DNA of 64,000 nucleotides, from assembly GCA_017499595.2 (NCBI GenBank), contig CM039010.1, forward strand, positions 1,860,001 to 1,924,000, read 5' to 3'. Shown piece after piece: positions 1 to 64,000 of the stretch. The stretch comes from Psilocybe cubensis (taxonomy: Eukaryota). Both the position numbers and the translations under genes were made by a program. A model generated the notes under the pieces. The model did no database searches, was not told where the DNA came from, and saw only the letters and a list, made by a program, of their open reading frames with translations. Numbering within the stretch: position 1 is the first letter of the stretch; the number at the start of each line of letters is the position of its first letter.

Positions 1-2372
1 GCAACTTGAGGTTCCATTGACGTGCAGACTGCTTAAGACCATAGAGCGACTTTTTGAGCTTTAAAACCATGTTAGGACCACCTTGGTAAAATCCTTCAGG
101 TTATAACATGTAAATCTCCTCGTCTAGGTCACCTTTAGTGAAAGCAGCTGTAATATCAACAGAGCGCAACTTCAAGTCTCCAATGGCGGCCAGAGCCACA
201 ATCAAGCGGAAAGTAGCAGGGCGGAAAGTAGGAGCAAAGACCTCATGGTAATCAATGCCAGGGCGCTGACTGTAGCCCTTGGCAACAATACGAGCCTTGT
301 AGCGCTCTATACTGCCATCTGCATTTTGCTTGATTTTAAAGACCCAACCACAGCCAATTGCCTTTTGACCCGGAGGGAGCTCAACTCACTCCCAAGTTTG
401 GTTGTGCTGCAATAGATTGAATTCTGTGATAGCAGCCTCTTCCCACGTGTGCACATCAGGTGCTTTCATTGCCTGTTTGAATGTGCGCAGATCTGTGCTT
501 GAAACAAGCCCAGCAAACTCCACCTCTTCAAATCCAGGATCATTGGCTTCAGGTGGTTCAGGATCATGTGAGACCTTCCACCATTCACCAGGCTGCTTAG
601 GAACGCAAATAGTGCGTCTCAACGTTGCAGGATCAACTGGAGCATGCTGGCAACATGCAGGCTTAGGAGGAGGTTCAGAAATGGCCTGAGGCTATGGTAG
701 TTCAGCTAGCTATTCAGGAGGTGCAATAGGCATCTCTGGCTCAATGACAGGAATTAGAGTAGAGTCATCCTCATCATCATCAAAATTGAAGCCATTAGAG
801 TCCCCCCCTGAATTAGGAGGTGGTGCACTTGCAGAAGAAGTAGGAAGAAGGTCAAACTTTGGCATAGGGCCAGTGGACACCCCAGGATACACTTTTCCAT
901 ATGAGGCTGCAACGATTTGCACTTATCTCCCTGCATAAATATATGCAAGGCAACCCAAAACCTGAAATAACTAACATCAGGTTTGCGCTTGTTCCAGCTC
1001 TCATACGGAGTCTTGTCTGGTAAAGAGGCTGTAGGAACACGATTCCATACATGCATGTATGCTGCACCACAGCGACCCCAAAATGAAGGTGGAACACAAG
1101 CCTCATTGAGCATGGAAGTAACATGTTTTGCTATGGTGCGATTTGCACACTCTGCAACTCCGTTCTATTGTGGGCGATTTTGCATTGTATGACGACGCTC
1201 AATGCCACACTGGTCAGTGAATTTGATGAAAGTATTTGACATGTATTCACCAGCTTTGTTATCCTGCAGCACTTTGATCTTAAAGCCTAATTTGTTCTCA
1301 GCCCATGCTTTGTACGTTTGGAACGCACTGAATGCATCGCTTTTGCACTTAAGAAGCACAGCAGCTTTACTCTTCATCTACTAATCGGCTTAGAATGTGA
1401 AGGGGGGTGTAATTTTTAACCCAATTGCGATGGGGTTTGAGAAGTTGCCCCTGTGTCTGCAATCCAATTGTCATTAGTTTGGGGTGAAATGGAAGAGGGA
1501 ACATTGGTATTAAGAGCATTTGCATTTCCAGCAAATTTCATTTCCTTGGACTCTTTTTCCTCACTAAATGCCTCTGAGGCCTTGTTTGCTCTGTTGCCTT
1601 TGCGAGCCGCTTTGACACACTCCCTTGCTTCCTTTTGCGCAGCAATGAACTTGTGACACTTGTCCATTGCATGGTTGGTCATATCACAAAATGCGCACTT
1701 GGGCTTGGATGCAGAAAGGGCTGGAGCGGTCTGGAATGCAGTGGCGAGTGCAGGCAACTCCGAAGCGTGGCGACGTCGCTGTATGTCCTCTGTGACAAAG
1801 GCTTGATGAATTGTAGCCTTGTCCAACTTGTCCAAAAGAAGAAGTGAGGATGCAAATGAACTGTATTCTTCTGGGAGTGCCCTGACCAGAGCAAGCAAAG
1901 CAAGCTCTTCATCAAGCTTAGCCAGATCAAACCCTTTAAGGCAAAGCTGCTGAATTAGCAAGATGGCTTGCTCAACTCTATTGATTAGGGTTTGAAGGTT
2001 TTCACCTTCCTCCTTTCGGATGGAGAACAGATCATTATATGCATTAAAGCGGTTGCCAGGGCGCTTTTGCTGATGTACAGCAGCGAGGGAATCCTACATC
2101 TTGATAGGATCATCCTTGATGGCTTCCACATGAACCCTCTGATCATTCTCCAAACTGAGATAGATCAAACCACATGCTTTGTCTCTCTGCTCAAAGTAGG
2201 TTTCAAGCAAAGCTTCCTCCTGAGCAGTGGGCTTGTCTGAGAGCGTTGGCTGTGCTCTAGCACCGCTGACAATGCGTCATATCCCTTTAGACTAGAGATA
2301 GGCGGTCATCTGGCCTGCCCAGGTGTTGTAGTTGGTTGAGTTTAATAGAGTGATTTGGGGATCAGAAGTCAT
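1..2372 (-). pseudogene. Copia gag-pol polyprotein with stops, frameshifts and deletions
   Basis: ATG at 2372 (MTSDPQITLLNSTNY); ORF fragments 1416-1961, 1165-1377, 754-1113, 386-622; RT motifs at 1-400. Confidence 0.88.
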
Positions 2373-2759
2373 TATTGCAAATTGCGAAGGAACACATAAG
2401 CGGATGGATACGAGTGTTGGTAGTGATGTGTACGGATGTGTAATAATGTGTGGAAACGAGCTAGGCGGTACCCGGAGCTTGGGGTGCGATGCGAACGCAA
2501 GTTGAAAAGATGAAGTTAAACTAGCCTAATTTAAAAGGGTTACTTTTAACTAGAAATAACTCGGGGATTAGGCGACGGGGGCCCGCTCAACCGAGGATAA
2601 CAAGTCGCGTAAGGCATGCTCGTTCAACCCTACTAGCAGCGGCAATGTATGGCCGGGCCTGGTAAAGGATAAAAAACAAAAATGACTAAAATGACCGTTT
2701 TATAAAAACTATGCAGAAAGCAACTTGGTTCGCAAAACACGGAATTGGAGTGCTTAGAG

Positions 2760-2775
2760 CGCGGGGCCCATAACC
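2760..2775 (-). promoter_or_regulatory. Copia primer-binding site GGTTATGGGCCC (half tRNA-iMet type)
   Basis: The minus strand reads ...TTCAACA|GGTTATGGGCCCCGCG, matching the PBS start of Drosophila copia and abutting an LTR end in CA. Confidence 0.8.
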
Positions 2776-3145
2776 TGTTGAAGCAGGCGAGCTCGGAGCA
2801 GTGTGAGCTACTCGGCGACCTAATTATACAACGTAGGGCGCAGGGATAAGCAAGCACAAAGCGTCTGAGTGAGTGACTGGGTGAATTGAGCAAAGTGCTA
2901 ACAAACTAACCTGAAGTCCGAAGTGAGTAACTGGGGACTTCAGGATGTAAACTAGAGTAACTATATACTGTGCAGACTCAAGTACTCTGGTCTACCTAGG
3001 TCTACTCTGGTCTGGTCCAGACCAGTCTATGGACTAATAAATATCATGTGTCTAGAATGGTCTAGAGAGCAAATGAAGATAAAAAGAAAGTAATCTAATC
3101 TGATAAGATAGCAAAGTGAGGGAGACATAAAGAGCAGTTTTAACA
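2776..3145 (-). repeat. Copia 5' LTR (~370 bp)
   Basis: TGTTGAA...TTTAACA termini next to the PBS. The outer end is inferred because the partner LTR is not in the window. Confidence 0.6.
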
Positions 3146-3389
3146 AGCTTATGATGCTTGCTATTGTCACTAAGATTATGGCCTTGATCACTTATCTATA
3201 GGCAAGCTACACACCAACCACTTATCTTGGCTACTTCCTAGTACATTCTTATATTAATAAGCAATTGCGTAAGTAATCCCTAGTACAGTCTAGCAGAAAT
3301 GACTCTAGCTTTAGCTACTTAGCTAATCAAGCCTACACAACTCAATGTGAGAGGAAGGTATTCATCACTTGCTATGCTTAGGTTACTAA

Positions 3390-4920
3390 GGCCCTGTTTG
3401 GTAGCAACTCATGATTTTCATATATAATATCATGCAACTTGATTACATGAGCAGAGTGACAACTCCTTGACTTTGAGTCTATTATCTGATCTAATAGTAT
3501 CTTATCTGACTACCACACCTCCTTGCTATCTCCATGCCTTCCTAGCCTTATAAAGGCATTACACCACAGCAAAAGCTGGTTTTAACTACTGTGGTGTCTA
3601 TGCTGCAGAGTGCAGCACTTGCAGTCTTGCTTTATGCTTGTCAATGGTACTGGAAACAAGAATATCATATGTTGGCATCATTGGGTGCTATATGGGTAGA
3701 AGAACTTATATATTGGCATCCTAACCGGATTGGCAACTGCCTAGGGATGCATGTGCATGTGTTTTTAGCCTGGTTGATGAGCTCCATCTTGCTGGCTTGA
3801 GAAATGAGCAATATGTTTTTCTCCAGGAAAAAATAGCAATCTTTCTCTATACGTTGGTTACTGGCCTTTCAATTTATTATGTTGGTGAGAGATTTCAGCG
3901 CTCAAATGAAACTATTTCCAAGTGAGTAAAATGAGATAATCTATTTTCTTTTGTAAATATTAATTAATCTTCAGATACTTTAAAGAAGTGCTGGTTGCAT
4001 TATCTTCTCCACCATTTTATACCAACTATGTCAAGTTGCCCTTGTTCAATGATCCAACACCACCTCATATTTCCAGCAATTCCAAGTTTTATGTACTTTT
4101 TCAGGATGCGCTTGGTACTATGGATGGCACACATATTGCATGCTGCCTGTCTAGTACTGAGCGTAAGCATCTCGTAACCACAAAGGATTTTTATCTCAAA
4201 ACACTTTGGCATGTGTTTCATTCAACTTTCAATTTTAGTATGTTCTCATTGGATGGGAAGGGTTTGCTGCCGATGCTACACTCTATCACAATGCATATGC
4301 AACCAACTTAACAATTCTTGAAGACAAATATTATTTGGCGGATGCTGGATTTGGTATGTGTAACCATCTTCTTGTCCCATATTGCAATGCAGCACACAGT
4401 ACTATTTGGCAGAGTGGGGTAAAGCATCTGTTTGGTGTGTTATTTTCTTGTTTTTTTAAAATTATATTTTGATTAGTTTATAGACCTGCTAATTTCCAAG
4501 AACTTTTCAATTTACGGCATGTGCAAGCTCGGAATGTGATTGAACAAGTATTTGGCACTGTCATAGAACATTTTTCTATCCTCAAATTACCACCCAAATT
4601 TAGTATGAATATTCAAGCATGCATTCCTTCTGCATTGTGTGCTACTCACAACTTTATTCTCAAACACAACTCTCAAGAATGTAATGATATGGTTAACCAA
4701 CAAGGAGATTCCACACCAGGAATGATTCTAGAGGAGCACAATTTTGGAATTCTTGCCTATGCACCTCCTGACACATTACAAAGAGCACAGGCAAAAGCAA
4801 AAAAGAATAGGATGGTAGAAAATATGTGGAATAGCTATCAAGAAATTATTAGGCAACGTGATGAAGGATATGCATTAGAATAAATTTTGACTGCTACTAC
4901 ATATAAATTTTTATTCTAAA
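3390..4920 (+). mobile_element. PIF/Harbinger DNA transposon, right part lost
   Basis: TAA followed by the Harbinger-type TIR GGCCCTGTTTGGT (3390-3402), then a transposase. No right TIR or Myb/SANT partner ORF was seen. Confidence 0.8.
3534..4883 (+). pseudogene. Harbinger/HARBI1-like DDE transposase, spliced and decayed
   Basis: Motifs HPNRI..LGM..HVF, GERFQRSNETISK, ALGTMDGTHI, YYLADAGF and ARNVIEQVFG; short introns near 3922-3974 and 4436-4482. Confidence 0.85.
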
Positions 4921-4926
4921 CCTAAT

Positions 4927-7900
4927 TTGATTGGAGACAAGGATAGAGAGGTAGTGGTAGTATTTGAGCTAAATCACAAAACAAAAGAGTTGGAGATCAA
5001 AGCTTACAAAACTAGCACGCATAACTTATTCTCCAAGAAAGACATTAAGGAAGCCTTTTTGTTCCAAGTGGCTCAGAAAAAAAATCTGGACACTAAGGCT
5101 AAAAACAAACTAGATCAGTACTTTAGTTAGAAAGAAAAGACAGAAGCACCGAGTAAACCAACCCCAAAACCAGTACGGAAGGTAGAAAGGCAAGTAGCAA
5201 CATATATGGGTAAAAAGCCATACAAACTAGTCATGCAAAAGATAAAACCCATATTTACAGACCTACCAGATGAGTTTTGGATTGTACAAAACATCAAAGG
5301 GAATCTATTAGGGGGGCTAAAATCATTGAACCCCAGACCAAACGAGTTCATGCCAACGGGCTGTTATACTCAGGGAAAAAAGGACGCCATGGATAAAGCT
5401 CATGATGGTGAGTTCCTATGGCCTGAAGAAAGAAAGTTAGTACATGAAATAGTAATAAACCAGAATGAGGTTTTTGCCTGGGAAGACAGTGAGCAAGGGC
5501 ACTTCAAAGAAGAGTACTTGCTGCCTGTAAAAATCCCAACAATAGTGCACACTTTTTGGGTGTACAAAAACATCCCAATACCACCAGGCTTGTATAACAA
5601 GGTCTGTAGAATAATAAAGTCAAAAATAGACTCTGGAGTCTATGAACTGTCTAGCTTACCAATTACGTTGATTTACTGTATTAAAAAAGGATGGCAAGAG
5701 TCTGCAAATTGTACATAGTCTAGAGCTATTAAATGCCGTCACCATTGTGCATTTGGGAGTACTGCTGGCGCCAGAGTCACTGGCAGAGCACTTTGCAAGC
5801 AGAGCCTGTGGGGAAATCTTTAATTTATATTGTGGGATATGGCGAGAAAAAAATACATGAAAAATACCGGGACATGACCATGTTTCAAACACCATTTGGA
5901 GCTATGAGATTGGTAATATTGCCTATGGGGTGGACAAATTCTGTCCCTATATTTTATAACAACATAACATATATATATTGAAAGATGAGATTCCACAAGT
6001 TACTATACCCTACATTGATGATGTAGCAGTCCATGGCCCAGCAACCTGCTATGAGACTGAGAATGGGTATCAGACTATTCCCAAGAATCTGGGCATTAGG
6101 AGATTTGTTTGGGAACATTTGATAAATGTGAATAGGATCCTAGAACGCATGAAGTATGCCGGGGGAATCTTTTCCAGGTATAAGTCTATACTATGTGCAG
6201 ACAAGATTTTAGTAGTAGGTTACCATTGCACATATGAAGGACAAAAGCCTACTGAAGACAGAGTAAAAGTCATTCACAACTGAGAAAAATGCGAGTCTGT
6301 GGGAGATGTGAGAGCATTTTTGGGCACTGTGGGGGTACTACGACCCTTTATCCCTAATTTTGCAGAGAAAGTGCATCATTTAACACAGTTATTAAGACAT
6401 AATGTACCTTTCAGTTTGGGAAAAGAGCAAGAAGAAAGTATACAATTATTGAAGGAAGGGGTTACTCAAGTAAACGCGCTGAAACCTCTTGATTACGAGC
6501 ATGGAGGCAATATTGTATTGACTGTAAACACATCTTACCTAGCAGTAGGCTTTTATATCTACCAAGAAGATGAAAGCCAGCCAGGGAAGCTTAGATATGC
6601 GCACTTTGGATCCATATCTTTGCAACCATATGAAGCAAGGTACTCCCAGCCCAAACGGGAGTTATTTGGCTTGAAGCGCACACTAGAATTAAATAAAAAG
6701 TGGTTAATAGGATGTCAAAAGTTAGTGGTAGAAACAGATGCAAAATACTTAGATGGGATGTTGCATAACCCTGACTTGATGCCAAATGCAACTATAAACC
6801 AACGGATTGAAGAGATTTTAATGTATCAGTTCACACTTAGATATAAGGCAGGAAAAACTCATGGTCCAGATGGGTTATCAAGACAAAAAGAACAACCTAG
6901 AGATGATCCACCAAGTGTTATCTCAGAAGCACCAGAGTTTGAGTTGCCACCCACGGAGCAATGAGACAAGAAAAAACCCGCGCTCTTGGATGCGCATGAG
7001 TTCAGGGAACAAGTCAATAGCCGGACAGGCTATTTACAAAATTTGACTAAGTCTTTGTTACCAAAATGCCAAGCCTGGACCATTGAGGAGTTTGCCAATG
7101 AAATTGAGCCGTGTCAAGGACAGCTACTTAGCATTGCAAAGGCAATAGGCAATTTTAGTCTAGAATTAGAAGAGGCCAACAAATACAGACGGTCTAAAGC
7201 TGAGACATTAAACAATTGGATAGAACAAGTAGAAAAGTGCTTATTAACAACTTAGCAAGATGCCTTTGCTCAATTTGTGTCGGTTCTGGCATTACCAGAC
7301 AAAGCGCCTGACAGTGCACCTGTATAACAGCGTATCCTGAAGAAGGGCGTACTATGTCAGCTAAACGCCAAGATCATCAGTTACAGTGGGTTGCACAGTG
7401 GCTTAGAAATAAAGAGTCAAATCTGGGAAAACTGAAAACTAGAGACTATGAGAAATTCATGCATTTTGCACGGTGGTTCTTTGAACATGAAGGACACTTG
7501 TATTTGCAAAGTTATAAGGGAACACATAAACTGGTAGTGCCTAGCAAGCGTAGAATGTACATGATAAAAGCAGCCCATAACCATAATGGGCATAGACTAT
7601 AAATCAGATGTTAGTACAAAGGTTCTGGTAGCCAAAAATGGAGCGGGACATATCTTGGTTTGTGAAAACTTGCTATAGATGTCAGGAAAGGCAACAGACA
7701 ATGATAAAAATACAACCAATGTTGACACACACATCATCCATCTTTCAGATTCTATATGTCAATTGCATGAAGATGACGCCAGTGTCTAATGGCTGTTCCT
7801 CCATTGTCCACAGCAGGAATTACTTGTCAAAATGGGTGAAAGGTAGAGCTTTGAAACAAGAAACCGGTTGGGCTATTGGGCTGTAGCTCTGGGAAGATGT

Positions 7901-7931
7901 GATATGTCAATGGAAGAGTCTTGTGGAGATA
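4927..7931 (+). pseudogene. Gypsy D pol, part 1 (RT, RNase H, integrase N-terminus)
   Basis: LPMGWTNS, PYIDDV, VVETDAKYL, HGPDGLSR, AHNHNGHR and CYRCQER, with many stops. Confidence 0.92.
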
Positions 7932-8862
7932 CAGTTGGGAACCACTTCAGGCTGCCACTTCTAGGTACCCTTTAAAGGGGATTACCCCTTGGTCAAAGAC
8001 CATCTTTGTAGGGGGTTTCCCCATTGTCCTGCCCCACAATTCATAGTCTCCCCCTGGTCTTTTCTTGGTCTTCCCACTGGGCATGTTGTGGTGTTTGATG
8101 GTCTTCCTATTATTGGTCCAAATGTCTGTTTTGGTCTTCCCATGGAGTGGGCAGACCAGCTTGTCTCTTTTTACATTAAACTTTATAAATACTTAAAGTC
8201 AAGTATTTATGATTACATTTAATAATAAAAGAGATAAATGACTACTTAATACTTAATGCTTCAAAGAAGATTTTCTATGTAGCTACATCTAATCAATCTA
8301 TTTTGTGCCCTAATAAACATACAATTGCACATAGTTATTCAAGAATTGTATTATACTGAGCAAACTTTCAGATAATACTTTTGTTCTACTATCTAATACT
8401 CTATTTACAATAATACCACAGAACCGCTGTGAGATGTTATACAGAAAATCAAGTCAGAATGTTGCTCCATCCATTTGATACCCATTCCGTGGCCAGCGTA
8501 AGCTTGGCAGACAAGCCGGACAAGGAATAGCCGGAAGGATTTTCTGTAGCCAAGGCAGATTCTCTGTTCTTTTTTTTAGCAATCTGACCATGTGCTGGGA
8601 GTCACAATTTGTGTTGCTAAAAATAACTATGTTATCTGGGGGCACCCATATCTCTTGGCGCTTAATGCTTGGGCCCTCTCCATAGTATGTCTTTTTAGGA
8701 TGCAGGAGGTACAGGCTTTGGTTGAACAAACAAGGCTCTGGCCAAAGACATCACAGTTTTTTTCAACCACATCTGTCATCCACCTTCTGACTCAATCTTG
8801 CAGTAACTGTCTCTTGCCTCTTTCCAGAATCTGTATAGCTGTGTCATGGCGTCTGAGCAATG

Positions 8863-10562
8863 TGTGACATGGTCCGCTAAGGTAGATATACCCCATATTC
8901 CTCTTTTCTTTGATAGACAGTATCCAAATTGACAGAGAAAGGCGGTATCATACCCCAATCCTGATTGGAGATGAGATGTTCATTTTGGATCTACAAACGA
9001 CGCCCTCAACCCAAGCAGTCATTCTTTTCATAAGTCATCCACACATCTTATCTTATCAACACTCGTCACATGGGAGCCATGTTATTCTGGATCATGTCAC
9101 TTCGTCGGATCATCAAGGCTATGCGACGGATCAGTCAACCATCAAACTGCATAGCTTTCTACACTGCCTTGCACAGCCGGACTGTCAACTCTATTTTTAT
9201 CAATTCAATAGTCTTACTCAGCGTCAGGCTGCGGATTACTCATTCCAACTTATTTTTGGTTTGTCTTACTCATCCTTTTGTGTTTATTTATATCTTTTCT
9301 ATTGTCTGTTGCGCTTTTATTGTCTTTGTCTTACCAATCTTTTATGCTTTCTGACTCATCTTTGCTTCTTTTATCTAATCTGTATTACCATTCATCTTCG
9401 TCATACACTTCTTTCTTACTCATCCTATTCATTTCTTATCTGTCGTCATGTCGATATCAATATGTCTTATTGTTCTTGCTTATTGTTACACTTGCATAGC
9501 CTCATTCTTGACACTTTGTACTCGGTTTTCAGTAGCTCAGATTGGTATTTTGTTCACGTAGCTTTTAGTATAAAAGCTGTAGTAGAATTACACGAAATGA
9601 CAGGAAAGTTACACCCAGTCCCCACTTTCTTCAAAGCAAGTCAATTTTCATCCAAGTCAAGTCAATTTTAAGTCAATCCACATTGATTCATTTCAATTCC
9701 AAGCTCAAGTTCAAGCCAAGCCCAAACCCAAGTCCAATTCAGTCATCAGTTCCACCCTCCGTCGAGACCAAATTTACTTCCATTCATCCAAAGTCATCTT
9801 GCTTTCTATTAAGAGAGGATTTCATCCGAGACCAGTCCTCCTTTTCCTCCAACGCCTCTACTTCCCAGCGTTGAATATCCAACTTCTATCCAGACATCCA
9901 GTACTCCCTACTTCCTCTCCCCCATCCAATTTGTCACCGCTCCTACTCTTTCTACACCTTCCAACCATTGCCGTTAGGAGTGGATCCAAGACATCCTTTC
10001 CCTCCGTCAACTCATTTGGAGCGATTTTATTTGAGACAGACTTAGTCTTTCATCCTCGATTTAGTCAATACTCCCGTGACGTATAGCTTTATTCCAAGCA
10101 TCAGAAAGATTGTCAATTTAAAGACACCTTCACCATCCCCAAGATTCAGCCCTTCAACGACGTTCCAACTCCCAGTCATCTCCTCATTTCCCCTCGAAAC
10201 GTTCCTCACTCACTTCCGACCACCCCTCTAAGATTCACATTTATTGATTTCTCATACACATTCTACGCATCTTCTTCACGCTTTCCATATACATCCGCCA
10301 TCCAATTTCACGGTTTCATCCCATTTTCGGAAGGCTTATTTACCATCGTACCCAGACAACCTGGTTATCCTCTTTTTACCATTTTGCTTTCGTTACCCTT
10401 CACAATCCACACCATCCTAATCTACTTAAATTCTAGGCAGTGTCCTCCCTTAAGAAACTTAGGAGAAGGTTTTGTCCTATCCAGTCTGGACCACTCTTTC
10501 TCTGGGGTTTGTGTTTGTTGGATTACTTATAGTTTATAACCAATCACAAACTTCAATCTTCA
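8863..10562 (+). repeat. Gypsy A 5' LTR (~1.7 kb)
   Basis: Ends TCTTCA followed by TC and a PBS; its last ~270 bp recur at 27435-27707. The start (TG at 8863 or 8865) is inferred from the junction with T1. Confidence 0.7.
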
Positions 10563-10564
10563 TC

Positions 10565-10582
10565 TGGAGCCCACCGCAAGGG
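10565..10582 (+). promoter_or_regulatory. Gypsy A PBS, probably tRNA-Lys(CUU)
   Basis: TGGAGCCCACCGCAAGGG is complementary to a tRNA-like 3' end ...GGGCU-CCA, the ending of yeast tRNA-Lys(CUU). Confidence 0.65.
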
Positions 10583-10757
10583 AGGGTTAATTAGGATTTT
10601 GTATTAGGAACACAGCAATCTACCACTTTATCACTTCCATTCCATCCATTTCGACTCTTTTTCTTTACAGGTTATTTTGCTTCTCTGGTTTATTCTCTAG
10701 GCAACTTTAGGCAACAATTCTAGGCAACACTTTCTGACTCTGTAACTGGTTTACGCT

Positions 10758-13700
10758 ATGACTGATTCTGGCAATCCGCTTCCATCCTCTACTCCCACTA
10801 TGGCTACTACCATCATCCAACGTACTCCTGTTGATATGCCCGTTCCTAAATTTAGTGCTGCTCCAAAATTCACTGGATCTTACGTCGACGTCAAGAACTT
10901 CTTGGATCACTGCGACCGCATTTTTGATCAGTACAATGTCACTCTCGACGATGACAAAGTACAATACATGGTTCAATGCTGCAACCAAGAGAGCAGAGAA
11001 ATCATTGAAGGTTTACCCAGCCACCATGCCAAGCAATGGGAACGACTCAAGACTGATATGCTCAAGATCTTTGACCATGCTAGGACGACGCAAAAGTTCA
11101 CGTTGAGTACTCTTCGTGCTTACGCTTTCCAACACTCCAATCTTTTTATGCACTCTCTCGACGACTTCCGCGAGTATCAGAAGCAATACATTCGCATTGC
11201 TGGTTGGCTTCTCAACAACAACAAGATATCCAAGACAGAATACAATCAATACTTCTGGCTAGGAATCAATAAATCCCTCCGACCTGCGCTCGACAGCAAG
11301 ATCATGGTCTTTAATCCTCATATTGATTTCTCTTCACCTTTTTCCATTGAAGACGTTACCAAGGCAGTTAAAATCATCTTTAAACGAGACCGCTTTGACG
11401 TTGGAATCTTTGACAATCCCTCTGCATGCCCCTTCACGTCTCTTATTCCCCCAAAGGATTCGTATCCTGAACATTCATCAGTCTTTGACAAGATCAAGAA
11501 GTACTTACAGGAGATGTTTCCTAACATTGAGACGCGCAATGCCCGTAAACGTCCATACAATCCCCTAGAAGAGACCAAGCGCATCTTTCAGGATCTAGAC
11601 AAGGAAGAGAAGCAAGCGCACAAGAACGACGAAGTGGAGAACTTGATCAAGCAGATGTTGAAGCTCACCATCCATGATTCTTTGTACGCCATTTACTATC
11701 TTTGCGCCATCAAGTTGGAACCCGCTCTTGCTAACATGCTCATTGCTCCGGCCATTATGAATCCAAGTGCACAGCCAGCTCAGCCAGTCCCAAACGCAAG
11801 TCAGACAGCACCTCCAGCACCACGAGCACCACGTCAGTCCGCATCCAAGATCATCTGCTATGGTTGCCATCAACAAGGCCATGGAATCAACAACTGCCTG
11901 ACGCTCATTGATCTTACAAACCGCAAGTTCATTTCCAGAGACAGTAGCAATCGAGTTGTCTTTCCTGATGGATCCCGCATCATTTGCCAGAATGGAGAGT
12001 CAATTGCACAAGCAGTCCTTCGTCAACAACAGCCTCCTCCTTCTCTTCTTCAAGTTGCTACCACGAGCATAGCCGTATCTGAAGCATATTATGGTCAGAT
12101 GTTCAAGAACTACAGAGCCATGGTTGCAGAAGAAGAAGAGGACGACATTGGAATATGGGATGGAGAAGATGAGTTTGAGTTTACGCTGGCAGGTCCTGGT
12201 AATCAAATCCTAACTGAAAAGCGAACACGTGCTGCACGCAAACAGGTCATGGACGCTGTGGTACCTCCGGGACCCGTGTATCTCAAAGAGAAGCGAGCGG
12301 AAATGAGTAAAGCTAAGGATTCTTCTCAGATCCCATCTATTCTTAAACGTCCGGCTAACTCTGGATTGCCGAACAATGTGCCTAACTCCACTTCCATTCA
12401 ACCTGTCCCAATCCCATCAATTAATTAACCTTCTGCCAAAATGAATCCATCAATTCCTGTCAAACAAGCTCAACCCAATGTCCCAATTAGGGCAAATCCA
12501 ACGGAAAATCCCAAGACTGCGCAACGACACGAGGTTTTTGATCCGGCCAATGATGATCAAATCATGGAAGATGTCACTCCTAGTCCAGAACGAGGCAAAT
12601 CAGTTACCAAGCCACATGCAGCGCCTCAGAAACGTGTCTCTGACATATCCCAAACTGTTGACACTATGGCCATTCTCAGACGATGCCTTAATCAACCTGT
12701 TAATGCGACATTCGGCGAGTTACTTGGAGTTTCAAAGGACCTTAGGACCCTTCTTATCAACAGCATCAAAGGCAAGACCCTTACTGTCAACGAATTCAAA
12801 GCTTCATTGGCAAACGGCAACTTAAAGCTTTCCAATAAGGAAGTTCTAAACATCATTTGCAGTGCCGAAAAGAACGTACCTGTTCAATACATGCACGAGA
12901 CCAATTCAGTTGAATCCCTTCACGCTCACGAGCCCCTTCTTTGAATCACATTAATGTGTAATGGTCACGAACTCAATGCCTTGATTGACAGTAGATCTAC
13001 GCAGAACATTCTAAGCAAACAAGCTTGGAAGAAGATTGTCAGGTTGCCGATGGACAGCCGGAACACTATTGTTATGGTCAATATTCATGGCGGCAAATCT
13101 CACATGCTTGGATTTGTTGGAAATGTTCAACTTGATATTGGTACAGTCAGGACGCATGCTCATTGCTATGTATCTGACAAAGTCTAGTTTGATATACTCT
13201 TGGGACGTCCATGGACCCGTGACAACTATGTGGACATTCTAGAACGATCCGAAGGGACCTTCATTGCCTTCTATGACGTCAAAGATCCTACATGTGAGCA
13301 GAAATTCCTTGTGACACCTGATACTCAGCACAACCGGTATTACTTCACGGATACTATTTACGACAAGACCCCCCATACGATGTTAGCACATAACAACCTC
13401 TCCTTAGCTAATCCGGATGCCGAAGAAGGTGAAATTGAAGAAGATCTAGAACCCGGTGAATTATTGGACGACCTTCGCTATCCATCACCTACCCCTTCCA
13501 TAATCGAGTTATCTATCCTTACTAGGCAACAATCTCTGAATCGGGATGAATCTGCTAACCCAAATGAGGACTTATCCACTTCACAAGATGCATCCTCTTT
13601 TTCTGACTCCAACTGCGAACATGACTCGACTCAGGACTCCTCTCACGGTCTCTACGCTTCCGATTATGACTCAATGTATCAAGATGACTCGGGAACTTCT

Positions 13701-16445
13701 CAATTCAATGTGTCAATCCATTATGGTCATATTTCCACACCACCTTACAATTCCACACACGAGGCCCCAAAAATAGAACAGCCACCATCACCATCTGTCA
13801 ATCCGTCCATCAAATCCCACGCTTTAGACAATAATGACCCACATGAAGAAGAACCAGCTGACAACAATCCAGAAATGGAACAATTGAGCTTGCCCAATGT
13901 AGAAGCTATTCAATTCTCTTCTGACAATACTCACCTTACAGCTATGGGAATGATCAACCCCCACTTGCGCTTTGAAGACTGGATTCTATACGACGCCACT
14001 TATTTTTCTCCTACTTGTGTTGTTTCTGACCAAACAGGAACGGCCTTTGTCCATTATGTTTATCCGCAGAGAGACAACCATATAAACTTGACAACAACTC
14101 CAACTATTCTACACTTTAGTCGCACTGGTACCTCGTCACAATCTAACCACTCTGCTTCAGTCAGTGCCTATCCAATGGGCCAACGTCACTCAGCATCCTG
14201 GACTCATTTTATTCCCCAATCCATTTGCTCTCAAAATACTTCTTCTATTCCCCAACCTCATTTCCGAAGTTCTGCTCTTCCAGAAACACCTCTTTCGATT
14301 ATGATTCACCAAGAAATACGTGTATCATTGACGGTCACCGCAAATGTAGACAAGCATCATCGAGGTCCGAAACCTTTGGGACATCCTTTGCGAGTAGCCC
14401 ATGAGAACTCAAAGGAGCCATTAAACAAGGATGAAGAAGAGCTACAAAGCGCCCACAATGGCAAAGAGGTTGACCACAATTCTTCCCTTTTATCTCTTCC
14501 CACAACCAGCACAATGCACGAATCGCGAGCTTCAAATATGGACAATGGAAACGAATGGTACTATCAATATGGAGAAAAAAGTCCCTTTGGTATCGACAAC
14601 ACGGAAGAACATCCCTTGGACGCCAACACATTGTACTGACTATCTGGATGGTGTATGGACATCAGCTTGCTTCCTCAACGCCCTCTCTTTGTTCTCCAAT
14701 CCCCTCAATTTTTCTTTGTCACCTTTGCTGTTCCTGGTATTTCTTCTTCCTCATTGTTATGCCTTTATCCCACCTCCCATTTTATTTCCACATTTCGCGT
14801 TTCTCTTTTCCATTTCACGGACACTTATGTAGATTTTTCATTTGTGCAACGAGTTCTTGAATGCCTCTACTTTTCTTTTATGCGCCTTTTCCTCACATTC
14901 ACACTTTCAATGGCAACTCCACACTATACAACCTTTCCCTTTACTTTTTATTTTCATTTTCTTTCCAATTTATCCATTTGTATGTATGTCGACCGAAAAG
15001 TCATTAAACTAACCTTTATTTATTCCTCCCTTTTATTTATTTGTTCCACCCCCGCTTTATCACTTCAGTCCGCAAACAAATCTTCAGGTTACCTATTGCA
15101 GAGTTCTTGGAGGAACACACGCAACCTCCCAATGGAATGCTATACGGAATCTCTATCTCCAATATACGCCACTATTACACCTCCAATACGCCTCGAACTC
15201 CTACAGAATTGGGAAGGGCTTTATCTTATCCACAAAGAGCAAAAAATCAAGCTTACGGACAAGATAAGAAGGACAATCACTCCATTACCTCTGATGGGTC
15301 AAGATCTACAGAAATTTTGAATAGACCAAAGCATTTATGCAAGATCATGGTCACTCAATTCAGATATTACTGCTAAACCCACCGTCAACCGAACTAATTC
15401 AGCAAGGTCGCCAAGCTCTCCTACAATTGGTTTTGTATTCACTGCCGCGTCAGGATCGACACTATCAATCTTCCAAGCCTCCATGAATCAATTCATATCG
15501 CCTATTCTCTCCCCTTCTTCTGCCAATACTGCCTATAAACGAGTTGATTGGAAAGTTTGACCTATAAATTGGGTTACTCCAGAATTGGCCAAAGTTATAT
15601 GATGAATTCCTGTTGATCCCTTATTATCTCTCCCACCTCTCCCGCTCCATTCCCCTGCCTTTACACCGACAACCAGACTCACTCTTGAACACATACAATC
15701 AATGAACATTAACGTCAACAAATTTCTATGGCCGGAAGAAGAAAAGCTTTTCCTTCATATTCTTAAACTCAATGAACGCACACTTGCTTTTCATCAGTCC
15801 GAACGTGGAATATTTTCCAAAGAATACTTTTCTCCATACATCTTTCCTGTTGAGGATCACGAGCCCTGGGTAGTCCAAAATATTCCTATTCCACCCGGCA
15901 TCAAAGATCAAGTTATCAGTTTCTTACGTGAAAAGATAGATGCTGGAGTATACAAACCAAGTCAAGCTCCGTATTGCTCTCCAATTTTCTGGGTCAAGAA
16001 GAAGACATTTGGTGCTATCCGTCTAGTTCATGATCTGCAGATTCTTAACTCTATTTCCTATTGCGACGCAGGAGTTCCTCCAGTTCTTGACGACTTTGTG
16101 GTTCCCTTTGCTGGTCATTCTATTTATACGGTCTTTGACTTATATTGGGGATATGACACACACAAAATCCATCCTATGAGCCGAGATCTTATCACATTCC
16201 AGTTGCCTAATGGACCTCTTCAACTTACTTCAATGCCTATGGGATATACAAATGCAGTAGCAGAGTTTCAAGCCTGTACCACCTTCATCCTTTGTGACGA
16301 GATCCCTCATGTAGCCAATGTCTTTATCAACAATGTTTCTATCAAAGGCCCTTCAACACAGTACTTAGACGAGGACGGCAATCCAGAAACACTTCCAGAA
16401 AATCCAGGAATACGACGATTTGTCTGGGAACACGCTCAAGATGTT
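10758..16445 (+). pseudogene. Gypsy A single-frame gag-pol (gag, protease, long spacer, RT), truncated within RT
   Basis: ORFs at 10758, 12441, 12954, 13200, 14655 and 15702 share one frame; knuckle CYGCHQQGHGINNC, ALIDSRS, LLGRPW, MPMGYTNA, FINNV (decayed FIDD). Confidence 0.9.
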
Positions 16446-16718
16446 CCATCAACTAAATAGGCAGTAGATTACAATGCTATGTAAACCAATACAATAAATT
16501 TTTAGTCTTACAAATCCACCCAATTTTTGGGGCCTGGTTTACATTGTCAAGCAATATCTTTATTAACTTTACAATATCCAAACAATTATTTGTTTTACCC
16601 TGCAAATTCAAGTAAGAATTTTTGTATGTTTATGACAAGTCTGGTTGACCGGCCATTACATAACCGGTTGACATAGGGGCCGTATGTCTTGGCCCGGCAC
16701 GTGTGTTAAATATAACAT

Positions 16719-17396
16719 ATGATTGCTCATTTAAAGTTTCACACACGGTAAGCATTGTATTTCCATACGTATACATAAAATAAATACGCTAATCCGTTAA
16801 AAACTCGTCAATATCAAGCTCATCATCGACGACAATGACCAAAACGGGCGTGGAAAAGCGCGCTGCAGTCGTCAACGATGGCGGCGTGCTTCTTTTTTTC
16901 AACACCACCACCACAACCACCATAACCAAAACCCGCCACAGCACATCAGTAACTTGTCACCACCGTCATATAACGGCATCAGCAGAGTTAACAGAAGAGT
17001 ACATATGGATGAGCAAGGTGAGTCTTCAATATTCAAAGTAAGTACTCACTGTTAATTTTTTTTGCACTCCCAGGAGTACAATTCGGCCTTGCGATCAATT
17101 GCGACGGCCTCAGGCTCAATGTTGCCGTCAATGGCCACAACGGGCACACCAAAATCGGCGTCAATGTCGATACCAACAACAAGATTGAGATAGTGTTCAG
17201 CGTCGACAAGCCAGCAACCGGGCGAGTCCATACCGACCCTGTCACTTCGACCAACAGCCAAATTCGAGAGGGGCAGGAAGCTGGGCAGCTAGTCGTTGCT
17301 GTTGAGAATTGTATCAAGGCATTGAGGACTATTGAAGCCAGGGACGTCAAGATGCGCGATGGGGAGGGCAATGATCAGGACGTTGAGATGGAGTAA
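16719..17396 (+). CDS. Small spliced hypothetical protein with a His/Asn-rich tract; possibly a pseudogene
   Basis: Donors GTAAGC (16748) and GTGAGT (~17018); the spliced frame reads ..ASFFQHHHHNHHNQNPPQ..EQGVQFGLAINCDG..DVEME*. Confidence 0.45.
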
Positions 17397-17770
17397 AAGG
17401 TCCATGGTACAACAATGAAATATCAATTTATTTTTGCAAATCTACTCTTGAGAATACAACCAACGTTTAAACAGACTGGGGAGAGCCATTATAACCCCGC
17501 ATGTCCTCCTTCAATATGTCCTGTACAGATGGGATCTGGCTCTGCACGTTCGGGGAATGGGTGGGGGTGATTCCGCTCTGGGGCCTTGATACGGACTGGT
17601 CGGTTACAATTGGGAGAGTAGTAAATTATACCGTCTTGTAGAAAGACGGAGCCCTGGGACCAGTCAAAGGAGGGCGTAGTCTGTTGCAACCAAATACACC
17701 TTGATATTGTAAGATACATATGGGGGCATTATGGACAGTCAGGGGAGCAGGAATTCCAATTTATTGGTGC

Positions 17771-17904
17771 GTACTGCCCTGGCAATGAGCCTGGGTAGTT
17801 TAAGTGTTCTGTCCTAGCAATGAGCCTGGGTAGTTTATGAGTTTTGCCCAAGCAATGAGCCTGGGTAGTGTCTCACGTTCTGCCCTAGCAATGAGCCTGG
17901 GTAG
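17771..17904. repeat. Four 28-bp quasi-palindromic repeats, 35-36-bp period
   Basis: Consensus GTTCTGCCCTAGCAATGAGCCTGGGTAG at 17771, 17806, 17841 and 17877 with 7-8-nt variable linkers. Confidence 0.9.
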
Positions 17905-18037
17905 CAAAGAAGAACCAATGACGCAGGAACGTGTTGAGATCACCATGCGTTTTGGAGTTTGAAATTGCCATCAGGCGGAATCTGAATTTGGGTAGGATTC
18001 CGTTTGTTGGCTCTGTTGACTTCCGCACCACTACCAC

Positions 18038-18253
18038 TCTTCAACCCACGGAAATACCTGGGGGTTTGTTGGGTGGCAGTCTGCTGACTATGGTGATTCC
18101 ATAGTCTGTAGGCTGCTCAAGTCAGTGCCCACATCCTTCAACCCACGGAAATACCTGAGGGTTTGTTGGGTGCGCGTATATACCCCTTCTCGTCGTCGAA
18201 AGCCCTGGCCACAAGCTTCAACACACGGGTATACCTGGGGCGTCTTGGGTGGC
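18038..18253. repeat. Three dispersed ~37-bp repeats
   Basis: CTTCAACCCACGGAAATACCTG.GGGTTTGTTGGGTG near 18039 and 18136, with a degenerate copy near 18216. Confidence 0.75.
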
Positions 18254-19914
18254 TACCTCCTGGCTATGGTGATTCACGGTGGGCTATTTTTATCCTCTGA
18301 CAGCTCGCTGTCAATGGCGATTGCGCCTCCTTCGCCCGCTAGTTATAGCAATGGCGCGGAATAGCGCGGATATCTGTACCTCCTCAGGTGTCCATTACAC
18401 CACTGCGCTCAGTATATGCAAAAGGGAGTTTTTTTCATCTCTTTTCTTCCCATACCACCACTATCCACCACCATACTCACCCTGACCCAGATTGAAAAAG
18501 CCCTCACGGCTATTGACACCAACAAAGAACTCAAGTAAGCCTGAATCCCCCCCTTCCCTGTCCCCATGCGCGTTAACCGCTAACATTATTTGTAGATGCC
18601 CCGAACTAGCAGACACTCTGAAGGGCGCGAGATGGATTCACCAGTCCATCGACCCATTTTTGAACGTAAAGAGCGTCATCCAAGAGGGTCTCAAGTTTCT
18701 GGCCAACCATATAACGGATGGTATGACCCGACAACAAATATTAGAGTAAGTATATGCACCTTTTTTTTTCTGGGGTATTTATTTATGCATATATTAGTTT
18801 ACAACCCAAGCTCTGGTCCTTCTATGAGATGCAGAACTTGATGCCCGACCTTATGGATATCATCAGGAAGTGCGAGGACAATTCTGCCTTGATTGGCAAA
18901 GTCATTGATTTGGTAAGAATTTTGTGAGGTCGCATGTACAGATTGACTAACCATACTTGTAAGGTATCGAGTGCTGCAGCTCATTCGCAATCCGACAATC
19001 TCTTCAAGGCACATAAGTTGATCCCGGAGTTGATCCCATATAATCTGAGGGTCCCACTTGACCTACAGGCCTACAAACTGGCCTGTGCCAGGGTAAACCG
19101 GGGCTATAAACACCCTGCATACGCCGCTCTTTTAATCCTGCGTGTCAAGTTCGCCGAGCTTGCCGACCTCAATGCGCGTGAAATTCTGTAAGTCGGCTTG
19201 TTATTTTCTGCGAATATGAGTTGATTTATTTGTGGATAGCGTGCAATGTGAATCACTCAAAGCCGATACCAAAAATGGAGACACACTGGATTGGCCAGCT
19301 TGCTTGTATGACCCTGACATCCCATTTGACATAGACGACGAGATCCAAGGTCTGTTTCGACCACTCTTGGGTCCCCAAGTAAGTTTTTTTTTATGTTTTG
19401 ACATGTCATTGATACATATTGGCACTCTAGTTTGTCCAACGTATGCTTGTAGGCGAGGCCAACAGGCTTGGAGGACGTGCCAGCAAAGGACAGATTCACA
19501 AAGTATATGAACTAACAATAAGACTCATATGTTATTATTGCATGATGGTAAGTGGACATTGCCAGTAGTTTGTCAGTGCTAACCTCCTTCAAAGCTTGTC
19601 ATTGCAATCAGCGGTAAGACTTGGCCTGAGGTGAAGAGCATTTTGAAGGCCAACCGCCTCTACGCATCTATACTGATGCTTCTGTTGGGTCTTTCTGATG
19701 ACGATACGTGGGCCAAGGAGACTGTGGCTTGGTAGCAAGAGTAAGCGTGCCTTACGCGCTTGATTTTATGCTAATAAATTTCTAGGAACATTATCTTGCC
19801 ATCCGAGCCCGTGGATTATGACAAGAAGTCGCCCCCTTTGGAAGGTAGTGCACGCAACGGATGCCTCAGAGACCCGGTAGAACAGCGTAAAGCTCAAATG
19901 GCCGCTGCGGCTCA

Positions 19915-20105
19915 AGCACCTGCACCTGCACCCCCTTGTGCACCTGCACCCGCACTCCCTCGTGCACCTGCACCTGCACCCCCTCGTACACTCACACCCG
20001 CACTCCCTTGTGCACCTGCACCTGCACCCCCTCGTACACCCACACCCGAACCTGCTCGTGCACCCACACCCGGACCTGCATCTGCTCAAGCACGCGCACC
20101 CTCCT
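19915..20105 (+). repeat. Coding minisatellite (GCACCT-based, PAPAPPRA)
   Basis: Repeated GCACCTGCACCCCCTCGT units are visible. Confidence 0.9.
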
Positions 20106-21045
20106 CCCCCCGCCCCAGATAATGTGTCTGCACCAGTGCTTGCTAAAGCATTTGCAGCTGTTTTACTGGCGGAACCTGTTCCTAAACGAGTCTCCCGTTG
20201 CCAAATGACATTAAACACGATTAGGATCTCTTCAGAATTCCCCCTGACCTCCCTTCCAAGGATTCTTCCTCTTTTTCTTCCAAAAACGAACGCTCCCCTT
20301 TCCTACCAGCCCCGATCAAGATCAAAGTGCGTTTTCACTTGAGATTGGTTCATTACACTAATATTATGATTAGCTCCATGCAAAGAGGAAAGTGGCGCCA
20401 TGCCGCCCTGGTCCAAAGCGTAAAGACATGAGTGTATTTATTATATTCTCTATCTAGGGCTCATACATATTAGCTACAGGCACCACCTTCAGACCCCTTC
20501 GAGACCGGGATGAGGCCCTGCCTACTCCCAATTCTGACGCCACTGCCGCCAACGGTAAAGAACCACCAGCTAAAAAGGCCAAGAAAGGTGCCCAGCCCAA
20601 GGAAACGCGCCAACCTGTCAGGGCAACACTATAATCAGTGTGACAAGGCCACCAACAAAGATCAACAAGAGAGAGAGAGAGAGAGCAGAGGGAGAATAAG
20701 AGAGTGAGAGAGACTCAATGATTCTAAGAGATCACACCAATGATAGTGGATATCCTAAGAGATTGAAGCTGAAGCTACAGCTACCTACAAGTCCAGTATT
20801 TATACTCTACAGCTATTCTAGAATATTCCCTACATTACATCATAAAGGAAGGTTAAAGAATAAAAGTGACATCATATAGAAAAAGGATGAGTAAGACTAG
20901 GAATTATATAGAATTTACTAGAAAGAAGTGGAGCAAGAAGGCTGTGATGAAAGAAATAAACTATCTAATCAGATAATTGATAAGATAATGAAAGGATAAG
21001 ATAATTCTGTGAAGATAAAGAGGGGAAACTGGAGAAACCCTGACA

Positions 21046-24000
21046 TCACCCCCTCTCTAAGGCACATTTTCCACAATATGCACATGGATGGGTTAGTTTA
21101 GAGGGTTTAAGAAGAGGAGGAGGTTCAGTAAAGTTAATAATAGGAGTGAAAGAAAGTCTATCAAAGGTCACAGTAGAAATCCTTCTAGGTGCTGAAGGAT
21201 GTTTGGCATAGAAGTCCTTGATAGCCTTAGAAGCATTTTTCAAATGCTCTGCAGGCTCCCAAGTGCATTCTTCATTAGGATAGTTCTTCCACTTAACCAA
21301 ATATTAAAGTTTGTTTCTAAAAAGTCTGCTATCCTTGATAAATTCAACTTCCCACTTAGGATTTTCTCCTTGAATGACAGGAGGTGGTCTAGAAGGAGGC
21401 TTTCTTCCTACAATATCTGGGTGATAAGGTAGAAGTTTAACCACATTGAACACTGGATGGATTTTCATGGTAGATGGCAGCTTAAGCTCATAGGCATTAA
21501 AGCTAATAACTTTGGTAATTTTGTAAGGCCCATATCTTTTATCATCCAATTTCTTGGAGGGCCTATCAATTTTGAGGTCCTTGCCATCCAACCATACCAA
21601 ATCCCCAACTTTGTACTGAGTTGGAGTACCTCTGTGTCTATTATAGAATTTGGCCATATCATCAGCAGCTTTTCTAAGTGCAGACTCTGCTTCTTTCCTG
21701 GCTTCTTCCATATTTTTCACAAAGGTATCCACAGTGTCCATTTTACTATCTCTAAGGGGTTTAGTGCCCATTCTGGGATGTCTGCCATTATTGAGCATGA
21801 ATGGTGTCTGCCTGGTTGAAGCCTAAACTCTATTGTTATAAGAGAATTCAGCTAGAGCTAACCATTCAACCCAATCATCTTGTCTATGGTTTATAAAGAG
21901 TCTAAGATACTGCTCAATTTCTTGGTTAACTCTTTCAGTCTGACCATCAGTTTGGGGATGGTAGGCTGTAGATGAGGCTGTCTGGATACCAAGTATTGAG
22001 TTGAGTTCTTTTATAAACCTTGAGACAAACTGTGGACCTCTATCACACAGAATTTTAATGGGTAAGCCATGGTATTTCCAGACATAATCTCTGTATAGTC
22101 TGGCTGTCCCTTCAAAAGTGACTTCATCTGTAGTAGGGATAATGTGGATCATTTTACTAAGTCTATCTACAACCACCATAATGGCATTATACCCTTGACA
22201 TTCTGGTAACCCCATAATAAAGTCCACAGAGATGCATTGCCAGACATCAGAGGGAATCTCAGTAGGAATTAAAAGGCCAAGAGGTTTGGCTGGAAAGGTT
22301 TTGGTTCTGTTGCATCTATCACAACCTCTGGTATAGGCTGCAATAAAATGTGACATTCCTGGCCACCAATAATTCCTAGAGACTAGCTCAATTGTCTTCC
22401 ATTTCTCTGGATGTCCAGCAGTGAAGGCATCATGGTGCAGTTCCACAATCTTTCTTCTAAGATCTTTGTCCTTGGAAACATACACCTTCCCCCTGTAGAG
22501 AATAAGACCTTGTTCTTCTGACCATTCCTGTCCTTCAATCTTCTTGGTTGAAGATTTCTTGAGCTCCTGAACTGCCTTGACCACTTTTTCATCCATCTCC
22601 TTAGCTTCTCTAATCTTCTTAAGAAGATCATTTTCTGCACCAGTAATGGTAGCATGACCCTGCTTGAGAGCCTGGATTTTAAAGTAGAAAGGTTTGAGGA
22701 GAACTACATTTTGGTTATCATTCTCTCCCTTTTTATGATCTGGTCTCCTAGACAAAGCATCTGGCTTAAGAGATCTTTTACCAGGCCTATGATGAAGAGT
22801 AAAATCAAATCTGGACAGGAAGAGTGACCATCTGGCTTGCCTTCTGCTAAGCTTTTGGGCAACCATAAAGTACTCTAAGTTTTTGTGGTCTGTCCAAATC
22901 TCAAAGGAATATTGGGTTCCTTCAAGATAATGTCTCCATTCATCTAGTGCTCTGATAATAGCCAGCATCTCTTTGTCATGGATCTCATAATTCCTTTCTA
23001 CTTCAGATAGACTCTTAGACATAAAGGCTACAGGATGCCATTTCCCATCTGATCCTTCCTGAGATAAAACAGCCCCAGTAGCATAATCTGAACTGTCTGC
23101 TTCAACTTTCATATGGCTTGTTATCATCAGGGAAAATCAAGAAAGGTGAAGAAGTGACTTTCTTCTTTAACTGGTCAAAGGCTTCCTGCTGTCTAAGACT
23201 CTATCTCCAGACTGTTCCTTTCTTTGTCAATTCATGAAGGGGCTTAGCAATGTCTGCAAAATCCTCTATGAACCTTCTATAAAAATTAACAAATCCCAAG
23301 AATGATTGGACATCCTTGACATTTTCAGGTTCAGGCCATTTAGAAACTCCCTCTACCTTGACAGGATCCATCTCAATCCTGTCTTGTGAAATGATTAGTC
23401 CAAGATATTCAATCTTTTCCTTTTCAAATTCACATTTCTCTGCTTTAAGGTAGAGTTTGTTCTGTTCTAGGATTTGCAGAACTTGCTTGACTACCTCTCT
23501 ATAATGATCAAGAGTCTCAGTGAAAATTAAAATATCATCCATGTAGACAATGACAACATTTCCATCAATGAGCTCAATAAAGATATCATTCATCATAGTT
23601 TGGAAGGTAGCAGGACTATTGGTTAAACCAAAGAACATGACCAATGGTTCAAACAGCCCTCTATTGGTTCTAAAGGCTGCTTTCCATTCATCTCCCTTTT
23701 TGATTCTGACATTGTTAAATCCCCACCTAACATCAAGTTTGGTGAAGTATTTGGCTTTGCTGAGTTTGGTGATAATGTCAGAAATCAATGGAAGGGGATA
23801 GGAGTTCTTGATGGTCATTTCATTCAGTTTCCTATAGTCCTGGACAAGCCTAAGAGATCCATCCTTCTTCTTGACAAAGAATACAGGGGAGGCCATAGGT
23901 GACTTGGAGGGTCTAATCCTGCCAGACTTTAGATTTTCCTCTAAAAAGGCATCAAGTTCCTTTTGTTCATTGGGAGAGAGAGGATAAATCTTGGATCTAT

Positions 24001-24916
24001 AAGGTTCAGAACCAGGTTTCAGCTCAATAGCATGATCCCAAGGCTTTCTGTCTGGTAGCCTATCAAAAGATTCTTTTGAAAAAACACCTTTAAACTGATG
24101 ATAGTGCTTAGGAACAGTTTCTTCAAAGGTTTTCTTAGGAGAATCAGCTTGCTGATGAGACTCTTCTGCTAATCTTTGAGACATAGTAGAAGTAGCATTA
24201 ATAGACTGCTTCTGAGGATGAAGGTATGAGATGAAAATTCTGTCCTTAGGCTCAATCTCAGAATCAGAAGAATCTTCAATAGAATCATCTTCTTCTTCAT
24301 CAAATTGAGGGAGTTTCCTCCTTTTGACTGCGGCTATTCTTTGCCTCTTTCTTCTGGCTCTTTTGGCTTCCATTTGGCAGTCAGAGGGACATCTAATAAA
24401 CTGAACATCCCCTGTCTTCCAATCAACATCTGGATTATGGTGCCAAAGCCAAGTATGTCCAATGATAGCAGATTTGTCTCCTAAGTCACAAACAGCAAAG
24501 GTGGCCCTTTCTGTATGGTTCTTGTGTACCATAATTAAGTCTACTTCCTCATGGATAGAGCCACTCTTGTTGAGAGTACCATCAACATTATAGACTGGAA
24601 TGGCTCTAGAAAGTTTCCTTGTGTTGAGATTATGATACTTCACAAAACCAGAATGCAGAAAGAGGCCAGTAGCTCCAGAATCAAGCAAAGCATCAACAGA
24701 TAACCTTTTCTCTGTGTCCATTGTCTTTAAGGTGACAGACAAATGGGTAGAGGTTTTAGGATTATGGTTGAGGATGTAGATCTTTTCAGGGAAGGTAGAA
24801 AGAGAGGAAAAAGAAGACATGATTTCTGCACCAGAATCTGAAGACTGAGGATCAAGTCTGTCAATTTCATTTTCTAGTACATTAAATCTATTCCATTGGG
24901 ACATGTCTTTCACCAA
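21046..24916 (-). pseudogene. C1 pol: protease, RT, RNase H, integrase, chromodomain
   Basis: LLDSGAT, VYMDD, EADSSDYA, GQTERVNQ, YGPY and VKWKNYPNEECTWEP; stops at 23201, 21823 and 21304 and a frameshift near 23110. Confidence 0.95.
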
Positions 24917-24924
24917 TGGTGCTT

Positions 24925-26025
24925 CTAAAAATTTTTCTTTTCCTCATCTTTCTGCTCCTTTCCTTCCAAGATTAATTTCCCAAAGTAGTCAGCCAGTTCT
25001 TCATGGGTCATAGCATTGATGTTAACTAATGACCTGCAGTTTACAGCCTTATGACCAGGCTTTCTGCACTTGAAGCAAACGATTGGCCTAACTGACTTCC
25101 ATCCAGAGTCAACCTCCATGGGAACTACATCTGGTTGCTTTGCCTGAGCACCAAAGGTCCTTGAGCTGCTGTTGGAAAAGACTGGAGGATTTGGAGTAGG
25201 CTTAGGAACAGCCTTGGGAGTTGGGGCTTTAAGGAAGGGAGAAGAAGAGGAGAAGGAAAGAGACTTGGTAAAGGCCTCACTCTGTCTCCACTGCCTATCT
25301 AGCCTGGCACTCCATTTAATCCATCCATCCAAGGTTTTGGGCATGTCAGGAACATAGTAGACTGCATTCCTGAGATTTTCATTAAGCCCAGCCTTGAATT
25401 AGTCTACCAAAGCAGCATTATTATACCCAGTATCTGAGATCAGAGCCCTGAAGCTAGCAACATACTTATCAGCAGTCTGTCTGCCTTGCTTGAGCATGTG
25501 CATTTTATGCTTAGCTGTGTTGGAGGGGTCTGGATCTGCAAACACTTCCCTAAATTCATAAACAAAGTCAGCCCAAAGACCTTCTTGGGACTGAGCATTG
25601 TCTATTACTTTAGTCTTCTCATATGCCCACTTCCCAGCAGTACCTCCTTTCATATGAGATAGAGCACAAATAACTTTCTGAAAGTCATCTGTAATCCCTT
25701 TCCCATAGAAATATAATTTAAGCTGACTGAGGAAGTTTTCTGCCTTCTCCATAGAACCATCAAATGGATCTGGAGGTGAGACTTTAATGACAGAGTGTGA
25801 ACAGGAAGGGGCAACATGAGGGGTAGGGAAAGAGTGAATATCTAGAGCAGCAGGTGGTGGTGATGATGGTGACTGACTGACTGGTTGCTGAGGGTGTGGT
25901 GGAGTGAATGATGACTGCTGCTGCTGTCTAAGAAAATTCAACTCTTGGGTAAGGAGCTGGATCTGATGCATGAGCTCTTCCACAGAAGGAGTGGTGGGAG
26001 GCAATTGGGAGGGGTCCATGTCCAT
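24925..26025 (-). pseudogene. C1 gag with one premature stop
   Basis: PDPFDG, LKQGRQT and knuckle CFKCRKPGHKAVNC; CAA>TAA at 25399 relative to C2. Confidence 0.92.
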
Positions 26026-27215
26026 GGGTAGGGGTAGGTAGGCTCTCTGATGTGTGTGTGGGAGAAGCTATCTACTAAAAGTGCCCTTGAAACTATACTA
26101 AGTATTCTAAAAAAAATATCTATCTACTGGATACCTAGTTGTCACACCACTCAGGGCTCTAAACCTAGGATCACAGGGTTACTGGATATTTCCTAGACCA
26201 CCAAAAACAGAACACTAGTAGGACTGTGTCTGCCCCAACAGTTGGTATCCCTATCTACTAAGTTCACACACAGCACACAACAGAGAGTAGGAAAAATGAT
26301 GAGCCAAAGGTCTTGAGGAAAGGTCTTGAGGAGGATGTTAAAGATTGGTGGAAATGTAAAGGTTGGTAAGAAGATTGGTGAAGAGGTTGATGAAGAGGTT
26401 GGTGTTGGAAGTGGAGGAAGAAGGTTGAGGTGATGATGTTAAAGAGGTTGAAAAGTTTGGTGTTGAAAGAGAGATGGTGGAGTTGTCTTGAGAGAGCTTC
26501 AATCTTCTGTCAGGGCAACACTATAATCAGTGTGACAAGGCCACCAACAAAGATCAACAAGAGAGAGAGAGAGAGAGCAGAGGGAGAATAAGAGAGCAGA
26601 GTGAGAATAAGAGAGTGAGAGAGACTCAATGATTCTAAGAGATCACACCAATGATAGTGGATATCCTAAGAGATTGAAGCTGAAGCTACAGCTACCTACA
26701 AGTCCAGTATTTATACTCTACAGCTATTCTAGAATATTCCCTACATTACATCATAAAGGAAGGTTAAAGAATAAAAGTGACATCATATAGAAAAAGGATG
26801 AGTAAGACTAGGAATCATATAGAATTTACTAGAAAGAAGTGGAGCAAGAAGGCTGTGATGAAAGAAATAAACTATCTAATCAGATAATTGATAAGATAAT
26901 GAAAGGATAAGATAATTCTGTGAAGATAAAGAGGGGAAACTGGAGAAACCCTGACACAACCTATCAAACGTAAGGCTAAGATATTCTGATGTCTCTTATT
27001 GCTGTAATTATTGCTCTGTTCTGCCCTGCTTTCCATACCATGCCTGTACTTTTTTTTTATTTTTTTTTTATTTTATGTTATAGCCTCTGAGGGGTGGGCT
27101 CCTCCCTTGGCTTAGTACTACCATTACAGTTTCTCTATATAGGTTGTAATCCTACTGTTCCATGTGTATTGTGTAAAGGAATAAGAAGTGTTGCTTATGA
27201 GAGATTACGAACATT

Positions 27216-27430
27216 TATTGCGGCGTGGTGTTTTCTGCATGGGGTGCTGGAGTTGGAGTTAAAGGTTGAGGTTTCCTCTTCCGCTCCCAATATCAAGTAA
27301 CTTGACACCAGGAGCCAAAGAGAAAAATGCCAGAGTGATAGAGCCGTTCTGTGATGTTCTTGTCTTCAAACCTAATGAGGATAGAAAGTTGGTCCTTCTG
27401 GAACTCCTCCCCATTGCGACAAAGAGCCCG
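27216..27430 (-). pseudogene. Fragment resembling the C-terminal part of a Tad1-type LINE ORF1
   Basis: The frame reads LSILIRFEDKNITERLYHSGIFLFGSWCQV; resemblance by eye only. Confidence 0.3.
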
Positions 27431-27434
27431 TATG

Positions 27435-27707
27435 TACACCCGCCATCCAATTTCACGGTTCCATCCCATTTTCGGAAGGCTTATTTACCATCGTACCCAG
27501 ACAACCCGGTTATCCTCTTCTTACCATTTCGCTTTCGTTACCCTTCACAATCCACACCATCCTAATCTACTTAAATCCTAGGCAGTGTCCTCCCTTAAGA
27601 AACTTAGGAGAAGGTTTCGTCCTATCCAGTCTGGACCACTCTTTCCCTGGGGTTTGTGTTTGTTGGATTACTTATAGTTTATAACCAATCACAAACTTTG
27701 ATCTTCA
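27435..27707 (+). repeat. 3' fragment of a Gypsy A LTR
   Basis: Near-identical to ~10290-10562 and ends at the same TCTTCA. Confidence 0.93.
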
Positions 27708-29288
27708 CCGTGCATGATGAAATAAGCATCACATAGGTCCTAGACCTAGCGCGCGCTCAAGGCAAATTACAAACCTTAATTTATTGCACTCCACAATGAC
27801 CAACCAAAGATATTGAAGTAACCGTCACCAGACGGTATGACTAAGCCCTCGGCCTCAAAGCATCTATCCGAAACAGTATTGTACTCTCCAAGTGCTGCTA
27901 CGCAGTGTTCTGGCAAGCCGGCATGTAAAGCCGACAGCCTGATGCTACCTGTATGCCAAGAGACGGAGAAATGAAGGAAGAATTATTAAGAGCTCCTAGT
28001 CAGAATAAGTTGCCGGCTTGAGTATACAATTGCACATTGCTGATGTAATCACTGACTTAGACGAATAAGAGCGCTTATATGCTCGGATGAAGGAATGAAA
28101 ACCACCGCCTTGCGAGTCTGACTCGCTATGCGCAGTAACCTTGTTACCAATTCTTGTTTGTATAATGTAATATTAGTTAGTCAGGTCTCCATTTCTCAGT
28201 AGTACTCATAGTATAAATTAAACCATGTCATGTAGTGTAAGGACAAGCAATCTTATACCCAAGAATTGAGAGTACAGATTTAATCTGCATCTTTGCGTTC
28301 CCCAGTGTGATCAATTGTTTCGCGGACAAGCTCGTCATCTAAGAGAAGAAAGACCGAGTGTAGTTCACCTGGATTTGAATATATAAGTGCTTTGGTTCAT
28401 TAAGCGCTCTTGTATTGCAAGTCAAATATTCTATACTTTCTAAGTTAATTCTTAGGAGGTGACCAGGGCAAGAGGCTACTGGCGTAGGTCTGCCAGTTCT
28501 TCTTAGAGGGAAGAGCTCCTACACCGTTTCATTTAGCCAAGAGGGCACCTGTAACTTTGAGGGTTGCAGTTTTGTATTGTCTAGGACTTTGAGGGTCCAC
28601 CCACAAACTATAAGAGAATCTCATCTCTGAACAAGACCACTATACACTGAAGGGACTTGAAGGAAGCGTGTGCGCACACAAATCTAACAAGCGCTCTTAC
28701 TTGCATTTGGCGATTGAGTTGAATTAGATTCTTACCAAGTGCAACAACGTGCAGCATAGTGCACATCACCCCACACATTAGTTCTTTTGAACGTGAAGCT
28801 TTTCTGTAGAGTGTATTAATAGCTCTGCTCCCCTCCCAGTGACGAACATCATTGTTACAGCAATTGACTTGGGAATTGCACTGTCACCCCAAGCAAGACA
28901 TATTATCTAGAGCCCACCACAAGGGAGGGTTATACTTCAGAAAAGCTACGCTTTTAAAAGAAAGAAAAATTTATAAAAACAACAAGCTCTGTTGACAGAA
29001 CTCAAACATAAAAACATAAAATCACAATAGCTAAAAGCTCTTACAAGGGTTTTAAGCAAACTACAAAGAACTCCAGCTCGAGAGGAGATCTTTTAGTTTT
29101 AAAAGATCCATCCAAGCAAATTAGAAAACCCAGAGTCAAGACTGAGCCCGTTGAACAAGTTATCCCTAAGTGGACAGCTTCTATGTTAGAGCTCTTATTT
29201 GAATTACCTTTTGAGACCGTAGAAGATCTTCAAACTCTCTACTACAGTCCTAAAGTCAAACCTAGCAGCAATACTGTTCAGGACTCGT

Positions 29289-30453
29289 AAGGACCAACAT
29301 GGTAAGGTATTGCATAAGTACCTGGGCACCAAGGACGAACACAATACCTATGAGGCGGAAGCAGTGGGAGGCCAGCAGGCCTCCAAGCTGATACAAAACA
29401 AAGAGACAACACCCAGCAACAAGATCGACATCTTCAGTAATAATCAGTTGCTTCTGAGGAATCTAAGCTGGCCCAAAGCTAAGTCAGGTCAACAAATAAT
29501 GCTGGACATTGATAAAGCTTTTTGCACCTTGCAGGGTAGTATCACCGTACACTGGATTTTGGGCCACTCCGACGTGCTGGAGAACGAACGTGCTGACGAG
29601 GAGGCCAAACAAGCAGCCGAGGGAGATTCTTCGCCCATAGATGAGCTACCCACACCATTAAAAACATTGATAAAATGCAGTGCCTCGGCAGAGAAACAGG
29701 CATACCAGGAAGAGCTGCTGACAATCTGGAGAGATCGATGGAACTCGTCAAAAAGAAAGGCCCAATTCGCGTCAATAGACACAGAATTCCCCTTCAACAA
29801 ATACCGGAAAGCCATGAAGAACCTAAATCAGACTCAAGCCAGCGTGCTGATACAGGTAAGATCAGGACATATCCCGCTGAATAACCACCTCAGCAGGATC
29901 AATGGCAACCAAGACAAGCACTGCCCAAAGTGCTACAAGAGGAGAGGTGGACAGCAAGCAGTCAAGACAGTGAGGCACTTCATATTTGAGTGCAAGGGTT
30001 ACCAATGCCAGCAGAGGGAGCTATGGGAAGAACTGGGCAAACACTGCTCAAACCTGGAGGAACTCACAACCAAACACAACCACGTCAAAGCGCTATTACG
30101 ATTTATTGCAAAAACAAAACGGCTACGACCCTATAAAGAAAACTTACTAAAAAGAGGAGTAGAGGAAGAGGAAGGAAACTAAATGGGCGACAGACCTACA
30201 AAACCTCAAACTGAGTCAAAACACGAGCTTGTAGAGTTGGAAGATAGCCTACCAAAGGCCGGAGATGCCACCTCAAACAGCCTGGAAGAGGCTGGGCTAG
30301 GAGGGGGGACGTGAGGGCCCCCCTTAGTGCAGAGGGGATTGATGAAAGCCAAAACGCTAATGGAGCGTAGTAGGTAGTTAGTTAGTAGTAAGCCAAGGGA
30401 GGGGCCCACCCCTCAGAGGCTATAACACAAAAAACAAAAAAATAACAACAATA
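29289..30453 (+). mobile_element. 5'-truncated non-LTR retrotransposon (Tad1-like): RNase H, Zn finger, A-rich tail
   Basis: ORF 29310-30182 has YEAEAVG, VHWILGHSDVLENERADEEAK, QVRSGHIPLN and CPKC..TVRHFIFEC; A-rich tail at ~30424-30453. Boundaries are approximate. Confidence 0.88.
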
Positions 30454-30454
30454 T

Positions 30455-31846
30455 ATGCTATCTTTCCCAATCCCAGACAGCCACAATGTGCCCAAGTTTG
30501 TGCCTACTAAACTGGCAGAGCTCTTGAGGTTTATTGACCAGATGGAGGATTTATACAAAGAACATAAGATAACAGATGATAAAAAAAAGATAGCGCGCTT
30601 AGGAAAGTACGCATCTGCAGACACAGAAGAAGAATGGAAAGCATTTGATTTGTTCAGAGGCAATAGTTGGGATGCATATAAACAAGAAGTGATTAGCAGT
30701 TATTCTGCTGCCACTAATCTAGTGCATGGTTCCTACTTAAAAATCAAGAAAATCTGTGCACCATATGTTGGAAGGAATCGCATAACATCTGACGACATTA
30801 GCAAGCTCTTAAAGTTGAAGCGAGCTTTTGGAGCGGCTGCAGCAAAGATCATGAAAGATCCGCCACTCATTTCAAACCAAGAAGTGGTAGAGCTCTTCTT
30901 AGGGTGTTTGAGTACTTCATTCAGGACTCGAATCCGTGACAAGATGGATGACGCCTTGGACAGCAGGAGATTAGCCGCAGAAAACTTGGTTGGAGAAGAG
31001 CGCAAAGCTGCGTTAGCAAAGTTAGAAACGCGCTTAGATGATCGATATTGTTATTCAGATGTAATTGCGATGGCAATCAAAATAGTGGATAGAGTGTCAC
31101 AAGCTTCTGCTATGGCAATTGACCTGACCGATGACAGGGATGATGAGGATATTCCGAGAGAATATACCAAAGAAATTAAGAAGGAATATAATAAGGCAGA
31201 TGATGTAGTGCCTAAAATTGAAGAAGCTGTCGCGCAGATTAGCAATATGCTTAACCTTCTAATGAAGAAAGAAGCGGCTAGGGACAAGCAGAATGAGCTC
31301 TTTGATAGGAAGTTCAATTCGCTGCAGAGTTCCTTGGCTAATTGAAAGCAAACTTTAGCGCCTCCACCAAGAGCACCTAATTTTGGATATACCAATAATG
31401 GTAATTCCTCTTATAATAACCCCGGATTTGCGCCTAGATTGCAGCCTCAGTCTATCATTGGGTGTTTTTATTGTAGAGACTTAACCCATAGGATTAGTGA
31501 GTGCCCGCTCGCAAAGCAACATGAGAAAAATAAGTGGATTATTAGAGATGGAGGCAGAGTTTACAACATAGATGGTTCCCGAATTGCTCAAGATGGAAAC
31601 AAGAGCATAAAGGAAGTAGTCAAGCAAAGAAACGCACCTAGACTAGGTGTGATTCCAATTGCTAAGTTGCCACCTCAACCTGGGTTTTTCCAAGATCAGG
31701 AGAATGATGATTATGAAGTCGACAATGGGGATATACAGATAGCTCGCATAATGACAGCGCTCTTACAACAACATGGTCAAGACACAGTAGAGCGGGTAGT
31801 TACAAACCTGTATCTGACCAACAATGATAACCAAAATTTTTATTGA
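30455..31846 (+). pseudogene. Gypsy B gag
   Basis: FPIPDSHNVPKF start and knuckle CFYCRDLTHRISEC; one in-frame TGA at 31343-31345. Confidence 0.85.
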
Positions 31847-34800
31847 GTTTGAGGAAGGGTCGCGTTGCTCGGAATGTGTTACTCACAACCCGCTTAGCAA
31901 CTAAAAATCTGGAGAACAAAAATGCAAATAAAAAGGTTACATTCAAAGAAACAGAAAACAATGAAGGCAGTGTTGAAGAAGATGAACTGGATGATGAAGA
32001 AGAAAGCCCACCTATGAAAGTAGGGCCTCCAAAGCATCAGAAAGTCGAAGTCGTGATTCCTATCAGAAGAGCGCTTACCAAGAAACCGGAAGTTGCAGTG
32101 CCAGAGACAGTTACAACGCCCAAGAAAGAGAAAGTACCTGAAATTCTGTTTGTAGGGATACCTCCTATTGAGATAGTAGAGCGCCTGACGGATACAGACA
32201 AACCTACACTTGATACTCCAGTAGTCAAGCCAGGCCCTGCATATAGAACAAGAGAACCTATCAAAGCAGAGGTGGAAGCTGACAATATAATTGATGAAAT
32301 ACTGGATTTGAAAGTAGGTGTGCCTCTCAAGCAACTTGTAGGCAATACACCTGCAGTTAGGGAAAGACTCAGGAAGAGATTTACCAAAACAAGACAAGCA
32401 TTGTTGCAAGAAACTAAGAGCGCTTATGAGCCTTATGCCGAAGACATAGAATTAGATTGAGATATCACTGGATTACCAGTATCCTCGTTTATATTAGCGT
32501 CTGACGTGAAGGATGACACATGAATGGAACCTAAATGGAAAATAGGAGCGGATCCATTTCTGCAGTTTGCACAAACACACTGCACAAACGCACAATGGAG
32601 CGCTTCCTAGAGAAGCTTTATCAATGGCTGATACCTGTAATCTTAGGGTAATATACCCCAGAATTAATGGTGTTGGGCAGGAAGAAGCTATCCTGGATAG
32701 TGGTTCACAAATAGTTTTAATGGCAGAAAATGTGGCAGTTGAATTGAGTCTCACATGGAAACCCGCCATTACTATTAACATGCAGAGCGCTAATCAATCT
32801 GTAGACCGTGCATTGGGTCTTGCAGAAAATGTAGCTTTTAGCATGGGTGGTGTAACAATTTATCTCCAAGTTCACATTATCAAGAACCCTGCTTATCGAG
32901 TACTATTGGGACAACCTTTCAATAGGTTAACAGCATGTAATGTGAAAACTGAAACTGATAGAAGTACTGTGATTACAATCACAGATCCTAATACTGAAAG
33001 AAAGGCAACTGTACCTACCTATGAAAGAGGCAGAGGTCCAGAAGAGCTGCAGAAGAATAAATTTGCTGCTCAGTCTTTTTAGACAGCCTTGAGGAATTGA
33101 TGCCAGATCAAGGAGAGGCTGCCTTATTATTCGAGCTCGATGAATCAACTAAGACAATCTCCTTAGCTGGGTATTCATTAGTGCGCGAAGAAAAATTTAC
33201 TGAAACTGGAGTACGGAATACTTTCCTATCTCAACCTATATACAGTGAAGATATGGATTTTGGAGTGAAGAAGAAACTTGAGAGTTATTTACATCAAATG
33301 ACTCCATCACAGCCAGACAAACCTAGGAGCGCTTACCCAAGTGCCTCTGTTTTTGTAGGCAAGAAGTATAAATCAGTCGCTCTGAAAGTGAAGCTAGTAT
33401 ATGCAGAGTTACCTGATAACTTTTGCATAAAAAGAGAGATTAAGGGGGACCCATTGGCTGAAATGCCAAAGCTAAATCCCAACCTTCCTGACTTCACACC
33501 AACCAGTAGATACACGCAAGAGCGCCAAGCTGCATTTGATAAAGTGCATAAGGGAGATTTTTTATGGGCAGAAGAGCGGAAGGCTGTACACCATTTAATG
33601 ATGCAACAGAACAAAGCTTTTGTCTGGGATGATAGTAAAAGGAAACAGTTCAAAGAAGAATATTTCTCTCCAGTGAAAATTCCAACTGTAGAGCATGAAC
33701 CATGGGTTTATAAAAATATACCCATACCACCAGGATTGTTTGATGAAGTCTATAGAATTATCAGGTCAAAACAAGCGTCTGGGGTATATGAAGAGTCAAA
33801 CTCGTTGTTCCGCTCTAAGTGGTTCACTGTAGTCAAGAAAGATGGAAAAAGTCTATGCATTGTGCATAGTCTGGAACCATTGAATGCAGTTACTATCGCT
33901 CATTCAGATGTGCCTCCAGCTATGGAAGACTTAGCTTCACACTTTGCTGGAAGAGCGTGTGGGGGCATGTTTGATTTGTATGTTGGGTACAATAAAAGAA
34001 AATTAGACGAGTCGTCAAGAGACTTGACCACCTTTCAGACGCCTTTTGGTGCAATGAGACTGACCACACTACCCATGGGATGGATCAATTTGGTACCCAT
34101 CTTTCATGATGATGTCATGTACATCCTAAGAGATGAGATACCTGAGTTCACTCAACCGTATATTGATGATGTAGCGGTTAGGGGACCAGCATCTTGGTAC
34201 CAAAGTGAAGATGGCAGTTACACGCTCTTACCTGAAACCTCAGGAATAAGAAAATTTGTCTGGAAGCACTTACAAAATGTGAATTGTATAGTCCAACGTA
34301 TAAATATGCTGGTGGTATATTCTCAGGGACTAAGTCATTAGTCTGTGCAGATGAGATTGTAGTAGTAGGGCATGCTTGTACTATGGAAGGAAGGAAACCT
34401 ACGACAGAACATGTAAAAGCAATTATGGACTGGGTGGAATGCAAAAACGTCTTAGAAGTAAGAGCATTTCTTGGAGTAGCTAGTGTATTGCGAGCATACT
34501 GTATATCCTAGGCTATGCAAAGAGATCAAGAGTACTTCAGAAATTAACTCATCAAGGGAAAACCTTTGTATGGGGACCTGAACAAATTGATAGCATGAAA
34601 GCAGTAAAAGATGGAGTGAGAAATGCTCAGTGTTTGAAACCCATTGACTACTATGGTGAAGAAAATATAGTATTGGCAGTGGATACTTCTTACATGGCTA
34701 TTGGGTATTACATCTATTAAGAAAAGAAGGATAATCTAAAGGAACATAATTATGTGAAGTTTGGATCTATTGGATTGAAAGATCCTGAAGCTAGGTACTT

Positions 34801-36867
34801 ACAGCCAAAGCACGAGCTCTTAGGAGTCAAGTCTGCTTTGAAGAAAAACAGGCATCTATTAATAGGAGCGCGCAAGCTAGTTGTTGAGACTGATGCTAAA
34901 TATATTGCTGGAACATTGCAAAATCCCAACATGATGCCTAATGCAACTATAAATAGGTGGATAGAAGAAATAGGACTATTTCACTTCACATTAAGGCACG
35001 TAGCAGGAAAGACATTTGGACCAGATGGATTGTCCAGGAGGTCTAGACAACCTAATGATCCGCCGCTTGATGATGACGAGGACAGAGAGTTAGAACCAAG
35101 TGGACCTCTGCTGTTAGAAATTGTGAATTCCGAGGATCCGCTACCTCTACCAATCAAAGAATTTGTAAAGATATTGATACTTGTGGGGGATATTTGCAAA
35201 CCACTAAACAAGAGCTCGAAATTGATGCCAAATATGTGGGTTTAGCAAGATTAGAAGAAGATTTTGAGCAAGAGCTCTTAAGTACAGAATTAGCAAGAGC
35301 GGAAGAAAGAGCTTGTTTAAACAAGCATATAGAGGTAAATGGGAATTGTATGGGTCGAGAACGCACTGTATATGTGCAGCAACTAGTCGCTACCCTAGCG
35401 TTACCTGAAGAAACTCAAGTATCAGAGACGGAAAAAGAAGCGCTCTTAGAGCAGCGTAGCGAGAAAGCAAAAACATATGATGAACAGTTAGATGATGTAG
35501 TCTTATGGCATAAAGATCATAGTCATTGCCCAAGTGGACTGACCAAGAAACGGCAGGCCGCCTTCGTACAATTTGCAAGGCAATTTTGTACAATGAAAGA
35601 CTATATTACAGAAATAATGGTGCCACACATCGGTTAGTGGTGAAACCTGATAGAAGGATGTACATGTTGAAGGCAGCACACAATCATGTAGGTCATAGGG
35701 GATATTATGCTACTAGTCAGCTGTTAATGCAGAGATTTTGGTGGCCAGAGATGGAGCGCAATGTGAATTGGTTTGTTAAGAGCTGTCATCTTTGCCAAGA
35801 GCGGCAGAAGGTTATGGTCAAAATCAAACCAACTATCACACATACTCCATCTATATTCCAAACTATGCATGCTGATACGCTCAACATGTCCCCCGCATCA
35901 AATATGTAAATGTTCACATATTGTGCACAGAAAAGACGTGCTTACCACATGGATAGAAGGGCAACCGCTACAGCGCAAAACTGGAAGATTAATTGGTCAA
36001 TGGTTATGGGAAGACATTATTTGTAGATGGGCTTGTATGTCAGAGCTTGTAACAGATAATGGTGGACCTTTCTTAGCCGCGGCTAAATGGTTAGAGTCAA
36101 AATATGGAATTGTAGAAATTAGGAACTCACCCTATAATTCACAAGCAAATGGAGTAATAGAAAGACCTCATTAGAATGTACAACAAATGTTGTATAAAAT
36201 GTTAGGAGAAAAGAATGTGAAGCAATGGTATCACTTTTTCCACTACATCATGTGGGCAGATAGGGTCACAATCAGGAAGCGCCTAGGGTGCTCACCCTAT
36301 TTTATGGTGACTGGAAGTCATCCCATACTACCATTAGATGTGAAAGAAGCAACTTGGTTAGTTGCACCACCAACAGGTATTATGACAGAAGAAGAGCTCT
36401 TAGCTTCCAGAGCAAGAGCGCTAGCCAAACACAAGTTACACATTAATGAGATGAGAGCGCGTATTAATATACAAAAGTTAGAACAATTGCAGAAGTATGA
36501 AAAAGACTATGCAGCTGTAATACGCGACTATGATTTCAAAACTGGAGATTTGGTATTGATAAGAAATACAACAGTGGAAAAGTTGCTTAATAAGAAAATG
36601 AAATCAAGATATTTAGGACCTATAATTGTAATTCGACGAACTAGAGGAGGATTCTATATTGTGGCAGAAATGAATGGTGCAGTTTTGCAGAACAAAGTTG
36701 CAGCATTTAGGGTATTACCCTACTTCCCTAGAGAGAAGATAGCTATGCCAGCCAATATTCAGGATTTAATTGATATCTCAGAAGAAGCACTATTAGAAAT
36801 TGAGCAAAACGAACCTACAAGCAAGGACTTAGCCTTTAAAGGGGTAAAATTAGACCCAGAAGACTAA
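31843..36867 (+). pseudogene. Gypsy B pol (protease, RT, RNase H, integrase)
   Basis: AILDSGSQ, PYIDDV, VVETDAKY, AHNHVGHRG, CHLCQER, LVTDNGGPF and RYLGP. Confidence 0.94.
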
Positions 36868-37985
36868 GCGCGCTTATGGTTATGAGTGGGGGTACGATAT
36901 TTATTAGTAGGAAAGGTGAATGTACATGAGCTACATTACAAAAAACCTCTAGTGAACTAAGCGCTCTTATGCGGCCTTGGTACAGACGTCAGGCGCCAAC
37001 TCCAATTGCTTCAACAACACATTGCGTTGTTGATGAGCAATATAGATCCGACCTTCTATGTCCTGGATCTAGGAGCGGATAAGGATGACAAGTTGCTTGA
37101 TTGCCTCGCTATCCTGGATTTCCAAGAAAGGATTGGCAACTGGTTGATCCAAGTAGCCGGCAACGATGCTCAAAACAGAAGTAGTGGCAGGTTCTAAAAA
37201 TATAAGAAATAAATTTAGAAAATGATAATAAAAATAAATGCATACCGTCAATGGGCAACGATCCCTCCTTGGCATTGGGTTGCTCGGTGCGAGCACGTTT
37301 ATGAGGATTGTTGACGTAACGGGCAGCCTTGAGATAAGCAGTGGAATTAGTATCCATACCAGGAACTGAAGTGTACTCAAGAAGAATCACCTTGGGGTGT
37401 TTTTTGTTTAAACAAAAAGCCTACGACAATGACAAAAAAGTCAGAAAGAGAAGACAGAATATTAGGAGCGCCTAACCTTGGGACCATTGGGGATGGGCTT
37501 GCGAGCATATTTGCCCTTGGGACCACCTGAAGCACAAGTGCTAGAGGCAGGTCCAGTCGTCTCTTTAGTGATGGCAGAAGTGGTAGTGACATGGGTAATG
37601 ACATCGTTAGCAGCGTTGATAGCAGCCGCGGCAGTGGCCGGGTTGTCGTCAACGGCCATACTCTACAATTGCAAGTTGAGAGAATATAAGTGGGTGGATA
37701 GAGAATCTGCTACCTCATCCTGCTCCTCCTGTGAAGAAGTGAGCTCAGGCTCACTGAGGGTAGATGAAATGAATTCCACCTCATTAGAATCCTCAGCGAT
37801 AGCCTTGGATTTGTAGAGCCGGTTACCATGTTTGGTTACCTTAAGAGCTCTTAGTCTAAGAGTGCGTATGATGGCATGGAGACTCACATTAGTGGCAGTA
37901 CGTGGTTTAGCAATATTACCGCACGCAGCTTTGATACCACGAGTGAGCTCCTTCCAGATGAAGTACTCGGGCTTGAAAGCCACTA

Positions 37986-40900
37986 GTACCTACCACTTTA
38001 TTTAATATAACTTGGGCACTTGCCCTGCACACCTGTTTATATGGTGCCCACCTTTTTTAGATGCAAAATATATATCATTATAGGCCAAGCTATATTATAA
38101 ATCTGTATCATAGCTGCCCAAATCTGTATCATAGCCACCCAAATCTGTATTATATTTGCCCAAAGTTTGTATCATAGCCACCCAAATCTATATCATAGCT
38201 GCCCAAAGCTTGTATCATTGATTTTAAAAGCTATATTATTAATTTCCGGAGCTGCATCATTAATTGTCCAAGAGCTACATTATTCTTTTTTAGATTACTT
38301 AATGGCTGCATCATTCTTTCTAGATTACTTAATAAAATGATTCTGATGTCATTGATCTGATTAGAAATAGGCTTTGGGCCATCATTGATGGATATAACAT
38401 CATGCTCAATTAGGGTTCTGGGCCTTTCCCTTTGCCTTGGCCCCTAGCTCTATAAATAACACTCATCCTATGCTATTTTTGTGCATTGCTGGCAATGGAT
38501 TGGGCGCTTTTGGGGGCATTTCTGGACCGTTTCCCTTGGTCTTTTTTGGTAAACCTATAGTTTCAAGGTGTCCCAATCCGAATATAAAATTAAAATTGCA
38601 ATATCTTTACTCATTACTGTGCAATTAAGTGTACAATGTTTTGGTCAAAAGGCGCACCTTGAATAGCACCCTCCAGGAGTTGGTATTCACCCTTTTGACT
38701 ATTCCATTATTTTTTATTTATGTTAGACGGAGTATATGCCAAGTTTTAGCTTAATTGGAGCAGTGGAACCTATTGAACTGGAATGTGCACCCTACCCCTC
38801 CTCCTACCCCTTGTATAAATGCCTTCCTGACCAGATAAATTCAGGCCCAGCTAGGAATGGTTAGGCGAATATTATATCAATTTTTAAAGCTCTTAATCTT
38901 AATCAAATTCTAATATTGGATGGTACCATTCCCCATCCTTCCCAAATTTTGTGTATTTTATTATAGCATAGGATGAGCCTTCAGACCGTTAATAGACATG
39001 TAAATCCAACACTAAAGGTATCTACAACCCAAAACTTATTCTTGGAAACCCTCTGTAGCAAGGGAACATACTGATTAAAGGGGGGTATGAGGAAAGGTAT
39101 AGTAGGTTGTTGATCAGGCCATATCTTTACAAATACTTTGTCATAAATGATATTTTTGACGTTTACAGATACCTATAGTTTCCCCCTAACTATCATTCTT
39201 AAGCTGCAAAAAGATCCATCCATGAGATGAGATGCTGTAGAGGGAATACCATTCTTCATCAAAATGCACAGTATTTTTGCATTTACCATACATAAATGAT
39301 CATAATCAGAAAATATAAAAGCAGGATAATATTGCCCTAAAATTTAGCTTTCCAGAACATTAAGGATGTTGTGCATCGGACCAGTGGTTGTTGAGATATG
39401 GAAAGAAAGGTGTTAAAGAATCTATCAGAGACCCGGATGGATATTGGCCTTTATTTATGCTTTGTTTGTGGTCACCTCTTTAGTCTTTCTCCGAGATACA
39501 TTTTGACATATCTCAGCTCATACTTATCGGATTTCCATGAGTGTATATACCACAGATAGGTGTCATTTGGGGCTACACAATCGTATTATATTTGTATTTT
39601 TTGGGTGTTATCTTGCCCATCATATTTTGCCTTTTCGCTATTTTTAGACAATTTTGCTTATTCTTCTTGTATCATTTTGTGAGGTGCTCTGGCTGTTTAG
39701 CACACTAAATATAATATGTAGAGGACCGTAATAGCTATCAGTAGATGTATAATATGAGGATTTTGGTGAAGTATAAGCGGTGATATGCTCATATTAGGGT
39801 GGAAACCTAATGTCTTTTTGTTGACCTCATAACCAAGGTTTTCTTCTTCATCTAGAATGTTTCAAAGGTATGTATTGTGTTACTGGTACTGTGTAAGACA
39901 GTTTTACATACTTATATGTGCTGGAAATGTCTATTCTATCCTGTAATAAAATATATAATTTCTGGAGGGAATGGAGAATGATACCCTTCAATCTTAGAAT
40001 TTGATTAAGATTAAGGGCTCTAAAAATTGATATAATATCCGCCTAACCAACCCTAGCTGGGCCTGAATTTATCTGGTCAGGAAGGCATTTATACAAGGAG
40101 AAAACCCTCTGTAGCAAGGGAACATACTGATTAAAAGGTGGGTATGAGGAGAGGTATGGTAGGTTATTGATCAGGCCATATCTCTACAAATACTTTGTCA
40201 TAAATCATATTCTTGACGTCTATAGATACCTATAGCTTCCCCCTAAGTATCTTTTTCAAGCTGCAAAAAAATCCATCCATTATATGAAATGCTGCAGAGG
40301 GACTACCATTCTTCATCAAAATGCATAGTATTTTTGCATTTACCATATATAAATGATTATGATCAGGAAATATAAAAGCAGGATAGTATAGCCCCAGAAT
40401 GTAGCTTTCCAGAACATCAAAAATGTTGTGCATCAGACCAGTGGTTGCTGAGATATGGAAAGAAAGGTGTTGAAGAACCCATCAGAGACCCGGATGGATA
40501 TTGGGCCTTTATTTATGTGTTGTTTGTGGTCACCTATCTAGGGTCTCTCCGAGATACATTTTGACATATCTCAGCTCATACTCATTGGATCTTCATGATT
40601 TTATATACCCCAGATAGGTATCATTTAGGCCTACACAACTGTATAGTCAGTATAATTTTTGGGTATTGTTATGCCTATCATATCTTGCTTTTTTGGACAA
40701 TATTGCTCATTCTTCTTGTACCATCTTATTAAGCACTCTGGTCATTTGGCACCATGAATATAATATGTAGAGGACCTTGGTAGCTATCTGTGAATGTATG
40801 ATATGTGCATTTTGGTGAAGTATAAGTGGTGATATGGTCATATTATGTTGCACATCCAATACCTTCTTTTTAGCCTCATAACCAGGGTGTTCCCCTTCAT

Positions 40901-42077
40901 CCAGAATGCTTCAAAGATATGTATTGCATCTGTGGTACTATATAGAGCATATCTACATACCTATATGTGCTGGAAATGGCCATTCTATCCCATAATAAAA
41001 TATACAAGTTCTGGAGGGAGTAGGGAGTAGTACCCTTAAATCTTGGAGTTGCACCAAGATTTTGGGCTCTAAAAATTAGTATAATAGATGCCTACCCAGC
41101 CCCAGTTAGGCCTAAATTTATCTGATCAGGAAGGCATTTATACGAGGGGTAGAAGGAGGGATAGGGTGCACATTCTAGTTCAGTAGGTTCCACTGCTCCA
41201 ATTAAGCTAAAACTTGGCATGTACTCTGTCTAATATAAATAAAAAAATAATGGCATAGTCAGAAGGGTGCATACCAACCCCTGGAGGGTGCTATTGAAGG
41301 TGCGCTTTTTGATCAAAACATTGTACGCTTAATTGCACAATAATGAGTAAAGATATTGCAATTTTGATTTCATATTTGGATTGGGACACCTTGAAACTAT
41401 AGGTTTACCAAAAAAGACCAAGGGAAACGGTCCAGAAATGCCCCCAAAAGCGCCCAATCCATTGCCAGCAATGCACAAAAGTAGCATAGGATGAGCATTA
41501 TTTATAGACCCAGGGGCCAAGATCAGAATGTCTATTTAATAATAGTTTTGATAGAGCTGATGGCAGGATCCAGAATTAGCCAGGGTTTTCCTGAATTGAT
41601 GGCATCATATCACAAATGACCAAGCACAGATAAGATACATGCTTATATCTAATCAAAAAGGAATGAATGATCTCATTCCAGCATGTGGTAACCTACAAGG
41701 AATGATATGATCTAGCATTTATTGCATTTCTATAGACTACAGTAGCCCTAATGATTTTGCTCTAGGGTATGGTAGCTTACAAGCAATGATATTATATAAT
41801 ATTTACTACTCTTCTGTGATTTACAATGATCTTAATGATCTGATTCCAGAATGTGGTAGCTTACAAGCAACTATATGATATCTTATTGACAAATTACTGT
41901 AGATTACAAGCCTTTTAATGATTTGCAATTACTTAGCTGTATTACAGTATTGAAAGATATATCATTTAGCTATAACTTATAGCAATAATCCATGATTTCA
42001 TATCATTAAAATGTGGTGAAAATGCACATCGCCATGTAGGCACTCAGCACATTATGATTGATTTAAGTGGCAGCTAC
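37986..42077. mobile_element. T2: non-coding foldback-like TIR element (~4.1 kb)
   Basis: Imperfect TIRs GTACCTACCACTTTA / GTAGCTGCCACTTAA in the palindromic target ACTAGT; internal inverted arms and a ~1056-bp tandem duplication. Confidence 0.8.
38099..38220. repeat. 21-22-bp tandem repeat, about six copies
   Basis: AAATCTGTATCATAGCTGCCC units. Confidence 0.9.
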
Positions 42078-45000
42078 TAGTGCAGAAGGAGCAGCGGCTT
42101 GAGCAACTGGAATTTGATCCAGTAGAAGGTTGTCAAGCGCGTTGTTAATAAAGACAATAGCGGCCCGATTGGAGGGAAGCCAGGGGTTGGCGTTGGTGGA
42201 ATTGGCGTGGGCGTTTGTGATACAAGCAAAGAACTTGGGGGGCATGATGAGGGAGTGATAAGAGGGTTAAAAAATTCAAAGTAAGAGCTCTTTTATAAGA
42301 GCTCTACAATAAAAATTTGGAGTGCGCCGCCATCAATAGTGAACTTGCTACCACAGAAACAACAGAAAAATCCTAAGTCAAAACTCACATGGCTTGTTGG
42401 CCGTACCCACAAATTAACTGAGTAATGATGTAGTGAATAGAAAACATAACATATGCTGTGCAATTAGAAGCACGTACTGCACCAGTCTGACAGAAGTCGA
42501 AATATCTTATAAAAGTTTATTACAATTAAGCTTTGGCCAGTTGCAAAGTATTAGCGCGCTCAGCTATGACGGGAAAATTTGATACACCCGTTATACCGTT
42601 GGAAAGAGGAGATCAACCGCTTTCTAATGGTACAAGAATCAGCAAATTTGAACCAGAATTGAGTACAGGAAGTACAAACAAAGTGCTTGCAATGCAGCGC
42701 AATACATCACATGGCTATGATGACACACGTCGGACATCAGATGCAACAGAATCCAGACCACGGCAATTGTTGGACACCAAGTACCGGTGCTGTGCAGTTG
42801 CTGGATATGGTGTAGAGTCACATGTGTGGACGCATCTCCTACCATATTAAGTAGTATGCTTAGGAGCCACAGCAAATAAGCATGCATACGAGCGCTTAAG
42901 CTGCAGAATTAAATAGAAAAATAGAATTAAACAGAATAGACAAACTTGACTACATTATCATGACACAGAATCAGCACACAAATTGGTTGAGAACAATGCT
43001 GAAAGAAGGAAAGAAGTCATAATTATACAGACAGGTTGACTGGAGACAGTCAATATCTAAGTTGGGGGGAGATGAAGAGACAAGGAATTGTCTACGCATG
43101 TAAATGCTGAATTTTTAGCATTTCTCATGTATACAAGTACACGCTCTTACGTACAAAGGACGGGAGAAACCATCTATTAGACGAGAATTATGATGTTGAA
43201 GGGTGTGTTGCCGCTATTGATATAGCTATACACAACTGGGTACAGAGTAATTTACGCCGAATCAGGACTACTATCTATAGTAGACATGCGTATGACAGCT
43301 GAGAACCTGGGGAAGCAACAGCAACGGTGAATAAGAGATCGTACACTAAGCGCTCTTACCGCTAGTACCTGATTAGGCATTACCTACCTAATGGGGACAA
43401 AACCTTGCTTAGTACCTTGAAGCTAGAATCGCATGTTCTCTGTAGGTTCTTGTGCATGATGAAATAAGCATCACATAGGTCCTAGACCTAGCGCGTGCTC
43501 AAGGCAAATTACAAACCTTAATTTATTGCACTCCGCGATGACCAACCAAAGATATTGAAGTAACCGTTACCAGACGGTATGACTAAGCCCTTGGCCTCAA
43601 GGCATCTATCCAAAACAGTATTGTACTCTCTAAGTGCTGCTACGCAGCGTTCTAGCAAGCCGGCATGTAAAGCCGACAGCCTGATGCTACCTGTATGCCA
43701 AGAGACGGAGAAATGAAGGAACAATTATTAAGAGCTCCTAGTCAGAATGAGTTGCCAGCTCGAGCGTACAATTGCACATTGCTGATGTAATCACTGACTT
43801 AGACAAATAAGAGCACTTATATGCTCGGATGAAGGAATGAAAACCACTGCCTTGCAAGTCTGACTTGCTATGCGCAGTAACCTTGTTACCAATTCTTGTT
43901 TGTATTGTATAATGTAATATTAGTTAGTCAGGTCTCCATTTCTCAGTAGTACTCATAGTATAAATTAAACCGTGTCATGTAGTGTAAGGACAAGCAATCT
44001 CATACCCAAGAATCGAGAGTACAGATTTAATCTGCATCTTCGCATTCCCCAGTGTGATCAATTGTTTCGCAGACGAGCTTGTTGTCTAAGAGAAGGAAGA
44101 CCGAGTGTAGTTTACCCGGATTTGAATATATAAGTGCTTTGGTTCATTAAGCGCTCTTGTATTGCAAGTCAAATATTCTGCACTTTCTAAGTTAATTCTT
44201 AGGAGGTGACCAGGGCAAGAGGCCACCGCCATAGGTCTGCCAGTTCTTCTTAGAGGGAAGAGCTTCTACACCGTTTTGTTTAGCCAAAAGGGTACCTGTG
44301 ACTTTGAGGGTTGCAGTTTCATATTGTCTGGGACTTCGAGGGTCTACCCACAAACTATAAGAAAACCTCATCTCTGAACGAGACTACTATACACCAAAGG
44401 GACTTAAAGGAAGCGTGTGTGTACACAAATCTAATAAGCGCTCTTACTTGCATTTGGCGATTGAGTTGAATTAGACTCTTACCAAGTGCAACGACGTGCA
44501 GCATAGTGCACATCATCCCACACATTAGTTCTTTTGAATGTGAAGCTTTTCTGTAGAGTGTATTAATAGCTCTGCTCTCCTCCCAGTAACAAACATTATT
44601 GTTGCAGCAATTGATTTGGAAATTGCACCGTCACCCCAAGCAAGACATATCAACGTTACCATTTGGCTGTTGATGCTGACTTAGTTCCATCAAAATTGAA
44701 CCACATCATCTAGCATATGGAATCTAGTAAAGTATTGAGGCATAGAGCAGCATTCTTAATTGCTTGAAGAAGACAACCTGGATAATGAACCAATATGGCA
44801 TTTGTCTAAATTTTCACAGATGGCTTTGACAATTCTTTTTGACTTTTCTTCAACTGCAACACACTGGACAGACCACTTAAACCATTTTGTACATCTTAGC
44901 TTTTAAGACAATTGGGGTTGTATTATTTGTTAGAACTTGATGCAGATGGCAAAGAAGATCTTGAGGCACGACCAAAGATATTCTATTGAGCTAGATAGTT

Positions 45001-46105
45001 TACATACATTTTTAATCTATCTTGTTGCTACAGAGCCAGTCCAATTCCCCTGAAAAATACCTTTTGGTTGCCCATTAGATAACATCATTTTTTGTGATTT
45101 TTCACGAAGATCTACCACAGGATTGGTCTTTTTTTCTTTGCTGGCCTTTCTTTAGGTGGCATTTTGTCAATTTTTTTTTGAGAAAACGGCTTGATAAAAT
45201 TTTTTGAAAATCTGGAATCATATATAATTCTTTGAGATCTATCCAAAAACAATATTTCCAAGATTTTAGCAAATTGTTTTGGATTTGGCAAAATTTTTGG
45301 GCCTATTTAAACTTAGAACCGGATTTCTGAGGGAAGTTTTTATGCAAACAAAAAACTAATTGCATATTCTAATTTGCATTTGCATCCTGCACGTTTCTAT
45401 CTATAATATATGGTGGCAGAAAAAATTTGATGTCTTCATGTGTCCCCAACTATAGTAACAGATAACAGTGCACCCTTTGTGGCAGCACTGAAGTGGATTA
45501 GTGACAAATATGGAATCAAAAGTATTAAGATATCACCTTATAATTCCAAAGCAAACAGCTTAATTGAGCAAGAGCATTAAGACATAAGACAAATGCTCTA
45601 TAAAATGCTAGAAAAAGAAAACATTCACAAATGGTTTTGGTTCTTAACCTTCATTTTCTGGGCAGACCAAGTCTTGATCAGATGGCAGATGGGCTGTTTG
45701 CCCTACTTTATGGTTACCGCTGCCCATCCAATCCTGCCACTAGACGTTAAGAAAGCCAGCTGGCTTGTCCAACCACCAGATAGACTGCTGATGGACTTGG
45801 AATTGGTAGCCTTTAGGGCACACGCACTGATAAAACACTGGTTGCACATAAACCAAATGAGAAAGAGAATGGATGAAGAAAAATATAGAAGACTATTTAA
45901 ATATGAGTCAGATAACAAAGTGGTTATCAAAGACTACACATTTGCACTGGGAGACTTGGTCCTGGTATGCAATACAATGGTAGAAGGTTCCTTGGACAGG
46001 AAAATGAAACCAAGGTACCTGGGACCAATGTTGGTAATTAGACAGACAAAGGGAGGGTCATACATTGTGTCAGAACTTAATGGTGCCATGTGGCAGTCTA
46101 AAGTA

Positions 46106-47710
46106 CAGTGGGCAAAAAAAACCGTTCGAGTGTTGGTCACGTATGAAAAGATTAATTTATAACTTTGAAATTAAAAATGTTAAAAATATGAGATTATTCA
46201 CAGATATACTATATGGTGTTAGCTAAAGGATGACACACTGATCATGTGATTTGTCCAAGAATTGACCAAACAGCAGCATACACAATTTGCTAAGTCATTT
46301 GAACAGTTTTTTTGCTAGTAATTTAAATGCTATAAACTATGTATTATCACATGACTTTGTTGATATACCAAACAACTATCAATAAAATCATGTGACTACA
46401 TGTTGAATAGGTATATAATAGCTACAACCAACCTCTTTATCCCCCAATCAAGCATGAAACCCCTCTCTAAAGCAACTATTGCTACTATTGTCTCTCTTCT
46501 TACTTTTGGTTACTCCTATGCCTCTATCAAGGCCCAGACTGGAGCTAGTACTGGTTCTATCACCAAGATTTGCCAAGACTACTGTCCTGAGGCAGTGGTT
46601 TCCCATGGAGGACGCCCAAAGAAGCTGACTGGTGCCAATATCACCTATACCAAGCGTGGAATTTGAACTGGACAAATCAAGAATGCTGTGCAAGCTGCCA
46701 AGTCTCTGGCTACTATTAATGGCCAGAATATCAGTCCTCAAACAGTTAGGAATGCACTCAAATCAACTGGCATGGTCTCAGTGGCAAAACAAAAGAAGCC
46801 TTTGTTATCAAAAAAGCATAGGAGGGCTAGATTGGAGTTTGCAGAAAGGCACTTGGAGTGGACTGTGGATGACTGGGCAAGGGTCTGGTGGTCAGATGAG
46901 ACCAAAATCAACAGATTGGGTTCAGATGGAAGAGATCAGGTGTGGATAGACAAGGAAAACAGACAGGACCCTAGGAGGATCAAGCAAACTGTGAAGTTTG
47001 GAGAAGGAAACTTGATGATGTGGGGTTGTATGGGATGGGAAGGAATTAGATTTGCCACTAGAATTGATGGGAAGATGGATGCTCAGTTATACACTGAGAT
47101 CCTAGGTGATGAGCTCCTAAAATCCTTGGAGTAGTATGGTCAACAGGTAAAAGATATCCACTTTCAGCAAGACAATGACCCCAAGCACACCTCAAAATTG
47201 GCCAAGAAATGGTTTGAAGAGCAGAATTTTAGGGTCCTCATATGGCCTGCACAATCTCCAGATCTCAACCCCATTGAACATCTATGGGAATACCTCAAAA
47301 GAAGACTTAATGAACATGAAGTCCCACCAAAGGGTATCCATGAACTTTAGGAGAGGGTTGAGAAGGAATGGAATGGAATACCCAAGGAAGTGGTGCAGAA
47401 TTTGATTGCTAGCATGCCTAGAAGGTGTGCAGCAGTGATTAAGGCCAAGGGTGGACATACAAAGTACTAGTAGATATGATTTATTGATACTCAAGTATTT
47501 AGCAAAAAAACTGTTTGAATGACTTAGCAGACTGTATATGCTCCTGTTTGGTCAATTCTTGGAAAAATCACATGATCAGTGTGCCATCCTTTAGCTAATA
47601 CCCTCTAGTATACCTGTGAATAATCTCATATTTTTAACATTTTTAATTTCAAAGTTATAAATTAATCTTTTCATACGTGACCAACACTCAAACAATTTTT
47701 TTGCCCACTG
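46106..47710 (+). mobile_element. Tc1 transposon, 1605 bp, ~210-bp TIRs, TA TSD
   Basis: TA|CAGTGGGCAAAA ... TTTGCCCACTG|TA. Confidence 0.97.
46454..47470 (+). pseudogene. DD34E Tc1 transposase (338 codons, three stops)
   Basis: [14 protein letters not shown] and [11 protein letters not shown], with 34 residues between the second D and the E. Confidence 0.95.
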
Positions 47711-49401
47711 TAGGTGCTTTCAGGATAGTACCATATTTTGCAAGAGAAAAGATTGCAGTACCTACAAAAATAACAGACATCCTAGATACTTCAGAAGAAG
47801 GATTGCAACAAATTGAAGCAGCACCCAAGGAAGACTATGTTGCCGCTCCAGAATGGGACATGACGCTGCTCCATAACAATGATAGTAAAGACGAGTAAAA
47901 TTTCACAAAAATACAAGACTGACAAACTACATGACATGTATTTCTACCTAAAACCTTGTAGAACGATGAAGTGAATCTAGACTGGGGCGCTGCCTTTGGC
48001 TTTGCAAAGCAAAGTGACCTATTTTTTGTTTTTATGACCAATGTGATTAAACTAGCATTGGGCAAAAGCACAACAGAACTTGAAATCAGCACAGTCAAGG
48101 CAAAGGAGTGCGAGAGCCTTCTCCACGACAGAGATAACCGGGTTACCACCTTGATTGGCAACTACAATAAGGACAACATCAATAGTGATACAAAAAATAG
48201 AGAATAGGTGATAGTAACAGCTTACCAGAGGGTTTAACACAAGGCTTCTTGCTGTTAGAGTCGATGCCAACCTCTTCAAAATCAATAAGAGTGACTTTAG
48301 CGCACTGTGTTAAAAACATATGGTTTAGTTTGAGAATGAGAGGTGAACAAGAAAAGAAACAAACCTTAGAACCATCATTCCCAATGGGGTTTGTACCTGG
48401 AATAGTGCAGATAGGTGGAGGGATGACAGAGGTAGGCACTAGTGGCTTGGCCAAAGGTGGGATGGGATTACCGGAATCCGTAATGATTTTGACAATGTCC
48501 TCATCAACTGACATGCCCTGCATACTGGCGATGAGTTTGTTGAATGACCATTTAGATGTGCGACATTGCTTTACCTCATTATTCTGCAGCATTAGTAAAG
48601 AATGGTGTGAGCTAGAAAAGAAATAAATATACTCATTTCCGAGTCAATGACAGCCTTGGACTTGGGTATCTTGCAAGTGCGCTGGCAATATGACACATTC
48701 CAGTTAGTTAGCAAAGAACCCAACAAACAATAGACTAGAAACAGACTTTGGCTTTGGCATGAGGAGTGACTGCAGAAGTGAGGGTGCTAGCAGCAGAGGG
48801 TGCCGGACCTGGTGCAGGAGGAGGAGCATTGGGAGCAATTACTGACACCGGCTTGCAAAACTGGTGAATGGCCTTGCACAAATTGGCGACAAAATAGTAC
48901 TCCCAGGGCATCTTGATAGTCCCGGAAACTTGTGCATTTTGAACGGCCTGGTAGTGTCAGAGTTTCTCCAGTTTCCCCTCTTTATCTTCCAGAATTATCT
49001 TATCCTTTCATTATCTTATCAATTATCTGATTAGATAGTTTATTTGTTTCATCACAGCCTTCTTGCTCCACTTCTTTCTAGTAAATTCTATATGATTCCT
49101 AGTCTTACTCATCCTTTTTCTATATGATGTCACTTTTATTCTTTAACCTTCCTTTATGATGTAATGTAGGGAATATTCTAGAATAGCTGTAGAGTATAAA
49201 TACTGGACTTGTAGGTAGCTGTAGCTTCAGCTTCAATCTCTTAGGATATCCACTATCATTGGTGTGATCTCTTAGAATTATTGAGTCTCTCTTACTCTCT
49301 TATTTTCTCTCTGCTCTCTTACTCTTACTCTGCTCTCTCTCTTTCTTGCTTGATCTTTGTTGGTGGCCTTGTAACACTGATTATAGTGTTGCCCTGACAG
49401 A

Positions 49402-49412
49402 AGATTGAAGCT
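49402..49412 (+). promoter_or_regulatory. Self-priming PBS (Tf1-type)
   Basis: AGATTGAAGCT is the reverse complement of AGCTTCAATCT (49229-49239), which lies just downstream of TATAAATA (49195-49202). Confidence 0.85.
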
Positions 49413-49889
49413 CTCTCAAGACAACTCCACCATCTCTCTTTCAACACCAAACTCTTCACCTCTTCAACCTCTTCAACATCATCACCTCAACCTTCTTCCT
49501 CCACTTCCAATCTACCAACTCCTTCACCAACCTCTTCACCAATCTCTTTACCAACCTCCACTTCTCCACCAACCTTCAACATCTTCCTCAAGACCTTTCC
49601 TCAAGACCTTTGGCTCATCATCTTTCCTACTCTCTGTTGTGTGCTGTGTGTGAACTTAGTAGATAGGGATACCAATTGTTGGGGCAGACACAGTCCTACT
49701 AGTGTTCTGTTTTTGGTGGTCTAGGAAATATCCAGTAATCCTGTGATCCTAGATTTAGAGCCCTGAGTGGTGTGACAACTGGGTATCCAGTAGATAGATA
49801 TTTTTTTTAGAGTACTTAGTATAATTTCAAGAGCACTTTCAGTAGACAGCTTCTCCCACACACACACATCAGAGAGCCTACCCCTACCC

Positions 49890-50993
49890 ATGGACATGGA
49901 CCCCTCCCAATTGCCTCCCACCTCTCTTTCTGTGGAAGAGCTCATGCATCAGGTCCAGCTCCTTACCCAAGAGTTGAATTTTCTTAGACAACAGCAGCAG
50001 TCATCATCTACTCCACCACACCCTCAGCAACCAGTCAGTCAGTCACCATCATCACCACCACCTACTGCTCTAGATATTCACTCTTTCCCTACCCCTCATG
50101 TTGCCCCTTCCTGTTCACACTCTGTCATTAAAGTCTCACCTCCAGATCCATTTGATGGTTCTATGGAGAAGGCAGAAAACTTCCTCAGTCAGTTCAAATT
50201 ATATTTCTATGGGAAAGGGATTACAAATGACTTTCAGAAAGTTATTTGTGCTCTATCTCATATGAAAGGAGGTACTGCTGGGAAGTGGGCATATGAGAAG
50301 ACTAAAGTAATAGACAATGCTCAGTCCCAAGAAGGTCTTTGGGCTGACTTTGTTTATGAATTTAGGGAAGTGTTTGCAGATCCAGACCCCTCCAACACAG
50401 CTAAGCATAAAATGCACATGCTTAAGCAAGGCAGGCAGACTGCTGATGAGTATGTTGTTAGCTTCAGGGCTCTGATCTCAGATACTGGGTATAATGATGC
50501 TGCTTTGGTAGACCAATTCAAGGCTGGGCTCAATGAAAATCTCAGGAATGCAGTCTACTATGTTCCTGACATGCCCAAAACCTTGGATGGATGGATTAAA
50601 TGGAGTACTAGGCTAGATAGGCAGTGGAGACAGAGTGAGGCCTTTACCAAGTCTCTTTCCTCCTCCTCCTCTTCTTCTCCCTTCCTTAAAGCCCCAACTC
50701 CCAAGGCTGTTCCTAAGCCTACTCCAAATCCTCCAGTCTTTTCCAACAGCAGCTCAAGGACCTTTGGTGCTCAGGCAAAGCAACCAGATGTAGTTTCCAT
50801 GGAGGTTGACTCTGGATGGAAGTCAGTTAGGCCAATTGTTTGCTTCAAGTACAGAAAGCCTGGTCATAAGGCTGTAAACTGCAGGTCATTAGTTAACATC
50901 AATGCTATGACCCATGAAGAACTGGCTGACTACTTTGGGAAATTAATCTTGGAAGGAAAGGAGCAGAAAGATGAGGAAAAGAAAAAATTTTAG
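49890..50993 (+). CDS. C2 Gag, open 367-aa ORF with a Cys>Tyr change in the knuckle
   Basis: Intact ORF; CFKYRKPGH versus CFKCRKPGH in C1. Confidence 0.9.
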   Translation: MDMDPSQLPPTSLSVEELMHQVQLLTQELNFLRQQQQSSSTPPHPQQPVSQSPSSPPPTALDIHSFPTPHVAPSCSHSVIKVSPPDPFDGSMEKAENFLSQFKLYFYGKGITNDFQKVICALSHMKGGTAGKWAYEKTKVIDNAQSQEGLWADFVYEFREVFADPDPSNTAKHKMHMLKQGRQTADEYVVSFRALISDTGYNDAALVDQFKAGLNENLRNAVYYVPDMPKTLDGWIKWSTRLDRQWRQSEAFTKSLSSSSSSSPFLKAPTPKAVPKPTPNPPVFSNSSSRTFGAQAKQPDVVSMEVDSGWKSVRPIVCFKYRKPGHKAVNCRSLVNINAMTHEELADYFGKLILEGKEQKDEEKKKF

Positions 50994-51001
50994 AAGCACC
51001 A

Positions 51002-54000
51002 TTGGTGAAAGACATGTCCCAATGGAATAGATTTAATGTACTAGAAAATGAAAATGACAGACTTGATCCTCAGTCTTCAGATTCTGGTGCAGAAATCATG
51101 TCTTCTTCTTCCTCTCTTTCTACCTTCCCTGAAAAGATCTACATCCTCAACCATAATCCTAAAACCTCTACCCATTTGTCTGTCATCTTAAAGACAATGG
51201 ACACAGAGAAAAGGTTATCTGTTGATGCTTTGCTTGATTCTGGAGCTACTGGCCTCTTTCTGCATTCTGGTTTTGTGAAGTATCATAATCTCAACACAAG
51301 AAAACTTCCTAGAGCCATTCCAGTCTATAATGTTGATGGTACTCTCAACAAGAGTGGCTCTATCCATGAGGAAGTAGACTTAATTATGGTATACAAGAAC
51401 CATACAGAAAGGGCCACCTTTGCTGTTTGTGACTTAGGAGACAAATCTGCTATCATTGGACATACTTGGCTTTGGCACCATAATCCAGATGTTGATTGGA
51501 AGACAGGGGATGTTCAGTTTATTAGATGTCCCTCTGACTGCCAAATGGAAGCCAAAAAAGCCAGAAGAAAGAGGCAGAGAATAGCTGCAGTCAAAAGGAG
51601 GAAACTCCCTCAATTTAATGAAGAAGGAGATGATTCTATTGAAGATTCTTCTGATTCTGAGATTGAGCCTGAGGACAGAATTTTTATCTCATATCTTCAT
51701 CCTCAGAAGCAGTCTATTAATGCTACTTCTACTATGTCTCAAAGATTAGCAGAAAAGTCTCATCAGCAAGCTGATTCCCCTAAGAAAACCTTTGAAGAAA
51801 CTGTTCCTAAGCACTATCATCAGTTTAAAGGTGTTTTTTCAAAAGAATCTTTTGATAGGCTACCAGACAGAAAGCCTTGGGATCATGCTATTGAGCTGAA
51901 ACCTGGTTCTGAACCTTACAAATCCAAGATTTATCCTCTTTCTCTCAATGAACAAAAGGAACTTGATGCCTTTTTAGAGGAAAATCTGAAATCTGGCAGG
52001 ATTAGACTCTCCAAGTCACCTATGGCCTCCTCTATATTCTTTGTCAAGAAGAAGGATGGATCTCTTAGGCTTGTCCAGGACTATAAGAAACTAAATGAAA
52101 TGACCATCAAGAACTCCTACCCCCTTCCATTGATTTCTGACATTATCACCAAACTCAGCAAAGCCAAATACTTCACCAAACTTGATGTTAGGTGGGGATT
52201 TAACAATGTCAGAATCAAAAAGGGAGATGAATGGAAAGCAGCCTTTAGAACCAATAGAGGGCTGTTTGAACCATTGGTCATGTTCTTTGGTTTAACCAAT
52301 AGTCCTGCTACCTTCCAAACTATGATGAATGATATCTTTATTGAGCTCATTGATGGAAATGTTGTCATTGTCTACATGGATGATATTTTAATTTTCACTG
52401 AGACTCTTGATCATTATAGAGAGGTAGTCAAGCAAGTTCTGCAAATCCTAGAACAGAACAAACTCTACCTTAAAGCAGAGAAATGTGAATTTGAAAAGGA
52501 AAAGATTGAATATCTTGGACTAATCATTTCACAAGGCAGGATTGAGATGGATCCTGTCAAGGTAGAGGGAGTTTCTAAATGGCCTGAACCTGAAAATGTC
52601 AAGGATGTCCAATCATTCTTGGGATTTGTTAATTTTTATAGAAGGTTCATAGAGGATTTTGCAGACATTGCTAAGCCTCTTCATGAATTGACAAAGAAAG
52701 GAACAGTCTGGAAATGGAGTCTTAGACAGCAGGAAGCCTTTGAAGGACCCGGGAAGCTCCCCTAAGGCCTTGTCCGGGGTTTGGCGGATTTGAGGCCGAA
52801 AAAAGGCCAAATCCCTGTCCGTTTTTCGCGGATTTAAGGGCGCCGCAGGCCAACCATTGTCCGGGGCCTGCGGATTTGAGGCCGGGTCCACAGCCTGAGG
52901 TGGCCAGCGGCAGTCAGATTTTCTTTTATTTACACAAATTCATTCACATACATTATCTAGTTACCAGATGAGGAATTTATGGACGGACATGACTCAGACG
53001 ACGATGATGCTGATGCATCAACCCCCGTGCCGGACTTCACTTGTATACCACATCCACCACGAAGGAAATACTACCTCCACACTCATGCACGAGTTAGCGA
53101 CGTTATATACAACCTTGGCTCTTGTGCACTTCATGGTGAATATCACTCAAAGAAAACTCTTAGTCCTCAGGGAGCTTTCTTGTGGAGAAAGTTTGCTAGA
53201 TCAAATATTCAGAAGGCCATTGGTAAAGCCAACGAGTCACTACTCAAAATACGTATTCCTGGTAGGAAGACATTGTAATTAGTACTTATCTCTTTCTCTC
53301 AATGTGTATTATGACTGCGAGACGCTGTTTAAAGCAAAATATTGTTAAAAACGAGGTGGAGAAATGTGCTGCCCCGCAGGGAGAAAATTTCTTAATTAGG
53401 AAGGACCCTGAGGAGGTCTGTCCGGTTTCGCGGATTTGAGGCCCCAAATCTCGCGGATTTGAGGGCCAAATTCGGGGTCGAGGCCGGACAAGGCCTTAGG
53501 GGAGCTTCCCGGGTCCTGCCTTTGACCAGTTAAAGAAGAAAGTCACTTCTTCACCTGTTTTGATTTTCCCTAATGATAACAAGCCATATAAAGTTGAAGC
53601 AGACAGTTCAGATTATGCTACTGGGGCTGTTTTATCTCAGGAAGGATCAGATGGGAAATGGCATCCTGTAGCCTTTATGTCTAAGAGTCTATCTGAAGTA
53701 GAAAGGAATTATGAGATCCATGACAAAGAGATGCTGGCTATTATCAGAGCACTAGATGAATAAAGACATTATCTTGAAGGAACCCAACATTCCTTTGAGA
53801 TTTGGACAGACCACAAAAACTTAGAGTACTTTATGGTTGCCCAAAAGCTCAGCAGAAGGCAAGCCAGATGGTCACTCTTTCTGTCCAGATTTGATTTTAC
53901 TCTTCATCATAGGCCTGGTAAAAGATCTCTCAAGCCAGATGCTTTGTCTAGGAGACCAGATCATAAAAAGGGGGAGAATGATAACCAAAATGTAGTTCTC

Positions 54001-55336
54001 CTTAAACCTTCCTACTTTAAAATCCAGGCTCTCAAGCAGGGTCATGCTACCATTACTGGTGCAGAAAATGATCTTCTTAAGAAGATTAGAGAAGCTAAGG
54101 AGATGGATGAAAAGGTGGTCAAGGCAGTTCAGGAGCTCAAGAAATCTTCTACCAAGAAGATTGAAGGACAGGAATGGTCAGAAGAACAAGGTCTTATTCT
54201 CTACAGGGGGAAGGTGTATGTTCCCAAGGACAAAGATCTTAGAAGAAAAATTGTGGAACTGCACCATGATGCCTTCATTGCTGAACATCCAGGGAAATGG
54301 AAGACAATTGAGCTAGTCTCTAGGAATTATTGGTGGCCAGGAATGTCACATTTTATTGCAGCCTATACCAGAGGTTGTGATAGATGCAACAGAACCAAAA
54401 CATTCCCAGCCAAACCTCTTGGCCTTTTAATTCCTACTGAGATTCTCTCTGATGTCTGGCAATGCATTTCTGTGGACTTTATTATGGGGTTACCAGAATG
54501 TCAAGGGTATAATGCCATTATGGTGGTTGTGGATAGACTTAGTAAAATGATCCACATTATCCCTACTACAGATGAAGTCACTTCTGAAGGGACAGCCAGA
54601 CTATACAGAGATTATGTCTGGAAACACCATGGCTTACCCATTAAAATTCTGTGTGATAGAGGTCCACAGTTTGTCTCAAGGTTTATGAAAGAACTCAACT
54701 CAATACTTGGTATCCAGACAGCCTCATCTACAGCCTACCATCCCCAAACTGATGGTTAGACTGAAAGAGTTAACCAAGAAATTGAGCAGTATCTTAGACT
54801 CTTTATAAACCATAGACAAGATGATTGGGTTGAATGGTTAGCTCTACCTGAATTCTCTTATAACAATAGAGTTCAGGCTTCAACCAGGCAGACACCATTC
54901 ATGCTCAATAATGGCAGACATCCCAGAATGGGCACTGAACCCCTTAGAGATAGTAAAATGGACACTGTGGATACCTTTGTGAAAAATATGGAAGAAGCCA
55001 GAAAAGAAGCAGAGTCTGCACTTAGAAAAGCTGCTAATAATATGGCTAAATTCTATAATAGACACAGAGGTACTCCAACTCAGTACAAAGTTGGAGATTT
55101 GGTATGGTTGGATGGCAAGGACCTCAAAACTGATAGGCCCTCCAAGAAATTGGATGATAAAAGATTATGGGCCTTACAAAATTACCAAAGTTATTAGCCC
55201 TAATGCCTATAAGCTTAAACTGCCATCTACCATGAAAATCCATCCAGTGTTCAATGTGGTTAAACTTCTACCTTATCACCCAGATATTGTAGGAAGAAAG
55301 CCTCCTTCTAGACCACCTCCTGTCACTCAAGGAGAA
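51002..55336 (+). pseudogene. C2 pol, interrupted by the 8-bp-TSD element; its chromodomain is inverted to 62134-62428
   Basis: Collinear with C1 pol; stops at 53761 and 54757. Confidence 0.93.
52744..53517. mobile_element. 774-bp non-autonomous TIR element with an 8-bp TSD
   Basis: Perfect 34-bp TIR AGGACCCGGGAAGCTCCCCTAAGGCCTTGTCCGG; TSD GCCTTTGA; C1 shows the empty site. Confidence 0.96.
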
Positions 55337-56585
55337 TATCTTCTGTCAGGGCAACACTATAATCAGTGTGACAAGGCCACCAACAAAGATCAAGCAAGAA
55401 AGAGAGAGAGCAGAGGAAGAGTAAGAGAGCAGGGAGAAAATAAGAGAGTGAGAGAAACTCAATGATTCTAAGAGATCATACCAATGATAGTGGATATCCT
55501 AAGAGATTGAAGCTAAAGCTACAGCTACCTACAAGTCCAGTATTTATACTCTACAGCTATTCTAGAATATTCCCTACATTACATCATAAAGGAAGGTTAA
55601 AGAATAAAAGTGACATCATATAGAAAAAGGATGAGTAAGACTAGGAATCATATAGAATTTACTAGAAAGAAGTGGAGCAAGAAGGCTGTGATGAAAGAAA
55701 TAAACTATCTAATCAGATAATTGATAAGATAATGAAAGGATAAGATACATCAGCAAAAGTGACCAAGTCCCCAAATGCCTTGTCAAGGCATTTGGAGGCG
55801 ACCAAATGCCCCAAGGCCCAAATGGCCTTTTAGATTGACTAATTAGAGACTCGGAATTTTGAAATGCTTTAAATCATTCAATAAACCCAATGTTTTAGCT
55901 AGATCTAAATTTAATTACGAGTCTTTACGTAAGTAAAGATGAGTTCTTTTATCCCCACAACCCAGCGAGCAAAAATGTCCTCGCCAATTGTCCCCATCAA
56001 AATATTATTGATGCGATCAATGTTGTTACCGCTATCGGTATTTTCCTTAAGCGGTCACCGGACCCCCTAAGCAACCCCTTTCCAATTCATTCTACGACTT
56101 CTTTTTACCATTGGTTACTTTAAAGGTTGTTTTTGATTTGTTTTGATCGCAATGTGAATGTGCGTTTCTATAAAATTAATTATACCCAACAACAATAGTC
56201 CTACTCAATTCACTTTTTTGCGTAGTTGTTTAATTTTTAAAACCATGTGGAACCGTCTAGACAACGTGCTTATATATTGTACTAATACTTAGAGATGGAA
56301 CAAATGCACTCTTTGAACTATGGGTCTGAAAGGTTGGAAATAGAACTGTGCAGGCACACACGTTCCTTGATATTGGTAGCTTCATCAATCAGAGTTCAAA
56401 TAGAAATAATTACGCGTTCTTGGGTTCTGGGCATTCTGTACTATTTGAATTTGATTTTCTGATTCATGATCGTTTCTCACGCATACCAATTTGTTCTTCC
56501 CCTATGTCGGGCGTCTATCGGCTTACAGTTAATATATTTATTGACGTAGTATAGACAATGCACTTTTCTCCGCACTGTTTTACCC

Positions 56586-59422
56586 ATGGCTTCCGCGTTA
56601 TCCCCCCGTTTCCAACAGTATGTTCACTGTTTTATCTCATTTGGTTATTACTTATTTTTTAGAGTCTTTCCGCCTCCCATGGACAATGTGTACATGGATC
56701 AGATGGATCTGAAAACCCTCTACCGTTTCTCTTGGACTTGCAAGGAGCTAAATGACCGCGTTTCGGGCTATATGCGCCGCGCCTTCCATCCCAAAAATTT
56801 ATTTGCTCCTATCTTCAAACCCAATGAACATTTGCTGTTTCGTCTTCTCCAGTTCAAGACTGGCCTGGTTATTTCAGGTTCCACCGTTTTGCATTTTACT
56901 TGTTTTAGTGGTCCAACGCAAAGCGTGGCATGACAAGACTTTACATCTCACAATTGTATAAAATATTTTTTAATCTAGATTTATATAACATAGTTAATAT
57001 ATATTAATATGTTCTGAATGCACAGCCAGATACTGGGCAAGGTTATGATTAATTACTATGACTTAGGTCTACTACAAGCTTAGTTGTGTCAGACACAAAA
57101 AATAGCTGCACAGGTTATAAGGCCTAATTGTAAGGAAGAACTTGTCTATTATAATTTTCATACCTGCTAAATATTGAAGAATTCCAAATCTGCTGGGAGA
57201 ATCCCGTATGGAAAACTGATGGAAGAATGCTCATGTGTATGGCTGCCCAAGTGGGGACATATTTCCCATAAATATAATTTTCTTATTTTTGAAAAGTGCA
57301 TCAAGAGTGAAACAATATTGTGTGCAAAAACATTTGTTTGGTGCGCATATTTCTTTTTGGTATAGTTTGATGTTGCTGTGAACACAATTGGCTGTGTGGA
57401 AACATATTTCAAGCATAATTTGCAAGTGTTAGTGCATTATTTCTTCCCCAAAATACATTCAATGCATGGAAATCATTATTCAAAATGACCATCTCTTGAC
57501 CAAAGTGGCCAGTGCTCAATGCAAATTGAGTGTAGTGACCGTGGGAATATCCTGCGTACAGTGTGCGCAGGATATTCCCACGACCTGCTTATTAATTCAC
57601 GGCCAGTACAAACACCACAGCAAGTAAAATATAATAAGATCATCTAAACTAGGACTGAAAATAATTATTATTGCCAAAAATACTTGTATTTTACCTAAAG
57701 TATATGCAATGCATCTCAGTAATATATCAGGAATTACCAGAGAAGTTCAAGTTGCTCAATGCAAAGTGCGGCAACCATGAGAATAACTTGCATACACTAT
57801 ATGCAAGTTATTCCCACAGTCTGCTTATTAATTCATGGCCAGTATGAACAGCACAACAAGTTTAATATGACAAGTTATTTGAAGTGGCATTAAAGATAAT
57901 AGCTAGATACATAATGTTTATTATTCTTTATTCTATGCCACCACAGTCTGCTAGTCATTCATGCTAAATTTTTTTTGATAACAATAAAGCATTCTATTTA
58001 CCTCTACTTGCCGTTAGAGGTGTATAAAGCATGCAAAACAGTTGGTATGTAATTGATTGTGACTAATTAATGGCCTTAAATCAGTTGAATGAGGTTATTA
58101 TTATAAAATTTTTGGTTATGAGCGATGATTATCTGCGTCAAAATGTTTAACTTGCAATTAAAAAGTCATAATGTAATGGTATCTAATTTTGTTTTCTACC
58201 ATATGGCAGCTAACCTATCTACCTAGCTAATATCTAGTATTTTAATTTCCATATCCCCTTGGTAGGAACAAAAACTAACAGAAATTCTATGATAGTAACC
58301 AATTATTAAGTCAAGCATACCGGTTAAGTAAAAAACCGGTATTAATCACGCAATTTTGATGGCATCAATGATTTACTGATGGGGACAATTGGCAAGGACA
58401 TATTTTTGTACAGTGGGTTGTGGGGATAAAAGAACTCGCTTTACTTACATAAAGTTTCGTAATCAATCGTGCTAATATATGGATTCCGGGTGACATGGAC
58501 ATGTATGTCGAGCACAGATAAACATCCTCTTCATCGACATTACAATACCACTGGAGTGGTCGTTAACCTATGGTGCCAAGGTTCTTTTGTCCAACTGATT
58601 ACGACTTATCAATCGGTGGTAGAGTGCATTTTGGGGTATCATAGCAGTATGTCCCCAATATCATGTGTCAAAACAATGTTAACTTCAATTTTGTTCTACT
58701 GCAGCCGGCGTCATGAATTTTGTTACCTTTGAGAAGGTGTACAGCTTGTATCCAAATGCTACCTTTGGACATCAAGTCTCTCTGTTGCAACCTTCTGCCG
58801 ATCTCAAGCGCGCGCAAAAATTTCTTGCAAAATATCATTCCCGTGGCTTGAAATTTGTTCTTTCCATTCCATTGCAAACTTTGAAAATGGACCGCCATAT
58901 CCAAAGCAGGATACAGTCTATCAGGGACAACGTAAATGTTGGGTATAGTTCATCTCGTGGTCATGTTCTCGTTGTGCTGGATTACGATCCTTATCTAGAG
59001 TTGTTCTCTCCTGGGATTAGACGGGTTGGCGACAGGCATTGTTGGGTTTATTCTTTGCCTCTTTTACCCAAAGCAAATCAGACTTTCTTTGTTGAAGCCA
59101 ATTCGTGGGCATTGTTGCTCAATGAATTTGATTGTTTGCATTTTGGTGTCCATTGCATCAGCAGTATCGCATTAGATTTTCACTACACAGCGGCAGATGT
59201 TTACCAATTACACAAGCGTGTCAAAAAAGCTATCAAATCCTGGGAAAGGGGTATAAGGTGTGTGCTCTTTAGTTTTAGTATTTGTCAACTTAATTCCTAT
59301 AATGTAGGCAAAAAGATGACCGTGTACATGCAACTGTTTTGTATTTGCTATCCAGAAAGGCAGATATTTTTTGGTTGCATCGCCCTCAACCACAAAGCCT
59401 CTTGTGGAATGGATATTTGTAA
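56586..59422 (+). pseudogene. F-box-like / Pol-beta nucleotidyltransferase-like protein, split by H2
   Basis: N-terminal MDLKTLYRFSWTCK; excising H2 gives ISGSTVLHF-IPGDMDMYVE; later VQLI..ILGYHS, VMNF..YSLYP and RRVGD..W. Confidence 0.65.
56899..58483 (-). mobile_element. Helitron-like derivative H2, nested in inverted orientation in H1
   Basis: Minus strand A|TCCATATATTAG ... GCCACGCTTTGCGTTGGACCACTAAAACAAG|T; inserted between A and T with no TSD. Confidence 0.82.
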
Positions 59423-59519
59423 TTTCTTCCATCCTTAGTCAAATTTTTGTTCGAAATAAACTTGTGTTCTCGTCCTCATTCTTTTTGTCTTAATTTGTAA
59501 GTTTGACTTGCGGATGAGC

Positions 59520-59699
59520 GTGGGAATATCTTGCGTACAGTGTACGCAGAATATTCCCACGGTCAACCTCTCCCGATATTCAGCCGAGTGTGGGAATATT
59601 CTGCGTACAGTGTACGCAGAATTCTCCCACGGACTTCCTTGCCGATATTCAGCCGAGTGTGGGAATATTCTGCGTACACTGTACGCAGGATTCTCCCAT
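59520..59699. repeat. Three 41-bp palindromes in ~70-bp tandem units
   Basis: Consensus GTGGGAATATTCTGCGTACA-G-TGTACGCAGAATATTCCCAC at 59520, 59590 and 59659; related copies at 57541 and 57777. Confidence 0.93.
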
Positions 59700-59845
59700 G
59701 GGGTGCCAACTAACACCTTCAGATAATTTCCTGTCATGAAAATGACTTGACAAATTATTCCTTGTTATTTACAATGTTCACGCAAATGGATTAATTGTTC
59801 GTTCAGCACATTTATGATATCCTTGTCTTTCTATGTACATATGTA

Positions 59846-60820
59846 TTAATCTTGGGACATAGTATTGCTATTGTGGACTGTGTCCTCATTTAAGCGCATA
59901 CGTGCCATCCTCTGTTGCGTGTCTTCAATGTCAATCTGACCTTTGTACAGCTGCCTCTTTGTCCTACACAAAACAGCAACCTATCTTTTCGCTGGAGTAT
60001 AGCGCGACCGCATTCTGAGAATATCAGCTTTCTGTTGGAAGTTATGAATAGCTATGAGACTGTTCAATGTAACATTGCTTACCTCTCTTGCCTCCTGGTC
60101 CAAGACAAGTATTCCGCAAAGAGCAACAACAAATTTGTACTTGTTTCCTTGGGCAGGAAATGCGACAAAGGCAACACTGATCTCGACAATGTCTCCAATT
60201 CGTATGGAGGCAGGATTATAAGAATAATATCTGTTGCAACATGATATTAGTTTGGTTGTGATGTGTTGTTGGTATTTTCTAAACATACCTGGCTGTTCCG
60301 TCAGGAAGTATCTCCCGACAAAGAAACTGTACCTTGTTATCGATTGCGTGGATGAAACTGTCCCCTACCATGGACGCCAACACGTTATCAGGGTCGACCA
60401 GGGGATGAAAATCTATGTTGTCAGATTTGTCTTGATATGCGGATACCTTCGTGAAATATTGGCTATGTGCATGGAAAACATTGAAACCCGTGTCTTTGTG
60501 AAGAACTGGGTCATAGCCGCTGACGCTGTCCGCGGGAAAATTGTTTGCAAAACGGAGGAAAACTTCTTCTAGCTTTTCCATCACCTTATTGAACACAATG
60601 TCTCCGAGTCCCGTGATAGCAATGGCGGTACGTAAATATGGTTGTTGCTTGACCGTTCTGTCGCGGCTGTAACAGTCCTCATTTGTAATTAATTCACCTC
60701 AATGGAGTGGACGTACAAAGCAGGCTTTGCCATTGGTGGTAGCATCTTGTCGCTAACTATGCCTTGGAGTCTGAATATCACTTCGTCCATTGCACCGATA
60801 TCCACGTCAAAGTTGGACAT
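59846..60820 (-). CDS. Spliced hypothetical protein, possibly an OB-fold ssDNA-binding protein
   Basis: MSNFDVD..EVIFRLQGIV..LPP, VDPDNVL and PASIRIGDIVEISVAF..LCGILVLD; short introns. The fold is inferred from a beta-rich pattern. Confidence 0.5.
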
Positions 60821-62965
60821 ATTTATATTATATTATATATATATTATATTATTACAAAGCGTGACGCTGAATCGTAAAGACTCGTCATGCCACGCTCCGC
60901 GGTGGCCCACTAAAACAAGTCAAATCATTTGGGTAAAATTTGGGAGACCCAAAAACATTTGGATAACATTTAAATTGCATTTGAGAGCCCTGAGAACATT
61001 TAGGGTTCACCCAATATTGACACAATGATATATTTTGCATATTTCTACTCCTGGCAGCCACTTCAGGTGTTCACACAATAGGATGTAGTAATTCAATTAA
61101 AATATTATTGAAAGATATTCAAACAAAAGAGGGTACACAGAAATGACTGAAAGAAAGCGGATTCAAGTTCATTAGTGGTACAATCTGGGCGCTGGGAAAA
61201 CATGACGGAGTCACGTGATTGAATTGATGCGCTACAAGATCTACACTGGTTGATGAGTCACGGTCAAGTAAATGTAAATATATGCGCATATACGTACCAA
61301 TAAGTTGACCAGAATGGGTGTCTGGTTATCAGATACACTCTAGAGAAAGAAGTAATCAAGGCAGATGAAGAAAAAGCCATAAAAAGGTATAAAATAGTCA
61401 GTCAGGATGGTATGATGAAAAAGAGAGCATGTCTCTCACCTTTTCAGCTCTATACCAGTCTTGAAGGGCCAAAAAAGAGGCATGGAAGTATTAAGTGAAA
61501 CTAGAGAGCGCCGTCATCAGAGTGGTGGAAATGAAAGGGTAGAAAGAAAGCGACTTGGGCGTGTCTCAGATTATTATGCTCAAAACGGATATTTAGTCTC
61601 CAATTTAATTTGTCAGAGGAGACGGCCTCTCTAATTTGTATTTCTTGAAGTCAAATTTCTCACGTACATGTAATTCTTATGACAATGGTGTCGTATTGGA
61701 AACAACCTGCCCACGTCATAGGTATTACATGTGGTCAGTTAAATTTTCCATACCTAAATCATTTTGAACATATTTGAAGCCCTTTAATCATCAGTGTCAA
61801 CAAAAAGTTAAACTCAATGTTTTATTCTTTGTTTTTATTTTTAATCAATTGTTCCCTGCAAGTTTTATGGCAAACAAATTATTAAGAAATAAATGTAAGT
61901 ACATGGAATATTTTGTACTGAACTTTGAGGTGTATAAATGTTTGTGGAGCATTCAAATGCTCTCCAAATGTTTTGTGCACCTCCAAATTTTAGTGAAATG
62001 TTTTTGTGTGATTTAACCTGTCACGCAAAACATTGACCTGCTTAAAAAGGCACAAAAGGCATTTGGGGATCTTGTCACTTTTGCCGATGTAATTCTGTGA
62101 AGATAAAGAGGGGAAACTGGAGAAATCCTGACATCACGCCCTCTCTAAGGCACATTTTCCACAATGTGCATATGGATGGGTTAGTTTAGAGGGTTTAAGA
62201 AGAGGAGAAGGTTCAGTAAAGTTAATAATAGGAATGAAAGAAAGTCTATCAAAGGTCACAGCAGAAATCCTTCTAGGTGCTGAAGGGTGTTTGGCATGGA
62301 AGTCCTTGATAGCCTTAGAAACATTTTTCAAGTGCTCTGCAGGCTCCCAAGTGCATTCTTCATTAGGATAGTTCTTCCACTTGACCAAATATTGAAGTTT
62401 GTTTCTAAAAAGTCTGCTGTCCTTGATACATAGTGTTGCCCTGACAGGTAGATGCCGTGAATCTTGAAAACGGCATTGCAGCAGTCCTGGCGCGGACCGA
62501 TGGTGTCAGCGCGCTAGTTTGGCTCCTGAATAAAGATGTGACAAAGAGATATAATTAGCTATGAGTAAAAACAATGAAGTAGAAACAAGAAGAAAACGTA
62601 CCATAACTTAAACAGCGCGGTTGAGAATACCAAAGATAATAGGCGCCTGGTCTTTGTCTTGCACAGCGGATGTATTGACGATAGTTAAAGGGATGAAAAT
62701 CATTGCCCAAACACTGTCGGTGATGGGAATAAGAGGGTCGGCAGTATTGACAGTTGACATGATGCAAAAGAAGTTAGAAGGCAAGAAGCTATCAGAGGGC
62801 GATGCTGTTAGTCCAGCCAAAAATAACAGTTATTTATATGGACTGGCAATGTGCAGACTTAGCAGGAATCAGTGCAAATATATTTGTGCTTTGATAGCCA
62901 AATCCACTAAGTGACAAGGATAGGAGGCTGACTAAGAACAGTCAGGTGCTTTAGTTTGGGGGAAA

Positions 62966-63844
62966 TAATGTGTGTGCACACATGATAGCTGTAGAAACGT
63001 GGATATGACTGTAAAAGCAAAACAAGCAGAGAGAAATATGAAATAACTGAGATAAGGCTTACCAAAGTAAACAACACAAGCTTAACAAGGCAGAAAACAA
63101 GGGAAATCTCACAGAGTATCATGAACAACAAACTGAGAGAAAGGCTAGTCTGGATAGTTGGTAACAAAGCATATACGTAATAGTGCAAAAAAGGCAGCCT
63201 CAGTTATAAAAATAGAATTTACTGCTTGATTAGTCAGTTAATGTGTGCAAAAGTGCATGATAATAACAAACTCAGCCCCTGAAAGACAAGGCACCAGACT
63301 GATAAACAAGAATGCAGGATCCTGGTCACGGTATACAGAATGGACGAGCAGGCAGGCCAAGCTCAGTAATGGATAAGTGCCCAGCAGAGTCATTTCCAAT
63401 AGTGCCAGTTAAACCAATATCCAAGTACAATCAGTATGTCGAGTATTTCAGGGTAAAATCCTATAAATACAGCTCAAGGAGGGAGCTGAGAGGAAGCATT
63501 ATACCTGCGATTCTTTGAACAAATTAGTGTAAAGTTTTGAGATATAATATTAAAGTCCCAGAGCTAAGTAAGAGTTAAAAGTTCAGTAGTCAAGCAAAGT
63601 GATAAGTCAGCCAGTTCAAAAGGAGACTAGAGCACTTATACTTGAGATTTAGAATTAGTCTATTAAAATCCAATATATCTTAAAACCCTAACCAAATCCC
63701 TCAAACAACTTAAATTACTATACAAATCAAACCCTTAAAAACCTGTATACGTTATTAGAATTGTGATACCAATACTTTAGTAACTTTGCCATATACAAAT
63801 TGTGTGTGTGTAATTTTACTACGTAAAACATTACAATCTTATCA
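62966..63844 (+). repeat. Probable 3' LTR of Gypsy D
   Basis: Follows a hairpin and PPT (TTTGGGGGAAA) arranged as in B and ends ATCTTATCA. No partner LTR is available to confirm it. Confidence 0.55.
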
Positions 63845-64000
63845 TTGTGACAAGATTACCCAGATAGAATGGATTATTATAATCAAAATATCCGCCAGAC
63901 ACTCCGTCCGGCGGACAGCACATGACCCACGTGACCACCGCGGTGGTGAAATTGACATGTTAGTTTTCACCACTGAAGTAGTCAAATCCGACATATAAGT

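Follow-up and report, generated by a model that had tools for sequence, protein, structure and literature searches.

Does the intron-bearing minus-strand gene between pol and the 3' LTR of a Ty3/Gypsy retrotransposon in Psilocybe cubensis belong to that element, or did it reach this place by another route? Plants are already known to have antisense genes downstream of pol and upstream of the 3' LTR (aORF-3R), and among fungi Boty carries one, brtn (PMC7264820); a preliminary description of the locus had mentioned the plant Gypsy cases (PMC7264820, PMC11963269). Boty, a Gypsy element of Botrytis and Sclerotinia, has brtn as an additional antisense gene (Zhao et al. 2011, Virology 417:248, as cited in PMC7264820, PMC8365987, and PMC4227169), and brtn is counted among the aORF-3R examples (PMC7264820). 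For Psilocybe Gypsy families, no description was found in the literature. Here, we describe the gene in a 64-kb window (the whole stretch of DNA analyzed, 64,000 nt) and give an even chance to its being what is left, after decay, of an antisense accessory gene inside a Ty3/Gypsy retrotransposon. It is probably a member of the known aORF-3R kind, its status at the level of the family being unproven. Its anatomy, coding signal, and position inside the element were observed directly.

The host element, called Gypsy B, consists of the following parts:
27710..28903, plus strand: 5' LTR, apparently without its first ~380 nt (93.5% identity to 43452-44650 over 1,199 nt)
30446..36867, plus strand: gag-pol, in ~11 ORF pieces (ORF list and Pfam)
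43059..43072, plus strand: purine-rich tract AAGTTGGGGGGAGA, candidate polypurine tract (PPT; sequence reading)
43073..44650, plus strand: 3' LTR, probable full extent, with a TG start (5' LTR homology from 43452, read depth, and contig ends)

Gag-pol gave Pfam matches to aspartyl protease, RT_RNaseH, and Integrase_H2C2, and the ORF at 33061-34341 contains a YIDD motif. The DNA upstream of 27710 shows no match to 43073-43451; with the 5' LTR thus truncated, there is no TSD to prove one insertion event. At the 3' LTR, read depth goes up within the bin 43025-43425, from 84 to 237, and contigs of read set X1 end loosely at 43073. A palindromic motif, TAAGAGC[GT]C.TTA, has 23 matches in Gypsy B versus 1.1 expected (whole window). 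A related Gypsy element in the same window is broken up by ~37 kb of insertions.

The antisense gene runs on the minus strand from an ATG at 42245 to a TAG at 37069 or a TAA at 36967, is split by an inserted transposon (T2), and contains four GT-AG introns (48, 51, 56, and 52 nt). Its parts are listed below, with a codon delta defined as in-frame minus off-frame codon log-odds, stop codons excluded:
36900..36905, minus strand: AATAAA, candidate poly(A) signal (sequence reading; putative function)
36967..37068, minus strand: stop-free continuation of the frame past the in-frame TAG, ending in TAA 36969-36967
37069..37071, minus strand: in-frame TAG, the gene's genuine stop or a nonsense mutation (sequence reading)
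37072..37193, minus strand: exon 5 (matches NCBI protein P0001 exactly; codon delta, 0.24 to 0.45)
37194..37245, minus strand: intron of 52 nt, GTATGC..TAG (preferred coding frame changes here)
37246..37420, minus strand: exon 4 (codon delta, 0.35 to 0.62)
37421..37476, minus strand: intron of 56 nt, GTTAGG..CTGAC..TAG (preferred coding frame changes here)
37477..37662, minus strand: exon 3 (codon delta, 0.42 to 0.78)
37663..37713, minus strand: intron of 51 nt, GTAGCA..TAG, with an in-frame TAG inside (sequence reading)
37714..37839, minus strand: exon 2b (codon statistics and comparison with the NCBI model)
37840..37887, minus strand: intron of 48 nt, GTGAGT..AAG, in frame, stop-free, and optional (spliced in the NCBI model)
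37888..37980, minus strand: exon 2a, reaching the T2 insertion site (frame profile and comparison with the NCBI model)
37981..42083, no strand assigned: T2, a nonautonomous CACTA-type TIR transposon, with one further base or TSD copy (TIRs, internal repeats, and depth)
42084..42245, minus strand: exon 1, 54 codons from ATG 42245 (open frame with an in-frame stop upstream; codon delta, 0.15 to 0.60)
42291..42297, minus strand: TATAAAA box between two AGAGCTCT palindromes (sequence reading; putative function)

As the preliminary description had placed it, the gene (36967-42245, T2 aside) lies downstream of the integrase end and pol stop at 36867 and upstream of the purine tract at 43059-43072; gag-pol is on the plus strand and the gene is on the minus strand, giving both the position and the orientation of an aORF-3R. 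The three minus-strand GT-AG introns of 51 to 56 nt reported earlier are present at 37713-37663, 37476-37421, and 37245-37194. Because the 48-nt intron is in frame and stop-free, the open frame does not depend on splicing 37887-37840. Two of the introns have weak 5' splice sites (GTAGCA and GTTAGG). The extent first assigned, 36967..42245, holds as that of a coding-like, intron-containing, antisense gene; its frame is interrupted by the TAG at 37071-37069 before the TAA is reached. Beyond that TAG, 36967-37068 has a codon delta of 0.29 to 0.38 and passes the null 95th percentile in two of three models. The AATAAA lies 62 nt past the TAA and 33 nt off the pol stop. At the other end, the TATA box is 46 to 52 nt upstream of the ATG and ~780 nt inside the internal region, bracketed by the same palindromic motif that occurs in the body and LTR of Gypsy B. 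Expression from the 3' LTR region, as first proposed, is not supported by this layout: 828 nt separate the ATG from 43073, where the LTR probably starts, and the TATA box lies within the internal region.

T2 (~4.1 kb, 37981-42082) has inverted arms of 540 nt in its interior, together with a tandem duplication of 1.05 kb. Its termini, CACTAGTA[C/G]CT[A/G]CCACTT at 37981 and 42082, are identical at 16 of 18 positions and begin as CACTA TIRs do, and its read depth is 371 to 1,281 versus 45 to 97 for the Gypsy body. If the TIR is taken from the C, the flanks are unequal (AGC/CAG); if taken from the A, they agree at two of three positions (GCC/GCA). The ORF list holds no transposase in T2, its longest ORF being ≤83 aa, so T2 would be a nonautonomous CACTA/EnSpm member. 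Whether its removal restores the reading frame, as had been stated, depends on what is removed. The two halves of the gene fall into one frame when 37981-42083 (4,103 nt) is excised, a stretch equal to the element ACTAGT..ACTAGT and a single copy of an imperfect 3-bp duplication (TGC/GGC, minus strand), and codon bias separately picked each of the two frames so joined; if only the CACTAG..CTAGTG element (4,102 nt) is excised, the frame is one nucleotide out. The joint across 37980/42083 that a T2-free copy would give is absent among the best 15 of 55 read joints listed. Of the read variants, the best-supported rows all fall in T2 or the LTR, out of a table with 2,069 more. The present copy is dead: T2 sits in exon 2, the frame has an in-frame TAG, gag-pol has ~10 frame breaks, and the LTRs are 6.5% diverged.

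Codon usage was scored with three independent training sets (ORFs of Gypsy A, of element C, and of Gypsy B). With these, the 286 codons of the antisense gene gave codon deltas of 0.62, 0.49, and 0.32, compared with means of 0.006 to 0.021 (standard deviation, 0.15 to 0.18) for null ORFs from noncoding DNA (n = 311) and 0.20 to 0.28 for true coding chunks; 6/7, 7/7, and 4/7 gene segments lay beyond the null 95th percentile. In a sliding codon profile, the annotated frame was favored throughout, with frame changes at the 56-nt and 52-nt introns. The open spliced frame was equaled by 14 of 1,000 first-order Markov resamples (P, ~0.014; open path of 878 nt, with ≤3 GT-AG introns of 45 to 65 nt), which puts its openness only modestly above chance; codon periodicity is far stronger evidence. 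The antisense gene has genuine protein-coding potential and, in this too, resembles an aORF-3R.

These figures bear on whether there is a gene here at all, or whether a gene finder threaded chance GT-AG pairs and open frames through a noncoding spacer. Such an artifact would be consistent with the 14 matching resamples, with open reading in two frames of several exons and on the opposite strand too, and with an orphan protein whose fold is of low confidence. The NCBI model plainly invents a first exon within T2, and the genome paper, in its available part, describes annotation with FunAnnotate and leaves transcript evidence for it unmentioned (PMC8220353). We consider an artifact very unlikely, since, whichever of the three independent training sets is used, the annotated frame shows stronger codon periodicity than true coding chunks do, the preferred frame changes at introns, and the exon beyond T2, which the NCBI model does not use, has the same signal and joins in frame.

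A second reading accepts the gene and denies that it is the element's own: an orphan host gene could lie with a Gypsy B truncated at its 3' end on one side and, on the other, a separate PPT-plus-LTR fragment of the same family, all in a heavily nested transposon region. The truncated 5' LTR without a TSD would permit this, as would the window itself, a nest of elements in which the related Gypsy is split by ~37 kb of insertions. LTR depth is ~3 times body depth, so further LTR copies exist. The junctions argue the other way, as pol is complete to its stop codon with the AATAAA 33 nt from it, the PPT immediately precedes the LTR, and the LTRs are 93.5% identical, as a pair would be. A unique host gene with no relatives is also unlikely within such a nest, and we regard this arrangement as improbable.

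What distinguishes an accessory gene from a one-off capture is occurrence in all or most copies of the family and in related families. By read depth, the internal region of Gypsy B is approximately single copy (body versus flank, 45 to 97 versus 56 in read set X11 and 0 to 6.6 versus 4.1 in read set X1), and the antisense gene (depth, 45 to 68) lies close to the adjoining integrase bins (60 to 77). Two read sets presumed to be RNA (X13 and X14) placed no contig on 33000-45000, a result that carries no information on expression. A family related to Gypsy B, called B2, shares ~58% amino acid identity in the integrase C terminus. Its post-pol region gave nothing below an E value of 0.1 against the antisense gene in tblastx, and Smith-Waterman scores for nine B2 ORFs were all in the shuffle range (in the lowest case, 36 of 300 shuffles were at or above the observed score). 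Three collinear motifs common to the B2 post-pol region and the gene, seen by eye, were unsupported statistically and set aside.

Database searches for the protein returned the locus itself. The exon chain reproduces P0001 letter for letter from window DNA, and its sole database match is JR316_0013305 (P. cubensis), NCBI's truncated model of the same locus. Among longer proteins, one of 80 candidates was kept (the locus's own model); among those of near length, one of 1,205 (self); and among shorter ones, none of 18. No related protein was found across 5.8 billion clusters or 1.84 billion representatives, and a host paralogue is therefore not visible in those sets. The representative search also produced P0002 (E value, 2.8e-5; 30% identity over 54 residues), a protein with a 76-residue repeat, which was discarded as a repeat-inflated match. 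The named P. cubensis record set contained no donor or paralogue, and tblastn found no paralogue elsewhere in the 64-kb window. Of metagenome contigs, 92 matched a P0001 pattern and none was confirmed; with the integrase C terminus as the query, one of 99 was confirmed (L001; 1,072 nt; 42% identity), which is too short and has no P0001-like sequence.

One-off capture, in which a host or foreign gene entered one Gypsy B copy or its immediate ancestor by DNA-level insertion or recombination without ever functioning as part of the family, must be read against these results. Its appeal lies in an internal region of about one copy, in B2 having no homologue at the same place, and in introns, a TATA box, and an AATAAA kept as in a cellular gene; in the plant literature, aORFs present in one or few copies are usually put down to transduction (PMC7264820, PMC11963269). 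It is weakened by the lack of any donor or paralogue in the sets searched, the named P. cubensis records included, and by a segment that has no terminal repeats or duplicated junction, sits snugly between the pol stop and the PPT, and has the element's body and LTR palindromic motif flanking its TATA box. We judge capture rather unlikely. A nested DNA transposon as the carrier was rejected, as the gene region is bordered by no terminal repeats, inverted or direct (best inverted-repeat score, 25, versus a shuffle maximum of 28).

On the preferred reading, an accessory gene of the element, the gene before decay would have had ~290 to 320 codons in five exons on the minus strand, within a ~2.1-kb spacer from the pol stop to the polypurine tract, with its own TATA box, four introns of 48 to 56 nt, and an AATAAA abutting the pol stop. 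Its protein is mostly disordered; it combines an acidic tract of Ser/Glu with basic patches of the KRAR and KGKYARK types, and its C terminus looks helical. Pfam gave no families for P0001, and neither a TRP28 nor an SMC domain; the lone other match, for 36970-37068, was subthreshold (14.1 bits versus a cutoff of 27). The best E value against PDB sequences was 0.99. The Atlas model shows no confident fold (pLDDT, 0.42; pTM, 0.14), and among Atlas structures the best feature score was 0.78, with every TM-score ≤0.35. By analogy, the product may have acted in the nucleus as a regulator or adaptor for retrotransposition, and/or its antisense RNA may have damped the element. Possible analogues for such a role are the maize Grande gene23 and HTLV-1 HBZ, the latter a bZIP protein.

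Like HBZ, the gene is protein-coding, antisense, and located at the 3' end of an element that uses reverse transcription; HBZ likewise has a spliced antisense transcript and a proposed regulatory role (PMC7264820, PMC11963269). HBZ differs in being retroviral, with its promoter in the 3' LTR, whereas the Psilocybe gene lies in a retrotransposon, has no detected domain, and has its TATA box ~780 nt inside the internal region. With the plant aORF-3R elements it shares antisense orientation, location from pol to the 3' LTR, an unusually long post-pol region, a product without clear relatives, and other repeats in the same spacer (PMC7264820, PMC11963269); for Grande, an upstream promoter of its own is reported (PMC7264820, PMC11963269), comparable to the candidate TATA box here. 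Unlike this single decayed copy, the plant ORFs are described from all or most copies and across species. Further, Pfam finds neither a TRP28 nor an SMC domain (0 hits) in the Psilocybe protein, the host is a basidiomycete, and the gene has four spliceosomal introns, a word absent (as "intron") from the main text of PMC7264820 and PMC11963269. Boty with brtn is likewise a fungal Gypsy element carrying an extra antisense gene, likened here by description; it differs in its ascomycete host and multiple copies.

On the sense RNA of the element, the introns read CT..AC and would go unspliced through reverse transcription. The earlier suggestion that antisense placement lets introns survive reverse transcription is thus sound as reasoning from spliceosome action: lying backward on genomic RNA, they would be left by the spliceosome, and reverse transcription would copy the gene intact. 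We infer that the antisense gene was transcribed, spliced, mobilized with the element, and functional. A bolder version is possible and is put forward tentatively, namely, a basidiomycete Ty3/Gypsy lineage with a dedicated multi-intron antisense gene and its own TATA promoter flanked by the element's palindromes. Together these would make up a sense/antisense regulatory module complete in itself, like those of Grande and HBZ, and no intron-bearing antisense accessory gene would have been shown in a fungal retrotransposon before it; the gene would have been preserved through retrotransposition because its introns cannot be spliced from genomic RNA. If other copies of the family share the gene, antisense accessory genes of LTR retrotransposons would reach basidiomycetes, beyond flowering plants and Botrytis/Sclerotinia, and the locus would be a natural case in which antisense placement takes introns through reverse transcription.

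For annotation, JR316_0013305 models a transposon-borne pseudogene and is both truncated and chimeric. It leaves out exon 1 (42084..42245) and takes its own first exon from inside T2, the inserted CACTA element, and for that reason it should not be tallied as a host gene.

The window was a nest of transposons, and the Pfam matches of its long open reading frames (ORFs) were nearly all to gag, protease, reverse transcriptase (RT), RNase H, integrase or Tc1-type transposase. After pol of the Ty3/Gypsy retrotransposon Gypsy B lay a minus-strand gene (the antisense gene) split by T2, a CACTA-type transposon.

Features of Gypsy B, the antisense gene and T2
27710-28903 and 43452-44650: Gypsy B LTR pair, 93.5% identity over 1199 nt
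~30446 to stop at 36867, plus strand: gag-pol, in ~11 ORF pieces (Pfam protease, RT_RNaseH, Integrase_H2C2)
37980-37888, 37839-37714, 37662-37477, 37420-37246 and 37193-37072, minus strand: antisense gene exons, one continuing frame
48, 51, 56 and 52 nt, in exon order, minus strand: antisense gene introns, all GT..AG
37981-42082: T2, TIR transposon; termini CACTAGTA[C/G]CT[A/G]CCACTT match at 16/18 positions

The three minus-strand GT-AG introns (51-56 nt) of the preliminary description were the last three of the four present; the 48-nt intron was in frame, with no stop. The frame ended at TAG 37071-37069 and was then open to TAA 36969-36967, the gene end given originally. Beyond T2, ATG 42245 began a 54-codon open frame with a stop just upstream. 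Cutting out 37981-42083 (the ACTAGT..ACTAGT element and a single copy of an imperfect 3-bp duplication) joined ...AAAPS to AFKPEYF... in frame, and cutting the CACTAG..CTAGTG element alone left the frame off by one; restoration of the frame by T2 removal thus holds for the first, plausible boundary and fails for the second.

Openness was assessed as the length of stop-free path with ≤3 GT-AG introns of 45-65 nt. The length of 878 nt was reached in 14/1000 Markov-1 resamples, and several exons were open in two frames; openness by itself is weak evidence for a gene, and codon periodicity is the stronger test. Codon scores (in-frame minus off-frame codon log-odds, stop codons left out) were computed with tables from the ORFs of Gypsy A and element C, two other elements in the window, and from Gypsy B's own gag-pol, against a null set of 311 open frames of 35+ codons from LTR, T2 and spacer DNA (null sd, 0.15-0.18).

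Codon scores by codon table
Six exons jointly (286 codons): Gypsy A 0.62; element C 0.49; Gypsy B 0.32
True coding sequence of the other two sets, in 50-codon chunks: Gypsy A 0.26; element C 0.28; Gypsy B 0.20
Null mean: Gypsy A 0.006; element C 0.017; Gypsy B 0.021
Null maximum: Gypsy A 0.60; element C 0.64; Gypsy B 0.46
Segments over the null 95th percentile: Gypsy A 6/7; element C 7/7; Gypsy B 4/7

A 90-nt sliding codon profile, blind to splice sites, favored a first frame from 37980 to ~37500, another from ~37440 to 37200, and the first once more from ~37260 to 36960, so that the switches coincide with the introns of 56 and 52 nt, where the gene model demands them; it also favored the joining frame for the exon beyond T2. 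An earlier, cruder codon score agreed, with the annotated frame best of six in 6/7 segments and segment e1b narrowly beaten by a plus-strand frame. The antisense gene is genuine coding sequence or a recent remnant of it; that it is a gene-finder artefact, as the openness result taken singly would allow, is improbable given these scores. The stretch past the TAG also scored 0.29-0.38, which makes the TAG a probable nonsense mutation.

The sole database relative was NCBI “hypothetical protein JR316_0013305 [Psilocybe cubensis]” (246 aa), which a script rebuilt letter for letter from the window sequence; it is thus this very locus and no relative. Its first exon (38078-38052), which supplies the start codon, and a 62-nt “intron” (37990-38051) fall within T2, and exon 42245-42084 is omitted, so the public model is truncated and chimeric. 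The genome was annotated with FunAnnotate v1.8.4, and the available part of the paper reports no transposon analysis (PMC8220353). We assume that the record stems from that annotation; the JR316 locus-tag prefix is absent from the same text.

A minus-strand TATAAAA (42297-42291) lay 46-52 nt before the ATG, flanked by two AGAGCTCT palindromes, and a minus-strand AATAAA (36905-36900) lay 62 nt past the TAA and 33 nt from the pol stop. With these putative signals of its own, the gene runs convergently with pol and takes up the ~2.1-kb spacer (T2 excluded), an arrangement for which a host gene sandwiched between element pieces is an unlikely explanation. With 828 nt between the ATG and the LTR, the gene does not need an LTR promoter, and the suggested drive from the 3′ LTR region found no support. 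The AGAGCTCT palindromes are related to the 13-mer TAAGAGCGCTTAG, which (≤2 mismatches, both strands) occurred 23 times in the window, at 27987-44446 and all within Gypsy B (chance expectation for the whole window, 1.1; 23 attained in 0/100 shuffles). Sites lay in the LTRs, gag-pol (several frames), the pol stop, the antisense gene's TAA and 48-nt intron, and upstream of the gene; 17/19 occurrences of AGCGCT were also inside Gypsy B. TAAGAGCGCTTAG could be a protein-binding site common to both promoters.

Word-indexed protein searches in three length classes confirmed 1/80, 1/1205 and 0/18 candidates, only the locus itself. An exhaustive HMMER search of 1.84 billion representatives returned the locus and one false match, rejected as repeat-inflated. 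JR316_0013305 matched 0 Pfam families and nothing in the PDB below E 0.99; its Atlas model had a pLDDT of 0.42 and a pTM of 0.14. Metagenome contigs yielded nothing with the antisense protein and, with the integrase, one distant relative (1 kb, uninformative flank). The window held no paralogue.

Depth in sequencing run X11 (raw reads placed at 80% likeness, depths summed)
33000-37811, Gypsy B body: 45-97
36609-37811, antisense gene bins: 45-68
42223-43024: 66-84
44629-45000, flank: 56
LTR: ~200

Contig depth in a second run, X1, gave the same picture (body, 0-6.6; flank, 4.1; LTR, 10-19). Body depth was about flank depth, so the internal region is about single-copy, with a few extra LTRs, and the depth of the antisense gene tracked the adjoining integrase bins. 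Antisense ORFs in one or a few copies are usually transductions, according to two papers (PMC7264820, PMC11963269), and a one-off capture by this Gypsy B copy is a possible, less likely reading of the gene.

The related Gypsy B2 (42-60% amino-acid identity to Gypsy B in RT, RNase H and integrase) bears on the same question.

Parts of B2, split by ~37 kb of nested insertions
4948-7961
45452-46105
47710-47898

The split lies within integrase, the insertions include Gypsy A, element C and Gypsy B, and a second split holds a Tc1/mariner-type piece (HTH_Tnp_Tc3_2, 46667-47131). Comparison of the B2 post-pol region with the antisense gene gave no tblastx match below E 0.1, and Smith-Waterman scores of 9/9 ORFs tested were within the shuffle range (lowest count, 36/300). 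A 73-codon minus-strand ORF there (48738-48956) scored 0.62, 0.41 and 0.35 with the three codon tables, exceeded by 0, 6 and 4 of the 311 null ORFs; it had no Pfam match and no likeness to the Gypsy B antisense gene, and the codon score of a neighboring 154-codon ORF did not stand out. This hints, at most, that the lineage may tend to carry antisense coding sequence after pol, with content that evolves fast.

In the same papers, antisense ORFs between pol and the 3′ LTR (aORF-3R) are described from maize Grande, rice RIRE2, Silene Retand and PvRetro13 and, outside plants, from Boty of Botrytis cinerea and Sclerotinia sclerotiorum (gene brtn); the Grande gene has a promoter of its own, from which it is transcribed, and a nuclear product (PMC7264820, PMC11963269). 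The limited literature searched on Psilocybe Gypsy families and fungal LTR antisense or accessory genes described neither this element nor an intron-bearing antisense ORF in fungi. The best reading, which we hold at about even confidence, is an element-borne antisense gene in a single dead copy, probably adding to this known kind; the original observation stands, and its interpretation is supported in part.

The introns would read CT..AC on the sense genomic RNA and remain unspliced, thereby surviving reverse transcription, because the spliceosome, from its specificity, would not take them. The protein was low-complexity, with acidic and basic patches; by analogy only, a nuclear regulatory or an antisense-RNA role may be proposed. 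This copy is dead, with T2 in exon 2 and the TAG. Its decay (1 break/~960 nt) was similar to that of gag-pol (~10 breaks/6.4 kb) and, with LTRs 6.5% apart, fits neutral drift after an old insertion.

T2 had 21-22-nt subterminal repeats, no ORF of >83 aa, and a read depth of 371-1281 versus 45-97 for the Gypsy body; it is a non-autonomous CACTA-like element. Many reads had joints between T2 parts, which marks the family as high-copy and variable in structure. Its interior was foldback-like (540-nt inverted arms, 38436-38975/40981-41521, 88%), with a 1.05-kb tandem duplication (39046-40098/40102-41147, 83%).

The Gypsy B 3′ LTR probably starts at 43073, before the LTR-LTR homology (43452). Three observations point to this: the TG at 43073 comes after a purine run, AAGTTGGGGGGAGA (43059-43072); raw-read depth is 84 in bin 42624-43024 but 237 in bin 43025-43425, after which it stays at ~200 throughout the LTR; and X1 contigs have loose ends exactly at 43073. 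The 5′ LTR is therefore apparently short by ~380 nt, leaving no target-site duplication to compare. Directly 3′ of the 5′ LTR (28904-28925), the plus strand reads ..TCTAGAGCCCACCA.., with the sense of a tRNA 3′ end and not its complement; Gypsy B thus shows no evident canonical primer-binding site. A 5′-truncated non-LTR (LINE-like) fragment (29012-30182, plus strand) with RNase H (29223-30182) and a C-terminal Cys/His motif lies between this LTR and gag. The 276 nt just upstream of the truncated LTR (27432-27707) were 96% identical to 10287-10562, within a large element (8886-16460) with long plus-strand ORFs, including one that has DUF4100, and an RT related to that of Gypsy B. Elsewhere, 19892-20111 held a 24-nt-period repeat (seven overlapping copies of an 88-nt unit), GCACCT-rich and open on both strands.

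Follow-up and report, generated by a model that had tools for sequence, protein, structure and literature searches.

The 64-kb window of Psilocybe cubensis DNA analyzed here carries two retrotransposons, B and D, each with an additional gene on the antisense strand behind pol (Table 1). In element D this is a broken six-exon gene reading from 62760 to 47977 and located, as in B, between the integrase stop and the polypurine tract (PPT). A nested chromovirus-type Gypsy element (family C), which itself has an inverted inner stretch (55343-62430) and carries two DNA-transposon-like inserts, splits the gene and accounts for 13.5 kb of this 14.8-kb interval. The D copy of the antisense gene is dead.

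Table 1. Features of elements B and D in the window (positions within the 64-kb stretch).
Feature	Position	Strand	Remarks
D pol, RT-RNase H-start of integrase	4891..7961	+	Degenerate; collinear with residues 2-1033 of L039 pol; RNase H Pfam match
Element B	27710..44650	+	LTR match 93.5% over 1199 nt; dispersed 12-bp near-palindrome throughout
B homologous antisense gene	36967..42245	-	Four introns, two in-frame stops; split by CACTA-like insert 37981-42083
B motif 3	in exon starting 37193	-
B motif 2 (KSKAIAEDS)	about 37812-37786	-
B motif 1	about 37971-37921	-
D integrase, remainder	45431..47898	+	Pol residues 1021-1299; Tc1/mariner insert at 46106-47710
D antisense exon 6	47977..48161	-	Coiled-coil helix; two in-frame stops; final stop 47977
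D motif 3	about 48177-48136	-
D last intron	48225-48162	-	Acceptor identical in database gene model P0004
D antisense exon 5	48226..48304	-	Best-conserved module (hydrophobic-Tyr/Phe..Gly followed by basic patch), shorter in D
D antisense exon 4	48365..48583	-	Short helix, conserved Met-x-Val-Asp motif, linker
D antisense exon 3	48637..48681	-	Conserved Lys-Ser-Lys + acidic motif (motif 2); donor of following intron non-canonical
D motif 2 (KSKAVIDS)	about 48663-48640	-
D antisense exon 2, second part	48747..48949	-	Last helix of four-helix domain (motif 1), Pro/Ala linker
D motif 1	about 48908-48855	-
Nested family C element in D exon 2	48955..62446	+	5-bp target duplication GGTAG; not part of accessory gene
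D antisense exon 2, first part	62447..62525	-	One in-frame stop; cut by nested element
D intron 1	62601-62526	-	76 nt, GT..CAG, phase 0; place of intron 1 in L039, L041, L042 and L043
D antisense exon 1	62602..62760	-	ATG at 62760; one in-frame stop
D hairpin and PPT	62930..62966	+	Clade-typical, as in full-length relatives; 3' LTR would begin directly after
D putative 3' LTR	62961-63850

The pol gene of D has the order RT-RNase H-integrase and remains collinear with residues 2-1299 of the pol of the related family L039 across a 37.5-kb nest; these features, an RT_RNaseH match and the hairpin with PPT agree with a Ty3/Gypsy element. No gag, protease or 5' LTR was found in the 25 kb upstream of the D RT, while the relatives L042 and L043 possess LTR pairs. 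The putative 3' LTR of D gave no blastn match to the B LTRs or to the rest of the window, in agreement with an earlier note that had judged the two sets of LTRs unrelated by eye.

The same note proposed that the antisense genes of B and D are homologous, given their equal position and orientation and three collinear motif resemblances. The placement indeed agrees: in D about 80 nt separate the integrase stop from the antisense stop behind it, in B about 100 nt separate the pol stop (36867) from it, and both genes start internal to the PPT (about 62952-62966 in D, about 43058-43070 in B). All six peptides are present and collinear on the minus strand, but the third pair is only partly coding, since five residues of D motif 3 fall in the last intron, and this resemblance is thus accidental. 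A better fourth match, which had been overlooked, lies in the exon preceding that intron. Compared directly, B and D are no more similar than expected by chance (tblastx best E 0.35; Smith-Waterman score 45, reached by 18 of 300 shuffles), and the homology is borne out through other families instead: a profile from four other families of this genome, with B and D left out, scores 42.7 bits for B (E 2e-15) and 119.9 bits for D, against 2.3 and 3.4 bits for the best of 500 shuffles each. Profiles from each family's own copies were impossible here, as the B and D genes each turned up once in DNA searches of the genome. Significant profile similarity was nevertheless found when disjoint B-like and D-like groups were compared with hhalign (99.0%, E 2.4e-18), a comparison that is partly circular.

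Six families of this genome carry the antisense gene. Introns 2-4 are in phase 0 in all of them and the last intron is in phase 1 in five out of six. The frame is open over 335, 353 and 356 codons in L039, L041 and L042, respectively (the L039 gene model is letter-for-letter identical to a database model), while the D, B and L043 copies are broken. Its conservation across related families is gene-like. In one pair (L041/L043), pS is 0.81 versus a pN of 0.27, a sign of purifying selection. Nine Agaricales genera contain homologues; of 20 homologues looked up, 15 have an organism name, and all 15 are from Agaricales. Word-index protein searches gave two to four proteins among the matches listed. 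Among metagenome relatives 46 out of 80 loci matched, always in antisense (controls at most 2.8 bits), and the viral contigs searched contained no relative. That only the antisense RNA matters, or that a captured host gene is decaying neutrally, is already disfavoured and in our view highly improbable: the three broken copies would suit this explanation, yet synonymous sites are saturated with 60% of residues kept, open frames and intron phases are kept across families, and all matches obtained with three queries in this genome fall inside these elements.

In pol trees made with FastTree only, the six carrier families group in a single clade (support 0.995), far from the chromovirus-type element C, with a sister clade that lacks the gene. 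For comparison, the Ylt1-like lineage is defined by grouping with Ylt1 in an RT/integrase tree (PMC2864245). The PPT follows pol after 22-475 nt in the sister families versus 1509-1742 nt in the carriers. We are nearly certain that the antisense gene encodes an accessory protein acquired once by a non-chromoviral Gypsy clade of agaric mushrooms and inherited with pol. The suggestion of an old, retained, clade-level accessory protein is therefore supported by profile homology, common introns, a single pol clade with a gene-less sister, selection on the frame, and homologues in agarics and metagenome elements. The sister clade does without the gene, as CpG content fails to separate the two groups (observed/expected 0.85-0.96 in intact carriers, 0.98-1.05 in sister families).

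Neither the D nor the B integrase has a tail of chromodomain length; both stop a little beyond the SH3-like part. The antisense protein might therefore act as an adaptor for integration targeting or nuclear import, holding the pre-integration complex to chromatin in place of the chromodomain absent from the clade; its bivalent architecture with a basic patch and the location of the carriers in nests of other elements are in line with this. We consider such a role quite unlikely, as the sister clade has similar integrases yet no such gene, and the protein changes far faster than the integrase (34-38% versus 68-70% identity), which is unexpected for a tight partner.

The protein is predicted to consist of an N-terminal four-helix bundle (pLDDT about 90), acidic and basic motifs, and a C-terminal helix of 45 residues modelled as an antiparallel dimer. 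Conserved basic residues are found in the helix bundle, in addition to the conserved basic patch. The dimer model scores 0.61 (best control 0.00), a mark reached by 21 out of 30 solved homodimers and none of 23 monomers (17 out of 29 and 0 out of 30 for eukaryotes), although a coiled-coil dimer may pass through likeness to solved coiled coils. Between runs, at least 70% of the contacts are the same, and the pLDDT is at least 68. For 26 proteins, Pfam gave nothing near the cut-off and no known DNA-binding or chromatin domain. Sequences of solved structures gave a best E of 0.02 and no assignment, Foldseek gave no hit under E 0.001 against the PDB and viral models, and VIA found generic helical bundles only (best Z 9.1, rmsd 6.4). 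In the ESM Atlas, protein P0001 had no usable match and P0012 a best score of 0.79, which is a lead only. A zinc-cluster (Zn2Cys6-like) reading was rejected, the six-cysteine cluster being absent: intact proteins have three cysteines each, without a cluster, and one conserved Cys/Thr column only. A possible likeness of the Lys-Ser-Lys/acidic motif to CK2-phosphorylated motifs of chromatin factors found no backing in a literature search, which returned an unrelated peptide.

As selection has kept the gene, the elements probably make their own regulator; our best reading, held tentatively, is a protein that acts in the nucleus as a dimer and regulates the chromatin or transcription of its own element. 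VANC and the nuclear Grande GENE23, both described below, are precedents for this reading. The earlier note suggested a silencing suppressor or a targeting factor; the predicted anatomy fits a nuclear dimeric regulator, and nothing in it singles out integrase targeting. The element can carry an intron-rich, host-style gene presumably because introns in antisense escape the splicing of the genomic RNA and would survive reverse transcription. TATA-like boxes upstream of the ATG make an own promoter near the PPT/3' LTR the probable start of transcription. The protein would most likely work in trans in the nucleus as a homodimer, with the C-terminal helix forming an antiparallel coiled coil and the basic patch serving nuclear import. 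The fast-evolving four-helix domain may recognize DNA or chromatin of the element, and a host chromatin or transcription factor may be recruited by the Lys-Ser-Lys/acidic motif, so that the element's own family would be kept transcribed or unmethylated.

The same nuclear dimer anatomy is compatible with the opposite outcome, a self-limiting factor: the protein and the overlapping antisense RNA would hold down transcription or particle assembly of the element itself, as retroviral antisense regulators do, and would be kept since a restrained element survives longer. Transcription in antisense can contribute to silencing (PMC7264820), and the carrier families are low-copy in this genome (one or two copies each). 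We regard this as unlikely, since the gene-less sister families are low-copy as well. In a bZIP protein such as HTLV-1 HBZ, a parallel zipper follows the basic region at a constant distance; here the spacer varies by tens of residues and the model is antiparallel, so a bZIP reading was rejected and the likeness to such a regulator is weakened. AP-1-like sites are not enriched near the putative promoter.

Element B contains a dispersed palindrome (TAAGAGCGCTTA-like) scattered through the LTRs and even pol, and other families have other palindromes. Such family-specific palindromes are strong in B and several metagenome carriers. In this genome they are above the null in one out of six carrier families, with D and the three intact ones not among them, and also in the gene-less L049; the link between palindrome and gene is inconsistent across families. 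Each family's protein dimer could recognize its own palindrome, protein and motif co-evolving in a sequence-specific anti-silencing system, which a fungal LTR retrotransposon clade would have evolved in convergence with plant VANC; we find this conceivable but doubtful. VANC proteins are anti-silencing proteins of Arabidopsis VANDAL elements, which are Mutator-like DNA transposons; they bind a short family-specific motif and bring about demethylation, and their motifs form non-coding, same-orientation arrays (PMC5735166). The likeness, as a model of how the protein works, lies in a fast-evolving element-encoded protein and family-specific short motifs within the element. In contrast to VANC, the host here is an LTR retrotransposon and the motifs are dispersed palindromes, present also in pol and missing in most carriers; no sequence link between VANC and the antisense protein was found.

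A variant of the B palindrome is present in both orientations, a better fit to double-stranded DNA than to RNA, which speaks against a Rev-like helper that would aid the intron-less genomic RNA in export, translation or packaging. Intron-less transcripts are reported to accumulate poorly in basidiomycetes (PMC3744415, PMC7017817), so the long unspliced genomic RNA could need help, and a basic patch with an oligomerization helix would suit this task. With no RNA-binding fold found by Pfam, Foldseek or VIA, and gene-less relatives managing without, we rate the helper role as distinctly improbable.

The layout of an antisense gene behind pol is already known. As described in the works citing it (PMC7264820, PMC8365987), brtn of the Boty-like Gypsy elements of Botrytis cinerea and Sclerotinia (Zhao et al., 2011) is an extra antisense gene of unknown function in the interval from pol to the 3' LTR. 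The Agaricales gene shares this location in a fungal Gypsy element, whereas the host of brtn is an ascomycete element; the two were compared by description only. Plant antisense ORFs share the place and strand, a non-chromoviral Gypsy host, lineage-wide retention and a proposed nuclear regulatory role (Grande GENE23 is nuclear and has its own promoter; PMC7264820), but differ from the gene described here, whose introns, four to five in number, are short, fungal and kept at the same places. No match to TRP28 (PF04195, Retand antisense ORFs) was obtained at E 0.1 in the 26 proteins, nor any to SMC, and we did not find a description of this protein family. What antisense accessory genes do for LTR retrotransposons is still to be settled in both plants and fungi. 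The question can be put to the test here in a culturable mushroom, with a defined protein family, carriers that are intact, a sister clade of the same genome that lacks the gene and serves as a natural control, and motifs that are candidate targets. Lying in antisense would allow a retroelement to retain introns for long periods, and many “hypothetical proteins” of agaric genome annotations are transposon cargo.

The window, part of contig C13 in a genome of 46.6 Mb and 21 contigs, is a nest of transposons, with the non-chromoviral Gypsy element D stretched across all of it. By alignment, the pol of D is collinear with that of an intact relative in two parts 37.5 kb apart, and the inserts between them include elements A and B (B also being non-chromoviral Gypsy). 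No gag or 5' LTR of D was found upstream of its pol. The hairpin directly before the polypurine tract (PPT) of D is conserved in relatives with and without an antisense gene.

B and D each carry an antisense gene that stops about 80-100 nt past the pol stop and starts inside the PPT, in agreement with an earlier note that had described the same position and orientation in both. The six peptides compared there were all found, on the minus strand and in the order claimed, but in the third motif five of the D residues are intronic. The D gene comprises six exons, one of them interrupted by a 13.5-kb nested element; it contains four in-frame stops, one of its donors is non-canonical, and a database model of its 3' part agrees with ours on the acceptor. 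The B gene is divided by four introns, contains two stops and is split by a CACTA-like insert.

Features of the nest (positions in the window)
Position	Strand	Feature
4891-7961		D pol, first part
19892-20111		12/24-nt tandem array
21046-26956		Family C element (chromovirus-type Gypsy)
27710-44650		Element B
29223-30182		LINE-type element, 3' end
37981-42083		DNA-transposon-like insert, terminal inverted repeats
45431-47883		D pol, second part
46106-47710		DNA-transposon-like insert, terminal inverted repeats
62760-62602, 62525-48747, 48681-48637, 48583-48365, 48304-48226, 48161-47977	minus	D antisense gene, exons
48955-62446		Family C copy, nested in exon 2 of D antisense gene
52746-53517		DNA-transposon-like insert, terminal inverted repeats
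55343-62430		Inner inversion of family C copy
55757-62089		DNA-transposon-like insert, terminal inverted repeats
57524-59701		Repeated near-palindromes in preceding insert
58683-59438		251-codon frame in same insert
62930-62945		Hairpin before D PPT
62952-62966 (about)		D PPT

The antisense genes of B and D are real, homologous and clade-wide. Compared directly, they show no significant similarity (tblastx best E 0.35; Smith-Waterman score 45, matched by 18 of 300 shuffles). Relatives were gathered through the integrase, independently of the antisense gene (43 genome matches, 20 of these retrieved), and four families (L039/L040, L041, L042 and L043) have a predicted spliced antisense gene at the corresponding position. 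In three of them the frames are open (335, 353 and 356 codons) and the introns, 46-79 nt long, have GT-AG or GC-AG borders; the L039 model is identical to a database model that is annotated as a hypothetical protein (Psilocybe cubensis). The profile built from just these four families, leaving out B and D, scores B at 42.7 bits (E 2.3e-15) and D at 119.9 bits (E 7.8e-39), against 2.3 and 3.4 bits for the best of 500 shuffles each, which bears out the homology proposed earlier. All six families have introns 2-4 in phase 0, and five have the last intron in phase 1, L042 being without it; intron places match to within a few residues (B up to about ten off), and exon 1 has no equivalent in the B model. 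The HMM-HMM comparison suggested with the original claim, between disjoint B-like and D-like groups, gave 99.0% (E 2.4e-18, 203 columns) and is partly circular, since outside members were recruited by a profile containing B and D. Three queries run against this genome matched only inside these elements.

In a pol tree (24 elements, FastTree, 940 columns), the six families carrying the gene form one clade (support 0.995) with B as first branch and weak inner support. Their sister clade, L044-L050 (support 1.0), yielded no match to the antisense profile. The PPT or its hairpin follows pol by 22-475 nt in six of the seven sister loci (no PPT was seen in L047) and by 1509-1742 nt in carriers. The integrase-only tree fits both a loss of the gene in the sister clade and its absence there from the start.

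The antisense gene is one inherited, selected protein gene with predicted splicing. Between L041 and L043 its synonymous sites are saturated (pS 0.81) at a pN of 0.27, which indicates selection on the protein frame; the integrase end (pS 0.71, pN 0.10) implies that the antisense protein changes at about three times the rate of integrase. It is thus very improbable that the locus acts through antisense RNA only or is neutral cargo. A full HMMER search of 1.84 billion representatives yielded 26 proteins with E no higher than 0.001, of which 21 were new. An organism name is attached to 15 of the 20 homologues checked, which are known as protein records rather than from genomic context, and the nine genera (Psilocybe, Agrocybe, Panaeolus, Hebeloma, Galerina, Laccaria, Lentinula, Rhodocollybia and Desarmillaria) all belong to Agaricales. 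Metagenomes were also scanned with the integrase of the clade, a search confined to the ingroup. Of the best 80 of 126 loci, 46 scored at least 16 bits with the antisense profile (19 of 31 clusters at 90%), including 39 of the 55 that have 1.5 kb or more downstream. All matches are on the minus strand behind the integrase, controls (sense strand and 208 kb of upstream sequence) reached at most 2.8 bits, and splice places are similar in three loci examined by eye.

No Pfam family came near its cut-off in the 26 proteins, and solved structures included no convincing relative. AlphaFold2 (25 sequences) predicts a four-helix bundle near the N-terminus (about residues 11-115, with a pLDDT of about 90) and a C-terminal helix of 45 residues, as well as disordered linkers and a small module around 240-270; fold searches with the models found generic bundles only. 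Among 57 aligned segments, the bundle conserves Phe-x-x-Arg-x-x-Tyr and Pro..Tyr..Val..Lys-x-Ile..Arg, and other conserved columns form Lys-Ser-Lys followed by acidic residues, Met-x-Val-Asp, Tyr..Val-Pro-Gly..Lys-Ala and a Lys-x-x-Arg patch. Residues 236-335 were modelled as an antiparallel homodimer with a score of 0.61 (best control 0.00), although a coiled coil may pass through its resemblance to coiled coils already solved. Runs share at least 70% of contacts (pLDDT at least 68), and the mark is reached by 21/30 solved homodimers and 0/23 monomers (eukaryotes, 17/29 and 0/30).

Dispersed palindromes are real. A 12-bp near-palindrome, when up to one mismatch is allowed, recurs at 15 distinct sites where 0.18 would be expected, all inside B, in both orientations and in LTRs, pol and antisense gene. 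At two mismatches the window holds 30 sites, of which 28 belong to B proper and two to its inserts; five of eight exact copies genome-wide are in B. In a palindrome test, eight of 37 sequences exceeded all 24 simulated nulls: B, the gene-less L049, four metagenome carriers and two sequences whose status is uncertain. This is no frequency, as the 20 metagenome loci were chosen partly for motifs already seen. L130, L114, L065 and L076 (metagenome) each have their own, different palindrome, and L049 has 29 TTCGAA sites in a 16-kb stretch, all within the element. D, L039, L041, L042 and L043 have none above the null. As a lead only, the palindromes are candidate targets of the antisense protein.

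For the function of the protein we infer, tentatively and at somewhat under an even chance, a nuclear antiparallel dimer that would recognise its own element and recruit a host factor, so keeping the element active. The gene would be transcribed from its own promoter near the PPT, and its introns would survive reverse transcription through their antisense orientation; passages in PMC3744415 and PMC7017817 indicate that introns favour expression in basidiomycetes. Against the nuclear dimer, no known binding domain was found in the protein, palindrome motifs are inconsistent among carriers, and CpG content is equal in intact carriers and gene-less relatives. As rival roles of the protein, self-restraint of the element, integration targeting and help at the RNA level are each unlikely, their likelihood falling slightly in that order. 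The layout is already known; the protein family is apparently undescribed, with no description of it in mushrooms in the literature searched (subscription journals, Repbase entries and supplements excluded).

The inner inversion of the family C copy makes its LTRs look inverted, while outer ends and 5-bp target duplication are normal. The other family C element is nearly CpG-free (observed/expected 0.01), another way round methylation. The LINE-type fragment, in B's leader, contains RNase H (weak Pfam match) and a Cys/His motif, and the tandem array is Pro/Ala/His-rich. L039 and L040 (G000:C2:91001-110300) are tandem, near-identical elements 9277 nt apart, with two differences in 6.4 kb and apparently one LTR in common.

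Follow-up and report, generated by a model that had tools for sequence, protein, structure and literature searches.

A multicopy Helitron-like element without a Rep-helicase gene in Psilocybe cubensis carries a gp2.5-fold gene and a nucleotidyltransferase-like gene

The 64-kb window analyzed here (the whole stretch from position 1,860,001 to 1,924,000 of Psilocybe cubensis contig CM039010.1) contains a mobile element, H1, that lies nested within other transposons. We consider it probable that H1 is a multicopy element of the HLE2/Helitron2 type that lacks a Rep-helicase (RepHel), is moved in trans and has long retained an accessory module of two genes. The product of one gene is predicted to have the fold of T7 gp2.5-type single-strand-binding proteins (SSBs), while the other is nucleotidyltransferase (NTase)-like. 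Hence, fungal rolling-circle-type transposons may keep DNA-handling helpers of their own.

The elements are arranged as follows:
55338..55747: Ty3/Gypsy LTR, first part, split by element T; 55343-55747 matches 20615-21003 at 94% (blastn)
55748..55914: left arm of the outer TIR element T (CATCAGCAAAAGTGAC...), with a TA target duplication
55915..60919, + strand: H1, Helitron-like element of 5005 bp that lacks RepHel; empty-site joint 55914→60920
56898..58461, − strand: H2, a 1564-bp gene-less copy of H1's family inside gene 1; empty-site joint 56897→58462
60920..62089: right arm of element T (inverted repeat, reads)
62090..62431: Gypsy LTR, second part; matches 21002-21343 at 95.6%

The limits of H1 and H2 are given by empty sites. 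The joint 55914→60920, which skips 5005 nt, is carried by 176 and 181 reads in two raw-read runs and by two contigs each of contig sets X1 and X8; the joint 56897→58462, which skips 1564 nt, is carried by 39 and 40 reads in two runs. Each joint has just one ambiguous nucleotide, and therefore neither element has a target site duplication (TSD). The initial annotation had the 3′ end of H1 exactly right (...CCACTAAAACAAG followed by T), but it began the element at a "TC" at 55904, 11 nt to the left of the actual start at 55915 (TTACGAG...), and its limits for H2 (56899-58483) placed the end 21 nt too far right. Element T has a 36-nt inverted repeat (55746-55781 and 62091-62056, 89%) with TA on both sides, and 2750 reads (X14) join 55745 to 62090. 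The order of nesting is Gypsy LTR > TA-TIR element > H1 > H2; therefore, the genes came to this site by transposition. Read depth is ~330-420 per mate column throughout H1, H2 included, which is ~19-fold the expected single-copy depth (~36-40x in total, calculated from 1632 M read letters and ~41 Mb of contigs), and the family is estimated at roughly 20 copies. The flanks reached by the 559 and 539 loose ends behind 60920 are diverse, with a consensus agreement of 0.35.

H1 and H2 are two copies of one family with asymmetric ends, nested in opposite orientation. Their 5′ ends (55911-56055 in H1 and 58466-58319 in H2) are 79% identical over 149 nt and their 3′ ends (56893-56944 in H2 and 60925-60874 in H1) 87% identical over 52 nt (blastn); the H2 5′ end matches that of H1 with 3 mismatches in 24, and the 3′ end is the same. 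About 95% of the H1 copies carry the H2 break in gene 1, which indicates that gene 1 is dispensable in cis for amplification. The reads point to one, perhaps two, H1 copies without H2 (P0002 is the intact paralogue), while gene model P0001 begins within H2. On the reading we favor, the H2 insertion in gene 1 predates most of the amplification of the H1 family.

The ends of H1 contain the following features:
55915..55959, + strand: conserved 5′ terminus, which includes a small hairpin at 55922-55939
55917..55929, + strand: left terminal inverted repeat, 13 nt, asymmetric, ACGAGTCTTTACG; exact inverted match to 60873-60885
60873..60885, − strand: right terminal inverted repeat, at a distance of 34-46 nt from the 3′ end
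60889..60906, + strand: 3′ stem-loop, GCCACGC-TCC-GCGGTGGC, then the 13-nt tail CCACTAAAACAAG

The termini of the family read TTACGAGTCTTTAC... at the 5′ end and ...CCACTAAAACAAG at the 3′ end. Even with up to two mismatches allowed, the 13-nt repeat has only these two matches in the 64 kb, and the 3′ end followed by T is exact in H1 and H2 and is found nowhere else in the window. The 5′ terminus recurs in H2 (38/43 identical columns) and in two metagenome loci, L001 (37/44) and L006 (35/44); similarity drops to 8/45 and 9/37 beyond the terminus and to 7/25 and 5/23 upstream. All four aligned termini retain the 5′ hairpin, and three of the four left flanks end in T (the flanks include TAAT, TGAT, and AGAT). 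The 3′ stem-loop is short and folds no better than shuffles, being weak on its own: the terminal 60-nt stretch of H1, second helix included, gives −8.6 kcal/mol (z −1.1), and the stem-loop at the same place in H2 is weaker (z +0.65). Neither a 5′ TC nor a 3′ CTRR is present in H1, which ends in CAAG, and its ends are canonical for neither Helitron group. Hence, of the Helitron-type ends described initially, CAAG before T and the GC hairpin (60889-60906) hold but not the TC start; the broader claim of a Helitron-like structure is borne out by empty sites and terminal repeats, i.e., a mobile, TSD-less element with asymmetric ends.

Judged by sequence, the ends fit the Helitron2/HLE2 layout, in which a stem-loop succeeds an inverted repeat close to the 3′ end (PMC11417382, PMC5148889); in H1 a 13-nt repeat, a stem-loop and 13 nt follow one another. 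As described in the relevant parts of these papers, HLE2 elements such as FoHeli of Fusarium oxysporum share with H1 asymmetric ends, a 5′ hairpin, the absence of a TSD, gene-less derivatives and a right inverted-repeat copy that lies tens of nucleotides inside the 3′ end and precedes the stem-loop. The "TNAT" flank of FoHeli1/2 also resembles these three left flanks. In contrast, the terminal sequences of H1 are unrelated to those quoted for FoHeli, H1 carries a conserved two-gene module, H2 has a T/A or A/T target (its empty site is a single T, then A) instead of the T-T target of HLE2, and, unlike FoHeli-type non-autonomous elements as presented there, H1 has no known RepHel partner.

Two convergent spliced genes are present in H1, as first annotated, and their ends flank a palindrome array:
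56586..56897, + strand: gene 1 exons 1-2, to ...ISGSTVLHF; intron 56617-56662; P0002 residues 1-89 (tblastn)
58462..58646, + strand: gene 1 continued, INRANIWIPGDMDMYVEHR, then a frameshift and in-frame TAA; P0002 residues 90-108 and 149-191 (tblastn)
58705..59422, + strand: final exons of gene 1, 58705-59257 and 59308-59422 with the stop codon; P0002 (tblastn)
59516..59698: tandem palindrome array separating the stop codons of the two genes; palindromes of 40-43 nt, period 69, 2.6 copies
59846..60820, − strand: gene 2, P0004 residues 1-271 in three segments (tblastn); appears intact, with private changes
57540..57582: palindrome within H2, 91% identical to 59519-59565; DNA fold −22.6 kcal/mol, z −9.7

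Gene 1 is dead in H1, as had been surmised. A loss of ~119 nt at 58519/58520, private to this copy, shifts the frame and gives rise to the stop; the missing YALPVLS... and ...ILKMEKIVLQ are present in other copies (loose ends, X8), and the last exons are 96% identical to P0001. Removal of H2 had been thought to join ISGSTVLHF to IPGDMDMYV with a short GS-DxD spacing. The joint is instead to INRANIWIPGDMDMYV, matching the intact paralogue P0002, so the spacing is normal (15 residues). In the family alignment, SG[SL] is present in 11/11 sequences and DxD is intact in 9/11, while no third carboxylate was identified. The structural neighbors of gene 1 in the ESM Atlas include a Gad2 (PF26128) cluster (TM 0.46 over 223 residues) and PolyA_pol clusters (0.37-0.38). 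It shares the SG[SL]...DxD motif with Gad2 and PolyA_pol/CCA-type Pol-beta nucleotidyltransferases but has no Pfam match to Gad2 or PolyA_pol. The proposed NTase identity is thus favored by motif and neighbors but not by the model of gene 1 itself (pLDDT 31.7), and a Pol-beta nucleotidyltransferase fold is probable as a lead only. The F-box also proposed finds no Pfam match up to E=5; an F-box-like N-terminus is seen only in the Psilocybe paralogues.

For gene 2, the predicted model (pLDDT 87.1) matches T7 gp2.5 (1je5) in Foldseek with E 8.8e-6, and VIA aligns 169/182 residues with Z 11.9. Viral SSBs or annealases make up all six top VIA rows (gp2.5 11.9, Enc34 10.8, DUF2815 9.9, CP312R 7.2, BALF2 6.2, and ICP8 5.8), and 77 BFVD matches at E<=1e-3 come from phages and giant viruses. 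Pfam, PHROG and PDB profiles detect no sequence-level similarity to gp2.5, and the relation is one of fold alone. An ssDNA-binding gene of RPA-like type had been suggested; modeling recovers the SSB OB fold, but of the gp2.5 type and not that of RPA, and the product may therefore bind ssDNA. The fold of the whole domain is shared with gp2.5-type SSBs (PDB 1je5, 5odk, 4klk, 8hw5) and their Megavirales relatives, while most members of the gene 2 family (605 cluster representatives at E<=1e-3) differ in having ~60 extra N-terminal residues, and the family has a basic KRK stretch near the C-terminus. Moreover, gp2.5-like SSBs are placed in phages and Megavirales in the portion of PMC4889955 concerned, whereas gene 2 represents a cellular/transposon family of Basidiomycota.

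Are the two genes a module or a random capture? Gene-1-like and gene-2-like sequences are convergent in 5/5 testable metagenome fungal loci (seven loci in total, two of which end too early for testing). The dN/dS values for the families in these loci are 0.27 and 0.17 (gene 1) and 0.21 and 0.21 (gene 2), and among the five family members of at least 500 aa, three, which are Agaricales proteins, have both domains fused. Both L001 and L006 contain the 45-nt 5′ terminus of H1, and it has an unchanged orientation toward the pair. A 3′ terminus was not detected in the metagenome loci, and conservation across the element is accordingly shown for the 5′ end only. Convergence, purifying selection, the common 5′ terminus and fusions argue that the pair is a retained module, as the initial annotation had proposed; sequence comparison thus indicates linkage and purifying selection in other loci. 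The vertical inheritance and the role in transposition or anti-silencing put forward with it would be further, hypothetical properties of the module. The three metagenome lineages may derive from one or a few related fungi.

Alternatively, the pair could be an ordinary Agaricales host cluster (e.g., a conflict/immune-type NTase with an OB-fold partner), captured once as a block and with no role in the element. Both families are large and confined to Basidiomycota among the ESM Atlas rows, in Coprinopsis, Agrocybe, Pholiota, and Candolleomyces their relatives bear no annotation beyond hypothetical protein, and the carried copies decay in the Psilocybe genome. There is also precedent: HELPO1 of Pleurotus ostreatus, another Agaricales Helitron, carries whole captured genes (capA-capF) with no function assigned in the sections concerned, and it shares with H1 a subterminal hairpin and the lack of a TSD, with 3′ end variants occurring (CTTG in HELPO2); it differs in that its autonomous copies have RepHel, T[C/G]...CTRR ends and AT insertion (PMC4289320). 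However, the H1 5′ terminus adjoins the pair in L001 and L006, where the proteins are only ~30-35% identical to the Psilocybe copies, a pattern that a one-off recent capture would not yield. We therefore regard the host-cluster explanation as rather unlikely.

The absence of a Rep-helicase from H1, noted initially, stands: no Rep/helicase domain was detected in the five exon translations of H1, and no RepHel or recombinase domain in 18 window ORFs (chosen from 44 of at least 130 aa) or in 123 ORFs (29 + 94) of the seven metagenome loci. Since H1 encodes no Rep-helicase, we infer a RepHel made elsewhere that would move it in trans by a rolling-circle route. The 5′ terminus would be nicked, one strand displaced as far as the 3′ signal, which comprises right repeat, stem-loop and 13-nt tail, and the displaced strand inserted without target duplication. 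The gp2.5-fold OB protein might coat or anneal the single-stranded intermediate, the role proposed for RPA-like proteins in plant and animal Helitrons, with the SGS...DxD protein as the second member of the module. A close parallel is known from rice, where the DHH_Mothra mother element, classed as a semi-autonomous Helitron, has an RPA-like gene and no RepHel. According to the part of PMC4683698 that describes it, it resembles H1 in keeping a single-strand-binding gene, in its high-copy gene-less relatives with tandem-repeat blocks and in an SSB acquired independently of other Helitron lineages. H1 differs in the phage/giant-virus gp2.5 fold of its SSB, the linked NTase-like gene and the fungal host, and the sister family of Mothra has RepHel.

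Conversely, H1 might be autonomous and of an undescribed kind. Its mobility machinery would consist of the SSB/annealase and the NTase-like protein, joined in fuller copies by a third ORF, which three loci conserve at 2.2-2.5 kb upstream of gene 2; its ends would then be convergent on those of Helitrons or reflect another single-strand mechanism. This scenario accommodates the constancy of the pair beside one 5′ terminus across diverged lineages under purifying selection and the failure to find RepHel, and the H2-free copies could serve the others in trans. However, neither family alignment shows a nuclease or HUH motif, contigs of at most 10 kb leave room for RepHel further out or elsewhere, and SSB-only "semi-autonomous" Helitrons are already on record, as seen with Mothra. 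To our knowledge, NTase plus SSB corresponds to no transposition chemistry. An autonomous H1 is accordingly quite improbable. Movement of H1 and H2 by another agent (a Crypton-type tyrosine recombinase or short-homology recombination), with a superficial Helitron likeness, is very doubtful: non-canonical ends (TT/TA...CAAG), a weak hairpin and the missing RepHel would suit it, but the scanned ORFs have no recombinase domain, and several traits together are HLE2-like as far as PMC5148889 and PMC11417382 describe them: an inverted repeat (12-16 nt) then stem-loop restricted to the vicinity of the 3′ end, a hairpin at the 5′ end, T/A insertion with no duplication, carriage of genes, and derivatives that lack genes but contain internal tandem repeats.

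Under the favored trans-mobilization model, the module is old, while the family is decaying in the Psilocybe genome, with H2 in gene 1 and, in the H1 copy itself, the further deletion and many C>T/G>A changes. The genes of the pair drift there, since gene 2 of the H1 copy has four nonsynonymous versus two to three synonymous private changes (among the listed read differences) and deletions or a frameshift occur in 3/6 annotated paralogues. The palindrome array (TRF score 282; folds z −3.5 to −8.6) is absent between the genes in 5/5 related loci, and H2 has a second, weaker palindrome at ~57778-57815.

Sequence that runs across the empty site defines the limits of the element. Mapping on 55300-62500 with two raw-read genomic runs of the same species label (X14 and X15) and two contig sets (X1 and X8) revealed a joint from 55914 to 60920 that skips 5005 nt (95 + 81 reads in X14, 85 + 96 in X15, and two contigs each in X1 and X8) and a second joint from 56897 to 58462 that skips 1564 nt (23 + 16 reads in X14, 18 + 22 in X15). 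Both empty-site joints carry one ambiguous base, and a target duplication is absent from each. The read joints thus give the positions of a Helitron-like element, H1, and of a gene-less relative, H2, which is nested in the first of its two genes (either element may lie one base further to the right).

Features of H1 and H2 in the window
55915-60919, + strand: H1, Helitron-like element carrying gene 1 (+) and gene 2 (-), which are convergent
55922-55939: 5′ hairpin, 7 bp
56898-58461, - strand: H2, relative of H1 inside gene 1
ATG at 60820, stop at 59846-59848, - strand: gene 2, located by tblastn with its annotated paralogue P0004
60889-60906: 3′ stem-loop, 18 nt, G+C, after the right repeat and followed by a 13-nt tail

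The initial annotation had the 3′ end of H1 exactly right according to these joints, its "TC" start (55904) falls 11 nt outside the element, and the end it gave for H2 (58483) is 21 nt too far. Repeat search and self-blastn identified two inverted matches, 55911-56055 with 58466-58319 (79% over 149 nt) and 56893-56944 with 60925-60874 (87% over 52 nt). That these are the arms of TIR transposons is ruled out by their order, as the two pairs are interleaved (L1, L2, R1, R2). Interleaved arms are explained by two oppositely oriented copies of one element with asymmetric ends, not by nested TIRs, and the read joints confirm this arrangement; two unlike-ended copies, H1 on the plus strand with H2 on the minus strand inside, had been proposed at the outset. 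The 3′ end, CCACTAAAACAAG, is the same in H1 and H2 and has no other occurrence in the 64 kb, and the 24-nt 5′ ends of the two differ at three positions. Both H1 and H2 therefore combine precise insertion, lacking a TSD, with the asymmetric ends of Helitron-like elements.

The paralogues of gene 1 bear on the insertion of H2. P0002, an intact paralogue free of H2, reads ...ISGSTVLHFINRANTWIPGDMDMYVEHRYALPV... across the H2 site, consistent with the read joint. The GS-DxD spacing had been described as short; the H2-less sequence in P0002 gives a normal spacing of 15 residues. A stop had been noted as well. It is present, after EHR, its cause being a private deletion of ~119 nt, and X8 contig ends at 58520 hold the missing YALPVLS... 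/ ...ILKMEKIVLQ. Reading of the sequence indicates that the first residues of a second paralogue, P0001 (JR316_0008746), MQNSCFV, are encoded by an ATG within H2 that is spliced to the last H2 bases; the P0001 locus thus holds the same H2 insertion.

H1 is itself part of a deeper nest. A Gypsy LTR, of which an intact copy is found at 20615-21343, is split into 55343-55747 and 62090-62431, and 2750 X14 reads join 55745 to 62090. The 6.3-kb insert in this LTR (T) has a 36-nt inverted repeat at both ends and TA on either side. The nesting order is LTR > T > H1 > H2 and, with H1 within T within the LTR, both genes reached this site only via transposition of H1. T itself has ~36-nt TIRs (CATC[A/G]GCAAAAGTGAC...), a TA target duplication and arms at 55748-55914 and 60920-62089; CCAAATG motifs recur in it, a further inverted repeat lies inside (60926-60975 / 61951-62000), and copies of T without H1 are present in the reads.

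The 13 nt after the initial TT of H1, ACGAGTCTTTACG (55917-55929), are exactly inverted at 60873-60885, and these two sites are the only matches in the window when up to two mismatches are allowed. H1 thus has short repeats of which the right one is subterminal and followed by a stem-loop. The HLE2/Helitron2 layout is described as inverted repeats of 12-16 nt at the termini, of which the right one precedes a stem-loop, with a 5′ hairpin in some cases (PMC11417382, PMC5148889). The ends of H1 follow this layout. The stability of the 3′ stem-loop is no better than that of shuffled sequence (z -1.1 in H1 and +0.65 at the same place in H2), and it counts by position, not energy. Canonical Helitron1 elements start with 5′-TC, end with CTRR-3′, insert at A/T and carry a 16-20-nt hairpin ~10-12 nt before the 3′ end. 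The TC...CTRR ends were not found in H1, which reads TTACGAG...ACAAG or TACGAG...CAAGT; the Helitron1 hairpin has a counterpart in the 18-nt stem-loop 13 nt before the H1 end, thermodynamically unremarkable as it is. If the element starts with TT, the target is A|T for both H1 and H2 (the related metagenome locus L001 then has G|T), and in the other register it is T|A and T|C. Insertion between two Ts, the rule for HLE2, does not hold for H2, since its empty site, read along the element strand, has a single T (...GAT|AAAA). This target, one T and then A, fits the TNAT|A reported for FoHeli1/2 (PMC5148889).

Gene 2 had been considered a possible ssDNA-binding gene, which is borne out at the level of the fold, the type being gp2.5 and probably not RPA. 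The AlphaFold model from a 78-sequence alignment has a pLDDT of 87.1 and a pTM of 0.76. Foldseek against the PDB places T7 gp2.5 first (E 8.8e-6), then DUF2815, ASFV CP312R and Enc34 SSB. In an independent search with VIA (48,161 chains), gp2.5 reaches Z 11.9 (169/182 residues), Enc34 SSB 10.8 and DUF2815 9.9, followed in lower rows by CP312R (7.2), EBV BALF2 (6.2) and HSV ICP8 (5.8), with generic OB folds at Z ~4-5. According to both VIA and Foldseek, the OB fold with its gp2.5 elaborations extends across the whole domain. The sole RPA-domain chain listed (3e0e) has Z 4.1 versus 11.9 for gp2.5, and Pfam gave no match to an RPA domain in gene 2. Searched for sequence-family membership, gene 2 had no match among Pfam, PHROG and PDB profiles, PHROG giving two weak unnamed rows. 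In BFVD, 77 proteins of phages and giant viruses match at E<=1e-3, and gp2.5-like SSBs are described from phages and Megavirales (PMC4889955). On the basis of the modeled fold, the gene-2 protein would be expected to bind ssDNA. The acidic C-terminal tail of T7 gp2.5 serves partner contacts; the C-terminal 50 residues of the gene-2 model have a pLDDT of 55-70. Six paralogues of gene 2 occur in Psilocybe cubensis, spread over four or more contigs; half of them are full-length (96% identity), and the other three have deletions or a frameshift. Ten relatives examined by name, from Agrocybe, Pholiota, Coprinopsis and Candolleomyces, are annotated as "hypothetical proteins".

Pol-beta nucleotidyltransferases are marked by the motif hG[GS] ... 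[DE]x[DE]. In an alignment of 11 gene-1 family sequences, SG[SL] is present in 11/11 and DxD is intact in 9/11, FHST..MN and KY..G being further invariant motifs. The window copy reads ISGS...DMD, in agreement with the NTase motif noted in the initial annotation. A search of the ESM Atlas by structure with the paralogue P0003 gave a Gad2 cluster at TM 0.46 over 223 aligned residues, with PolyA_pol clusters at 0.37-0.38; Gad2 has a predicted nucleotidyltransferase domain (10.1101/2023.05.01.538930). The Atlas rows also point to hundreds of gene-1 relatives in Basidiomycota. The protein P0015 has a weak Pfam match to Aminoglyc_resit (E 0.0084), below the cut-off. The AF2 model of P0002 from a 3-sequence alignment (pLDDT 31.7) is unusable, the family profile against PDB sequences gave only a chance CBS-domain row (E 0.13), and 0/12 members matched PHROGs. 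We regard the NTase fold of gene 1 as likely but unproven. The F-box also assigned to this gene is unconfirmed: P0001-P0003 have no Pfam match, F-box included, up to E=5, and the name is found only in automatic labels of clusters. In the ESM Atlas searched by features, P0003 falls near Basidiomycota clusters auto-named "F-box domain-containing" (0.96-0.97), PF00646 being present in 11% of the members of two neighboring clusters, and the N-terminal stretch of gene 1 is not common to its metagenome relatives. The exon translations of the region are 96% identical to proteins labeled P. cubensis, which makes the window DNA of this fungus or of one closely related to it.

The two genes occur together beyond Psilocybe. 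Among the 150 gene-2 relatives listed, five are at least 500 aa long, and in 3/5 the SSB-like part is followed by a gene-1-like domain; these fused proteins, from Coprinopsis cinerea and Candolleomyces efflorescens, have the motifs ISGS...DLDFYV and FHST.VMN. Metagenome contigs scanned with an alignment of five sequences gave seven fungal loci in about three lineages (L001/2/3, L004/7 and L005/6), and these contigs may derive from a small number of organisms. Five loci reach at least 1 kb past the SSB-like gene, and each of them has a gene-1-like ORF convergent behind it, as in H1; the two others end earlier. The 5′ terminus of H1 matches L001 (7787-7748) and L006 (9956-9917), and the order of terminus, gene 1 and gene 2 is that of H1. 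The similarity begins exactly at (T)TACGAG and covers ~45 nt, with 37/44 identical columns in L001 and 35/44 in L006. Outside the terminus the identity drops, to 8/45 and 9/37 over the 45 columns that follow it and to 7/25 and 5/23 upstream. Given proteins that are ~30-35% identical and a terminus at ~85%, it can be argued that the terminus and the genes have long travelled together. The initial annotation had suggested looking for the pair between the same termini and beside RepHel genes. The convergent pair and, in L001 and L006, the 5′ terminus were recovered; searches of L001-L007 for the right repeat, the pre-hairpin motif and the 3′ terminus itself gave no convincing site, and no RepHel was detected in the 123 ORFs scanned from these loci. 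It had also suggested dN/dS; comparisons between related metagenome copies (Nei-Gojobori) gave 0.27 and 0.17 in gene 1, and 0.21 twice in gene 2. The pair is under purifying selection in related elements.

Some of these loci hold additional frames. A third conserved ORF (L006:3167-3883, L004:773-1177 and L002:2002-2412, all on the minus strand) is divergent from the SSB-like gene and lies 2.2-2.5 kb upstream of it (identity 30%/29%, E 1e-16/1e-14). Neither Pfam nor PDB sequences gave a match for it, and the same holds for an 827-aa ORF of L006 and a 347-aa ORF of L001. The window lacks this third ORF, H1 ending there 100 nt past the start codon of gene 2. Beside the pair, L001 has a second, diverged member of the gene-1 family on the opposite strand (4654-5694, +), which shares 23% identity with the copy in L007 (E 1e-11). 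In L006, two diverged members of this family stand in tandem (7532-8485 and 8700-9575, -) and are 38% identical to each other.

Collectively, H1 is a real, precisely bounded, multicopy element lacking a TSD, with Helitron2-like ends and a retained pair of genes, one for a gp2.5-fold SSB and one NTase-like. How it moves is a separate matter. No RepHel, that is, no Rep (HUH-Y2)-helicase, was detected in H1, whose lack of one had been pointed out earlier, in the 18 long window ORFs scanned, or in 123 ORFs (29 + 94) of the seven loci. The nearest parallel is the Mothra mother element of rice, which like H1 has an SSB-type gene and no RepHel; its gene is RPA-like, and a sister family presumably serves the element (PMC4683698). 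The same paper counts three or more independent acquisitions of an SSB by Helitrons, and the repeated uptake of RPA-type SSBs is read there as a sign that coating of the displaced strand matters for rolling-circle transposition. The best inference, and one to which we give reasonable though far from full credence as a joint statement, is that a Rep-helicase mobilizes H1 and that the gene pair handles the single strand. A bolder model, in which H1 is independent of RepHel, would be in keeping with the failure to detect such a gene in H1 and in the ORFs scanned from the seven loci, and the Mothra precedent speaks for service by another element; we consider this model improbable. A similarly long shot is the broader proposal of a mobile lineage in Agaricales with a viral-type core (gp2.5-fold SSB/annealase, Gad2-like NTase and, in fuller copies, the third ORF) and Helitron2-like termini but no RepHel of its own. 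Such a lineage would be either a new, self-sufficient class of single-strand transposons or an obligate Helitron "satellite" with its own ssDNA-handling and possibly also counter-defence proteins.

The fold of the SSB sets H1 apart: it is that of phage and giant-virus gp2.5, whereas the SSBs that Helitrons are known to have taken up several times are of the RPA type. If borne out, this would represent a further, independent SSB acquisition by such transposons. It would also mean that a large gp2.5-fold family (605 cluster representatives at E<=1e-3, of which 203 also pass 1e-10, by exhaustive phmmer) sits in cellular eukaryotic genomes, and it would provide a function hypothesis for two large families of mushroom "hypothetical proteins". 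Among the papers examined, none dealt with either gene family or with Psilocybe Helitrons.

Read depth is 330-420 per mate column throughout H1, H2 included, and 28-52 in inner T, the single-copy expectation being ~36-40x in all (1632 M letters read; contig sets of 40-42 M letters). A depth ~19-fold that expected of a single copy gives an estimate of roughly 20 copies of H1. Behind 60920, 559 and 539 reads continue with a consensus agreement of 0.35, which implies many different flanks; multiple copies with differing flanks are what is expected of Helitron-like elements. H2 is covered as deeply as the H1 sequence around it and few reads show the joint without H2, so the insertion of H2 preceded most of the amplification. 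Since nearly every copy of H1 has a broken gene 1, this gene was not needed in cis for the burst. This offers a natural test case, with one copy, perhaps two, in which gene 1 is intact versus ~20 in which it is broken. Within H2, 484 reads break before 57238 and 652 behind 57272 (consensus agreement 0.94), with a slight rise in depth, and this 35-nt piece (57238-57272) seems to be common to H2 and another repeat family.

The window copy of H1 is old, mutated and decayed, and lies three levels deep in other repeats. It has T/A where nearly all reads have C/G in 38 of the 40 best-supported differences listed (371 further). Inside H1, 18 of 32 checked differences of the C>T/G>A type are in CpG context, a share that suggests deamination of methylated repeats. 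Among the read differences listed, the changes private to this copy are 8 nonsynonymous versus 2 synonymous in gene 1 and 4 versus 2-3 in gene 2.

The palindrome array between the two genes has a period of 69 and 2.6 copies, its folds have z -3.5 to -8.6, and two units recur inside H2. Palindromes between the convergent genes were found in 0/5 related loci, which places the array outside the conserved module; it belongs to the Psilocybe family. It could act as a cis site or a terminator, or be mere filler. Where H1 has the array, L001 has a 105-nt tandem duplication between the genes (2012-2221; 95-97% identical).

Repeats abound in the neighborhood: Ty3/Gypsy domains (gag, RT, RNase H, integrase) occur both at 21.8-26.1 kb and at 49.8-55.5 kb, and part of a copia gag is present at 1.4-2.1 kb. 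A chain of long frames (261-560 aa) with a GC skew of ~-0.3 extends over 8886-16460 (+), and the four frames tested had no Pfam match. Another run of long frames, at 29223-36864 (+), shows a strong positive AT skew and, in one of the four frames tested, a weak RNase_H match below the cut-off; it is probably a degraded retroelement.
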